Of a DNA stretch of 64,000 nt, positions 1 to 64,000 are shown one piece after another; position 1 is the stretch's first letter, and the number at the start of each line of letters is the position of its first letter. The notes under the pieces were generated by a model that was given only the letters and a program-made list of their open reading frames with translations, was not told where the DNA came from and searched no databases. A program made the translations under genes and the position numbers. Source of the DNA: Tubiluchus corallicola (taxonomy: Eukaryota; Animalia; Priapulida); assembly GCA_030141605.1 (NCBI GenBank), contig JAQGDQ010001029.1, positions 1-64,000 on the forward strand, written 5' to 3'.

Positions 1-2025
<2,025 letters not shown>

Positions 2026-2029
2026 GAAT

Positions 2030-2275
2030 TCTTGTTTGAAGTCGGCTTTTTGGATAAGCAGTTAACATAAGCTCAAGAAGTTTTTGCCGACTGTAAATAA
2101 CAAATCTACACTTGCATTGCAGAGACTATTGTTACCCCACTTTTATCGTAAATACCACGCGCCAGGCAGGGAAACAGCAGGTACCGTTTCGAAAGTCTTT
2201 GGTAATACCTGTCTGCAGTATCGAACTTGCAGACTGACAGCGGACGCGTTACCAATAGACTATGCCATCTGGTCA
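2030..2275 (-). mobile_element. tRNA-derived SINE (Meta-domain-like core), copy A
   Basis: Minus strand has a tRNA-like head (TGGCATAGTCTATTGG...GTTCGATAC), then ACCAAAGACTTTCGAAACGGTACCTGCTGTTTCCCTGCCTGGCG, which resembles the MetaSINE core as I recall it. Homologous to 9883-10135 and 34321-34563. Confidence 0.75.
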
Positions 2276-3477
2276 AATTGCAGTAACAGTGAGTGATTGG
2301 TCTGGACAATTTTCTGTATGATAATCATCTGTTATTGAGGACTTTGTCAACTGGAACGATGTTGTTGTTTACCAACTTGTTTCGTGAATTGGACCGGCCT
2401 GAGATCAACGTGCAAAATAATAATTACGCACTAGCGAGAGGCTAAAGTCTATGCTTTATAAAGAATTAGGTAAAAACGTACCTACTATAAAAATGTTATT
2501 AATTTTAATAAATAATAGATATGAATGTGGTAAATTCATAATTAAGCGACACTGTGTCTTTCACTGTATATTTTCACAAAAAGCGAAGATCCCTGGAAGT
2601 GAAAAAAATAGTACAATCAAAATAAATATAGCAGAGACTGTATTATCAACATTCAACATAGTTGAAAGCATGTCCAACCAATCAGTCATCGCGTAACAAA
2701 TCAACTTTTATAGCTAGAATTGCATAATAAAATTATACATTCTCACCAGGCATATGACAAATATTCCAGCAGCAATTATAGTAGTCTGCATGTAACTCTG
2801 CCACATTTACTCGTATGAGAATGCAAGTACTGAGTGAATTTACAAGAGATTATAAGGATAAAAACAAAGTTGGCAAATTGTAACAGAGTGCTCTAACAAT
2901 CTGCTCTAATTGTTAGGCAATGTACAAAATATTTTTAAAATCAGAAACAATACAAAATTTACATCAAAAGGCCTGAAAAATGAACCAAGCACAACTGTTC
3001 ATGAGTCATACTGCCTAATTGCGTGTTACTTAAATTATTATGACTCTACTGACTATTCATTTGACCCTGCTGCATACGCAATGGTAACAGCCAACTAACT
3101 AATAAAAGCAACAATGCAGCTGAAATAATTAAGTGCTTTTCAGTTTTCCTAGCGAGAAATCCCTGAAATTTAATTTGGGACTATTCGATTTTTTCAGGTT
3201 TAGAGATTTTTATAAGCTACTCACTGGTTTCACATCGAAGTCATCTTTTATCCAAAGAACTCAGTTTTTCGTATTTTAACGACATTTGGACAAAATTTTG
3301 GAGAATTATTAAAATGTATTTCAAACACGTATATATATCACTGCAAGTCTACGTTGAAAAACATGCGCAGCTTGGTCTAGTAGTTTTTGCTTCCCGCAAA
3401 CGTACTTAAGCATTGAAGACAACAAAACCCTGAGTTCAAAGGTTAATTTTAACGTCGCGGAAACGGCTGACCTCCTC

Positions 3478-3481
<4 letters not shown>

Positions 3482-3511
<30 letters not shown>
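3482..3511. repeat. (CT)n microsatellite
   Basis: Directly visible. Confidence 0.9.
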
Positions 3512-3513
<2 letters not shown>

Positions 3514-4822
3514 GTCTCTAGCTGTCGCTCTATTTTCCTTTCTTGAGTCCCCGCTTTTCTTCTCGTCTCCCACACCTGCCTCTTATTTTTCACTTCTTCT
3601 GTCTTTTCCTTTGTTCTCAGTTTTCTTTGCTCTTCTTAACATACTAACAATAAATGCTTTTGGCATACATATTCTAAATCGTTGGTCGTTGAATGAAACA
3701 TATTTGAAAATTTTTCTTTCACCTTCACCTCTCCTTTTCTCCTCTTTGTTTCGTTTTCACCTTTTCCCATCTCTTTCTCACTTCTCTTTTCTACTCATTG
3801 CTTAATTTCTGCGTTGTTATTTAACTAACAAAACCTCGACTGGTCAATCTGTTGGTTAAATTTCTTTTTTCTAAACAACGATATCTTTTTTAAGTGTCCT
3901 TTTGAGCGATCAAGAAAATGATCGTGAAGTTTCTCGTGAAGACTGATTGTCATCGACACAGTTCAATAAGTTTATTATGTGTCTGTTACCCAGAAACACA
4001 TTTCAATTACGTCAGACGGCGATGCTTCCATTGTTGCGTATTTTATGTATAATATTATAAACACTGTAACCATAGAATCAGAATGTGAAACGTCTCTGGC
4101 TCTTAGCATGTGAGCTGGCTAAAATTTAAGTTAAAAAAACACGAGGAAAATTCGTAAACATCTAATTTATGTAGGTACATCTGTGTGAAGTGAAGTAACG
4201 CAGCCGTATATCACACCGAAGCCGTTACCGTAAGTTATACACTAACTCCTAACGCCCTTGAATGGTTTTAAATTCATCTAGTTTTCTGAATTAATAGTAT
4301 CTAATTGTTATACCAATACATTTGTGAAAGAACAAGTTGCAAACGATTTCGCAATTTTTTCTAACAACATTAATAAAAAACACAGTCATTTTGCATTTCC
4401 AGTCGGTCCTTAACTCGAGTTTGAACATTCATCAGGACCTATGTTGGGAGATAACAATTGCTTATACTTGTACATATTCGTTGCAAATTAAACAGAGGGA
4501 GAGCGGAAGTAAGTGACGAAAGAGAAAGTGGTAGGTGTGAACGAGACAAAATGAGAAAGGGGGAGGGAGAGAAAGGAAATGGAACAGACAGGCAGTCATC
4601 GGTGATGTGTGTTTGATGTTAATTTTATTTATTTATTCATTGTGTTTTAATTGCTTTCATTCAGATTGTAATAAAATTTTTCTAAGCGATATTAGAGCAA
4701 ATCTCAGACGAAACATCTTAGAATTTTTAATGTGACGTCACAATTCATAGATGACGTCACATTAAAAATTACTATATATGTCTAGATATTGCCAGATTAA
4801 TCGTAAAGTCAAGTTAATTACA

Positions 4823-5208
4823 TTAATGATGATACAAACTCACAATTAATTAAATTTTGATACGATTAAAGGTCGATTTGAAAAAGAGGAAATTCGAGAA
4901 AGTTGGAATGTGGCCAAAATTTGAACCAACCAGCAAATTTCTGTTCGAAAGGAGGACACCTTAGACAATTAGGCCAGCGAATTCCCCACTCAAGGCAATA
5001 CAAAGTTCATCCCTTATAGAAGGCCTGTCCACCGCCAACCAAATTGAGCATATAATGTTAGGTCGCGTTCACACTAAAGTGATTATAACCCATTAGATAT
5101 AGGCCCTGACCGTGGTTCATATCGAGCCGGTATTCCAACTTTTTACATTTTCTGTCTTTCAAGTTTGTTATCAAAATGTAATTAATTGTGGGTTTCTACC
5201 ATCATTAG
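4823..5208. mobile_element. Palindromic repeat built from two outward-facing degenerate tRNA-like units
   Basis: Imperfect inverted arms (TAATGATGATACAAACTCACAATTAAT...AAAGTTGGAAT / ATTCCAACTTT...ATTAATTGTGGGTTTCTACCATCATTA). Related to 5360-5500 and 47850-48130. Confidence 0.5.
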
Positions 5209-6194
5209 CCATCATCTCCCTATAAAGATTATAATGTTTAGTTTATTCCCCATGGAAGTTTCGGACATAAAGTTGGTTAAAAATGAAAAAAATCTGTCTA
5301 GTTAATTAGAATCACTCTATTGTGAGCGATTTAACATTGAGAATGCTAAATTTGGTGAGCCAGTTATAAAGGATGAACTTTAGACTGCCTTGACTCTTGA
5401 GGAAGGCGACGGCCCTAGTGGTCTAAGGTGTCTACCTTGTAATCACCAGGCTCCTGGTTCAAATCCAGGCTGTATTTCAACCTTTTCCACATTTTTGTCG
5501 TTCGCTTATTTCATTTCTCAATGTGCACATTTTAAAATTGACAGTTAAAGGAACATATTATAAAGAATATGTCACTTACTCGCTACCATTTTGTCATGAT
5601 AGGGTTAACCGGCAATAAAAAATTGTTGGCTTATTGTCTCTTTTTAGGTAAGTTTTTAACAGCAAACTTACAATTTCTTTTCTTAGATTTCTACTAATTC
5701 AACAAAATGTTTATGGAGTTTAGTTATTCGCAAAAGCAAAAAGTTTTTCACAGTGTTAATTTATTTATTTTTAATGTTTAAATTTTTTTAAAGTATTATG
5801 GTAAATTTTACCAATAATATCTTATTTACTACAAAGGAGGAACTGTTACCATTTTTAAGCATCCGTCACCGTCATTGGTTTTACTAAATTTTACAGCTTA
5901 CAGCATGGATAATGCGTTTTTATGCTTCTAATCTTGTCATTGTTCTCTGATTGTTTTCAGGATTTTATTTTGGTTAAAAGTTTTTGAAACATTTCAATTG
6001 TTCACTTTTCCCTAGTAGTTAAGGCCCTGACCTTAGTCCGAGCTTGATGAAAACCCGATTTTAGATTTGACACCACGATTGCAAGATAGCAACAATTAAT
6101 GCTGTCATTTTCCAAAAATATGTGTTTCAAAAGGACCAATCAGGCTTGTAATTTCTTTGTAAGACTGATTTTTCGTGGCATTTATATTTTGCAG

Positions 6195-6776
6195 ATGACG
6201 TCTACTCGGGCCATTTTCACGATTTTGATTGGCACGTTGGTGGCGCAGACAGCATTTGCAAGATGGCAGAAAAAGAAACAATATAACAGGAAAGTTGACG
6301 ACACACACAATATACGTGATCGTAGTCTTGACTTCATTTACACTTTATTTAAACTTAATAATTGCTTCGACTTGCACATGAACGGCAGCAAACTAAACCA
6401 ACGGGGAAAAAACTGCGACACTTGCTTAGAAGGAAACAACGTTTTTTATTTTTACAAACCGGAAGCAGGCGAACTACTTTATACCGAGAATCGATATCAA
6501 GATTGCTGCGCCAACGACGATCATTACGAAGAGTGTACACGTGCCTTAGCAACAGACGCATTTGTAGGTCAGTGTTTTACTGGTTCAAACGGGAACAAAG
6601 CGTTGAATGAACGAGGTAACGACTGTAAACAATGCATAAAAGGTGAGACAGTTAACGAGCTTCGTGCACAAGGAGAAGAACAAGTTGATAGAGTTCTTAT
6701 TTACAAAGATTGCTGCAAGAGTGACGATCGTTACAGTTCTTGCAAAAATGTATTACAGCGCACAGTCACCAAATAA
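6195..6776 (+). CDS. Secreted cysteine-rich protein 1 (193 aa; signal peptide + two 6-Cys domains), unknown family
   Basis: ATG lies directly after a polypyrimidine-GCAG acceptor. Signal peptide MTSTRAIFTILIGTLVAQTAFA. Two copies of CF-x15-C-x2-C-x25/26-CC-x5-Y-x2-C. Paralogous to the 11286 and 16281 ORFs. Confidence 0.85.
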   Translation: MTSTRAIFTILIGTLVAQTAFARWQKKKQYNRKVDDTHNIRDRSLDFIYTLFKLNNCFDLHMNGSKLNQRGKNCDTCLEGNNVFYFYKPEAGELLYTENRYQDCCANDDHYEECTRALATDAFVGQCFTGSNGNKALNERGNDCKQCIKGETVNELRAQGEEQVDRVLIYKDCCKSDDRYSSCKNVLQRTVTK

Positions 6777-7966
6777 GCCTCCACCACCGGCGCCCCCACT
6801 TTTTAATAGCTGCAGTTCTGTATATCGTCGGGAGCTCATTACTACATTGACACTTGTGTGTACAATCAACTAATTGAAAATAATAACTTAATAATTCGTG
6901 ATATTTCCTGTTCAAAAGAAAATCACACAACAATCACTGCATGTATGTCTGTAAGATACAGGTGAAATGTGCATAATACTACTTCTAAGTCTAATAACTT
7001 CATTTCCAAGGCTTGTATAAAATAATTGATTCGCTGCTTGCTGGAAAGTTTTAAAGATTGTTGCGACACTCTTTGTCAGTTATCTTTAAATAAAGTATAG
7101 GCGTATATGATCAAATGCTGTGTTTTTTATATCTCTTACATTCGAACTTGTATGTGCACCAGGTTGTACTTTTAACCCTAAATACGTAGAAAAAAACTTT
7201 ACTAGTAAAGATGGAACGCGTTTTGGTTTTGACGTTGTCGAAATATATAGTTAATTCTCTATGCGAACTCAGAATCTACCACACGAGTCCATGATTGACG
7301 ATACCTAATCTATAATTTTCCACCATCAAATGTTCAGTTCACAACATCCATTCAAAAATTCGAAATGCCCATTAAGTAGTTCCCAAATTCAAATTAATTG
7401 GTACGTCAAGTAAACCCAAATTTTCTTCCTATATTTTAAACAAATTTCATTCAAGTCTTTAGAAATTCCGAAAAAAATTTTGAATGCACGAGGAAAACAA
7501 AAACGATAGCCGCCAAACTTTCATTTAAGCAGAAGGTCTTGTAATGCCACGCTTGTTTGTTTTTTTAACTTCGTTGTGATCTCTAATCTTATGTTTGTTT
7601 TCTTCATTCATTAAAGTATTTTTTGCTCTTCGTTTTTGGATTTCTGTATTTAGAAGCTGGAATGTCAATGTGGACGAAGTAAAACCTAAAGTAACGAAAT
7701 CCAACGGTGGATTCATATTATATACTAAAATTTGATTTGTACAATATCAATGCAATATATAAAGTATCAGGCACTTTGGCTTCCAAAATAGTGTTCACTC
7801 AATATTGAAAAAGGGCTTCACAATGTGCACATTGGTCGTTTTACAACAGTTCCCGAAGGGAGTTTCACTTGTGATACTATCATCTGAGTCAACATTTCCT
7901 GCTTGTACTTAATGCAGCAGTTAACAATACAGAGGTGTAGTTTACAGCGACACATTTACTCGTTTT

Positions 7967-8329
7967 TTAACCCTTTCATACCCGTTGTATCCCGTGGGAT
8001 ACGAGAATATTTTCTGCCTTTAAAATTAATAAAATTTTAAAACTGACAGTTATTTGATCTGTTAATAGTTATTTTGATTTAAGCCAACAACGTTAGACTA
8101 AAACTGGTGATAAAATGGCAAACTAAAAAATCTACGTAGCACAAAAAACTGAGCAAAGTACAGTACTTTAGAGACGACTTTGTACAGATCAGCATAGCGT
8201 GCATACTAAATGTCTTAAATACTTTAAAAAATTATCAGCAGTCGCAAAATGAAGCACATTTTTTGCTTTTGTTGTGTTTTTAAAAAAGTTTTTCTTATTA
8301 AAAAAATAATTTGGGACTGAAAGGGTTAA
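7967..8329. mobile_element. piggyBac-type MITE
   Basis: TTAA-CCCTTTCA...TGAAAGGG-TTAA terminal inverted repeats with TTAA target site. Confidence 0.7.
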
Positions 8330-8599
8330 CTGAAGTTAATGCAGTCCAGTAAGCAGAATTCATTTGTCCTGCAAAAAGCAGTGACATCATTAAAATGTAA
8401 AACTGCGTTAGGTCTTAATGTAAAGTGTATTATGCCTACTGTGAACATTTAATGACCAGTGACGGTGAATGATCAGTACTGTTTTGCTACTAAGCCGTTT
8501 CTGTCTCTGATGCTGAACCTCAGCAAAGCAACAATCTGAGCTATCTGTGCAACTATAGGTACATTATACTTCTTCTTCAAAGTCTAATTCCATCTATTG

Positions 8600-9020
8600 T
8601 AGACATTGAGTCATTACTAATTATTAGAACTATTATCCACTCCTCCCTGCCTCTAACAGCGTAAGTTCTTCTACTCCTAAAGGTATATTTGGTTGTTAAA
8701 CACCTTTATTTATCTTAGCCATCCAAGCTTTTTTTAGTTTGCCATGTGGTTTTTTGCAAAAGCTGCAAGCCTTTCTATAAAGCGATTCTTATTGGTGCTT
8801 CATTTGGTACTCTGAGAAGGTACCCTAGACATCTTAATCTTCGTATCTTGGACTTTTTAACTCCAAGGAATTTCTTTCGTTCTAGTACATAAATCTTCAT
8901 TTTTGATTATGTATGGCCATCTTATCTTTTCTTGAGCCATCGTTAAACCCCATGTTTCACTGTTGTACATAAATATGCTGGTAACGTAAGCATTAAATAA
9001 TCGATGCTTTAATGTAAGTA
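8600..9020 (-). mobile_element. Decayed RTE-clade LINE fragment
   Basis: Minus-strand translation gives MYNSETW..., RWPYIIKNEDL and IRRLRCLGYLLR, typical of the RTE ORF C-terminus, with frameshifts. Confidence 0.6.
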
Positions 9021-9882
9021 CATTTATACAGCGTTGCTGTACACTTTATAGTGCTGTACACGTTTGCGCAATTTCGCGCGAAAAATTAAATGTGCCGTCA
9101 CGTTGTAACAGTGACGCAAGACGCCGCCATTGTTTCGTAGTTTGTTTCTGTGAACGTACAAGCTCAGAACGTAAAGCGATCAGCTGTGAGTGTGCGGAAA
9201 TCAATTAAAATACAGAGCTGAATTTAAGCATTTCCGTAGTATACAAGTTTTTAATTAGTGTATAAAACGAAGAAAGTTTATAAGCATCATCATCTAGCAA
9301 AATTTGTTGCTGTTTAGCGACGCCATTACTGTAAGTTGTAGTTGGATTTGCTCAAATAAATTATAGAATTATGTAATGCTTAAATCTAATATCGAAATGT
9401 TTATAATGACAAAATTTTAACTTTGTCTAAGTAGTACTAGATTGGAATGAGTCGTTTTGAGTCTTATTAAGAATTTAGAAGTTATATGCCTCTTTGATGG
9501 CATGCTCTGATGCAAAGTTGTTATCGTTAATCTACGTAAATCTACAAATTATTTCAAACATGTTTTAGTCAAGTAGCTAACTTCCCAACCTGCTCTGCAG
9601 TTCCATAATAATGTACAGATTTTAGAAAGTAGGTTTATATGAATCTATGCCTGTATGCCACAGTGTTTCTTTACATTCTTCTAAACATAAGGTCCTTTTG
9701 GGATTAAACTTTCTTTAAATGATCCAAGATGCTAAGCAAAAATCTAGAAAATGTAATGATTCTTGCAGTATTATCATTTTTTAGCTTCAGTTGACGCTGT
9801 ATGCGGATGCCATAATTCATATTATCTCAATCATATTAATAATTATTAATATTATTAATTACATATTAGCACTTGACTTTGA

Positions 9883-10135
9883 CCAAATGGTACAGCCTAG
9901 TGATAACGCGTCTGCTTTCCGTCTGGGTGATTGTGAGTTCCATTCTGTGGCCGGGTGACATCAAAGATTTTAAAATGGTACTTGCTAGCTAGCTGTTACC
10001 CCCTACTTGGAATGTGGTAGACTCTTTAAGTTCAATTGTTCATATAATTTTAGCAATGTTATTACAGTAGGCAAAAAGCTGTTTGAGCTTATGTTAATTG
10101 TTCATCCAGAAGCCGAATTGTTCATTTAAATAAAC
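9883..10135 (+). mobile_element. tRNA-derived SINE (Meta-domain-like), copy B
   Basis: tRNA-like head, core TCAAAGATTTTAAAATGGTACTTGCT, and shared 3' end GAGCTTATGTTAATTGTTCATCC...AATAAA followed by (ATT)/(ATC)n. Confidence 0.65.
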
Positions 10136-10478
10136 ATTATTATTATTACATTGAATTATTATAATTCATATTATTATTATTATTATTATCATCATCATCA
10201 TCATCATCATATTATATTATAATAAAAATAAATACGAAAAAAATAAAATTACGCAATTTATTAAAAACTACCTGTATTTATATCTAAATCAACAAATAAC
10301 TGAAATTTATACAAACATGTTCGTGCAGATGTCATAAACCTTCAACAAAAATCAACTTTTCGTGCTTTGATGGCAGCAAAAAAGCGGTAGTGTCCTCTAT
10401 TGTCTAAAATAGATGATACACGAGCTAGAAAACATTCATGGCCAAATAATGCACAAAATTCTCAAAAAAGGCGTGCGG

Positions 10479-10479
<1 letters not shown>

Positions 10480-10571
<92 letters not shown>
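10480..10571. repeat. (AG)n microsatellite
   Basis: Directly visible. Confidence 0.95.
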
Positions 10572-10575
<4 letters not shown>

Positions 10576-11285
10576 GCAGTATGTTCGCATGAAGCAAAAA
10601 AATGTTACCTCGGCGTGAGGCCCCCCTGGAGGGTGAGGCCCTAGGCAGTTGCCTAGTTTGCCTATGCTTAAGGCCGGCCCTGACAGGAGAGAACAGGGTC
10701 CCCAGATACCGAAGTCGGACAGCCTACAGTCTGCTGTTCACCATTAAGGTCCTTCATTGAAAGATAACAATTTGTGTACGAATCCCGTACAATTTTTAAA
10801 ATCAATTTTAAAACATTCACAATTCGCTTTTAAATTGCTTCTTCGTGGTTTCATGCTGGCATGTGTCTGGTAAGCGTAATTATGCATTAGAACTTCGTGA
10901 TTCTTCGCGGCTAAACTAGCTGACGGAGGAAACTCCAGCTGCAGGGTTTTCGCATGCGCAGTTACGCCACTGCTGTTCATACTGCAAAGGATAGGGTCCA
11001 TATCGAGGTTTTTTGGAAAAAAAAACAAAAAAAGCGTTTGCATGTTCGCTTGATAGCTGTAATTTCCTTGCACATCGTGAAATAGAATAAAAGTTTTGAA
11101 TTTTTCCAGTTTTTGACTGAAAACTTCAAAGATTTGATGATGCTGAATAGTAGTTTGGAGTTAGATCAGGAGGTGGTGTGGTAGGAAGATATATAAATTT
11201 GTCAGAAAATCGTTAGCCGGCTAATAATTGACTAGCTACGTTTCTTTGGCAAAGTGGAAAATCAATACTTTTTTGTTTTTCACAG

Positions 11286-12233
11286 ATGACGTCTGCATCA
11301 TCAGTGTACGGGAGTCTAATTGGACTGCTGATCATACAGACAACACTAGCAAGATCACAGCATAGGAGACATCATCCTAGACAGGCGCAGGTACAGCAAC
11401 AGGACCGGGTAACCGTACCTCTGATGCAGTCTCAAAAAGAGGGACAACAGTCGCAGAAAGAGGTAACCATATCCCCACAGCAACAGGAACGGGTAACCAT
11501 ACCTCTGATGCAGTCTCAAAAAGAGGGACAACAGTCGCAGAAAGAGGTAACCATATCGCAGTCTCAAAAAGAGGGACAACAGTCACAAAAAGAGGTAACC
11601 ATATCTCAGTCTCAAAAAGAGGGACAACAGTCGCAGAAAGAGGTAACCATATCCCCACAGCAACAGGAACGGGTAACCATACCCCTGATGCAGTCTGAAA
11701 AGGAGGGACAGCAGTCGCAGAAAGAGGTAACCATATCGCAGTCTCAAACAGAGGGACAACAGTCACAAAAAGAGGTAACCATATCTCAGTCTCAAAAAGA
11801 GGGACAACAGTCGCAGAAAGATGTATCCATATCGCAGTCGCAGAAAGAGGGACAACAGTCGCAGAAGGAGGAGCAACAGTTGCAGGAACAGGAACTCGAA
11901 CTTCGACCAGGCACAACAGACAAAGATCTTGTTAAGGTCCTTTTCGGTTACGTTTTCGATGACAAGTCAGGTGCAAAATGCTTCAAGGCAAAAGGAATGA
12001 CCATCATTGGGCTCAGCAAACGAGGAAAAAATTGTCGAACATGTATAGAAGGTAATAATGATGCTTATTTCTACGAAGCTGAGGCTGGTGCACCACCACC
12101 AGGCCTGGATGAGATTTTCACTGCATGTTGTATCAACTCCTCTTTCTACGGCGTGTGCAAAAAAGTAGTAAAAAACCAAGAAGACGAGGACGAACAAAGT
12201 CAGGAGGCGGAGGATCAGCAGATGGAAGATTAA
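11286..12233 (+). CDS. Secreted cysteine-rich protein 2 (315 aa; signal peptide + Gln-rich repeats + 6-Cys domain + acidic tail)
   Basis: ATG lies directly after TTTTTGTTTTTCACAG. Signal peptide MTSASSVYGSLIGLLIIQTTLA, SQKEGQQSQKEVTISQ repeats, and CF...RGKNCRTCIEGNN...CCINSSFYGVC. AATAAA at 12307. Confidence 0.87.
   Translation: MTSASSVYGSLIGLLIIQTTLARSQHRRHHPRQAQVQQQDRVTVPLMQSQKEGQQSQKEVTISPQQQERVTIPLMQSQKEGQQSQKEVTISQSQKEGQQSQKEVTISQSQKEGQQSQKEVTISPQQQERVTIPLMQSEKEGQQSQKEVTISQSQTEGQQSQKEVTISQSQKEGQQSQKDVSISQSQKEGQQSQKEEQQLQEQELELRPGTTDKDLVKVLFGYVFDDKSGAKCFKAKGMTIIGLSKRGKNCRTCIEGNNDAYFYEAEAGAPPPGLDEIFTACCINSSFYGVCKKVVKNQEDEDEQSQEAEDQQMED
11410..11870 (+). repeat. Coding tandem repeat (about 48 bp unit plus an interspersed SPQQQERVTIPLMQ unit)
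   Basis: Repeated CAGTCTCAAAAAGAGGGACAACAGTCGCAGAAAGAGGTAACCATATC, in frame. Confidence 0.9.
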
Positions 12234-12729
12234 AGAAAACCAGCTAGAAACGCCACTAGTGTAGTTTGCAATAACTTACATGGCTACCTGTATATCATTA
12301 ACTATTAATAAAATTAAATATTATCATTTAGTAGTAATGTACACTATCCTGCATTTTGGTCACCAATTTAAAACAAATCAGTCGTCCACAATCTGCTTAA
12401 CACTGAATTTGTGCCATTTTATTTATTATTTTGTATCATTTTTGCATCTTTATCAGATCTTAATTCCGTTGCGGCTACACGGTTGCTTTTTAGATAAGTT
12501 TATTTATTCTAAATTTGAAATAAAATAATAATAATAAATAAATAAATCAATCATTCTTTTGTTGAATGAAGTTTCTATTCATTTTCTTACTGTGCTTAAA
12601 TTACCTTTACGGTAGTTGTAAAAAGCATGTAAGAGTTACAACTATCAATAGCCATACAGTAAATGATTTTTCACTACTAAGCACAATGCAATTTCAACAA
12701 GTCTTCACAGTTTCACCGATTGATAATCG

Positions 12730-13050
12730 TCATCATCATCATCATCATCGTCATCATCTCTGATGTCGCACATGCTTTGACATGTACCTTGCTCTCACTT
12801 TAGTCCATGCTGCCCTGTCACCCGCAACCTCCCATGTCTCTGTCTGTTATTTTGATATCTAATGGTGTGTTGACAAGATATTTTTGGATGAAATTGATGC
12901 AAGTCAGCAGCTGTCCTCCCTTGCGGTTTGTTTTCTTTCTGCAGTGTTTCTTTGAAAGCTAATTTTAATGGCCTGTCATCTGGTAGTCGCATAACATATC
13001 CTATCCATCTTAATCTTCTCTTTTTGATTTTAACTGTCCATGATGATCGT
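12730..13050 (-). mobile_element. Decayed RTE-clade LINE 3' fragment with (GAT)n tail
   Basis: KKRRLRWIGYVMRLPDDRPLK...KPQGR motif followed by a (GAT)n tail on the minus strand. Confidence 0.65.
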
Positions 13051-14089
13051 GAACAGGTCAAAGGTTAAGTGTACTAGACAACGCATTTGTGTACTCTTGA
13101 CAATGCTTAGCAGCCCAAACTGTTGTAGTAAAGTAAAGTTAAGCAAAGTCCACGTAAAACAACTAAAACTACAGAACTGACACGGCAGATGACTTTGCTT
13201 TACACGCATGTCACGTGACTGTTGAAGTTAAGACGTACTGCTAGGGTAAATTTAAACGTTGACCTACAGCAACTACGCACAACGAAACCGTGAAAATGCT
13301 TATTTGGTTACAATTAAACTTGTCTATCAGTTCGCTTAACAGTAGTGGTAGCAAAAATTCATAAAGACCAAATATGGATAATCATTCTGGTACATAACCC
13401 ACAAATGTAACAATTTTTATCACATTTTTTTGTTAAAAAAGCAGCGTTGCCACTGCACACTAGCAGCCATCTTCAGTTTTTACCCCAAGATGACTGTTAG
13501 TGTGCAGTGGAAACATATTTTCTTAATAAACGTTTTCTTAATAAAAATGTTATAAAATTTGTTATATTGTGGATTCTTCATCAAACTGACGCTGTTCTTG
13601 TTATAAAGAATTTCAATATCAAAAAACTTATCAACAATCAATCATCAGACTTGTCAATAATCAATAATCAGTTCTGATATTAATTTGCTATTGGATAACA
13701 TCATTTTTATTACACAGTGCAGACTAAACTAATGCGCTCTGTAATGGGGTGAGGGCGAACAGTCGTGTGGTTGCTGTGTGTGATAAACGACTGAAGTTTA
13801 GTACGTAGGGGTTTACCAGTAAATGGATGGATGACCACCAGTTTCATCTGCTATATTACTGCCATAATTTATTGAGGGTGGATGTATACACACCCAAAGA
13901 CACTGCTGCCGGTTCAGTAGTTCATCTTAGAGGAATGTAAACAATGGAAAAGAATATTGCTTGAAAATAAGTAAATATGTTATTGAAAAACTTTGTAAGA
14001 GCTTGTAATCATTCTTACACTCCCGATAACTTGTTTAATTTATTCTAAGCTAACACACAACATGCTGCTTGCATCAACGGCATCTTAGT

Positions 14090-14500
14090 TTGCTAGTAAT
14101 TTGTAACATGTATTGATGCCCCATCAGTGCAAGCACCTGTTTCCACAAGCATATGTTGTTTTTGCTGGAAAAAGTGAGTGTGCCGAAATTTTGGTGATAA
14201 CAGAAATACAATTATAACACTAACATCAATTTTCTTCGAATACAACCGTGTTTCTCCACTCATTGGCAGTGTCTGCTCAATGAAGTCATCTGGCAAAACC
14301 AGAATCTTTATCAAGAAGAGACAGTGACGTGCTAGAAGTGTCTTAACTACGTTTGGATTTCTCGATGAAGATGAAGTCGTCTAGCTCACCAATTCACGTA
14401 CTGATCAGGTTCAGTGTGATACTTAGCTTTGATCCAAACATGTGATCAGCAGTGCTCTACTTGGCTTCTTCCCAAGCATTGGTGCTGTAGTAAGTGGAGA
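14090..14500 (-). mobile_element. Possible decayed hAT/Buster transposase remnant
   Basis: The CTDGA motif in ORF 14093-14314 resembles the second catalytic Asp motif of Buster/hAT transposases. Otherwise highly degraded. Confidence 0.3.
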
Positions 14501-16280
14501 ATCATGAGTGGTAATTTCCAATCCATCTTAGCCAACGCTTCTCTATGACCCCACCCACTCTTTCTTAAATTACATAATACCTGATTTTAAATTTTCTTTG
14601 GCCATTTCATACCCAACATATTTTTATACAGATGTCTTATGAAGCAGTTGATTTCGTTTTTCGTTTGTGTACCGTTGACTGTCCACAGTTTAAATTACAC
14701 CTATAAGATTGTACTCGTGATGACCAAATAACTTTTGCATTTTTCCAAAAAGTATGGCTTCCACGCTGTATTGTGTTGTTCTCTGTCTTGGACTCTTGGT
14801 GTCATCTTTTATTTTCAGACTGAAATTTCTCAGAGAGTTGGTTAAAAATAATGCATTTACCAAAATAACTTTGACGTCATTCTAGTGTACTATTGACGTA
14901 TTTGGTATAAATGACGCAAGATAATGGCGTTTCTATGGTTTTCTAGTTCGTTTCTTACAAGTTGTACAAACGTTGTTATGACAGTACGCTTACCAGAACT
15001 AGAAGATGGTGAATTCGAAAAAGGTTCAAATTCAAAATCGTCCTGTATATGAAGGCGAGGGTAGATAGATAGACAGTGCCAACCAATCAGAATCAGCCGA
15101 CGCCGTTGCCGTACGTAAACCGTTATGTTAGTTTTTGCAGTTTTGTCACTGTTAACCAAAGCTAAGACAGCAACCATACCTATTTCTGCATACCACTGGA
15201 AAAATTGCCTTTTGTTTTCAAGAAGATCTAATATAAAAATAAACCATAGATATACTGTGCTCAGTACTTTTGTACTCGCAACCATTTTATTATGTCAAAT
15301 TTTTGTAGGCCTTGTGCAGATAGTACAATACTGAAAGGGCCCCTCTTTGAAGCCCTTTATTTGAAATATGGGACCCCCAACTATGCAAATGTTGCTAAAA
15401 TATATCACAAGCAAAAAATGTTCAAGACGAGAGCGAGCAAATTAGAGTTTGCCTCCTCCTGTGGGACCCCATAATTTCATTAATCTAGGGGTCCCAAAAG
15501 GTCATGATCCGGCCCTGTTCATGCTAAAAATGACAGGGAAGCGACATCAGTAAAAACTGATGTTCACAAAGGCAAATGTGATGGACAAAGGTGTAAAAAT
15601 CAGTCAAAAAACCTAAGAGAAACAGGTCAAGGATAACAAGATAATAGATAACGATGGGTTGAAGTCAAAAATTCCCAAATTAAAAGACAAAGGTGTTAAA
15701 GACAAGCGGTAAAACGACACAGGTGAATAAGACTTGTAAAACTGAAAAAGCAATAATAAAAAAGCAAAGAAAAAAGTCGGTAAGTAAAAAACCAAATGAA
15801 GTAGAATGGGGTTCGATTCATAGAAACTACGCGGTCCGTATCCTTTGACCAGCAACTCTTGATAAAAGTTCTTGGCTTTTTTCCTCTTCGCAAATCTTTC
15901 GAGGACAAACCAAACGTGGCGTAAATCAGCCAACATAATTTTTCGAAAGATAACTAAAACCGAGGAGATAGAGGGACAAAATGAACACGTTTGTAGGGTC
16001 AAAGGTTACAGTGAAATACGTTTAACTGTGTCAATTTGTGTTCGAAATGCTTCAAACATTGATGTCGATGTTCATACGCTCTTTTGTGTTTTCTCTCGTC
16101 TTGATATGGAAACTGCTACCCTCACAGAAGTTGTTTCGTTTATTTGTGGCACGTAAGAAATGGTTAATAATGCAAGGCCAAACAGTGACTACTACACGGT
16201 CTATCAAAATAGACAACAAAGTTATAAAATACAGTGCAGTAGATTACTCCAGTACAATGCACTTTATTTTTCTATAGGTG

Positions 16281-16640
16281 ATGCCAGGCGCCACGTTTGA
16301 GGTGCTTATAGGTCTTCTGATCATTCATGGGATACTCCCAGCGTCGGAACCAAAAGTAGAGACAGGATCTCCTAACGAGAATCCCGGAATGGACTCCCTT
16401 TTTTCCTACTTTGTCGACGAAAATGAAGGTGGAAAGTGTTTCAAGCCGAGGACAGTGAGCGTATGGATGACCAACCGAGGGAAGGATTGTCGAAAGTGCG
16501 TGCAAGGTCCCAACGTGCGGTTTCTTCTAGGAGCAGAGGCGGCAGAAGAATCAATCGACAGGGGCGCGACGTTCAAGAAGTGTTGCGCTAATAACGAGTA
16601 TTACAGAACTTGCAAAATGTTATTGAAAATAAGCAAATGA
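16281..16640 (+). CDS. Secreted cysteine-rich protein 3 (119 aa; signal peptide + one 6-Cys domain)
   Basis: ATG lies 3 nt after the TTTATTTTTCTATAG acceptor. Hydrophobic N-terminus with LIGLLII, then CFKP...RGKDCRKCVQG...CCANNEYYRTC. Confidence 0.83.
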   Translation: MPGATFEVLIGLLIIHGILPASEPKVETGSPNENPGMDSLFSYFVDENEGGKCFKPRTVSVWMTNRGKDCRKCVQGPNVRFLLGAEAAEESIDRGATFKKCCANNEYYRTCKMLLKISK

Positions 16641-18776
16641 AACCACTTTCATGTGTTTCTAGTTAAACACAACTGCAAAGATTCACGATTATTACTAAAA
16701 TTGACTGTAGATGGCAGTACCATCACTTTGAAAAAAGATTTGATTACACATAGAGAAAAAAACTAAATCAAGTCTGCGCAAAACTACGGTAATGGATTCA
16801 ATACATCATGTCTGTACACTGTTTGCACTTGAATACACCTTACTTTTATTGTCTATAAAGTCAGGCAGTTTGATTCCGAATTTGCAAGTATCATGTTGTG
16901 TTAATTAAAGCCATTTTACCTATTATTGTCTGAATCAACTTTTAAAATACAAACAGCTATTCCTCAAATTTTAATATTTTTTGTTCGTTTATTGAGCATC
17001 TTATCAACTCTTGACATTCCAGCACTCTGCACAGCTGCCCGGGCAGCAGAAAAACCTGGGTTCAAGTCCCAGTGCAGATGAAAACCGTTTTCAGACTTTC
17101 TATAATGTGATTATGCTGAAAGCGGTAAACTTCAGTAAAAGATCATCAGCCGTAAGCCACAGCAGGTGATTGTTACAAATTTTACGCATTTCATATTTTG
17201 ATTAATAACTGTTGCAACATCATTATAGCAAACAAAGGACCCACAAAAAGAACTCACAAACGAAGTACTCTATAATGGTCCGTTTACATGTTCAGTTTTT
17301 AAACTGTCAGTCTAAAAACTTGCACGTGTGTAGACATCAAACTTTACTCCGTCAAACACTGGTAATAACTATTCAAGGGGTGTCGGTCAAATTATGGTGC
17401 CAATATGCAGACGTTCTTTGTTGTCTATTGAGCTAGCTTCGGCTAGAAAGATAAAAAGGGAGAAACTGGAAAAGAAAGAGTTAAAAATTTGGAGAAGAAA
17501 ACAGCTAGGGCAAAAAGGGAGAAACTGGAAAGATTGAGAGCCAGTTAACAGCCTGATTTTCAAAAATTTAAATGATGAGGTGTCACTTGACTTTTTCAAT
17601 TATGTGTGTATGTCACACCCGCAATATTTGACTATTTATTGCAAGAAGTTCAATTTAACTAACGAACGACTGCATAACACACCTACAATACTGTCGCAAA
17701 TTTTGTTGATTGGCAGAAAGTACAGCAAAATAAGAAATTTCTTTTTCTAAGTAAAATCAAAATCTCCAATGTATTACCACTGTTTTTACCCTCCACGTAC
17801 CGGTATCAACCAACATGCAACAATGCTGTTCGTCGAATATTTATACCAATTGCTGAATTAATAATGAAAAAATCCCCTTGCCCCCGCTAGAAAATGAAAA
17901 TCAGTGCTGTAACGATGGTTTCATACAATCAAACTTTATCTGTCAAACTAAAAGTTTGTCAGTTTCACTGTTTACACGATCAAACTAAAACTGACAAAAC
18001 TAGTTTGAGGAAAAAACTGATCGTCTAAACGGGTTTTAAGCATACACAGCTGACCATATGTATAAGACTACTATATAGATAGGTAAGCACATGTTAACAA
18101 AAATGTGTAAATAATGTACAATGTGGGCATATAGAGGATGTAAGGTACTTTTAGAAGACGTTGTCAAGTATCAACTATGTTGCAGAATATATTGAAATTC
18201 GATGAAAAGTATTTTCCGTGATTTTAGTAAACTATGATTTATAAAATGTTTCATATTAAATTGGATGTAAACGTTCAGTTTTAAATTTACATGACATGTT
18301 CAGAAAGCCAATAAGATACAAAAAAGGGTCAGTCAATGTTGCTTCCTCAAAATTTCAGTTTGTTCTTTGCATGAAATTTATCCGGTAGGATTCATCACTT
18401 GATGAAACATCTCAGTAGTACACTGCCTGTGCAAGTGTATAACACAGCTGAGTACCAAGCTGCTGGACGACTCACTGTTTTTATACATGCATGCCAAAAC
18501 AACTTTTTGCAGTGCCAAGAATGACACGTTACATTTAACTCTAAATTAATTTGCAAATGGCTGAATCTGCAGTACGCTATATTCAAAGCTATTATACTAC
18601 TTTATAGAATTTATAGTAGTTTGTGGTGTTCGCATTACCAGTGTAATGCAATAAACCACGACACGACAAAGCACATCACACACACACATAGCCTTCACAT
18701 GTTTATTAAATAAACTTTTCAGTTTTTTACATAAATGTCTCCCCCACTTCCATCCGTATTGAAGCAGGTTATTTGT

Positions 18777-18810
18777 TTATGCAACAAGCGCAGAAGCAGT
18801 ACTCGATTCA
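18777..18810 (-). CDS. RPS13: 40S ribosomal protein S13 (uS15), coding exon 5
   Basis: tttttcag|T GAA TCG AGT ACT GCT TCT GCG CTT GTT GCA TAA = (Y)ESSTASALVA*. AATAAA at 18707-18702. Confidence 0.95.
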
Positions 18811-19228
18811 CTGAAAAAGAAGAAAAATTATGCTTACAAAAAGAACACAGAGAGAATGTCGCAATAATGATAAAATTAAGCTGCAAGACAAAGGTGTTAT
18901 TGATGCTAAAAAAAAGTAAATTTTCCTCTAGAAGTTTTCTAAATACTGGTCAAAGTGTCACATTGGCTTATCTAGTAAAGCTTGTATGACTGCACTACAT
19001 TATCTTAAAGCGCCAGGAGTTAGTTGTTAACATCAACTGTCTCCATCTGTTGGTTACAATAGTGAAACAGTTTGCACAAACCTACAAAATGTCAGCTAGC
19101 AGAAGATGCTAAAAACAAGTATTAAAAAGTTATGAACTGGATAACACTGCTGCCATGCGACAACCACCAACCAGGACATTAGTGTAAACAAGCGTTTGCT
19201 CTATCAAGTTTATCTTTCCTCCTCTTAT

Positions 19229-19769
19229 TTAAAAGAAGACCAGACAATTGTTTAGACTCAATCTCATTTTAACTGTCCAGAATATACATTTTCTTGCCTA
19301 TAAAAGTTAACAATTGTTTCTTATATTTAAATGATTAGCTTAGAAAGTTAATTAACAGTAACCGAACACAGCTGTTGCTTACGTCAGAAACTAACCACAA
19401 TTTGTGCAATGGCAGGCATCTTCCCTTGCGCATCAAGCACATTTGCATAAGTGTTACAGTATCGTTTAAACGCAATGATGTCACGAAAGATAGGCGTCAT
19501 ATGATGTCAGAAACTAACACTGGGCAGTTCATATGATCATGCTCATCACAGTACCGCCTTCTATTTTTCGGCCACGCGAATGTGACAAAAGGCGTCTAGT
19601 AGATTCACTAAGCTGCGCGTCGTTTTGAAAGTTTAACAAAATTTGAGTATCCGAGGTAATTATTATTTAATCTAAGCTTTGATTTAAACAAAGCTATCGC
19701 AGTTCTCAATATTTTATAGCATTATTTATTCTGAACTAATGTTTACACAATCATCCGGTTTTCCTTTAA
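19229..19769. mobile_element. TTAA-flanked MITE (Kolobok-like), copy 1
   Basis: Ends ...CCGGTTTTCCT-TTAA and is homologous over about 500 bp to 55564-56064. Confidence 0.7.
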
Positions 19770-19976
19770 TAATAGCATGTGAAAGTAAACTGTAAAACTC
19801 TGCTTCATGCTTTCAATTTAGTTTCAGCTCAAGCAAAAAAAGATATGCGTAGTGCCCATTTCTAAAATTTCAGCATCACTGACTAACAAAGACAGCTTCC
19901 CACACGTGTGTTGATCATTTTTATTCACAAACTAACTTGTTCATGTTAGGTCAAAGACACAAATAAGGTTACTTAC

Positions 19977-20077
<101 letters not shown>

Positions 20078-21005
20078 CTAAAAAGACAGCAAAATGCACA
20101 TGCATACTGTCACATCGCCAAAATTTACCACCATTTAAATAAGTAACGCCATCAGAATCAGAATAATTTTGTTTGATTTCAAACGATCACTGGAAATTAG
20201 ATCCTTCTTCAACCTCAATGACCAACTGACCGTTGACAAAACCCCATTGACCAATAATCTCCATTAGTTTACATTGCATAACAATAAACACGCAAAAAAT
20301 GCAAACGGACAAAGGAGAAAGAGCGGCAAAAAACAAAACAAAGGTTAACGAAACAGCCACCCTTTTCAGAAGACAGTAGCAAACAAATGACACTAATAAC
20401 AGATGTCTTAGAATACAACTACAAAAAATACATTAGCATCCAAAAACAGAAAAAAAATACAAAAGCAGGTATTTTCAAAGACAAAATAAAGGTCAAAATT
20501 AAGGATAATAATATGGTTGAAACAAAAATCAGATTAAAATGAGAAAAGTGCTTAAATATCAAGAAAAAACATTCATTAAAGAAAAAATTTAACAGCAATC
20601 AAGATTTCAGATAATGAACAATTCAAGCAAATGAAATACAAATCTAACAAGCAAGAAAAGCCTGAAGCTCGACTGAGACCGCTGTAGTAGCATTTGTTAA
20701 ATTTCAAATCTGCTTAAAAGTTTCAGTTTCTGGTTCAGGTATGAGCTTCAGGCACTAAGGAAAAGGAAGCTGTTACCTCAAACATTTCTTCTATAAAATG
20801 GTTAAATTTGTTTCATAGATTATCAGGAATAAATAAAACATTTTTTACTATCGCTTTCTCCTGTATGGCAGTACGAAGTTTATGAACCACGATTAAAATT
20901 AAATCTTTGTCAAGACACAAGTATTTTATGCAGACTGACGCTGCCATCTAGTGGACGGAAAGCAAATGATGTTTAAACTATAACTCGCTCCATCACGAAA
21001 TGCAC

Positions 21006-21403
21006 CAGAGATGCGTGTGCCCACTTATTTTGGGTCCGCTATTCCACAGAGTCTGTAAAGCGTGATTTTGTGGCTCCACAAAATCTGCAGACTGAATGTA
21101 TAAAATAACTGGATCTGCAACTCTGGGGAGATCCATCATAAAGAATAATAATTTCCAAAACTAGGACACACGTTCAGCTCGATTAGGGAAAATAGGAGTT
21201 TCTTTTGTTGTGGGAAGCCGGCTACTGACTAACTAGTATTTGTGGTTTTGACTTGCGCGTTGGAAGAACTCAAAAAAGCTGGAAGACTTCGTGTTGGCTA
21301 AACAGACAATAATTCAGAAATAAGCTGGATTCGTGGCTCCGCTGGCTCTGCAGATCCGCAAAAAAAGCTTGCGGACCTGTGTTCGCGAATCCGCACATCA
21401 CTG
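21006..21403. mobile_element. hAT-type MITE
   Basis: CAGAGATGCG...GCACATCACTG imperfect TIRs with an 8-bp TSD (AAATGCAC/AAATGCAT). Confidence 0.6.
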
Positions 21404-21608
21404 AAATGCATACTCAACTGCATACATAGACTTACAAATGAAACAAGGTTTAGTTAATGTAGAGAGGTAGTAAACGTGACAAGCATGGTTTACCAGCCAC
21501 GGGGAACAGTATACCAACAACTTCTGCCTGTCCTCGGGCAGAGTTAATGAAATTTCCAGGATGACCGGCATTAAATTTCCATCCTGTTAATCGTCTCCTA
21601 GAACTCAC

Positions 21609-21778
21609 CTTCCTGTTTCTTTCCAAATGTTTCCTCATAGCTACGGCTTTCTTAATCAGGTAATACAAATCCTCGGGTATGGATGCTGCCAGGCCCTTTG
21701 ATTTGAGGATGCGGAGAATCTTGTTCCCCGTCACCCATCTAACCTGTGCAACTCCATGTGAATCCCGCAGGATGACTC
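21609..21778 (-). CDS. RPS13: RPS13 coding exon 3
   Basis: [56 protein letters not shown], with CAG and GTGAG splice sites. Confidence 0.97.
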
Positions 21779-22654
21779 CTGTAAAAGACGAAACCTACGG
21801 GATAGATTACTGTACACAGAAAATAATGTAAAAAGTATTCGGTTCCGATAACAATGCCAAGTCTGCGAAACCTACAGAATTTTACAGCAGTTACATGGGC
21901 CTGTAACAATACATCAGTACATCGTGACACCTTTTGTGATGATAAGTGTATCATCAAAGTGCACCAGTATCGTGATAATCTGTATCATTTAGCACAAGCT
22001 TGACTGTCCACTGATAAAAAGAGAATGCACCATAGATACACAATCAGTGCAGTGAGAGCAACATTAGCAGACACTAGCCAAATAATATATCAACAACTTA
22101 ATCTAGTTTCTTTATTAGGCAATGTTAATGCAATGTGCATCATGATTTGCAATGTGTATCTTATCGTCACCAATTTGTTTTATGGTTTTGTTGTGTATAT
22201 TTCATAAATTATAAAATTAAACATGATTTTGCTCAAATAAATTCAAATATGCTTTGATATTTCAGTTATTTGGGCTTGGAGATCCTAAAACTTCACAGTG
22301 GTCAGCTCTGAAGATACACCGCACTGCTACGTAAACGAAATTTTCGCTTTATTTGAACTATTTTAGCCAAATTTCTCAGCATTTTTTTTGACATCTAGGA
22401 GAAAAGAAAGGGTAAAATCTAATGGATAAATACTAGTACAACCTCTGAAAATGCTACTGAAAATTATCCGAAATTTTGGCTACAAAACTTAATAAATTTT
22501 GCCAAAACCGAAACTTAACCAAAAGTGTAATTATCAGCAAATCGAACCAAAAATTTCGTGTCGCTAACATCCCTGTCAGTGGTATTTTGCATTGATTTTG
22601 CTATAAAGCTAAACCTAGTAAAGAAATACCACAGATTCACAGACAAGTTATTCA

Positions 22655-22837
<183 letters not shown>

Positions 22838-23344
22838 TCAAATGGTTTTTGTAGAGTAAAAATTTTTCCATAGAGGACACCATTATTGATTGTCTAGGTA
22901 TAAAGCAGGCAGTGAAATTGTTCAGATCTCATTTTTACGAAGATGTATTCATTGTTCCATTAACGATAAAAATTGTCTCATGTAGACATTGTTATTATCA
23001 GTAGCGTCCCGTAGTTAAAATTAGTGGAGGTGCTGCTTCAGAAGTTTTTTAGCTATTGTTTTGATACTGTGTAAAACCAAACAAACATACAAAAGTTTAT
23101 ACATAAATTTAATAAAAAATTTTTTTGCTTACTAATAGCCTAAATTATCACAGTTTAAGCTTAGATCTATTCACGGTAAACACGAGACAACTAACAACAA
23201 ATTGTGTAAGCGACAGTACTTTCTTTACCTGGGATTAAACATGTACGCATAGCCGCATGCGCGCAACAGCTAAACACCACGCTGCTGAAGAGCACTGTGC
23301 TGGGCTGTGAAGCAAACAGTACTACCCTCACATGCTCTGTTTCT

Positions 23345-26300
23345 ATTGAACTATGAACTATGAATTTTATTCCACACATCAAAATACATTATTATACACA
23401 TAAATAAACAATAAATAAAATAATTTGAGTAGTGTGAGGTGAGTGTACGACCATACGGTCATTAACACACTCACCTTACTTAAATGAAAAAATTAATAAA
23501 GTTATGCGTGCTTTTTTAGATGACTCAATGAAAAAGGAAACATTAGAAAAACATAATATGTAATTACGATTTTGATATGAATATTGAAATAATTTTGAAA
23601 TAAAGTAAATGATGTAATAATAGCAAGGAAACATAAGAAAAAAATAATATGGAATTACGATTTAGATATGAATATTGAAATAATTTTGAAATAAAGTAAA
23701 TGATGTAATAATAGCAAGGAAACATAAGAAAAACATAATATGGAATTACGATTTTGATACGAATATTGAAATAATTTTGAAATAAAGTAAATGATATAAT
23801 AATAGCAAGGAAACATAATATGTAAAAACGATTTTGATATAGACTGCGATGAATGAATAATTCATTTAAATTGATTTATACATTTTACTAATAAAGTAAC
23901 ATTAGTAAAAGAAAAACATTAGTGCAAAAAGACACACGTGCACAAAAAGAGAAAAAAAAGCTCTAGTTTTCTACGCCAATGAATATTTACTAAGTAAAAA
24001 TATCTTGTATTGTTTGGTAGCTATTTGTAAAGAAGGAGAGGAAATGATTGTATTGGGTACACTATTCCACAAAATAACTCCACTGTGCTGTAAGGTATTT
24101 AAGCCATACGCTGTGTTAAATCGTGTTTGAAAATAGTGTCCCATACTTGAGGACCTAGTATAGTGAGAGTGAACATCTTTGATTAAGGTAAAGTAGTTAG
24201 TATATAATTCAGGCAACTGCCGGTTATTATACTTATACATGAATTTAAATAATTCAAGATTATAAATATCATCTATTTTCAATAAACTAAGGTGTATGTA
24301 TGAAGATGTTGCATGGTCTCTGTAATTGGCAAAAGTCATGTATTTAACTATTTTATTCTGAACTGTTATTAGTGGTTGTAATAAGTATTTTTTTGTTTGC
24401 CACCATGACAACACACAGTATTGGAGGTACGGATAGACTAATGCATGGTAGATCATTTTCAAAACAGGCAAATTAATAAAATGTCTTAATTTTGCAAAAA
24501 TACCAGCTGTTTTATTTAGTTTTGTTGCTGTAGAGGATATATGGGTAGACCACTTCATGTTGTTGTCAATATGCAACCCAAGGTATTTTATACTACTACT
24601 TTGTGTTAAAATTATGTCGCCAATTTTGAGTTCGAAAGTGGAAGAGTCTTGTTGTGAAAGGTTCCTACTGATTAACATATACTTAGTTTTTGTGTAATTG
24701 ACAGTTAATTTATTTGCTTTCATCCAGTCATCAATCTTTTTTAGTTCGTTGTTAGTGCGATGTTGTAAAGTTGAAAGGTTATTAGATGTAAGGAAGAGAC
24801 TTGTATCATCAGCGAAAAGACGAGTGTTAAAATTAGTAGCAAGAGGAAGATCATTGATATAGATCAGGAAAAGCAGCGGCCCAAGAGTTGATCCTTGAGG
24901 TACACCACAGTTTATATCTAGCAAATCAGAGCATGTATTGTTAATAGTGGTGAACTGTTGTCGGTTAGTTAAATAAGATTTAAGGAGTTCCAAGACAGGG
25001 CCTCTGATGCCATAAAAATGTAATTTATGTAGTAGAATATCATGCTGGACTGTGTCAAAAGCTTTAGATAAATCTAAGAATATTGCACAAGTGAAAAGTT
25101 TTTTGTCTAAATTTAGAAGCATATTTTCAACAAATTCTGAAGTAGCTAACGAAGTGGAGTAAGTTTTGCGAAAACCAAACTGAAATTTTGTTAGTATGTT
25201 ACATGAAGTGAGAAAATTGTTAATGCGATTACAAATAATATTTTCAAAAATTTTTGAAACTGGTGACAGTAGAGAAATTGGACGATAATTTGATAGGTTG
25301 TTTGGCGAATCATTTTTATAAAGTGGTTTGACTTTAGCTACTTTTAGACAATTAGGAAAGGTTCCTTCAGAAACTGCCATATTAAACAATCGACAAAGAA
25401 CTGGGACTATTAAATCAGTTGCTAATTTGTAAAATTTGACCGGGACATTTTCTGGGCCAGGTGATTTATTTTCTTTAAGTTTATTAAGAGACAACAATAT
25501 TTCAAGTTCAGAGATAGGATAAAAGAAGACAGATTTATCATTTGGAGCATTTAAGAAAGATTGGTAGGTCTTCAAAGTGGGTGGGATTTTATTGGCCAGA
25601 TTACTACCTACAGACTGGAAGAATTTATTAAATGCATTAGCAATAGAGAGATCGTCACTTGTGGTATGACCATTGTTATCTAAATAGGAAGGGGCAACTT
25701 GTGTTTTACTTTTAATTTTCAGTAGGCTATTAATCGTACTCCATTGCTTCTTAATATTATTTTTGTTTACAGCAAATAAATGGTCATAATATTCTCTTTT
25801 GGATTTTTGCTTAGCGTGATTTAGTTTATTTGAATAAGTCTTATAATAAGTCTTTTTGTAAAGCGAATTAGAAAGTTTGTGAGATTTATAGAGTTTGCTT
25901 CTAGTTCTGATTGATTTTAAAATTCCGGGTGTTATCCAGGGTTTTCGAAAGGATATTGTTTCTCTTTTACTAAGTGTTCGAATCGGGGCATGTTTATTAA
26001 GGGTGGTTTCAAATGATTCCAAGAAATTGGAAAAAGTATTATTTACATTAAGTTGACTATTGAAAATGTTAGAAAGTGAATGTCCCAAATCGCTCAGAAA
26101 ATTTGCAGGAATAAATCTTTTAGTATCTCTTATTTGTACTTGAGACTTACTTTTGCATGCATAGGAAGAATTAACAATTGCAAAGATAGGCAGATGGTCA
26201 GCCAGTTCATACTGAATGATGCCAGCAGTGATGGGATTTTGAAACTCATTAGTATAAATATGATCAATTAAGGTTTGTGAGTTGTTAGTAATGCGAGTTG

Positions 26301-26690
26301 GTTGAGTTATAACTGGATGAAACCTATTTGAGAACAACATATTTATGTAGTTGGCAACTGAAGAAATGTCTTCATGTTGAAGTAAATTAATATTTATGTC
26401 CCCGCAAATAAAAGCTGTCCTACCTGACGAATTGATAAAGTTTAAGATCTTTTCCATTTCTTCATTAAAGTGACTGACAGATTTGTTGGGGTGCCTGTAC
26501 ACGACGCCAAATAATATAGGTGCTTTATTTCTTGATGTTTTTATCTCGACCCATATATCCTCTACAGCTATTCTGCTAACAGTGTGAGGTAAGTTGGATG
26601 TATATTTTTCGCAGTTAAACTGAATTTCATTAATAACTTTATATTCAAGATTTTTTTTAATATATAGACCTACCCGTTTATATATAGTTA
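23345..26690 (-). mobile_element. 5'-truncated CR1/L2/Crack-group LINE in RPS13 intron 1
   Basis: Intact EN-RT ORF, AT-rich 3' UTR with tandem repeats, a GGTGAGTGT...ACACTCACC hairpin (about 23438-23475), and an AATAAA + (TTCATAG)n tail. Confidence 0.9.
23540..23840. repeat. About 59-bp tandem repeat (about 5 copies) in the LINE 3' UTR
   Basis: Repeated AATATTGAAATAATTTTGAAATAAAGTAAATGATGTAATAATAGCAAGGAAACATAAG units with spacers. Period estimated by eye; it may be nearer 90 bp. Confidence 0.75.
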
Positions 26691-26721
26691 ATATACCCTT
26701 TAATATATAGTTTCCGTACAA
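23971..26721 (-). CDS. LINE ORF2: partial APE endonuclease + reverse transcriptase
   Basis: APE motifs GVVYRHP, GDININL, TLIDHIYTN, LADHLPI. RT motifs NYRPISLL, FLDLSKAFDTV, GVPQGSTLGPLLFLIYINDL, FADDT, KYLG. Confidence 0.93.
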   Translation of the reverse strand: MYGNYILKGILTIYKRVGLYIKKNLEYKVINEIQFNCEKYTSNLPHTVSRIAVEDIWVEIKTSRNKAPILFGVVYRHPNKSVSHFNEEMEKILNFINSSGRTAFICGDININLLQHEDISSVANYINMLFSNRFHPVITQPTRITNNSQTLIDHIYTNEFQNPITAGIIQYELADHLPIFAIVNSSYACKSKSQVQIRDTKRFIPANFLSDLGHSLSNIFNSQLNVNNTFSNFLESFETTLNKHAPIRTLSKRETISFRKPWITPGILKSIRTRSKLYKSHKLSNSLYKKTYYKTYSNKLNHAKQKSKREYYDHLFAVNKNNIKKQWSTINSLLKIKSKTQVAPSYLDNNGHTTSDDLSIANAFNKFFQSVGSNLANKIPPTLKTYQSFLNAPNDKSVFFYPISELEILLSLNKLKENKSPGPENVPVKFYKLATDLIVPVLCRLFNMAVSEGTFPNCLKVAKVKPLYKNDSPNNLSNYRPISLLSPVSKIFENIICNRINNFLTSCNILTKFQFGFRKTYSTSLATSEFVENMLLNLDKKLFTCAIFLDLSKAFDTVQHDILLHKLHFYGIRGPVLELLKSYLTNRQQFTTINNTCSDLLDINCGVPQGSTLGPLLFLIYINDLPLATNFNTRLFADDTSLFLTSNNLSTLQHRTNNELKKIDDWMKANKLTVNYTKTKYMLISRNLSQQDSSTFELKIGDIILTQSSSIKYLGLHIDNNMKWSTHISSTATKLNKTAGIFAKLRHFINLPVLKMIYHALVYPYLQYCVLSWWQTKKYLLQPLITVQNKIVKYMTFANYRDHATSSYIHLSLLKIDDIYNLELFKFMYKYNNRQLPELYTNYFTLIKDVHSHYTRSSSMGHYFQTRFNTAYGLNTLQHSGVILWNSVPNTIISSPSLQIATKQYKIFLLSKYSLA

Positions 26722-27126
26722 GTATAAAGAGAGTATATATATTGAGTATTATCGATGACACTGAATGAAAATAGGTGCTGCAGTTCCGCAGTACCTATAC
26801 ACGAGCCACCACTGGTTATGTCAAAAAAAGTTAATGCAGAAACGTTGTGGTCCTAAAAGATATTGCAAGTAGATTATCCATCCGGTTAAGTGCTGTTAGA
26901 ATGAGAAACATGAAATGCGGGATATGCTTTCTTCTACATAGGTGACTAATAAAAACACAGTAATGCAAGGAAACTGTAAACTAAACGAATGCACTTTATT
27001 ACTGAAATACACCAAACGCAACAAACTTCTAACATTGTGAAAACCGATTTTTAATATACTAAAAGTAAAAATGTAAATTATAAAGCAAAGTTAATAAGCT
27101 AATCGTTAAAATAATGATGATCATAC

Positions 27127-27149
27127 CCGGGAGCGTGCATACGACCCAT
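27127..27149 (-). CDS. RPS13: RPS13 coding exon 1
   Basis: ATG GGT CGT ATG CAC GCT CCC GG|gtatga = MGRMHAP(G). The five exons sum to 456 nt = 151 aa + stop. Confidence 0.97.
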
Positions 27150-27160
27150 AATGGCGGTTT

Positions 27161-27172
27161 CGCAAAAGGAAG
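27161..27172 (-). promoter_or_regulatory. 5'-TOP/TCT polypyrimidine initiator of RPS13
   Basis: CTTCCTTTTGCG begins 23 nt upstream of the ATG, typical of ribosomal protein gene start sites. Confidence 0.75.
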
Positions 27173-27615
27173 CACGTTTGCAGAAGCGTGCGCCACCTGT
27201 CCACTGTAATTTCAACTATTTGGTTTCATGAATTGGATAATGTATAATTTAATAGCAAACTTTCATAATAATTGACATCAACGACGGGGGAAAATAAAAT
27301 TTCGTTTCCCAACCTATTTTAATATTCTTTAAAATGAGTTTTCCCTGCATAATTTAACTACCCTAACCCTAGTCCTAATCGTAACCCCAACCCCAACACA
27401 AATCCTAGTCCTAAGCTGATTCACAAACAATTTTTTTTGTGTAGGGAATTGTTTCAAATGATTTGTAATTTGATGTTAAGCATTCTGGAGTTTTGTTTTG
27501 TGTTTTTGAATGTGTCCTTTGTTAGATGCAAAATTTGCTAATGCACTATGTAACTGAAGCATTCGTGCAATAAACATGAATTAAATGATCTGAATCATTC
27601 TGACTTTATAATCCT

Positions 27616-27726
27616 GGGGCCGATTTCAAAAAACCGTCACCAAATTAACGAAGTTCGTTATTACATTCACTTTACTATTAATAACGACGTCATTAAGTTG
27701 GTGACGGCTTTATGAAGCTGAGGCCA
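27616..27726. mobile_element. Short palindromic MITE (PIF/Harbinger-like)
   Basis: GGGGCCGATTTCAAAAAACCGTCACCAA...TTGGTGACGGCTTTATGAAGCTGAGGCC imperfect inverted repeat. Confidence 0.45.
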
Positions 27727-30700
27727 ACTTTCTAAAATTCCAAATTACACAAAGATAATGACAAAACATATGAATCCATTTGCATTTGAAACATATGCAA
27801 TGTAGAGTTAATAAATATACAATTATTTATTTATACAGTATGGTTATACACTAAACCAACAATTTCGTAAATTTGGAAATAACACAAACAACAACTTTTG
27901 ACAGAAAAAATATTTGGATATTTAACATTTCCAATTCGTAAGCTAATTGTGAACTTTCTAAAAACTGTTTGACGATAATCACTTCCCACAAAAATCCTAC
28001 CATATTGGTACAATGGTAGACAATTTATACTACATGCTAAATAAAATTATTTCTATGTACATGCCTCCATATGAAGGAAAATAACATTAATTCATTTATT
28101 AATTACTGAATTAATTCATTTTGAACATAAGAATACAGAAAAAATTGTTCACAGACAAAATACGCTTATAAAAAAGTTACTAAATGATTTTATCAAAAAA
28201 ATTACTGGTGGGAACAGTTAATTGAATATTGATAATTTCTGATACTGAACACTACTGTCAATAATTTGCATTTGGCTTAAAGCACAAGAAAAGCCTTCAT
28301 AAACACAAAGCTTAAAAAATTCGTTTTGAAATTTTATATCACTTACGTATTGTCTTTTTGCAATCAGGACTTCAATCGGTAGGCACGCTGTATAAAACAT
28401 GTCAATTTAAACTCCCGCGAGAGACCGTTAGACGCAGCCATTTTCAGGACTGGTCATTTGAAACACGTTTAGATAACATTTTGTAAAGTTTGAAAAAATA
28501 ATCAGAGCATTCGAAGCGCACAAGTCACTAACCAAGTAAAATTTAAAATTACTGTATCTTGTCAATAAGGTTAAAAATACGTTTTTTGGTTAGTGAGTCA
28601 GCGATATTTTACCAATTGGTGAAAACATTTTAAATAATTAATAATTTTCTTTTCTAGATACATAAGTCTTTCTAGCAGGTAAGCGAAAATCTAAGTAATA
28701 TAGATTTGCACGGAGTCTTTTGAGTAACAGTATTGCGGGAGATTCAAAATGAATCTGACAGTAGTGCGAGTAAAATATACGCATAAAATTGCTATAAAGT
28801 AATATAATTTTTAAGGCGATTTTTCTGAAACCTACTTCAGGTACCCCTTTTCTTGTCCTTTACAGAAGATGACATAACTGCCACCAAAACGTAGGTGGTT
28901 CAAACTACTGGTTCAATTTCAGTCTTTTGGCGTCAATGCAAGCCTGCCATTTTTTCCAACAGACTTAATCGTAATTACGATTAACGTTAAAAAACAGCAA
29001 ATTACTTCAACTTTTAAACTACAAAAAAATCCAATTAAAATCTAATAAGTAAACACCATTGCAAACTTTTTAGTTGGAAGCCTCATTTTCTCCATATAAG
29101 GGCTATTCTTAGACTCACATTTTGAACAACATGTTCTTGCTTTACACGTGGAATGCTTGACCCAAGTTTGATAAATAAAGTACATAAAATTCAGAAGTGA
29201 AAAACATATCACAAACTGTACTCTGCAGTTATAGACTCGTGTAATACGTATGTAATACTTGTGCAAAGGCAGCCATTCTGCACGCATACTAACAAATGAT
29301 GCACCATAGGAAAGACATTCGTTTATATGACAAAAAAAGTTCAAGTTAAAAAAACAATTAATTCATAAAATTCAGATCGAAAACTAATAATTAATTATAT
29401 ACTGAAAAATAATTTAAAATAAGAAACTTCTGTAATAAGATGGAATGTACATTTGAAAAACATTGAAAGCAAAATGCAGTTAACCGTCAGTGGAATGCAA
29501 CTTCATCAAAAGTTTGTTACCCCTATTTCAAACATTTAACTTATCTACCAGAAAAAAGAATACTATACAAAATATAATTTAGCACACCATATATGTATAT
29601 ATACATATATATATATAGTCTAGACTATAAACCTAACATGTACTGTTTTAAATGTCTAACACAGTTAATATAGTCTAACTATATAGCGTCTGCAAATTAG
29701 GCTAAACTTTGTGCTCCACTTGGATTAAACTTAACGTAAGATAGCAGCCATACATCTCGCGTTTATAGCTAACTAGATCTAATGAAAAAAGCGATGTTTA
29801 TAATTTCAATTAACAGGTGGCAGCACAACTTGAATGCCATCAGCATTCAGTTAAATGCAAAATATCTGACGGCAAATAAGTTACGTAAATGTAAGAAACT
29901 TCACAGCAGCTTAGATTTCTTGTATAGCTTCACATCCTGCAAGCCAGTGTCTAGCACTCAATGAAAAGGCTGCTTATGATGCTGACAGTTGTGGGAAGAC
30001 CGTAACCTGTCTCAAGAAAAGATGAATCAGCAGTGTTGTCTTTGTCATATGAGTACGCTCAACGTACATCCCCTGCTAAGCACACACCTTGACCATTGAG
30101 CTATTAGCCTAAATAGGAGTGTAAAAACCAACTTTCATACTTTTTCTTTCTGTTACAGAAACACTTCTCCACAATGAAGACAATCACAAGAAGACAGTTG
30201 TGTGATGCCACCTGGTGATAAACTAACCCAATAGATTTACACACTGCCAAAATTTTTTGTAAATTCCAATCATAAACTCTGGACAAAAATTCAACGGTTA
30301 TAATGATAATTTAATTTATTTCACAAGAAACTCCCACTCGTTGCATCTCACAACATCGTTTGCAATTAATGTAAATTAAAATGCCCACTTACAGACCCGT
30401 GCATGATAAATACGTTATCCACCTCCTACAACGTTCCCAACAGCTTTCAATCAACACAATTGCCAGATGAATTTTTAATGCTTTCCAATACCATCAAGCT
30501 AACTTGCTTTGCAGCAATGGGAGCTGTATTTATGGGTTAGCTGTGAATTAACTTGCCGGGCATGGCATATTAGCATTTTCCGGTAGAAAACTGAACATTT
30601 ACGGCTTTAGTAATCAATTCAAGCAGGCAATTCACCTTCCACAGTTCTCTTAAAATACAATAGAACAGTGTACGGTACAGGGTGTCACTAAACGACTGAC

Positions 30701-31066
30701 CAATGTAGAATATAGGCGAATGTTGCAAATTTTTGGCTAACTTTTTAACTGCTCTTGCATCGTAAACGTGTGCCTAAATCATAAGCAAATTTTCTGGTTT
30801 TTTATCACAAGAAATGTTATAAGCTGCTCAGGAATCACACAGCAACCTCACTGTGCAATAAATACTTCATCTTTATCACAAATTTTCCCTAAATTCAGCA
30901 AAGAATTTTCCCTCCGGAATGAAAAACGTTCAACTAAGCTGTACAAACGATCACATTCAAACTTCAATTTAGAAAGCTCACCCCATTTCAGTTTTAATGC
31001 TCAATCTGATACTAGAATGTTCAATTTAATATTCAGTATCAGAATGTTCAGCATCTTTTCTAACAT

Positions 31067-31412
31067 TCAATTCACAAAGTCGCCCGTTTCATCTGAATGC
31101 CCCTCAGCCCAGTTGCCGGTGACGCATGTGCCCTTACCCCTCCACCAAGTGTTGACGTCTTCGTAAGACTTGTGTAAATCCGTGTGCAACATGGCACACA
31201 GTCGACACCAGAAATATGTGTTGATGAACCTTCCAGTTCCCTTCCATTGGAAATATTCATTATAGAGGTCGTCGTTTTCATCTAGTTTCTTCAGATAGGC
31301 GCCAAGCTCTTTGGGTCCGGCAAAATCGTCCACGTGTATAAATGAGTGGTAGGGGGCAGCACGTTCGTAGTCTTCTTTCTTTGCACCCATCACTATTGGC
31401 ACAATATCGTTC
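31067..31412 (-). CDS. FucTA: Alpha-1,3-fucosyltransferase (GT10, FucTA-like), last coding exon
   Basis: ttttcag|G AAC GAT; NDIVPIVMGA...SFIHVDDF...LYNEYFQWKGTGRFINTYFWCRLCAMLH. Phase-compatible with the upstream exon. Confidence 0.92.
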
Positions 31413-31739
31413 CTGAAAATGAATGGCATTAAATTAGCAAACAAGTACTTATGCGTTTAAGTCTTTCAAATAATACACGTCCCTATGTCACGAACACCAG
31501 CTGAGTTTTTTACAATAAAAGATACTATGGCTAGAGTTAGACTCCTTATCCACATGCCCATCTGCTAACTACATAAGCTCCCACTCAAAACAGAAAAAGG
31601 GAAGAACCGATCAGGTAACATGGGGCAAAGGTAATAAGGAAACGCTACTTACATACAAGAACATTATCATCATCATCAATTTATCAAAGCCCAATAAACA
31701 TGTAATGAGCTTATTGGAGTTTTGACCATAAAAAACAAA

Positions 31740-32000
31740 ATGTAAACCAGTCAGGTTTGCGCTTTGATTTGAATCAGGATCCAGGGACTTTCGGATTACG
31801 AGTCCAACGGTTATGTTACCAAAGTAGACAGCATAAGGGACTAAGTGGTCCGGCGTCACAGCGTTAGTTTTGTAATCCAAGTGTACCTGGTTCAAACCAA
31901 GCTTGGCTCTGACATTTTCACGGTTGCTTCCTTTCGGTCGTCTGGTTTATATATACAACCGGTTTATAAATATATATATAACCAAGGAAGCAACCGTGAA
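31740..32000. repeat. Divergent pair of tRNA(Thr)-like units plus a hairpin (TTCACGGTTGCTTCCTT...AAGGAAGCAACCGTGAA)
   Basis: Minus strand GGACTCGTAATCC...GATTCAAATC; plus strand TTTTGTAATCCAA...GGTTCAAACC. Confidence 0.4.
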
Positions 32001-33838
32001 TATATATATATCGTATAAATTTTAAGTGCAAATTCGGCTAAATTGTATAAATTTTAAGTGTTTCTTTCCTTTTATTATTATCTTTCCCTAATATATATAT
32101 ATATATATATATATCAATTTAGTTAACTGTTAGTTTGGAGATTATAGATATTTTTAATCAACTGTCCTTGACAACTCGACAAATCCGTATTCACTGACTA
32201 TTCACGGAACTTGAATTTATACAATTCAGCCGAACATGCATTATTCTCAGCTGCAAGAATACTCAAGACGCAGATCAATAAGCATTACACCTCAAGGCAG
32301 TAAAGAATGGTTTCATTTCCACAGTTCTTTACTTCACTCAGTCACCTCAAACAAGCCGCAAGGTTGCGCTATTGTTTGCTTGATCGATTGATTCACTTTA
32401 ATAAACTGCTCTTTCTACCGCCTTGCAAGTTGGAAGGCATCAATTAGGTGAAACCGATGCTGGCGTAAAAGCTCTGGACCTCTAATATACCGGAGTTTCG
32501 CCAAATTCAGCTTTTGATTCGCATTCGTGGCAAGACCGAAACCAGTGATGACCACGTGCAAGATTCGCACATTACTGAACAACAGTGCATACATAGTACC
32601 TATATGGGGACGGGGGAATCAGGGCACTGGGGCTGTAGTAGATGTAGCTTGTAAACAGGCTTATAAATAAACACATAACTATGGAATTATTCAGTAAAGG
32701 AGCAAATAAAGCATTGCATTCAATTTCTATGTGTCATTGTGCAGCAAATACTGCATGTACAAGCCCAAAAATGGCCAAAAACTATCTTTTTGATTAAGTT
32801 AACAAACCTATTAAAGAGGTTTTAGTGTATTCTTAACACGATAATTTCTTTTAAAGACGCCCAGTGAACTATTTTGTCAGTCGATGTCGTGAGCTAAACC
32901 AATTTAAATCAACAATTTTTATAGCCCCGTTCCTTTTGTATTTCAGAATCTCTATGGTAGCCATCTTCAAATTAAAATGGCCACTCTCAATGTCCAAATT
33001 CTGGTCTTATCTCTCCCACCAAGTTGGGTAGAGTTGCATAAATAATTTCATTTAATGTCAGAATGTTATCAGTTTTAAGAAAGAGAGAGACACTATTTAC
33101 AATCAGAAAAAGTTTAGCACGAAGTAAGATTACTGCTATTGTTCAACATTGCAGATTGTTTTATCAGGGAATATCAGCGATGATATGATAAAAAATGATT
33201 ATTTGGAAATTGACATTTGAGAAACTAATATGATCGCCATGCTGATTTTGAAAAGAAAATGAAAATACAACTTTTAGGTTAAGACAGATCCTTAGTTTTC
33301 CAAAATGTACAGCAAAGTTCTATAGCTTATCTAAACTCAAAAAAGTTTGAACGCACCTTATTGTTTTGTTTTCATAAATGAAAAAGTTAAACAATTACTT
33401 GTAAATGGCAATAGTTATGGTAATAATAAATTCATTTAGCATCACAAATTCGGTAGTTAAGATGTTAGTGCATATTATATAGATAAATACGAGCAGAGGT
33501 GACGAAACATCATACGGTCACCACAGCAAAGAGCTGTCAGGCAAAATGAATTTGCTCCAATCTTTCGTTTCTGGACAAGCACGTAGCTATTACTAAAGCT
33601 AAATTATAAAAAAAGAACACGCCTCAAGTCACCTATATCTATCTGCGCAAAGGTAAAAAAGACTGGTAACTGTTTAAGTACTGATCTTAAAAAGTTAAAA
33701 ATTGAAACTCATCACAAAAACAAATCAATTATTACGCGAACGTGTTTCAAATCGAAGCTAAAGCCGAGTAAACTGTCACAAACTAGGTTATATTCAACGA
33801 CCACCATCCTGATTCCCTAACATCATCCAGCCAAACGA

Positions 33839-33852
33839 GTTGCTATGGCAAC
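33839..33852. promoter_or_regulatory. RFX X-box motif
   Basis: GTTGCTATGGCAAC matches the X-box consensus and lies in the FucT intron. Function unproven. Confidence 0.4.
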
Positions 33853-34199
33853 CAGCCTGACGGTTAGCATCCCCTGAAGTATGTGACATATTATACTGAC
33901 TAGGACATCTAAGTTGAAATATAAGGCTATAATGATAACCTAATAATGTAGAAGCCTTTGTAATAAGCTGTTAGCGTCATGACGTACGACACGCGAGGCG
34001 CTGTTTTGACAGAAATGCCACTAACTGTGTATAAAAGATGAGCGTCGTTTACAAATTACTGCTAAATGACGAAAATATAACACTTTTCAAAATTCAAACA
34101 TTATTTTGTTGAAATTCAGAGCAGCGAGAAGAGACGCATTTGAAATTATTCACTGATAAAGACAAAATTTTAATATTGAACACAACCTGAACACATGCG

Positions 34200-34563
34200 T
34201 TATAATAACAACAACAACAACAACAACAACAACAATAATAATAATAACAATAATAATAATGACAATGACAATAACAATATTAATAATAACAACAACAACA
34301 ACAACAACAATAATAATAATCTTTATTTAAAGTCGCTTTTAGGATGAACAATTAACATAAGCTTCAAAGGGCTTTTTGACGACTGTAAATAAGAAATTTA
34401 CAACTATGCAACAGAGGCTATTATTATCCCACTTTTACCCTAAATACCACGCGCTAGGCAGGGCAACAGCAGGTACCATCTTTAAAGTCCTTGATATGAC
34501 TCGTATCGAACTCACGACATTCCAGCTGAAAAGAGGACACTTTACCACTAGACTAAACTGTCT
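34200..34563 (-). mobile_element. tRNA-derived SINE (Meta-domain-like), copy C, with (ATT/GTT)n tail
   Basis: Clear homology to 2030-2275 (TAAATACCACGCGCTAGGCAGGGCAACAGCAGGTACC). Microsatellite tail at 34200-34320. Confidence 0.75.
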
Positions 34564-35789
34564 GGAGTCAAGTAAGTCAGTTAGTTAGTGCACTTCCGTC
34601 ACGCATTAGTTAGCTATATTACTAGGTTTTCGCTAGTATTAACTCTATGCTTACACACTTCGCCATGACTGCACCATAATCATTGGAAAATGTTTCTCAC
34701 TATGTACAGTTTTAGCTATAGTAACGGTAGCAATATATTTAATTATGAAATTAATTTAATCTGAAATAATTTAACGAGTTGCTTAACCATATTTTTTCTG
34801 AGTTCTGTAACAATTCAAACTTGCGTGAAATTTTAAAAACGCCAGGACCGTGTCTGTTAACTTTGGCATGCATAACAGCAGTTGACAAACGACCTAATTA
34901 CACGTCCAGCACAATTAGACAAAAGGCACTTAAACTCACTAACTCTCAATTCCAGAACTGCTTAATTGCTCAGGGGAAAGTAGTTTAATAGACTATGCGA
35001 CACAAACAGAAACGTCTGGGTTTGGTAATACACACATGTCAGAGAATTCCACTTTCACTAGATGGTCTAATTCATTAGTTGATTCAAACTGTATTTATTA
35101 GTACAACATTAATTAGAATAAATACATACATGATCATTAAAGGAAGACAGGATATTTTTAATGCTGTTTTTAATACTAACGTGAAATAATTATTATCATA
35201 GAAACCTCTGCGCGGCTAGTTCTTCGCTGTTACACGCATTTTGCCATTTCCTAGTTAGATGGGTACTAGGGCCAGGGCCTGCCTCTACATTACTATAACT
35301 GTTAAAATATATACATTTTACCGGGCTTCAAACTGAGGTAGGATAGGAAAAATCCTCCTCCTCCATGTTTTCCTTTAAATTCTGCACATCTGACTATTAA
35401 AAGTGGATCGCATTTTATAACGTTCTTGAAATTTTACGGTAATCAATTCGCTTTATAATGTGAATCTCGTTAATTTCAGAGCAATGTGTGGATGTGTATG
35501 ACTATGGATAATGTCTTATGTACTGTAATATGCTCTTGAAAAATCAAAAATTATTTACAACAGAAGTCACAGAAAAAAGTTACAACTAATTTTGGCTATG
35601 GTTAGGATTATTTTTTTTCCAGTGACTTTCCCGCGACTTTTCTAACCGGTGTCTCTTTCACCTGTGGCTTTTTTACCTCTGCCTTCTTTACTTGCATTAG
35701 AAACATACACGTAAAGTGTACTATTTGAAACCAGTACGACGAATTTAAATTTATGACAGTACTACTGATTTTATGCTTTCTGCTACGAG

Positions 35790-35825
<36 letters not shown>

Positions 35826-36429
35826 GTTATTATTATTATTTATTAGGCACAAACAATAAATATATACATTTTATACATGAGTAAAAAGTAAACGGTAAAA
35901 TTATATAGCCATGATCAATACGAAGGTTGTGCCTACCACTGTGTGCCATGGATGACAGCAAGGAACTAAATCCTCAAACAGATCACTGCCTGTGATTCAA
36001 AATGTTTATTCATACACCACTGTAATAGCTCTTAATTACATGTCCTTACGTAAGCGATTATGTTATGTTACGTAAGCGAAATAAAGGTTATTTCGTAATT
36101 TGCAATGCACACAGTATTTGTCAATATACACATTAAATCTTGCACAGTATAATTACTCTGCTGCCCGGATATACATGTACTATATTTAATGGTTTAATCA
36201 GGCTGACATAGATTTTAGCTTATATAACTAATGTGCACAAATACAAAAATAAGTAAAATTATATCTACGTTTTCCATTATCTGTCCTCCCCTTCAATGCA
36301 TCAAACAATCGGCAAAGTTGCCAACTCAAAGAGTGTAAAATTGCGATTTCACAGTTAAGCGATTTCAAAAGGAGCCAGCCCTCGAACTCTAAATCAAAAT
36401 CCTGATTAGTGTGGAGCAGACAAAGAACC

Positions 36430-37345
36430 AGTTGGTGAATTCAGACAAACACATTTGCAATTTACAAAGTCTTTGATATCTGAATGTGACTTTGAAAACT
36501 GTGGAAATTAATTTGAAGGTTTTATAGTAACGTATTCCTCCTGTTACTATTAATGGTGAAAGCGTTGAAAGAGTCAGTTCTGTCAAACTACTAGTTGTCA
36601 ACATCTCTGATAACTCTGATACATGGAATGTACATGTTGAAGAAATACACAAAAAAAAGCCTGCAAACGTACTTACTTAACATTTTTAAAGAGAGCAGGC
36701 ATTTCTCAGAAAGATATGATTACTGTTTATTGTACTTTAATAAGACCAGTATTGGAATATGCTTGTCCTGCATGGCATACTTCATTAACATCAGAACAGA
36801 CAAAGTTACTAGAGTCAATTCAAAAATGTATTTTAAAGTTAAATATCCCAGGCACATCTTACATAAATGCTTTGCAGCTATCAAAAACTGAAATTTATCA
36901 GACCGTAGAAATGCATTTTGCATTTTGAAATGACCAACTGAATTTTTTTAAGTCAATCCAAAATCAAGACAGCAGACTACATTATTTATTACCTAAACAC
37001 AACCACCGTTAGCACAATCTTCGTAAACAACTGATGTACCCTTTGCCTCTCTGCTGTACTGAACGTTTTAAAAGTAGTTTTATACCATGCGCACTTTTTA
37101 ATTATCAGTAAGTTCATTACTACAGTGTACACTGTTTTCACGAGATATTATAATAATGGATTTTAATAAGATTAATCTTAACGAAAATTATTGTCTTTTA
37201 AATGCAATTTAAACTTCAGCCTATTTTAATTGATGTTAGATAAAGTCGTTTTAACGTAATGTAATTTAATTGTAATTTTAAACCTCAGTGTATCTTAATT
37301 AATGTAATGTAATTCAACCTTCAGGTTACCAGAGTTTTAATAATA
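36430..37345 (+). mobile_element. Decayed 3' LINE fragment (CR1/Rex1-Babar group)
   Basis: ERVSSVKLL, YCTLIRPVLEYACPAWHTSLT...LESIQK and TERFKSSFIP motifs with frameshifts. AATAAA(CTTTGAA)n tail. Confidence 0.75.
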
Positions 37346-38960
37346 ATAAACTTTGAACTTTGAAAAAAATTGATTTATTTCTTTATACATACTGTACTGC
37401 ATTGTGTGTATTTGGCTTAGCCCTGTTTAAATGGTGAACATTACACAGAGCTCTGTAAATACCTAAAACATTTTAAAGTACATTTGTGTAAAGTGGGTTC
37501 AAAGACCATCAAGGAGACATTTATATTCTAAATACATCCACCTTCCTCCAACTACATAATATAATTTTTTAATACACGAGTAAAGGGCTTAACCAGTCAC
37601 ACGCACCTCAGCTTGTACGGTTGGAGCCTCTAGCTGGAATGTTTAGAGATAACCACTAACCAGTCAATATTCAACCACCACCACTGCTTGCATGATCACA
37701 AAAACCATGTTGCAATAGTACCATCTTAAGATCCCCCTGAGTAGCTGCTGAAACAGCATTTACTAGCGGGTATAGCTAGAACCCTATAAATAATTATCAT
37801 CGGCTGAAGAACATGTTTTTAGTCAAACACGAACCTGTCCGTCAAAAACAAGTCTATAATTTTAGAAGAACATGTTAGAACTTAGTACCAAGTACAAAAT
37901 GCTTTCTGAAGATCTATGCCTCTTGCATCACTCACTGCAAGACAAATGCCAAAAGATAAGAAGACCAAAGCGTCAAAGATTTGTGACAAAGCACTTGAAG
38001 AATGCACGCATGTCGCTGCAGCAATAACTTGTATAGGTATATCAAAATTTGGTGGAACATTACACGGAAAGCTTGCCCAAATCGGGTGGGTGATGCTCCC
38101 AACTTATGGGGACTTTGTCCATTTACTAAGGTAGCAATAAAAGTTTTCCAATATGCACAGCCATCAAAGAAACTAAGGCTAAGAACAGAAATAAGAATTC
38201 CGTGACAAGTAACTACTATATGACGTCACAAAATGATGTCACAACAATGCTCTATTTTATGACTGGTCGTTAGAAAAAGTCCTTTGTTTAAAGTTTGAAA
38301 TTAAAATTTCCGAAAGTCTTAAGGTTAACTGGACGCACTCTTAAAGGATATCTCAAAACAATCAACCCTATCAAATATTGAAAAGGGAACATACTATTTT
38401 TTCAAGCATAGAATGACTTACGTGAAAGAATTATTACCACAGAATGGTAATTTTGCATTCGCACCACATGCATTTCGCCATTCGATAGTTAGATGGTTAC
38501 TAGCACTTGTACCTCAGAAAAGCATTGTAGAAAAAAACAGGTGCTGTACCACACAGTTCAGAGGTGTGCAGGTGTGATGTAGCATACACAATCAAGAGCT
38601 CATATGTGAGCACAGCGGTAAACTTGAAATTTGAATTTTAAACTTAAAAAAATTCAAGTTTTTATACAGTAGTGCTGTACTTCAATTTCGTTTTCGCAAA
38701 CACGTGCAACATGCTCATGGAATATTCTTTCTTTTGAAAATTATGTTCAGTTCTGATGTCATCACTATATGGGCTCACCAGCCATCAAAAAAGTTTTTAA
38801 GTTATTATTTGATTATCAGAAACGCTTTGCCATTATTACAGGCATTGAAATGTATACTTTTTACCGTATTTCAAAATGGGATACGATATGAAAATTCGTC
38901 CTGTTTTCCTTCAAACTAAAAGGTAGCCAACTTATGCATCAATTTCAACAGAAGACTTAC

Positions 38961-39997
38961 CTTAAGCCAGTATCGAAGAATTTCTCTGTGATATAATCAC
39001 GACAGTTAGAGTTTTCAAAAGATAAATAGAATTTGTACTGCTTATTGAGCATCTTAGTGCACTGTTTATGTTGACTTCTCGGACAGCTAAGTGACCCGCA
39101 GCTTCCGTAAATGTCTACGGGAACATGATTTCCTAATTCATTTGCGTACTTTAGACGATCATTTCTGGATCCACAATTTGACACAAACCAAGCAACCATC
39201 TTAGTCTTACCCTCGGCGTAGTCTCTGTTTTGTGGCAATGTTCGCACTTTAGAATCGTAAAGTTCAAACCTTTCATACGGAGTCACAATGTCGGAATCGT
39301 GCCGATAGGTGGCAGTCCAGTTGAAAACATTACTGAATCCGCCTAACCACTGTGAGTGATACGGACACTCTAGCTGATACCAGATCCAAACCTGACTGGA
39401 CGGTCGATGCTGAGACGAAACTGAGCTCGAGCTGAAATAGTTCCGAAACAAGATGGCGTCTGCATTAGCACCGGGATTTTTGTGTTCCGTCAGTTCACAG
39501 GTGTCTATACGACACTTCTGCTGCTGGAATAGCAACCGTCCACTCGGTACGTTCCAAAATCTTAGCCCTGTTTGAACGTAAATGAGCTTGAGTGTTTCGG
39601 GATTGGGCTTTTCCTTGGGAGAATAGTTCAACTGCTCTATGATACGATCACCCGCATCTTGATGTGGCCACAAGGGTAGCTTAGATACCACACTGGAAGC
39701 ATTGCTAAGACATGTAATGTCGTCTGGTACTGGTTTAACCTCATACAAGGTGACCGGGGCACTCGTATTTGGTTGAGAAATCATGTCACGGGGTACCATA
39801 TTTTCCTTTTTGGGTGTAGCTATGTTTTGTGGCGGGTTTTTCAGAAGAACCACTTGATCGCCGCTCCGCATCTCTCTGGCCATCTGCCAAACACTTTCAA
39901 GACTATTGTTTGTCGAAAGCCTCAAATTTAGGAGCAAAACCATGACTAGCACAACACCCCCGAAGATCAAGATTGAACGCCGTACGGAGAACCTCAT
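38961..39997 (-). CDS. FucTA: Alpha-1,3-fucosyltransferase (GT10, FucTA-like), first coding exon (joined protein 460 aa)
   Basis: Type II TM N-terminus, then FNWTATYRHDSDI, VAWFVSNC, VDIYGSCG and YKFYLSFENSNCRDYITEKFF (alpha-1,3-FucT motif). AG|GTAAGT donor at 38961/38960. Confidence 0.93.
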
Positions 39998-40699
39998 GGT
40001 GAGTTAGCGTTCTACACAGCTATCTTCCCATTGAACTTGCTAACACCTCTAGATGTGTGAACTTAAAAAGGGACATCTTGGCAACGGCAAAGAGCTGATG
40101 GAATCCTGGCAGTGATGACGTACACGCTTTCTCTTCCTTACTCATTATCAGTCCTACAAAGGAAGAACAAATTATTAGTACTGCAAAGTTAGCAAAACAT
40201 ATTACCAGTCCAGTAACTTGGATTGAGCACAAAGGTTTGTATCTAGAAGCAACCGCTAGAGTAGAAAGTTAGCAATTCTGCATTTAACCCACGTCAATGC
40301 GGTACTCACTACTGGGCAAATCAGACTTCATTTCGCTTGCAAATTTACTGAATCAAACGCCAGCTATTACACCCTAGTGCTGCAAAGTGAATTCCAGTCT
40401 AATAAACAACGCGCGTGTAATCAAACGATCAATTTAAGCTTAACTACTGGCAAGTGCTAATTAATAATTTATAACTAGCTGAGCTGGGCCAGTAGAGAAT
40501 CGCTCTATTGAGCAAACATGCAGTCAACGATTCTATGTGCAAAGCGTGAGAGCTCATACACATTGAGCAGGAAGGATTCTTAAGTTACAAAGAAAAACTA
40601 ATTATCTGTACGAAGCAACTTATTTTGAACAGTCAGTCTTGGCATGAATAAACTAACTGGCATGTTTGTCTGTCAATAATAATATTAATATATTAATTA

Positions 40700-42995
40700 G
40701 TAATGGCTCGCATGTAGTTTCGGCCTCAGATAGCGCTGATTTTTTATATAAAACTTTTTTACTGGGAAACAATTGAACGCGGAAGAATTTGATGAAAATT
40801 GAAAAAAAATATATTGAGGGCTCATTATGAGTTATAGACTAGGAAGTTTTTGTCTGAAAAACTGGTTTAATTTAAAAGAATTAGAAAATGCAGTAAGTAA
40901 AGTGCGAAATGAAGGCAAGTCGCTTGACTCCGACGGGTTTCACCTAAATATAATCAAACATTTTGGGCCAACTACAAAAAATATTGTATAAGGTATTGCA
41001 AATATGTGCTTAGAGAATCAATTATGGCCTTGGGCGAGCGGGAAAGTAATTCCACTAAAGAAGCCTAACAAAATTGATTATTCAAACGCCAGTAATTATC
41101 GCCCAATAACCATTTCTTCGTATGTAAGTAAACTTGTTGAGCGTTTAATTTCAAATAGACTTAAAAATAATTTGTTTCAGTTAAAGTGCATTGATACCAA
41201 GCAAGAATGCTTCATAAAAGGCAAAAAATTAGCGTTACTTAATCAGATTAGTTACTGATATGGAAGAAGACATTTTGAATAATGCATACGATATAACAAT
41301 TTGCTGTGATTACGGAAAAGCTTTCGACAGTGTTTGGGTAGAAGGTTTATTATTTAAACTTATTGATGCAAATGTACGAGGGTCTACGTTGCGCCTTATG
41401 GCATGTAGATTACAAAATCGTGATATTGGGATAAAGGTAAATGATTGTATGCCCGATCAATATCAATGCAATTTAGGACTTCCACAGGGGTCAGTTATAG
41501 CCCCAATATTGTTTATATTTTTCATTACCGATATGTTTGATAACATGCATGACTCAGTTTAAAAGCACAAGTATGTTGAAGATGGATCTTTGCACGTGTC
41601 AAATACAGACCCGCAAACCTGTGCTGCGATATACTTCACAAATCGTGCCAGAAATGGCGTTTAAAGATAAATACGTTATATGATAAAGTAGAAGCCTTGT
41701 TTGTAGGGGCATGGAAAATAACCAGATAGTTTCAAAATTAGTAACAACAAAGTATTGTTTGTTGCAAGTCAGCAAAATATTAGATCTTACTGTTGAGTGG
41801 AAATTAACTTCTGCTAAACATGCGGGTAGTAATGTTCATAAAAAGGTATGGTATAGATGGCTGAAAGTAAAAACCAGTTGCAGTAAATATAAAGGTTTGC
41901 GACTTGCTACCATTGTAAATATTTATAAAGCTACTACTTTGCCGATTATACTGTATGGTGCTACTGCATGGTTAGGAAAAAAAAACTTTGGGCATTTGAA
42001 GATATAATCTATAATATGATGAAAATTGCTGCGGGGGGATCTGCTTTTAAATCAGATCGAACTAAATTGGAAATACTTTTTGGTCTTCTACCACCGTTAG
42101 ACATAGAATTAAATGTAATCGCTTATTAAACGTCTTGTCTCTGGACGTTATGTCAGAATGCTGATGATTTAGTTAAACAAAAGATTCTGCAGTACGGTAG
42201 TGCATAAAGGCATATTTATAGAAAATATTATGTATGCACATGCGCAGACTCTGAGACACTTTATAAAATTTGCGTGGAATGAAAACTTCCGTACCACAGA
42301 TCTCGAAGAAATTCCCGAAAATATGTTAAAGTACACTAAACGTCAAATCATGGATTATGTTTCTTGTGCCTGCACAAAAAAATATAGGCATGTTATTGCA
42401 TTTTCAAGGAGAAAATGTTGAATATAAAATGTAAACCATTGATCTTGCCCCTGGGAAATAGTGAAAGGAAACTAGAATCCATTGCCATGTTTTTTAACTG
42501 GGCAGGGGAATTTTAGTAGCTTTCCGTATAGACTTAATACGTGTGATAGTAGTTTATGTCCATGTGGAGAAGAACATATTCAGCACATTTTATTCAGATG
42601 CAATAAAGTCGATAACACAAAAAGAATGCGGTTCGTAGAAATAGCTGATGCCAATTATGCACGTAATATAATGCTTCAATCTGATAAAAATTTAATGTGT
42701 TTTACTAAGCTGATCAAAGATAGTTTTATACTAAATAATTGTTAATTTAGACCCGTTCCAGTATACTAAAATAAATCATATATCTGTATAAAGTTAATTC
42801 ATGTGTATAATACTTGTGAATCATTTGAAATTAAATCTGATTTAGGTATTATATGTCATTTGTTGTACATAGTGTGAAACTGGAAATATTTAAAATATTT
42901 GTTACATAAAAATGCAAATTGTTGGTCCGAGCCTGCAAAAAGAGGCACCTCTTTGTATATATGTTCCTTTTTGAATAAAGATTTATTATTATTAT
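40700..42995 (+). mobile_element. Decayed LINE (I/R1/Jockey-like; RT + C-terminal CCHC)
   Basis: Fragmented ORFs NYRPITISS, DYGKAFDSVW, GLPQGSVIAPILF, FLTGQGNF and CPCGEEHIQHILFRC. AATAAA(ATT)n tail. Confidence 0.8.
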
Positions 42996-45900
42996 AAAAA
43001 TCTGTCTCTCTGTCTGTCTGTTTTCCATCCAGACTGAAGAACATGTACATTGCGATTATAACTGGACTAAACCATTACGCAAAAACAGCAAGGCTATACA
43101 TGTTTTGTAGGCTGTAACCGGTTTTTTTAAATCCAATAATCTATATTCCATTACATTTGAGATCATTTCACTATTTAGATAAAAACTCGGTTTGATGCAC
43201 TTAATTTCACAGCAAGCTTTCGGGAAAACGACAAGTTATTAGAAATGGGTTACTCTGTATTTTTCGTTCACAGAATAGTAGGCTTATACAAGCCATTGCT
43301 TCTCTACCCCACTGCAGTACAATTATTCCTTTACGATAATGATAGTGCATGAAACATAATACTACATTATGAAGCAACAATTTTGATAGTTTGTCGCCAT
43401 GTACTAAACACTTGAATTAATTATAACATATATATAAGTGTTATTTATTCTTCGTGTGCACTAAACGCTTGAATTAATTATAACTTATATATAACGTTAT
43501 AAATTTTATTCTTCGTATTTAACACCAAACTTGTTTTAAAAATGTAATGAACGTGTGTTAATTTACTAATAAACTTGGAAATCATCTGATAAACCATATA
43601 ATTCAACCATTAGTTGCATTGAACATTAACATTCCTTATCTCCTTTACTGTTGTGAAAAGTCTTGGCAAATAATGTCTATTATTACTATATATATATATA
43701 TATACTATTCACAATACGACTAGCACGCTGAAATTCCCAAACATCATGCATCAAAAATGAGCGTGTCTTACAAAAAAACCTGTAACTTTAAAAAACTCAA
43801 CTGTGATTTGCCTGACGATTTTGAAAGATCAAAAATACGACGTTCGAATCTTGCCTAGACAGAAATTTATTTATTTTAATAGTAACATGACACGATTTTT
43901 CCTTTATTGCATTAGTAATTCCCAAGATTTCATTGATTATGAAGCAAGAATTGGTAAGTTATTCAAGAGAAACGAGATTTTTTTAAAAATTTTATACACG
44001 TAAATATTTATTTTCTCTGATAATTTATCTGTAATTAATTTGTTACCTGACATTCAGAAGGATGTGTTAAAGTTATATACAGTCAAGTACACGTGCAAAT
44101 AAAAAATTCACCTACAACCAATAACTACCTTTTGTGTCACAGTACAAAAAGTTTGCTGAAACAATTTTTTCGTTTAGGTTACATGCTACACTTTTGACCA
44201 CTTCCAAAACCTCACAACTGCTGCTCGCCAAGTCACCCCATAATGTAAATGAGCGTACAGTAGTTACTAGCAAGTCCAGAGCACAGTCAAATGTATACCT
44301 GTTACAGCAGCCTTCTCTGTACAATTTTTACCCTGTCCGACAGCCACACAAGAGAATATCATTATGCAATCAGAAAACACACGCTGTGCAGTTTCAATCC
44401 GTTTTCATCACAGCATGGATAAGGAAGATTGGATTGAGAATTTTTACAGAGAGAGACCGATCAATATAGGACGGAGAGGCGACGCATTGGGGACGGAGTA
44501 ACGTAAACACTATTAGCGTCTCCATTAGAGATGCGAGGTTTAAATAGAACATTAATACAGTGACGAAGTTATTCAAAGGATACTTTAATTTGTGCATCAT
44601 AAATGATACCTATGTAACCACTACTTTGGTGGTGCCGTCTGGCAAATAAAAGGTCAAGGTCACATAAAGGTCAAGCTATTTGTTGTTTAATGTAAAAACA
44701 CTGAAAGAAGTTCGAACTATTAAGTCAATTTTGGCGGATCTTGAAATTTAAGCGCAAGTTTGTATAGCTTCTAATTAGCGGCTAATTTAATTTACCAATG
44801 AATTTGAGTCAAAAGTCATTCAAGGTCATTTACATAAAAATACAAAAAATTAGCTGCACTGCAGACAAAAAAAGATTAATAAATGCAACTCTAAGTAACT
44901 AGACACAAACTCATTTGATGCACTATATAATATTAAAACGTAACACTGCTAATTCAGCCAGATTTAGCAATATATATAGTTATTCCAAATCACTGTGTTA
45001 TCACTGGCAATATATACAAAGTTTGCACAACATTATATCTAACTGGCTTCGTTATACCATGTAATCTTTCAAAGCAAAAACATGGTTTCTGGGCAAACCT
45101 AATAATTAATAAGTCCCACGTGTGTATAAAAATAGATAACTATGGAAAAAGCACATTTACATTGTCAAATCAACAAGAAGGGATGTTATCAGGTCCAAAA
45201 CACAAAAACACCTTTCCCTCAAGATCCACACAATATTCAATAGTAATATTTCCTGATAAGAATGAGCCAGACTGTATAGGGGATATACATGGGAAGAGGT
45301 GAAGTCTAGAAGAATCTCAGAACCTGCATTATATTCATGAAATGAGTCGAAACTGCACTGCTTAGCCTAGCACAAGTCGGCCTGGTTCGGGTTTTCCGGG
45401 TTGATTTCCATGGTTTGATTTGGCGTGACATTATTTTGTTCTATATACAATTTTCCACACACAATATTAATTTCAGAAATACAAATGCTTTATGTTTAGC
45501 GATGCAGAAATTTGGTCGCATTAGATATTCGACAATTAAACGACAATTACTTTGGCAAACAGGTTCTTCTTTGGGAGAATTAAAGACGTATTCAATAGAT
45601 GTAACACCACCAAATAGTCAAACTGAGATTTAACTATGCCTTCAAGGCCCAATTCATGAATAAAGTGAAAACATTTTTGGAGTTACGACTAGTCAAAAAA
45701 GAACACCACATACGTTTCTTCACCTTGTCTTACTGTTGCTATGTGACTTTCTTGTTACTTAATATTATTTATAAAATGCAAGTGCTTTAATTATCAAAGC
45801 TAAATTATTGAAAATTACTTTACGGTTTACGCTACACAATATGTATGCCGTACAGTACCTGCCGAGCTTCTACGTACTAGAAAAAACCGTTGAATGACAC

Positions 45901-46549
45901 CATTCTTGCACCTTGTACACAAAAACGCCAAAAACACAAAGAACTTTAAAAACACCTACACTACCCAGAATTACTTCATGTTATAGACGTTTGTGGAAAT
46001 GACATAGTTAAGCTTCACAAAATAGAAAATATGGTACATGACACAAACATCAATTGCATTCTCTCTCACAGACAATCTACTGTATGCGCGTACAAAAGTC
46101 ACTGTTCAGTGATTGCGACAGACAATTCGATTATTAGTCAGAGGGGTGGCCGGCATCGGGATTTCAAAGGAAATAGGAAATCAGAGCCCGGTATCTGAGG
46201 AAATAGCATGTTCGTTTCTGAGAAGTGACTCCTCTTGAAATTTATTTTTTCGGGGAAACAATTTTTAAAAGTCGACAAAAGAAATCAATATTTTTTCTTG
46301 GTATCGTATCTAAACCCAATTATTTTTTCCTCACATGTGGTTAGATTTGAACACGAATATCTTACAAAATTGTCAAATTAACGTTAAAAAGAAATTTGAG
46401 TTTCTGTTGTTAGACAATTTTTATAAATAGCAACTAGGGCAACTCCATGGATTAGAGGGACCAAACTAAACATTGAGTTAAAAGTAAAAGAGCGACTACC
46501 CCAAGCTCAACTAGAGGATTAATTTAATCTGCGAATCGGAATCTCGGGA

Positions 46550-47000
46550 GCGCAACTCAAGACCTACTTAATGTAGGTCTGTGGGGCAAGACTGGAATCT
46601 ATCTTATAAACAAGGAAAATCCTCTAAGGTAATATCCATATACATCGTTTCTCAAAGGAATAAATAGCCGGCGTCCTAGTGGCAGACGAAACCGCAGACA
46701 GCGAATTTTCCAGATAACCGCCAGTCCATTTGTTGGCCAGGTCGCCATGGTTAAACTTCGGCGTAGCCACAAGCAAACACTGCGTTTTTATAATCGTCAT
46801 CGGTTAGACTTACCGGAACTTACTATCGTAGTTGTTTTTCATCATAATAGATGGCGGCACCTGAATAGTTATGTAGGCAGACGTACAGTAACTCACTGTG
46901 CTGTCAGCTGCAATGCAGCCAGCCACTTGCTTTCTGTATGTGAGTGTGTGAGGTTTGATTGCACATGTGTGGTTGTGACGTTCGGTGTATTGATTGTCTG
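46550..47000. promoter_or_regulatory. Candidate CpG-richer bidirectional promoter between FucT (-) and septin (+)
   Basis: Local CpG enrichment, YY1-like AGATGGCGGC at about 46849, and minus-strand donors GTAAGT at 46813 and 46823. Confidence 0.35.
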
Positions 47001-47526
47001 CGTTCAATAACAAGGGCTTATTCAGAAGAGGACGAAGATTTTCTCTTAAAAATGGTTATTGATAATCGCATTTTAGTTGTAAACAAAGGCTGACAGAAGT
47101 GTGGCTGTGTTTGTACAATAGTTTAAAATTTAAACTAAAACACGATGAGTAGTCCACGATTTTCTTCAAGATACGACGGTAAGGAAAAAATGTTTCTGTG
47201 TATTTTGGTGCAGTTACCTTATATTAATCGAAATATTATGTTATGGTTATACATGAAATAATTTTATTACATGTATATGAAAAATTTGCAGAGAACATTA
47301 GGGCTGTAGTATTCAAATTACTATAGCAGTTAAGAAAAAGAGTAATTTTGAAGTGATTTTTCGTAAATCCGTTTAATGTAGGTTACCTTGTGTTGCTGTG
47401 CTGATGGCCACGGGCCTGCTTTTCACGAAAAAAATGAAAATTAACCAGAAACAATTTTTCTTTTTTTTTCTTAATCCCTGGACACTCCACTGCACGGTCA
47501 TACATATCGATGCTTCGCTGGTTTCC

Positions 47527-47559
47527 ATGGTAACAATGACTTGCTGTATTGCAGATGAG
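47527..47559 (+). CDS. Candidate first coding exon of septin (MVTMTCCIADE)
   Basis: Ends GAG|GTAAGT in phase 0, matching the phase-0 acceptor at 54820. Overlaps X-box GTTTCCATGGTAAC (47521-47534). Confidence 0.4.
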
Positions 47560-47849
47560 GTAAGTGTACTACCGTATTGTTACTTAACCTACTGTGCGCT
47601 TTGTAAAAATAATTGTTCTGCGTATGTGATAAAAGACTCTAATGTACCATAAAATTGCTTATTATGTGAGTAATGCATTGTGCCGTTAAGTGTTTTGTCT
47701 GCTCATTCTATTGTTTGAAGAGTTTTAACATGATGTGAGGTTATATATAAACCATATTTTTACATTAATTTTTATAGCAAAACCCTATAATCTTAATTTC
47801 AAGATTATTATTAATGTTCGACGAAGCTCTATGAATTAAATTTTTGATA

Positions 47850-48130
47850 TAAAACTTGAAAAACGGCAAGTGTGAAAAAGTTGGGTGTACAGCCTGGATT
47901 TGAACCAGTGACCTTCTGCTTACAAGGCAGGCACCCTAAGCCACTGGCCGTGGTATCTCCCAGTGGTCAAGACAGTTCAAAGTTCCAGTGGCCTATTGGT
48001 CTAAGACATCTGCTTTGTAAGCAGAAGGTCACTGGTTCAAATCTAGGTGTATCACAACTTTCACATTTCTTATCTTTCAAGTTAGGTTGAGTATTAAAAT
48101 TTAATTAATTATGGGTTGTTCCTTCATTAA
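47850..48130. mobile_element. Palindromic element of two divergent tRNA-Thr(TGT)-like units
   Basis: Right unit TGGCCTATTGGTCTAAGACA-TCTGC-TTTGTAA-GCAGA-AGGTCACTGGTTCAAATCTAGG. The left unit (47881-47950) is its inverted homolog. Acceptor stems are degenerate. Confidence 0.65.
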
Positions 48131-51079
48131 ACTGCACGTATTTGTTAGCTAAATACATTACAGACACAGTAACTCAAGAACAATGAAGACAAGCAAATCT
48201 GAGTACATTTTTAAGATCCCATTGATTTTATTTCCCATAATGATTCTGGCTGGTAGAGGAAGGATGTATAGATCCATCTGAACGTGTCTGAGACACCTCT
48301 TCTGGTTCACTGGCTTGGGTATAGAGGATTGGCCTAGGTAGTAAACCAACCTTTAGTCATACCGTAAAAATAGCATCGGGTAGGTCGTGTAGATTTACTG
48401 CTGGATTTTGACTTCCGGTGAGCCGAAGTGTTCCATTTAAAATAACAAAAATCTGTCTTTGACTAGCATCATTCATGACCCATGTACGTTGGTCTTTAGC
48501 AAAAATTTTATTTTTAAATGCGTATATCAGCTGGTTATGCCTGGTTGCTCACAAAAATCACAAAGTTATATTATTTAAGTTCAAAGTAAATGATATATGC
48601 ATAATTACTGAGAATAGTATCTATAGTATTCTCAGTATATAAAGTATTTAACTAGCAAAAGAACGAATATCCAATTTATGCAAGAATGTTCAGATCTGTT
48701 CTCTAGCACAGAGCCTTACTTTACGTCAGCGGGTGTCATAATAAAGTGGTAACATTACACAACTGTTGTAAACTTATGCCAGTTGGGTGACGTTACACGT
48801 CCAAGGATGTCTGCAGAATATTTCATTCTGCTGCCCCCTCCCACCTGGAAGTTTTAATACAATGTCTTCACGACGTATAAAAACGCAATAAAATTGATAA
48901 CATTAATTGTTTAGAGGAACATGTTAAGGTCCCAATTTGAGCACATTTTGCTGATTCTTTGTATAAGTTTTTAAACTGTTCACACAAAATTTTTGAAAGT
49001 GCAGCGCAAGAGAGTCTCTCCAAATCAACATTTTTACCATGACATCAATCAACATTGTTTGCTGTAAGGCGATTTATAAAATAATAAAGTCATTTTAAGT
49101 CACAAAAAGTTGGGAAAGCTGACAGCTGCATGTAATAAAATTCTGAACTTTCTTCCACGTAAATTTTCGGGCAATTTTCTAGGTTCAGGCCTAAACATCT
49201 GTCCATAAAAACAATTTCAAAAGATGTTCAGACTACACTGCAGTTAACTCAGTTTGTAAGCGATACGCTGGTTTAGCAAAGTGTGAGCTAAGCAGTTAAT
49301 TCTCTCTTAAATCTGACACGGAGGAAGTCTAAAGTGCTAACATCTGTGTTTAATGAGGTTTCGGCCTGCTTTGTAGGCTTCATTTCTGGCTAATAAAATC
49401 ATTAAAATGGAGGCGTATCCATGATTAGGGCAGAAGTGATATGCCGGCAGGACATCGTTATTTGGGTTTGCAGTCTAAACAGTATTTTTTTGCTGGGTAG
49501 AATGCTAAAACTGGTCCACGCGTCAAAGCATTACTGGATAACCGGAAAACCCGCAGCACTGGCACCGTATTTTATTACGTGGCTGTGATATTGATGTCGA
49601 ATGTAAACTTAATGAAATGAGAGCCTACTAAAAACTATGAAAATTAACATTTGCTTGTGTTTTCCAACGCACTCAAGCATAGATCGTAGAGATTCATAAT
49701 CTATGCTTAGTGAGGCTAGTAATAAAAATTATTCAGCATTCGTTGGTTGTACTCCTTTCCTACGTACGTTAACCCTTTACCTGGAAACATTTTCACATTT
49801 GAAAATTACACCAAAACTGCCGTGCTTGAATGGTGTTTAATTGTTTGAGAAATTTGATACGGGCGGGCCACACGTAGATAAAACCTGAACCGTTTAACCA
49901 GTTCTTAGACCGTCCTTGAATCGTAATTCGTAAAACACACATTTCTCCTTTTCTTAATGGTGTCTCCCAAAAAAAACTCCATACAGAGTTATATTACTTA
50001 GCATTCGCTTAACTTGTTTGAAACACATATGTAACTGGAAAAGAAAATTCTTAATAAAATATTTGGATTATATTCCTGGTAAAATGGCACTGTATCGCCA
50101 CCCTAGTGTGCATCATTGGCTCACCAAAAACGCTTTATTGATCTTAATGACAATATAAAGTAATTACAATTGATTAGATTAGTTATTGAAGACTGTGCTA
50201 TGAATGCTCTGATTATTTTTTCAAACTTTCTGCGGTGTTTCTAAACTTGTTTCAAACGTTTTATCGCTAAAATGGTTGCGCCTTTGCGAGAGCCTAAATT
50301 TTAAAGTTTTACCTAGCATTGCTGTTAACGCAAGCCCTGTATGCAGTAAGGCATCAAGTACGTCATATAAAATTTCAAAGCAACTTTTTTAATGCAGAGT
50401 GTTTTTGTGTTTTAAGGAAGTGTAAGCGTTCTTTATTGAGCTTTCTTTATCGTATCATTCAACCACTGGCGTGAAAACATAATAAACGTGTTTATTACAA
50501 AACAGTAAACACATAAAATGTTCTAGTTAATTATTTGGTGTAGATCAGTATCGAATGGGTTGTAATTTGAGTTTAGCTAACCGAGCCTTTTCTTCAAGTA
50601 GGAGTACATTACTTTTAATCAAGGAGCAAAGAGGATTAAGACTAGAGCAAGCAGGGGAACGGAGGTGACTTCTTTAACAGAGTACTAACTCGGACTTGGG
50701 TTCAAAACCGCGTTTGAACAGTTTTTAATTCGCTCTGCTCAATACTGTGTATTGTCATTCCGTCTTGTTTAGCCTTTCTTGTACAAAAGCTTTGGTTACA
50801 AAAAGAATTTAGGATTGTAGACCTTAGCTACTGTTTAGAAGTTGCACACTGTAAATTAACTTATAAGCAGGTACCTCACTGTTGAAATGACTATTTTATC
50901 AATCACTGCCCGTCAGAATCTGGCAAGAACAAACGACGAGTTTAGATGTTTTTCTTCCCACATCCTGACAATTTACACTATAGATGCAACCCAGCTGACC
51001 GTCCCGAGTCAATAACCATTTCCTTTCTCACAGACCACATCAATAACTCTTGCACATGCCATGTGCATTCAGTATGTTA

Positions 51080-51690
51080 CTGTATGTAATACACACAACG
51101 TATATCCCATCCTATAATACTTAACAGTATACATCACACAGTGTATTCACCACGCATATGTATACAGCACATTGTTGCTCACATGACAGTACATTCAGTA
51201 TGTACATAATGCACATTGCTGTTATTGCGATATACATATACACATATACAGCACACGTCACAGTACATTCTGAAAATTCGCACACCACACATTACAGTGC
51301 ATTCTGTATGTATGTACAGCACACATCACAATGCATTATGTGAGTACGTACAGCACAGATCACAGTGGTTTCAGCAAATACATACATGATGCACCACATC
51401 ACAATGCATACTAGATTCACATGTATTACATCACAAAACATTTATTTTCTACATACATTACACATTCTAATGGATTTAATATGCACATAGATCACAATGC
51501 GTTAAGTGTGTACAGGCATCATACATCAAAATATATCAAAATATTCAATACGCGCATGCATCACATATCACAATGCATTCATTGCACACAGTAGCTCATA
51601 TGGCACACATCACAATATATTTATTGCCTACACGCAGCACACATCACAATGCATTCAGTCATACACAATCATACATGTAGTACGCATCAC
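51080..51690. repeat. Degenerate minisatellite (CACATCACAATGCATT core)
   Basis: Core recurs at roughly 30-40 bp spacing. Confidence 0.65.
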
Positions 51691-51694
51691 AATG

Positions 51695-51890
51695 TAAGAT
51701 TGTCCGAAACAACCTTTTGCAAGACATACTTTTGTTATACAGCTGCACCGAGTTTTTTAGGGCAGTAGAAGATTTCTTATATTTGACTGTGGAGCCGAGT
51801 AAGATTGTCCGAAACAACCTTTTGTAAGACATATTTTTGTTATGCAGCTGCACCGAGTATTTTAGGGTAGTAGAAGATTTCTTATATTGA
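51695..51890. repeat. About 105-bp tandem duplication
   Basis: TAAGATTGTCCGAAACAACCTTTTG...GTAGAAGATTTCTTATATT occurs twice (51695 and 51800). Confidence 0.85.
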
Positions 51891-54314
51891 GTGAAAACTT
51901 ATACCTTCGTCTGTTATTGAACTGTATTTTGCTCATATGTAATTACTATACATTGTATTTATTTTTAATCTTTATGTGCACCAACATTTACGCACATAAG
52001 CTAGAATTACAATTGTAAGTTGCATTAAAATGTTGTAGCCACATAACTTAAATATAAATAGCAATGGTGATGGATTGGTAGTGGTAATGATGATGAATGA
52101 CGATGATCATGGGGATGATGATGATGGTTATGAGGACGACGACCATGATGATGATGATGATGATGATGATGATTAGCACTTCGACATTTCGTAATATTTC
52201 TAAGCTACCCTGAGACTATGACTGAACATTACTACTTCTCGCGCATTGAAAAGCTTTTTTTATGAAAGTTAAACGACTGATTTAAGTTAACCGATAATAA
52301 ATGTTAAACTTTGAAGTTTAAGCAAGTAAATTTAATTCTGTTACAAGTTACAATGCAAATTGGCAATGGATGTGACGTTTTCTGAAGGGATAACGCTGGC
52401 CTAGTTCATCATCACAGATAGTCAGAGATACGTTCCAACCGAGTCTGCTGCATTCAACGTTCGTCACAATGGACTTTTGTGAAATGTTCCCATTGTATTC
52501 TTTTTAGGTTATCAAAGTTAAATTATTTATGTCTTTCAACGACAGGCCCACGGTTAGCTCTCTGTTCTTGGGGAGACCTCGTACTCTTCTTTCATTGTTT
52601 CAAATCTTCTTTGTATTCCTCAGTCGTACGTTAAACTGCCATATAGGAATGTTGTTAACATTTTTACAACATGGGCGATGATTAATTACGATTGTGCTTA
52701 TGACGAGTAGCTCTTCAACTACCAAGCTTGAAAGCATTGCATTATAGTTATCGTCTTTAAACTTTTTCCATCATATCATTATCATTATTGTATCGCAAGA
52801 AAATTGCGTATTTTGCACTAGTAAATATGGTTCATGAACTTTATTTCACAACTGTAATGCTACTTAGAGCAAGTTCGTCGAGCTGTCAAAGTCGATTGAG
52901 TTGCTTCGTGAGTCTAACCACCCTCTCCCCGCTCTTACGTGCGTCGAAAATCGGCTAGGCAGTGTTTCGAACTGAAGTTTTCGAACTTAAGTTTCGATTT
53001 AAGTTGCCATGGACGCAGTACAAACTTATTTGCTACGTTAGAGATGGCCACGTGCTCAGAAGAAGCAAAACGCGTACGATATGCAGTACAGTATATATAA
53101 TGCGTGTCTACTGCACATGTCAAATACAGTCAGGCTGCAGGTGCTCAAGTACGGTATATTCTGCTGTAGCGCATCAATACAAATACCTAAAAAAATCGAC
53201 TTGGTGAAATCATTTCACTCCTGGATTCTCTGACTATTTGCAGTATAAACTCACAACTGTTTGCTTAGAAAAGAACCGTATTTTGTGAGTGGCAATGGGG
53301 CGAATTCGTTACAAGCTTAGGGTTTACGGTTGCCACCCCGTCATGAACCGAAGTCAGGAGTCAAGGCCTAACTAAGGGTCTGTAAATTCCCCCAGTGGGG
53401 CGTGGGACTGAATCCCGGAAAACAAGCTTTTCTTTCATTTTAGATGTTTTATGAGATCTTTTTCAGATCTTGAAATCTAGAAAACTACTCTAAGCCTTAA
53501 AAGTGTAAAACTTACAAAATTGCAAGCAGTTGTACATCAGTTTTTGGAGTTTCTTCCCAGTCCCAATACAAGTTCTCGCGTTTCCTGAGGTTTCTGGGTA
53601 TCGGTTTAGTAATGAAATTATTAAGCATTTTACGTTATGTGAATTAAACTAACGTGAAAGAAAGCATTTTCTCTGCAGCAAAAACAGGTGAAAAATTTAG
53701 ACGGGGTGAAATGATGAAGCCATACAACCGATTAAACTTAATTTTATAAGTTTACTACCTTAGTTAACAAAAACAAAACTCGTCTGGTTTTTTTGGCATA
53801 TTTTTTGCAAAGTTTCAACAGCATGCAAGCTGTATTTCTGCCTTTTTCCACTTAAATTTCATTGTGATGGTCGAAATCAGGAGATTTCAGAAGTTTTCAA
53901 AAATCCGATCGAACTACGAACTATGGCTGAATTTCAGGAGTCTCCGGGCCAAATCAGGAGTGGTGGCACTCTAGCCACTTGCTGTCAAACGCTTAACAAT
54001 TTCACGTTGGAATAATGAGCGTGATTTTGCTGTAACTGTAGCCTTCATTGGTGATTATAGCAATAGCGTGGCGGTTGATTGTGGAAATTTAATTTGCTTT
54101 TGCCCGCCTAGGAAGAAGGAAAGTTGATCATTAGCCAGAAACTGTGTCAGTAGTTGTTTCGGAAAATCGATTTTTTTTCATGGCTAAACGGCGTGACAAT
54201 AGTGACATGTTGCCGTCAGTCAACGTGCTGTGAAAAATTAATGTTTCAAATTCGTAATGAGCTACTTTTACCTTGTATATATATCAATTTTTAGTTGACA
54301 AAGAAAGATCTTAC

Positions 54315-54600
<286 letters not shown>

Positions 54601-54819
54601 ATTGACTTCTGTAATTTCCCGTGTCATCATTCGTCACTGTCACGCAAATGTTATAAATATATCTGCGCAGACTATCACTATTTTCTTCTGGCTTAACACT
54701 GTTGTACAATATTCTTTATGTTTTGTGTAGACTGTATTTTTTGCACCTCTTCCTGTGATGACTGTCATTTCTTGCACGAACCATTTATTTAAAGTTCATG
54801 GCAGTGCTTTTGTTTACAG

Positions 54820-54907
54820 TCTGGAGAGATTGGTTTTGCTAATTTGCCTGAGCAGATACACCGGAAGACACTCAAGCGTGGTTTTGACTTTACCCTGATG
54901 GTCGTCG
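54820..54907 (+). CDS. Septin (SEPT2 group) coding exon
   Basis: tttacag|[29 protein letters not shown](G)|gtacg, the septin N-terminal/polybasic region. Confidence 0.9.
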
Positions 54908-55440
54908 GTACGTTCTTTCATTTACTGTAATGTTATAAAAAAGTTCTACTCACAATCAAAATTTTGACAATGATGAATCAGCTGAGTGTTGAGTACGGCT
55001 GCGCAGTCACCTGCTTTAATATAATCGATTTTCGATCACCACCCATGATGACGTCATTTATTACTTGAAAATAAAAAAAATTACCTTTATTGCCTATTTC
55101 CTTATTGTCGCTTGATTGTAGTATTTGTAGTAGCGAAGTCGTAACAGTTTGCGGTATGTTAGTGGAAATGCAAAGCGGATTACAGTTCAAATAAGCATGT
55201 TCCTTACAATTGCTTGTACGATTATTACACACAGTTTAATAAAATTCATAGTTTATGAGTGTACTTATATCCGTAAAAAAATCGATTTCCTTTCTTACAA
55301 ATATAAATGTAAATATGTTAAACTAGAGTAAGTTTCACGGCTGGTACAATCTGGTACCTCTGTTAGTTTAGTGAATTAACACCAGAGTATTCTTATCTTG
55401 CTGCATTGTTTTAAAACTGAATGCTTTTTTGTTTTTCTAG

Positions 55441-55527
55441 GCGAATCTGGTTTGGGAAAATCAACTTTGATTAATAGCTTGTTCCTCACGGATCTTTATA
55501 AGAACAGGGCTGTACCAAGTGTGGAAG
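55441..55527 (+). CDS. Septin (SEPT2 group) coding exon with P-loop
   Basis: ttctag|(G)[28 protein letters not shown]|gtaagt. GESGLGKS G1 motif. Remaining exons are not in the window. Confidence 0.92.
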
Positions 55528-55563
55528 GTAAGTTGTTCAAATGACACAGCAGCGTGCACACTT

Positions 55564-56064
55564 TTAAAGGAAAACCGGGCGATTGACTAGACTCAATCTC
55601 ATTTTAATTTACTGTCAGAAATATACATAGACATGCCTATAAATGTTAGCAATTGTTTCTAATATTTGAATAATTAATTTTTGGAAAGTTAATTAATGGC
55701 AACCGAACACAGCTATGGCTTATGTCACAAACTAACCAAGTTTGTGCAATGATAGGCATCCTCCCTGCACGTCTAGCAGGTTTGCGTAAGCGAAAACTGA
55801 CTAGCACCGCAGTTTATGATCATGCTTATCACAGTACGGCACCTATTTATTGGCCATGCAAATGTGACAAAAATATGCCATTGCCAGTCTTAGTGGATTC
55901 GCAGAAGTGCGCTTAGCTTTGAATATTTAATAAAATTTAACAAAATATCCCAAGGCAAATTATTATTTAATCTAAACATTGATTGAAAACAAGCTGTTGT
56001 AGTTTTCAATATTTTAGACTTTGTTTTGAACTAATGTTTAGATAATTGTTCTGTTTTCCTTTAA
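55564..56064. mobile_element. TTAA-flanked MITE (Kolobok-like), copy 2
   Basis: TTAA-AGGAAAAC...GTTTTCCT-TTAA, homologous to 19229-19769. Confidence 0.72.
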
Positions 56065-56635
56065 CAGCACATTTAACGTAACATAATGTGGCAGATTGTT
56101 TCTTGACATCAAAAGGTTTTGTGTTTCAAAATATTTTTTATATCCTATGGTAAATGTGAACGCCAAACTCAGATATAATGTTTAGAAAGATTTACATCAG
56201 AAATAATTTGAAATATACAACAGCAATGCCAGGCTGCAACAAGCAATACAAAACTATAAAAGTAGATGTGCACAACACAGCAATCTTTCCAGTACATCAA
56301 GTGCTGCCATCTATAAAGTGAAAAACTTTGTATGCGTGTCAGACTATCACCACATCTTCAATTTATTGTACAAAAACCCTGGCAGCCACGTGTTACTCTT
56401 CAAAAACAAACTTTTTCACAGTTGCAGTAATTGAAGATGATTGTGAAAAGGTCAAAGGTTAAATGTCTTTTCCAGTCTCAACGTGTAAGTTTTAGATAAT
56501 CTCACACTTATATGGCCGACCTGATTGAAGTGAGTCATCTGTTGGATTCATATTTCTAGCCATAGGCTGTAATAGCTCGATGATCCAACCTGCAAATTTT
56601 ACAAATGCATAATGTTCCTAGAAATAAATGGCGGT

Positions 56636-57380
56636 AGTAGGATAGATGTTACACCTCTGGCCGATTTCCCGGGGGGGGTGGGGATTTCCCCGGGGGGGTG
56701 GGGAAAAACACCCCTAAAAAAGTGCGAAAATCCGGGAAAACCCCTAAAAAAGTGTGAAAACCCGTGTGAAAGTGCGCACGTGACCGAAATCGACGAAAAA
56801 GCGCGAAAAACAAAGAAAAACGAAGAAAAGGCGTGTGAAACGAGGTAAAAATTTTCCATTTTTTCCCTCCCGCATGGCTTCATTTGGATCGAATGACCTT
56901 GAACTCTAGGTCACGTGACCAAAGTTCATTGACCCCTGGCCCCTGGATGGCTTCTTTTTTTGACGCCCCATTTTAAACCGCGCGAAAGCGCGCGAAAGCG
57001 TGCGAAAGTGTGTGAAAGCGCGTGAAAGCGCGTGAAAGTGCGCGAAAGCGTGTGAAAGTGTGTGAAACGAGGTAAAAAGCGCCTCAAACGAAGAAAAAGG
57101 GAGAAGTGGAGTTCCCGCCGAGGACTAATTAGTGCTAATTGGCGCTAATTGGCGCTAATTGGGGAGCCCCTGCCACCCCTCCGCCGCGTGCAAACGTCCG
57201 TCCCGGGGGTCGGGGACACCCCCCTGCAACCCACCCCTCCGTCGCATGGAATCGTCCACTGCAGGCAATGAGGGAAATCTTTTTCCCGCCACTCGCGCAG
57301 TGCCGGCCCTTTTCCGCGACCACTTCTCTCTCTCGGGTGCCCTCCCTTTTCCGCGACCACTTCTCTCGCGGGTTTAGATG
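56636..57380. repeat. Putative left TIR region with G-tracts and 10-bp tandem repeats
   Basis: GATTTCCC(C)GGGGGGG(G)TGGGG x2, nine 10-bp units (consensus YGYGAAAGYG) at 56981-57067, and (CTAATTGGCG)x3. The partner TIR is outside the window. Confidence 0.6.
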
Positions 57381-57672
57381 TGTGTGTGTGTGGAGATTTA
57401 TTTCAAATGCCAAAGTTCGATAAATGCATTTTCACAAATCTTTTTTATTGATGGATTACAGGTGTGGAGATTTATTTGAAACGCCAAATTTCGATAAATG
57501 CATTTTCACAAATCTTTTTTTATTGATGGATTACAAAAAATTTTTTTTACATTTTTTATGCAAAATACATACGTGCTAAAACTAGATTATTATTATTATT
57601 ATGGTGACATGATAGTTCTACATTTTACGTTTTTTTCGCAAATTACACAAATTACGCAAAATTACAGTAAAA

Positions 57673-58257
57673 CTACACTAATGACGACGAGCGAGTACAT
57701 GGATTGTCGTCGTCGATGTGATACAGACAAACGTTATTGTTGTTAAAAACGAATTCGTTAAATTTGCGGAAAACGCGAGAGAAATCCTCGACCTTTGTCC
57801 CGCCCATCATTATTATGCTTCCGGTGTGAAAAATGTTCAGAGTAATTTGCTCGCATTTGCAAGTTAGTTTGGGAAATAGTTCCACTTCGTAAAACACTTC
57901 TCTAAAAGAATGCGTCGAAGGACGAACGAGTTCTTCGTACAGTGCACCCAGTTTCAATCTGCAGTGAATTTTGGCTCTGGCGGTGATGGTGCGAATTGCG
58001 ATCCCGTCGGCGGGCGTCAGTCCGAGACCTTTCGAGAGTTCTTCGATCGCATTGCGTAGTGCTTTTTCCTCCGAAAAACCGTTGGCCACCACGGAGCCGG
58101 AGGCAAAAATCATCAGCGTCCTGCCCAGTCGCTTTAGCAGAACCATTTGCGGTTTCCTTTCGTAGCGTCTTCCGCCCGTTCTCCGCCGGAGTTCGTTCAG
58201 ATCGAAGCGCTGCGAGAACGAAGCAGTGGCGACGATGTTGACCGTTTGGACTGACAC
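57673..58257 (-). CDS. TATA-binding protein (TBP)-like protein of the Polinton (about 194 aa from GTG)
   Basis: Two TBP repeats: NIVAT...RFDL...MIFASGSVVANG and RLKL...YEVELFPKL...NIFHTGSIIMMGGTK. Compare TBP NIVST/LIFSSGKMVCTG and YEPELFPGL/LIFVSGKVVLTG. Confidence 0.85.
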   Translation of the reverse strand: MSVQTVNIVATASFSQRFDLNELRRRTGGRRYERKPQMVLLKRLGRTLMIFASGSVVANGFSEEKALRNAIEELSKGLGLTPADGIAIRTITARAKIHCRLKLGALYEELVRPSTHSFREVFYEVELFPKLTCKCEQITLNIFHTGSIIMMGGTKVEDFSRVFRKFNEFVFNNNNVCLYHIDDDNPCTRSSSLV

Positions 58258-58709
58258 GTTAGAACGTAGTTGGCAATCGTTTCGGACGCCCGAACCGCTC
58301 TGCCTCGCCCGTTGCTCTGCCAACGTATGGCGGGCGGCGGGTGCTCGCTTTCCAAATCTTCTACGCGTATGACCACGCGATTTTTGGGGAGATGTTTTTT
58401 GACGAAATCGTACATCTCTGCTCCCTTGACGTAGGTGATCCTGCCTCTGGTGGTCTGTCGTAGAATGTTTTCCAATTCTGCATACTCGATCATTCCCTCC
58501 TCCCACGAGATGCCGTGTATGTGTCTGATTAGGTAGTTGTAGGTGGATCGCTTGTGCTGGGGAACGCGATTCCAGGGGTGGGGCGGTTTGAAGGTGTAGT
58601 TGTGATATATGCCGGTCTCTATTTCGCGAATTACCAAATTTTTGACCAGGTATTCTTCTTTTCCGCACTGGAAGGCATCTATGGTGAGAACTATGCTCGA
58701 TTCAGACAT
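58197..58709 (-). CDS. Polinton accessory protein, DnaQ/DEDD exonuclease-like fold (possibly inactive)
   Basis: LTIDAF...KNL...FKPP...HGISWEEG.IEY...YVKG pattern, seen in Polinton-associated exonuclease-like ORFs as I recall them. ATG overlaps the upstream stop. Confidence 0.6.
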   Translation of the reverse strand: MSESSIVLTIDAFQCGKEEYLVKNLVIREIETGIYHNYTFKPPHPWNRVPQHKRSTYNYLIRHIHGISWEEGMIEYAELENILRQTTRGRITYVKGAEMYDFVKKHLPKNRVVIRVEDLESEHPPPAIRWQSNGRGRAVRASETIANYVLTCQSKRSTSSPLLRSRSASI

Positions 58710-58932
58710 CTGTGACGATGGGGGGTCCTTCTACGCCGTCGGCAACGAGTTTTCCTTCGATGACGATTTGCTTGTGATTGTTCACAAATTCCAGAGACTT
58801 GATTTTTTCGAAGGTGTATTTTTTTATGACCTTGTTGGGGGCACTCTTGCGTGCGTTGGCGCGCTTGCCGCCCCGCGTCCCCGCTTGTTGTTGTTGCTTG
58901 CGAGGAACGGTGGTTAGAGGTTGTTTGAAATC
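58702..58932 (-). CDS. Small basic protein exon (DFKQPLTTVPRK...), probably spliced to leader exon 60124-60210
   Basis: Strong acceptor TTCTTCTTCTCTTGCAG, no own ATG, and phase 0 like the leader donor. Confidence 0.55.
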   Translation of the reverse strand, partial: DFKQPLTTVPRKQQQQAGTRGGKRANARKSAPNKVIKKYTFEKIKSLEFVNNHKQIVIEGKLVADGVEGPPIVTDV

Positions 58933-58986
58933 CTGCAAGAGAAGAAGAAGAACAATAGTTATAGTATTGTTGTTCGCTAACGACAA

Positions 58987-60000
58987 CTAGGCATTTTTGA
59001 TGAGCCATTCTTTCAGATTTCTAGGTTTTTTGGGGGCAGTGGGGGTGAGCACCATCGGCGGCGATGGAGGGGGCGTCGCGGAAATTACGAGTTTGTCTTC
59101 TTCTTTATCATCATCTTTCTCCTCTTCCTCCTCCTCCTCTCGAAAGATGTCCATTCGTGTCCCTCTCTCGCGTCTGCTTTTACACGGAGGGGCGGAGGTG
59201 CCGACGTCGACGACATTGCCGGCAGACTTCTTTCCGTCCAGTTTGTCCAGTTCCTCGCGTACCCGTCTTCTCGTATCTGCTCCTTTCAATATTCTGCGTC
59301 CCATTCTACCGATGATGACGCACTGTCCATTTAGCAGACTTCCATCCCTAATGGACACTCCCTCGATGCAGAGGAAACCTTGCCAAACTGTCATTCTACG
59401 ACGCGGCGACAATTGACATTCGTAGTATTCGTCGTCGTCCTCTATTTTGTCTATCTCCCCCTGTAGTTTTTCGTATTCTTCCAGATGGAGGTTGATGCCG
59501 GGTTTGGTCGGAACGAGCGTGGCGACGCCGTCGCTGTCCTCGTATTTCCTCTTCACTTTTTCGACTGCCCGTCTGAGACCTATGCTGGGATGCGTTGCCC
59601 ATTTGCTGATCAACACGTAGGTCTGCCCACACAGAAAGATGGCACCCGGATGTCGTTGACGTTGATACTTTGCCCTCGTCCAGTAGTGTGACATTTTCAC
59701 GGCTATGATCATCCTATCGATTAATTCCGATTCCAGCAGTGCCTGTACGGCCTCCTGACTCAACTCGAAATTTTGCTCGGGAAAGATGAAGAGCGGTCTA
59801 GAGTTTGCTATCATGAAAGACGTTCTGGCAGACAGTTGTATTTCAAAATCCGTATAAGATATCTCCTCGTTCAAGGCAGTCAGTATTTCTTCTCGTTTAC
59901 GTACGAGTTTGCCATACTCCATCACCGTCAAAGACGCGTGCTTCCCCCTAGTGAGTTTTTCGGTAGCGGGATCGTAGTTAGATCGTCGCCGAAAGTGAAC
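58987..60000 (-). CDS. PC4/Sub1-like ssDNA-binding/coactivator repeat protein, exon 2 (joined protein 366 aa)
   Basis: TYVLISKW...IGLR...PTKPGINLHLEEYEKLQGEIDKI, compare PC4 RYVSVRDF...IDIRE...[23 protein letters not shown]. Acceptor TTTTATTCGTAG. Acidic/Pro/basic C-tail. Confidence 0.75.
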   Translation of the reverse strand, partial: VHFRRRSNYDPATEKLTRGKHASLTVMEYGKLVRKREEILTALNEEISYTDFEIQLSARTSFMIANSRPLFIFPEQNFELSQEAVQALLESELIDRMIIAVKMSHYWTRAKYQRQRHPGAIFLCGQTYVLISKWATHPSIGLRRAVEKVKRKYEDSDGVATLVPTKPGINLHLEEYEKLQGEIDKIEDDDEYYECQLSPRRRMTVWQGFLCIEGVSIRDGSLLNGQCVIIGRMGRRILKGADTRRRVREELDKLDGKKSAGNVVDVGTSAPPCKSRRERGTRMDIFREEEEEEEKDDDKEEDKLVISATPPPSPPMVLTPTAPKKPRNLKEWLIKNA

Positions 60001-60123
60001 CTACGAATAAAAGGTCAAAAATTTTTTTAACACGCTCCTGCCCCCTGATGCTAAATAAAACAGGAAAAAAACAACGTTTCGGTATTCGAAATGCTAGAAA
60101 AATAATAATGAACATTTACTCAC

Positions 60124-60210
60124 CTGATACACCTCGTCTAAGGATGAAAGCGATGTTGACAAATCGTGTGTCAGCGGATACACCAAGGCATCATTCTCCA
60201 TCATTAACAT
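60124..60210 (-). CDS. Leader coding exon of the leftward Polinton cassette (MLMMENDALVYPLTHDLSTSLSSLDEVYQ)
   Basis: Open 29-codon frame ending in a perfect CAG|GTGAGT donor. A 123-nt intron joins it in frame to 60000. Confidence 0.7.
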
Positions 60211-60289
60211 ATAGCGATGTTTTTTCGTCGTCTGCGGATGTATGTGCTATCGCTGTGTCGCTCGAGACACTTGTGTCATCCCCCCGTCA

Positions 60290-60575
60290 AAACACCCCAT
60301 TATATAGCCGCTCTCTTCCGGTTGACGTCACCCAACGGTCGTTTGCCGTTAACAATAGCTCAAGCGTGAATGACGCAGCGTCTGTTCACTCTACCGTTTT
60401 CCCGCCAAACCGTCACGATGCGTCACACTACACGGCATCTATTGTGAAAAAAACACGCTGTTTGAACACGTTCGAGTGGGCTAACCGTTTTTTTTCGTAT
60501 GCATTGCGGTATTTTTATTCTTATTTTGATACAAAATTTATAAAGGAAGGTAGATTAATTTATTTGGTAATTACG
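60290..60575. promoter_or_regulatory. Divergent Polinton promoter region
   Basis: Minus-strand TATATAA (60306-60300), CTTCCGG (ETS-like), TGACGTCA CRE at 60323-60330, TTTCCCGC (E2F) at 60398, and plus-strand TATAAA at 60539. Confidence 0.55.
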
Positions 60576-61211
60576 ATGGATCGAATTTATGATGCGAGAT
60601 TGAAATTTGGCAGCACCATGTTGGTGGCCGGACCCACTCGCGCCGGGAAAACCACTTTTGTAAAAAATTTACTCCTTCATCGGAACGTGTTGTTCGATGC
60701 TAAACCGGACAGGGTGTTGTGGATTTCGCAAACACCCCCTCCACTAGCCTCCTCTCGCGAAGAATTACAAGAAGTGGAGTACAGCGAGGACATAAATGTC
60801 GGAATACGTGCGGGAGATCTGGTGGTGGTAGACGACATGATGACGGAACTAGCCACCTCCAAACGACTGACTGACATGTTCACAAAGCTAGCACACCACA
60901 AACCGTGTTTCGTGGTTTTCATCACGCAAAATCTTTTTCAACAGAGCAAAGAATCGAGAACGCGCAGTCTAAACACCCACTACTTGGTGTTATTCAAAAA
61001 TCCGCGCGACAAGATGCAGGTGGAAGTGTTGGGTAGACAGATGTATCCGGGTAAAACGAAATCTTTTAGGGAGGCTTTCGAGCGCGCCACCGCAGCACCC
61101 TTTTCTTACGTGCTATTCGATTTGCGTCAGGAAACCGACGATGCCATTCGCATGAGAAGTAACATATTTCCTCACGAAGTACCACAATTGGTTTTTCTTC
61201 CTCAAAAATGA
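60576..61211 (+). CDS. Polinton packaging ATPase (FtsK/A32-like)
   Basis: Walker A GPTRAGKT, Walker B LVVVDD, FTKLAHH, ITQNLF, RTRSLNTHYLVLFKNPRD. Likely start MDRIYD. Confidence 0.93.
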   Translation: MDRIYDARLKFGSTMLVAGPTRAGKTTFVKNLLLHRNVLFDAKPDRVLWISQTPPPLASSREELQEVEYSEDINVGIRAGDLVVVDDMMTELATSKRLTDMFTKLAHHKPCFVVFITQNLFQQSKESRTRSLNTHYLVLFKNPRDKMQVEVLGRQMYPGKTKSFREAFERATAAPFSYVLFDLRQETDDAIRMRSNIFPHEVPQLVFLPQK

Positions 61212-61271
61212 GATAAGCAAAATGGTGCGCGTTGCATGCGACATAGAATTATTAACGACAACCGCAAAAAA

Positions 61272-61649
61272 ATGTCTCAAGCGCGCATTAGACGACACAG
61301 ACCTTTTCTCAAGCAACTCGCTCGTGCCAAACCGCGCGATAGGAGGGAGATGTTAAAGTGGGCCGATGCCGATGCGATTAATTTTTTGGCAGAATGCGCT
61401 CTCAACATACTACGCGGTAATGTGAAGTTGAAAACCAAACAGATAAAGGTATTGAGGGGACATCGCAATGTGCTGAGAAAATTGGCACGCGCCGGTTCCA
61501 CGTTGAAGGCCAGAAGACGTGCGCTAGTGCAAAAAGGTGGTATATTTCCAATCATACCCCTCTTGGCGGGCATATTTGGCGCCACTTCGGCTGCTGCTAG
61601 CGTAGCCAGAACGGTGAAGACATTCCGCGATAAGAAGAAAAAGAAATAA
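61272..61649 (+). CDS. Basic virion core-like protein with putative adenain cleavage site and amphipathic tail
   Basis: Arg/Lys-rich, ECALNILRGNV motif, LVQKGG|IFPIIPLLAGIFG. Confidence 0.75.
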   Translation: MSQARIRRHRPFLKQLARAKPRDRREMLKWADADAINFLAECALNILRGNVKLKTKQIKVLRGHRNVLRKLARAGSTLKARRRALVQKGGIFPIIPLLAGIFGATSAAASVARTVKTFRDKKKKK

Positions 61650-61650
61650 A

Positions 61651-62448
61651 ATGTATTCTCAGATGGTTTTACTACCGCTGGCAGAGTATAACAGGTTAAA
61701 ACATACGCGCCTCGTTCTAGACACGCCCGTCGAGCAGAAAACTGTAGAAATTCAACAGAAAATGGCGGAATTGGCAGCTCGAGGATTGCCACCCGATGTG
61801 GAAAATAAGATGAGAAGCGAATTGATGCAGGAGATCAAAGATTTGAAAAAACCCTCCTCCACGGGCGAAGATGACGATGGAACCCGACTGAAAGACACTC
61901 AAATAATCGAGGCATTACCCACCAAGTACAAGAGTAGGGGACAAAAAATGCTCTCCTTTTTGAAGGCCCATCGAACGCGTTGGGATGAAATGGGGCGTTT
62001 CGTGCACGAGGGACGCGCAATGAGTGGCACGCACCTGGTGGACTTGATAAATTTTGCTACAACTAGCGAGAAGATGACTCCCCCTCGCGGTTGGTCCGAC
62101 TTTTATCGTCATCTCAAAGAAATAAGTGTGCCCATGACTCTATTGGGTAAAACGGCTAAGACAGAACTCGAGAAGGGTCAACAGCAACAACAGCAGCGCG
62201 AAAGGTTGGGACTGACGACACCCCCATCCTCTCTAGCGCATCGACGCGTGGTGGCCGATGACGAAGCGAGGACAGCGACACCGACACCACCACCACCACC
62301 AGCCCCTCTACCTTCTAATAAACGAACCACGCGAAAACGTGGACCTCAACAACAACAACAACAGCAACAACAGCATCCTCGTCGCCGACGTCGACGACAA
62401 TCCTCACCCATAGTTAGAGAATGGGTGAGACTGGAGACAGAAGATTAG
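61651..62448 (+). CDS. Conserved uncharacterised Polinton protein (265 aa)
   Basis: Tightly packed between the core gene and integrase. W.E.G...GTHLVDL...PRGWSDF...VP motif and a Pro/Gln/Arg-rich tail. Confidence 0.75.
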   Translation: MYSQMVLLPLAEYNRLKHTRLVLDTPVEQKTVEIQQKMAELAARGLPPDVENKMRSELMQEIKDLKKPSSTGEDDDGTRLKDTQIIEALPTKYKSRGQKMLSFLKAHRTRWDEMGRFVHEGRAMSGTHLVDLINFATTSEKMTPPRGWSDFYRHLKEISVPMTLLGKTAKTELEKGQQQQQQRERLGLTTPPSSLAHRRVVADDEARTATPTPPPPPAPLPSNKRTTRKRGPQQQQQQQQQHPRRRRRRQSSPIVREWVRLETED

Positions 62449-63515
62449 CCGAAATCTACTACGATTTGCGTCATCCTGCCGGTTATGCTAGCGCACGTGC
62501 ATTGAAACGCGCCTCTGGCGACACGATGCGTCGCGTGCGCGAATGGTTGAGTGCACAATCCGCCTACACCCTCCACAGGGGTGCCAGACGTAGTAGATAT
62601 GACACTCGCCCGACTTTGACGCGCGGTATCGATTATCAATGGCAAGCCGATTTGGTAATTATGGACGCGCTATCCAAATATAACGATGGCTACAAATACA
62701 TGTTAACCGTGGTGGATTGTTTTAGTCGTTATGCCTGGGCGAGAGCTTTGAAGAGTAAAGGTGGACGCGAAACTGCCGAGGCTCTACGCTCCATATTCGA
62801 AGAGGAGGGGCGCGCGCCCCTCAAATTACACACGGACAAGGGTAAAGAATTTCAAAATAGACATGTACAAAAATTGTTGAAAGACTATGGCATATATTTT
62901 TTCACCACGGAAAGTGTCTACAAGGCGGCCCTGGTGGAACGTTTTAACAGAACTTTAAAATCGAGATGCTACAAAGTTTTCACCCATCGCAACACCCTGA
63001 GATGGATAGATTTTCTCCAAGATCTGGTGTACGGATACAATGGTGCCACACATCGCACCATAGGAATGGCACCGCGCGAGGTGAATGCACGAAACGAGAT
63101 GCTTTTGTGGAGAAAATTATATGCCAAAGGAAGGAGGCGAAGAAAGAAAGATTTAAGAACACCTTCGAAATTAGTGGTGGGGGATTTGGTGCGTCTTTCC
63201 AAAGTCAAGGGACGTTTCGAAAAGTCTTACTTTCCCAACTGGACGGAAGAACTGTTCACGGTTAGTGCGGTGTCCGAAGGTGACGATTTCGCCACTTGGC
63301 CGCCCGCTTACCGCATATCCGATCACACCGGCGAAGAAGTGCGCGGTATATTTTATCGTGAAGAATTACAGAAAGTGATCAAGACGGACGACGTTTATCG
63401 CGTGGAAAAAGTACTCAAAACCAAAGGTAGAGGAAGACATAAGCGTTTCTTTGTAAAATGGTTGGGTTATCCCACAGAGTTTGCCAGCTGGATAACTGCA
63501 GAAGATTTTGTGTAG
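62421..63515 (+). CDS. Retroviral-like (rve) integrase with C-terminal chromodomain
   Basis: WQADL, VDCFSRYAW, HTDKGKEF and VERFNRTLK (DDE). YRVEKVL...FFVKWLGYP...SWI chromodomain. Confidence 0.96.
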   Translation: MGETGDRRLAEIYYDLRHPAGYASARALKRASGDTMRRVREWLSAQSAYTLHRGARRSRYDTRPTLTRGIDYQWQADLVIMDALSKYNDGYKYMLTVVDCFSRYAWARALKSKGGRETAEALRSIFEEEGRAPLKLHTDKGKEFQNRHVQKLLKDYGIYFFTTESVYKAALVERFNRTLKSRCYKVFTHRNTLRWIDFLQDLVYGYNGATHRTIGMAPREVNARNEMLLWRKLYAKGRRRRKKDLRTPSKLVVGDLVRLSKVKGRFEKSYFPNWTEELFTVSAVSEGDDFATWPPAYRISDHTGEEVRGIFYREELQKVIKTDDVYRVEKVLKTKGRGRHKRFFVKWLGYPTEFASWITAEDFV

Positions 63516-63522
63516 AAAAAAC

Positions 63523-64000
63523 ATGATACCGGGTAGTTTTTCCGTGTTATTGCCCTCTAATGCCTCTCCCAAAGTGTATCCGGAGAACAGGCCGGGCGCC
63601 TTTCGCGTACAACTGCTCGATCCGCTAGAGCTGAAGGGAAACTGGGAAGTGGGTCTGACAGAAATAGTCTATCCGCGCTCATTCTACAATTACGAGGACA
63701 ACGAGTCGGTGGCCTTTATGACCCACGAGCGTGCCGTCAAGCTACCAGTGCTAACCGAATTTGCCGCACACTCCAAAAGGTTTAAACACATAGAGCTACC
63801 AAATGGACATTATAGCGATGCAAAAGAGCTGATGCACTACATAAATCAACAACTTCCCAAAAAGTTTTTCAACGTCACCTTTCACCCCATATCTAGACAC
63901 TCCCACTGGGCGGTTAAGGGAGAACTTTCCACTCTGGTCTTACGTAAACCGGTCACCGACATGATGGGTTTTTGGAACTTACCTTCGGCGATACTCACCA
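63523..64000 (+). CDS. Polinton minor capsid (penton) protein, truncated by the window end
   Basis: MIPGSFSVLLPSNASPKVYPENRPGAFRVQLLDPLELKGNWEVGLTEIVYP carries the LPSN...WEVGL.EI.YP signature. The frame appears open to the window end. Confidence 0.85.
   Translation, partial: MIPGSFSVLLPSNASPKVYPENRPGAFRVQLLDPLELKGNWEVGLTEIVYPRSFYNYEDNESVAFMTHERAVKLPVLTEFAAHSKRFKHIELPNGHYSDAKELMHYINQQLPKKFFNVTFHPISRHSHWAVKGELSTLVLRKPVTDMMGFWNLPSAILT

Follow-up and report, generated by a model that had tools for sequence, protein, structure and literature searches.

A TBP gene near the left end of a Maverick/Polinton element

In the window, a 64,000-nt stretch of DNA from Tubiluchus corallicola, a high-copy Maverick/Polinton element carries a gene for a core-only TATA-binding protein (TBP) close to its left end (Table 1). 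The element has two hallmarks of its class, an rve integrase with a chromodomain and a packaging ATPase, the latter 32–46% identical to ATPases from nine Maverick loci. In sequencing run X4 one contig ends at 56635 and a joint enters at 56636, which marks the left boundary; the repeats that follow presumably form a terminal inverted repeat, and the right end lies outside the window. Four sequencing runs from two studies, DNA-type or without a label, contained 69–78% of the words of 57500–63500; one of them may be where the window itself comes from. Depth over the element was far above that of the flanks, and the TBP gene had the depth of the rest of the element, with one run (X6) leaving it uncovered; depth, summed or single, is not copy number, hence 'high-copy' only. 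The earlier note on this DNA, which described the TBP, was silent on its Maverick/Polinton context, on the GTG start and on the hint of relaxed constraint reported below.

Table 1 Features of the Maverick/Polinton element within the window
Feature	Position	Strand	Basis
Element left end, AGTAG start, with 10-bp, 20-bp, 37-bp and 74-bp repeats	56636..57560	.	Repeat analysis
AATAAA, second copy	57444–57449	−	Sequence
AATAAA, candidate poly(A) signal, 150 nt past the TBP stop	57519..57524	−	Sequence; function inferred
TBP gene, core-only, 194 codons, GTG start	57673..58257	−	PF00352; model and Foldseek
170-aa ORF, overlapping the TBP start by 61 nt	58197..58709	−	Homologues in 21/68 TBP loci
311-aa ORF, weak PC4-like match	58987..59922	−	Pfam PF02229, E 0.057, under cut-off
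TATAAAG, candidate late-promoter box, 36 nt upstream of the ATPase start, counted from ATAA	60539..60545	+	
Packaging-type ATPase, likely start 60576	60576..61211	+	Weak FtsK/AAA matches
ATAAGC at the ATPase gene end; relatives have ATAAAC there	61213..61218	+	
137-aa conserved Maverick ORF	61236..61649	+	Homologues in 22/68 loci
265-aa ORF without family match	61651..62448	+	Pfam
ATAAAC, 103 nt before the integrase	62318..62323	+	
Retroviral-type integrase with chromodomain	62421..63515	+	Pfam rve 63.9 bits, Chromo 26.1 bits
ATAAGC within chromodomain codons; L094 and L098 have ATAAAC there	63439..63444	+	
ORF start resembling the gene after the Maverick integrase, exits the window	63523..64000	+	Translation; class in 12/68 loci

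The 170-aa ORF belongs to what we take to be a DEDD-exonuclease-like Maverick family; it had no Pfam match, a profile of eight sequences had no PDB match, and its single-sequence model reached a pLDDT of 37. Two features of seven relatives, the first acidic residue and a Cys/His cluster at the C terminus, are missing from this ORF, so the exonuclease-like product may be inactive. The ORF that leaves the window presumably encodes a minor capsid protein. Between the PC4-like gene and the left end (57444–59922), minus-strand AATAAA occurs only downstream of the TBP stop, and the three leftward genes may therefore share one 3′ end.

The TBP retains the saddle fold with an altered DNA-binding face

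The TBP frame is uninterrupted over its 194 codons, and Pfam recognized two stretches of PF00352 (80.6 bits against a cut-off of 22.9, E = 7.8e-23). The protein matched 32 distinct PDB sequences, with TBP present in all 32. An AlphaFold2 model built from a 10-sequence alignment (pLDDT 90.2, pTM 0.82) took the saddle fold, and its best Foldseek matches were TBPs without exception, among them yeast 1tbp (E = 1.1e-10, TM 0.77/0.83, 22% identity). It shares the two-repeat saddle of cellular TBPs (yeast 1ytb and 1tbp, human 1cdw) at a TM of about 0.8. The ESM Atlas returned generic TBP clusters only for this protein, with the recognition score under threshold. The profile match and the modelled saddle bear out the description, in the earlier note, of a TBP homologue consisting of the core with both repeats.

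In yeast numbering, N69, F116, F190, F207, E186, E188 and P191 are common to the window TBP and cellular TBPs, whereas F99→P, A101→M, N159→T, V161→T, P187→V and L205→N are replacements. F99→P leaves three of the canonical four intercalating phenylalanines and N159→T leaves N69 of the canonical pair of central asparagines, while residue conservation at E186 and E188 indicates that the acidic C-terminal stirrup is retained. The reading made from the sequence alone, in which three phenylalanines and the acidic stirrup were kept and the first phenylalanine and the repeat-2 asparagine replaced, was correct at each of these residues.

In cellular TBP, a basic patch on helix 2 binds TFIIA, TAF1, Brf1 and Mot1. 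Its residues R137, K138, R141 and K145 are E, E, K and L in the window TBP, whose helix 2 has a net charge of −1; the figure for 25 Maverick TBPs is −1.4, compared with a mean of +3.1 for 22 eukaryotic TBPs. Besides losing this patch, the window TBP differs from cellular TBP in having no N-terminal extension and a shortened first stirrup, and in being virus-borne; its identity to the 22 eukaryotic TBPs is 21–27%.

A TBP type that recurs among Mavericks

A profile-free scan of 1.84 billion representatives yielded 129 matches, including short TBPs in which [RK]PxM occupies the place of the first phenylalanine. A profile built from ten of these short TBPs led to a larger set, and an alignment of 23 proteins of that set led to 68 metagenome loci. 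A Maverick core gene was present in 38 of the 68 loci and in 23 of the 29 that were at least 3 kb long. One locus (L008) combined PolB, PLA2, TBP, ATPase and integrase, together with genes that we assume to encode capsid proteins (no Pfam match), and PolB and protease occur in related loci.

Among relatives extracted from 66 loci, F99→P was found in 60/60 with a residue at that position, the scan patterns having left out position 99 and taken in position 205 and the seed proteins having been proline-bearing. F116 (64/64), F190 (65/66), F207 (65/65) and E188 (65/66) were nearly invariant, and N159 was retained in none of the 66. The window TBP carries the set F99→P, N159→S/T, V161→T and L205→N, and judged by these residues it belongs to a Maverick TBP type that recurs among such elements. 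Its sole close relative from single-sequence searches, P0001, was 58% identical and had the same saddle residues; identity to the Maverick TBP clade behind the motif statistics was 17–26%. Scans of viral contigs with the window TBP, integrase and ATPase returned nothing, or only five giant-virus-type TBPs.

In a tree of 115 hand-picked rows with trait columns included, the window TBP fell together with 25 TBPs from Maverick loci and 17 proteins selected by motif (SH-aLRT 97). In a 52-row subset analysed under a mixture model with ten trait columns removed, it grouped with P0001, P0002, P0003 and P0008 (98/94), proteins with no element known around them, apart from the main Maverick clade. A single origin with that clade was neither shown nor rejected (p-AU 0.33). 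A clade uniting the window TBP and its closest relative with ten eukaryotic TBPs, mostly fungal or protist, was rejected (p-AU 0.014) in a tree without TRF2 and without TBPs of the host phylum. The earlier note had argued that the protein is too divergent for a recent host capture; both the 21–27% identity to eukaryotic TBPs and the rejection of nesting among them, in that tree, agree with this.

Maverick TBPs of one sub-branch (L042–L068, for example L058 and L063) are about 150 aa long and additionally lack helix 1 and the greater part of helix 2. P0004, from a DPANN archaeon, is 702 aa long and contains four TBP-like stretches. Twenty-seven contigs with Maverick-like integrases (L087–L113) came from bacterial or archaeal metagenome-assembled genomes, 15 of them from one bin; since L094 and L095 carry TBP and the ATAAAC box described below, at least these two are probably mis-binned eukaryotic virus DNA.

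An ATAAAC box precedes the non-TBP genes of related elements

For the motif count, related loci, seven of which had been inspected by eye beforehand, were dereplicated, and a gene was retained if an ATG lay near its expected start and at least 120 nt of upstream sequence was available. ATAAAC occurred at −120 to −15 of 90 of the 97 non-TBP genes that qualified, compared with a shuffle mean of 6.9. It ranked first of all 6-mers before these genes; the reverse strand gave a count of 1. Some sites extend over Y-K-Q or H-K-Q codons of the gene upstream. Before TBP genes, ATAAAC was found in 2 of 43 cases and TATAAA in 16 of 43 (shuffle mean 5.3, maximum 11). The family box before non-TBP genes reads [T/C]ATAAAC. 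These counts are drawn from elements whose TBP clade is not the closest kin of the window TBP.

As a control we used 40 loci picked by integrase alone, of which 2 had a TBP and 38, mostly fragments, did not. The box preceded 9/11 genes in the former compared with 7/56 in the latter. Three of these seven genes came from L098, which falls within a TBP-bearing integrase clade, and two from L074, a near-complete 12.3-kb locus in which TBP was not detected and TATAAAC precedes two of six genes. L074 is a real counter-example to the pairing of box and TBP, unless its TBP lies off the contig. TBP-positive elements make up only two integrase clades, so a paired test was infeasible.

The box is degenerate in the window, where the sole exact plus-strand ATAAAC in the element is the copy before the integrase. 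A relaxed pattern, ATAA[AG][CG], precedes four of five rightward genes and none of three leftward genes, with a P value (0.0002) that is inflated because the pattern was picked after the sites had been seen. The ATAAGC in the chromodomain may reflect His-Lys codons.

The altered N-terminal half of the TBP saddle would sit at the 7/8 end of the box, and it is at position 7, with C, that the family box departs from consensus. TBP kinks its box at steps 1/2 and 7/8 through two phenylalanine pairs, as the accessible text of PMC10005294 describes. The accessible part of a recent preprint (10.1101/2025.08.25.672222) reports that a proline next to F190 favours T at position 1, from which we infer that the altered N-terminal half faces the 7/8 end. 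Altered TATA specificity, one of the suggestions in the earlier note, is indirectly supported by saddle changes and a non-canonical box that are both family-wide.

Start codon and constraint in the window lineage

The TBP gene begins with GTG at 58257, with A at −3; relatives start at the same place, six codons before N69. The TBP frame has no in-frame ATG upstream of an internal ATG at 58146, and a start there would delete strand 1, helix 1 and the first stirrup. P0001 is likewise called from an internal Met. The dominant family in four runs has the same GTG; at that codon, one sister contig of low depth has a standard start. Inspection by eye revealed no canonical slippery site at which ribosomes could shift from the upstream ORF to the frame of the TBP. 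That frame continues without a stop for 148 codons further upstream (58258–58701, minus strand), beneath the neighbouring ORF; the chance of this is 0.001–0.003 in a post hoc test, and runs in other genes reach 116. The four majority differences within the stretch leave the protein of the upstream ORF unchanged, and it is thus this ORF, not an extension of the TBP, that appears to be under selection. Translation through a near-cognate start or a spliced leader is possible; the gene had been called intronless, which holds for the TBP core and, given a possible spliced leader, may fail for the whole gene.

In the dominant family, the TBP frame is open in one 753-nt contig (depth 536) that differs from the window by eight substitutions and an in-frame 6-nt indel. 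The TBP showed one silent and four replacement differences compared with 15 and 3, among the differences listed, in six neighbouring genes (P = 0.017, Fisher exact test); these counts are small, coming from the 40 of 125 rows listed plus sister data, and are complete for the TBP-spanning contig. None of the five TBP differences touches a saddle or stirrup residue, and at two of the four replacements the majority residue is that of P0001. In the sister families an apparent stop was discounted, the underlying counts covering only the rows listed and scoring codons with several changes one change at a time. Weakened constraint on the window TBP is suggested by its GTG start together with its 4:1 excess of replacements.

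A candidate early/late switch and its alternatives

We read the gene as the core-only TBP of a Maverick/Polinton endogenous virus, likely the element's own late-promoter factor. In this reading, to which we assign a probability of roughly 0.5, the protein would activate late genes independently of TFIID, together with the TFIIB and Pol II of the host. Under this proposal, host machinery would make the viral TBP early, and the TBP would then occupy the minor groove of the variant box: its C-terminal phenylalanine pair, which is intact, would lie at the 5′ end, and its proline-substituted N-terminal half would accept C at position 7. The acidic stirrup would maintain contact with host TFIIB, and loss of the basic convex patch would allow escape from TFIID, TFIIA and Mot1-type control. 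One small protein would in this way provide the early/late switch of an element in which no RNA polymerase gene was seen.

Several results are consistent with such a role. The box is common before other genes but no more frequent than background in front of the TBP gene, the pattern that a late activator would be expected to give, and DNA bending is probably retained because the three phenylalanines and N69 are nearly invariant. Recruitment of host TFIIB is suggested by E188, present in 65/66 relatives: the accessible text of PMC10005294 gives the C-terminal stirrup glutamate as the main TFIIB contact (E146 in Arabidopsis TBP2, the same position). Tentatively, and with odds that we think lie somewhat against it, the proposal may be widened to several animal lineages, whose Mavericks would share an early/late programme, a single core-only TBP, the [T/C]ATAAAC box and TFIID-free use of TFIIB and Pol II. 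The window element would then be a separate branch, with its box shifted to ATAAGC alongside different N-terminal saddle residues, and with TBP output kept low by a non-AUG or spliced start.

The missing ATG start and the replacement excess could also mean that the family-level function is real and that the TBP of the window lineage is decaying or barely translated, with the element using host TBP or a helper Maverick family; we consider this unlikely, though it deserves serious weight. Neither the window nor the dominant family has an in-frame ATG where the start is expected, whereas the sister contig has a standard start, the 1:4 and 15:3 ratios of silent to replacement differences (among those listed, P = 0.017) diverge, the majority carries the P0001 residue at two of four replacements, and the late box is degenerate in the window. 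However, the dominant family, which has high depth, keeps an open frame, none of the five differences falls on a saddle or stirrup residue, the counts are small and drawn from the 40 of 125 rows listed plus sister data, and the GTG has A at −3, so that a near-cognate start or a spliced leader is possible. Decay also figures in a reading that we regard as very improbable, in which a decayed host TBP or TRF2 retrocopy lies in the element by chance. Its core without an intron, its lack of an ATG and its replacement excess would fit a retrocopy, but a clade with eukaryotic TBPs was rejected (p-AU 0.014, tree without TRF2), the TBP has the depth of the rest of the element, and it shares F99→P, N159→T/S, V161→T and L205→N with Maverick TBPs. 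The retrocopy reading is largely refuted.

A different objection concerns the box. ATAAAC could be a weak TATA element read by host TBP, leaving the viral TBP to serve as a TFIIB titrator, a TATA-occupying decoy or repressor, or a terminus binder, which we hold to be an improbable account with some points in its favour. L074 has the box and no detected TBP, and the TFIIB glutamate is the best conserved partner surface. A decoy TBP would, on the other hand, be expected to retain the basic patch that binds host cofactors. That patch is lost, which weakens the suggestion, made when the gene was first noted, of a decoy sequestering host factors. Host TBP does tolerate C at position 7, judging from the title of PDB 1qn3 and from the accessible text of PMC10005294, where it keeps 27% activity on TATAAACG; and a Giardia TBP with lost phenylalanines switched to binding single-stranded DNA, according to the available portion of PMC12209930. 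Against host reading of the box stand its occurrence before 90/97 other genes and at background before the TBP gene, together with the near-invariant three phenylalanines and N69, by which DNA bending is probably retained.

Relation to known TBPs

If the preferred reading as a late-promoter factor is true, a core-only TBP and a matching box would form a late-transcription system far smaller than the six-protein herpesvirus complex. The herpesvirus protein ORF24, a TBP of the beta- and gammaherpesvirus kind, has a polar saddle and reads a variant late box, TATTWAA, in the accessible part of 10.1101/2025.08.25.672222. Like the window TBP, ORF24 of KSHV is a viral TBP with, as described there, a more polar saddle, and it reads a variant late box and uses host Pol II, as the window TBP is proposed to do. 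ORF24 is, however, a large protein with four phenylalanines and without the TFIIB glutamates, and it contacts Pol II directly and depends on five partners, whereas the window TBP is core-only, has lost one phenylalanine and retains the TFIIB glutamates.

TBPs of Nucleocytoviricota and mirusvirus-like elements also have a divergent viral form of the fold, at 12–20% identity (BFVD; accessible text of PMC10675990). In the Maverick loci examined, no gene for an RNA polymerase or TFIIB was seen. Many of the Nucleocytoviricota and mirusvirus-like viruses have their own RNA polymerase or TFIIB. Loss of phenylalanines with changed DNA binding is described for TRF2/TBPL1 and protist TBPs in the accessible parts of PMC10005294 and PMC12209930 (TRF2 compared by description); those are host genes, whereas the window TBP is viral and loses the first phenylalanine only.

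A TBP on Maverick-like viruses has already been labelled in the literature, and viral TBPs are known from giant viruses, mirusvirus-like elements and herpesviruses. MELD viruses with adintovirus-like PolB carry the abbreviation 'TBP' in the Fig. 5 legend of Starrett et al. 2021 (PMC8502044; preprint 10.1101/697771), which places a TBP-like gene in a midsize Polinton-type virus, as in the window element. In the accessible portion of that paper the MELD TBP appears as a legend abbreviation only, without residue, promoter or functional analysis, and one of its supplements gave 0 matches to TBP. Beyond passing mentions, neither a Maverick TBP nor its box had been analysed in the literature within reach of our search, which did not extend to figures, bioRxiv supplements or subscription papers; on related promoters only virophage and PLV papers surfaced, and the literature reached offered no explanation for the timing of animal Maverick/Polinton capsid genes. 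One protein and one 7-bp site make the proposed late switch tractable, and Maverick TBPs offer a natural experiment on the share of the first phenylalanine and the second asparagine in TATA specificity.

Other features of the window

Three related host ORFs on the plus strand (6099–6776, 11286–12233 and 16278–16640) have signal-peptide-like starts and a common cysteine pattern; Pfam gave no match for the two that were searched. An alpha-1,3-fucosyltransferase gene on the minus strand (31067–39997) has two long exons (38957–39997 and 31067–31456), and its named homologues are invertebrate only, the best from Priapulus caudatus (62%). The minus-strand segment 21450–21794 resembles what we take to be a ribosomal protein S13 exon. 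A LINE-type reverse transcriptase ORF occupies 23971–26748 on the minus strand, and a 2-kb trinucleotide satellite lies at 1–2065.
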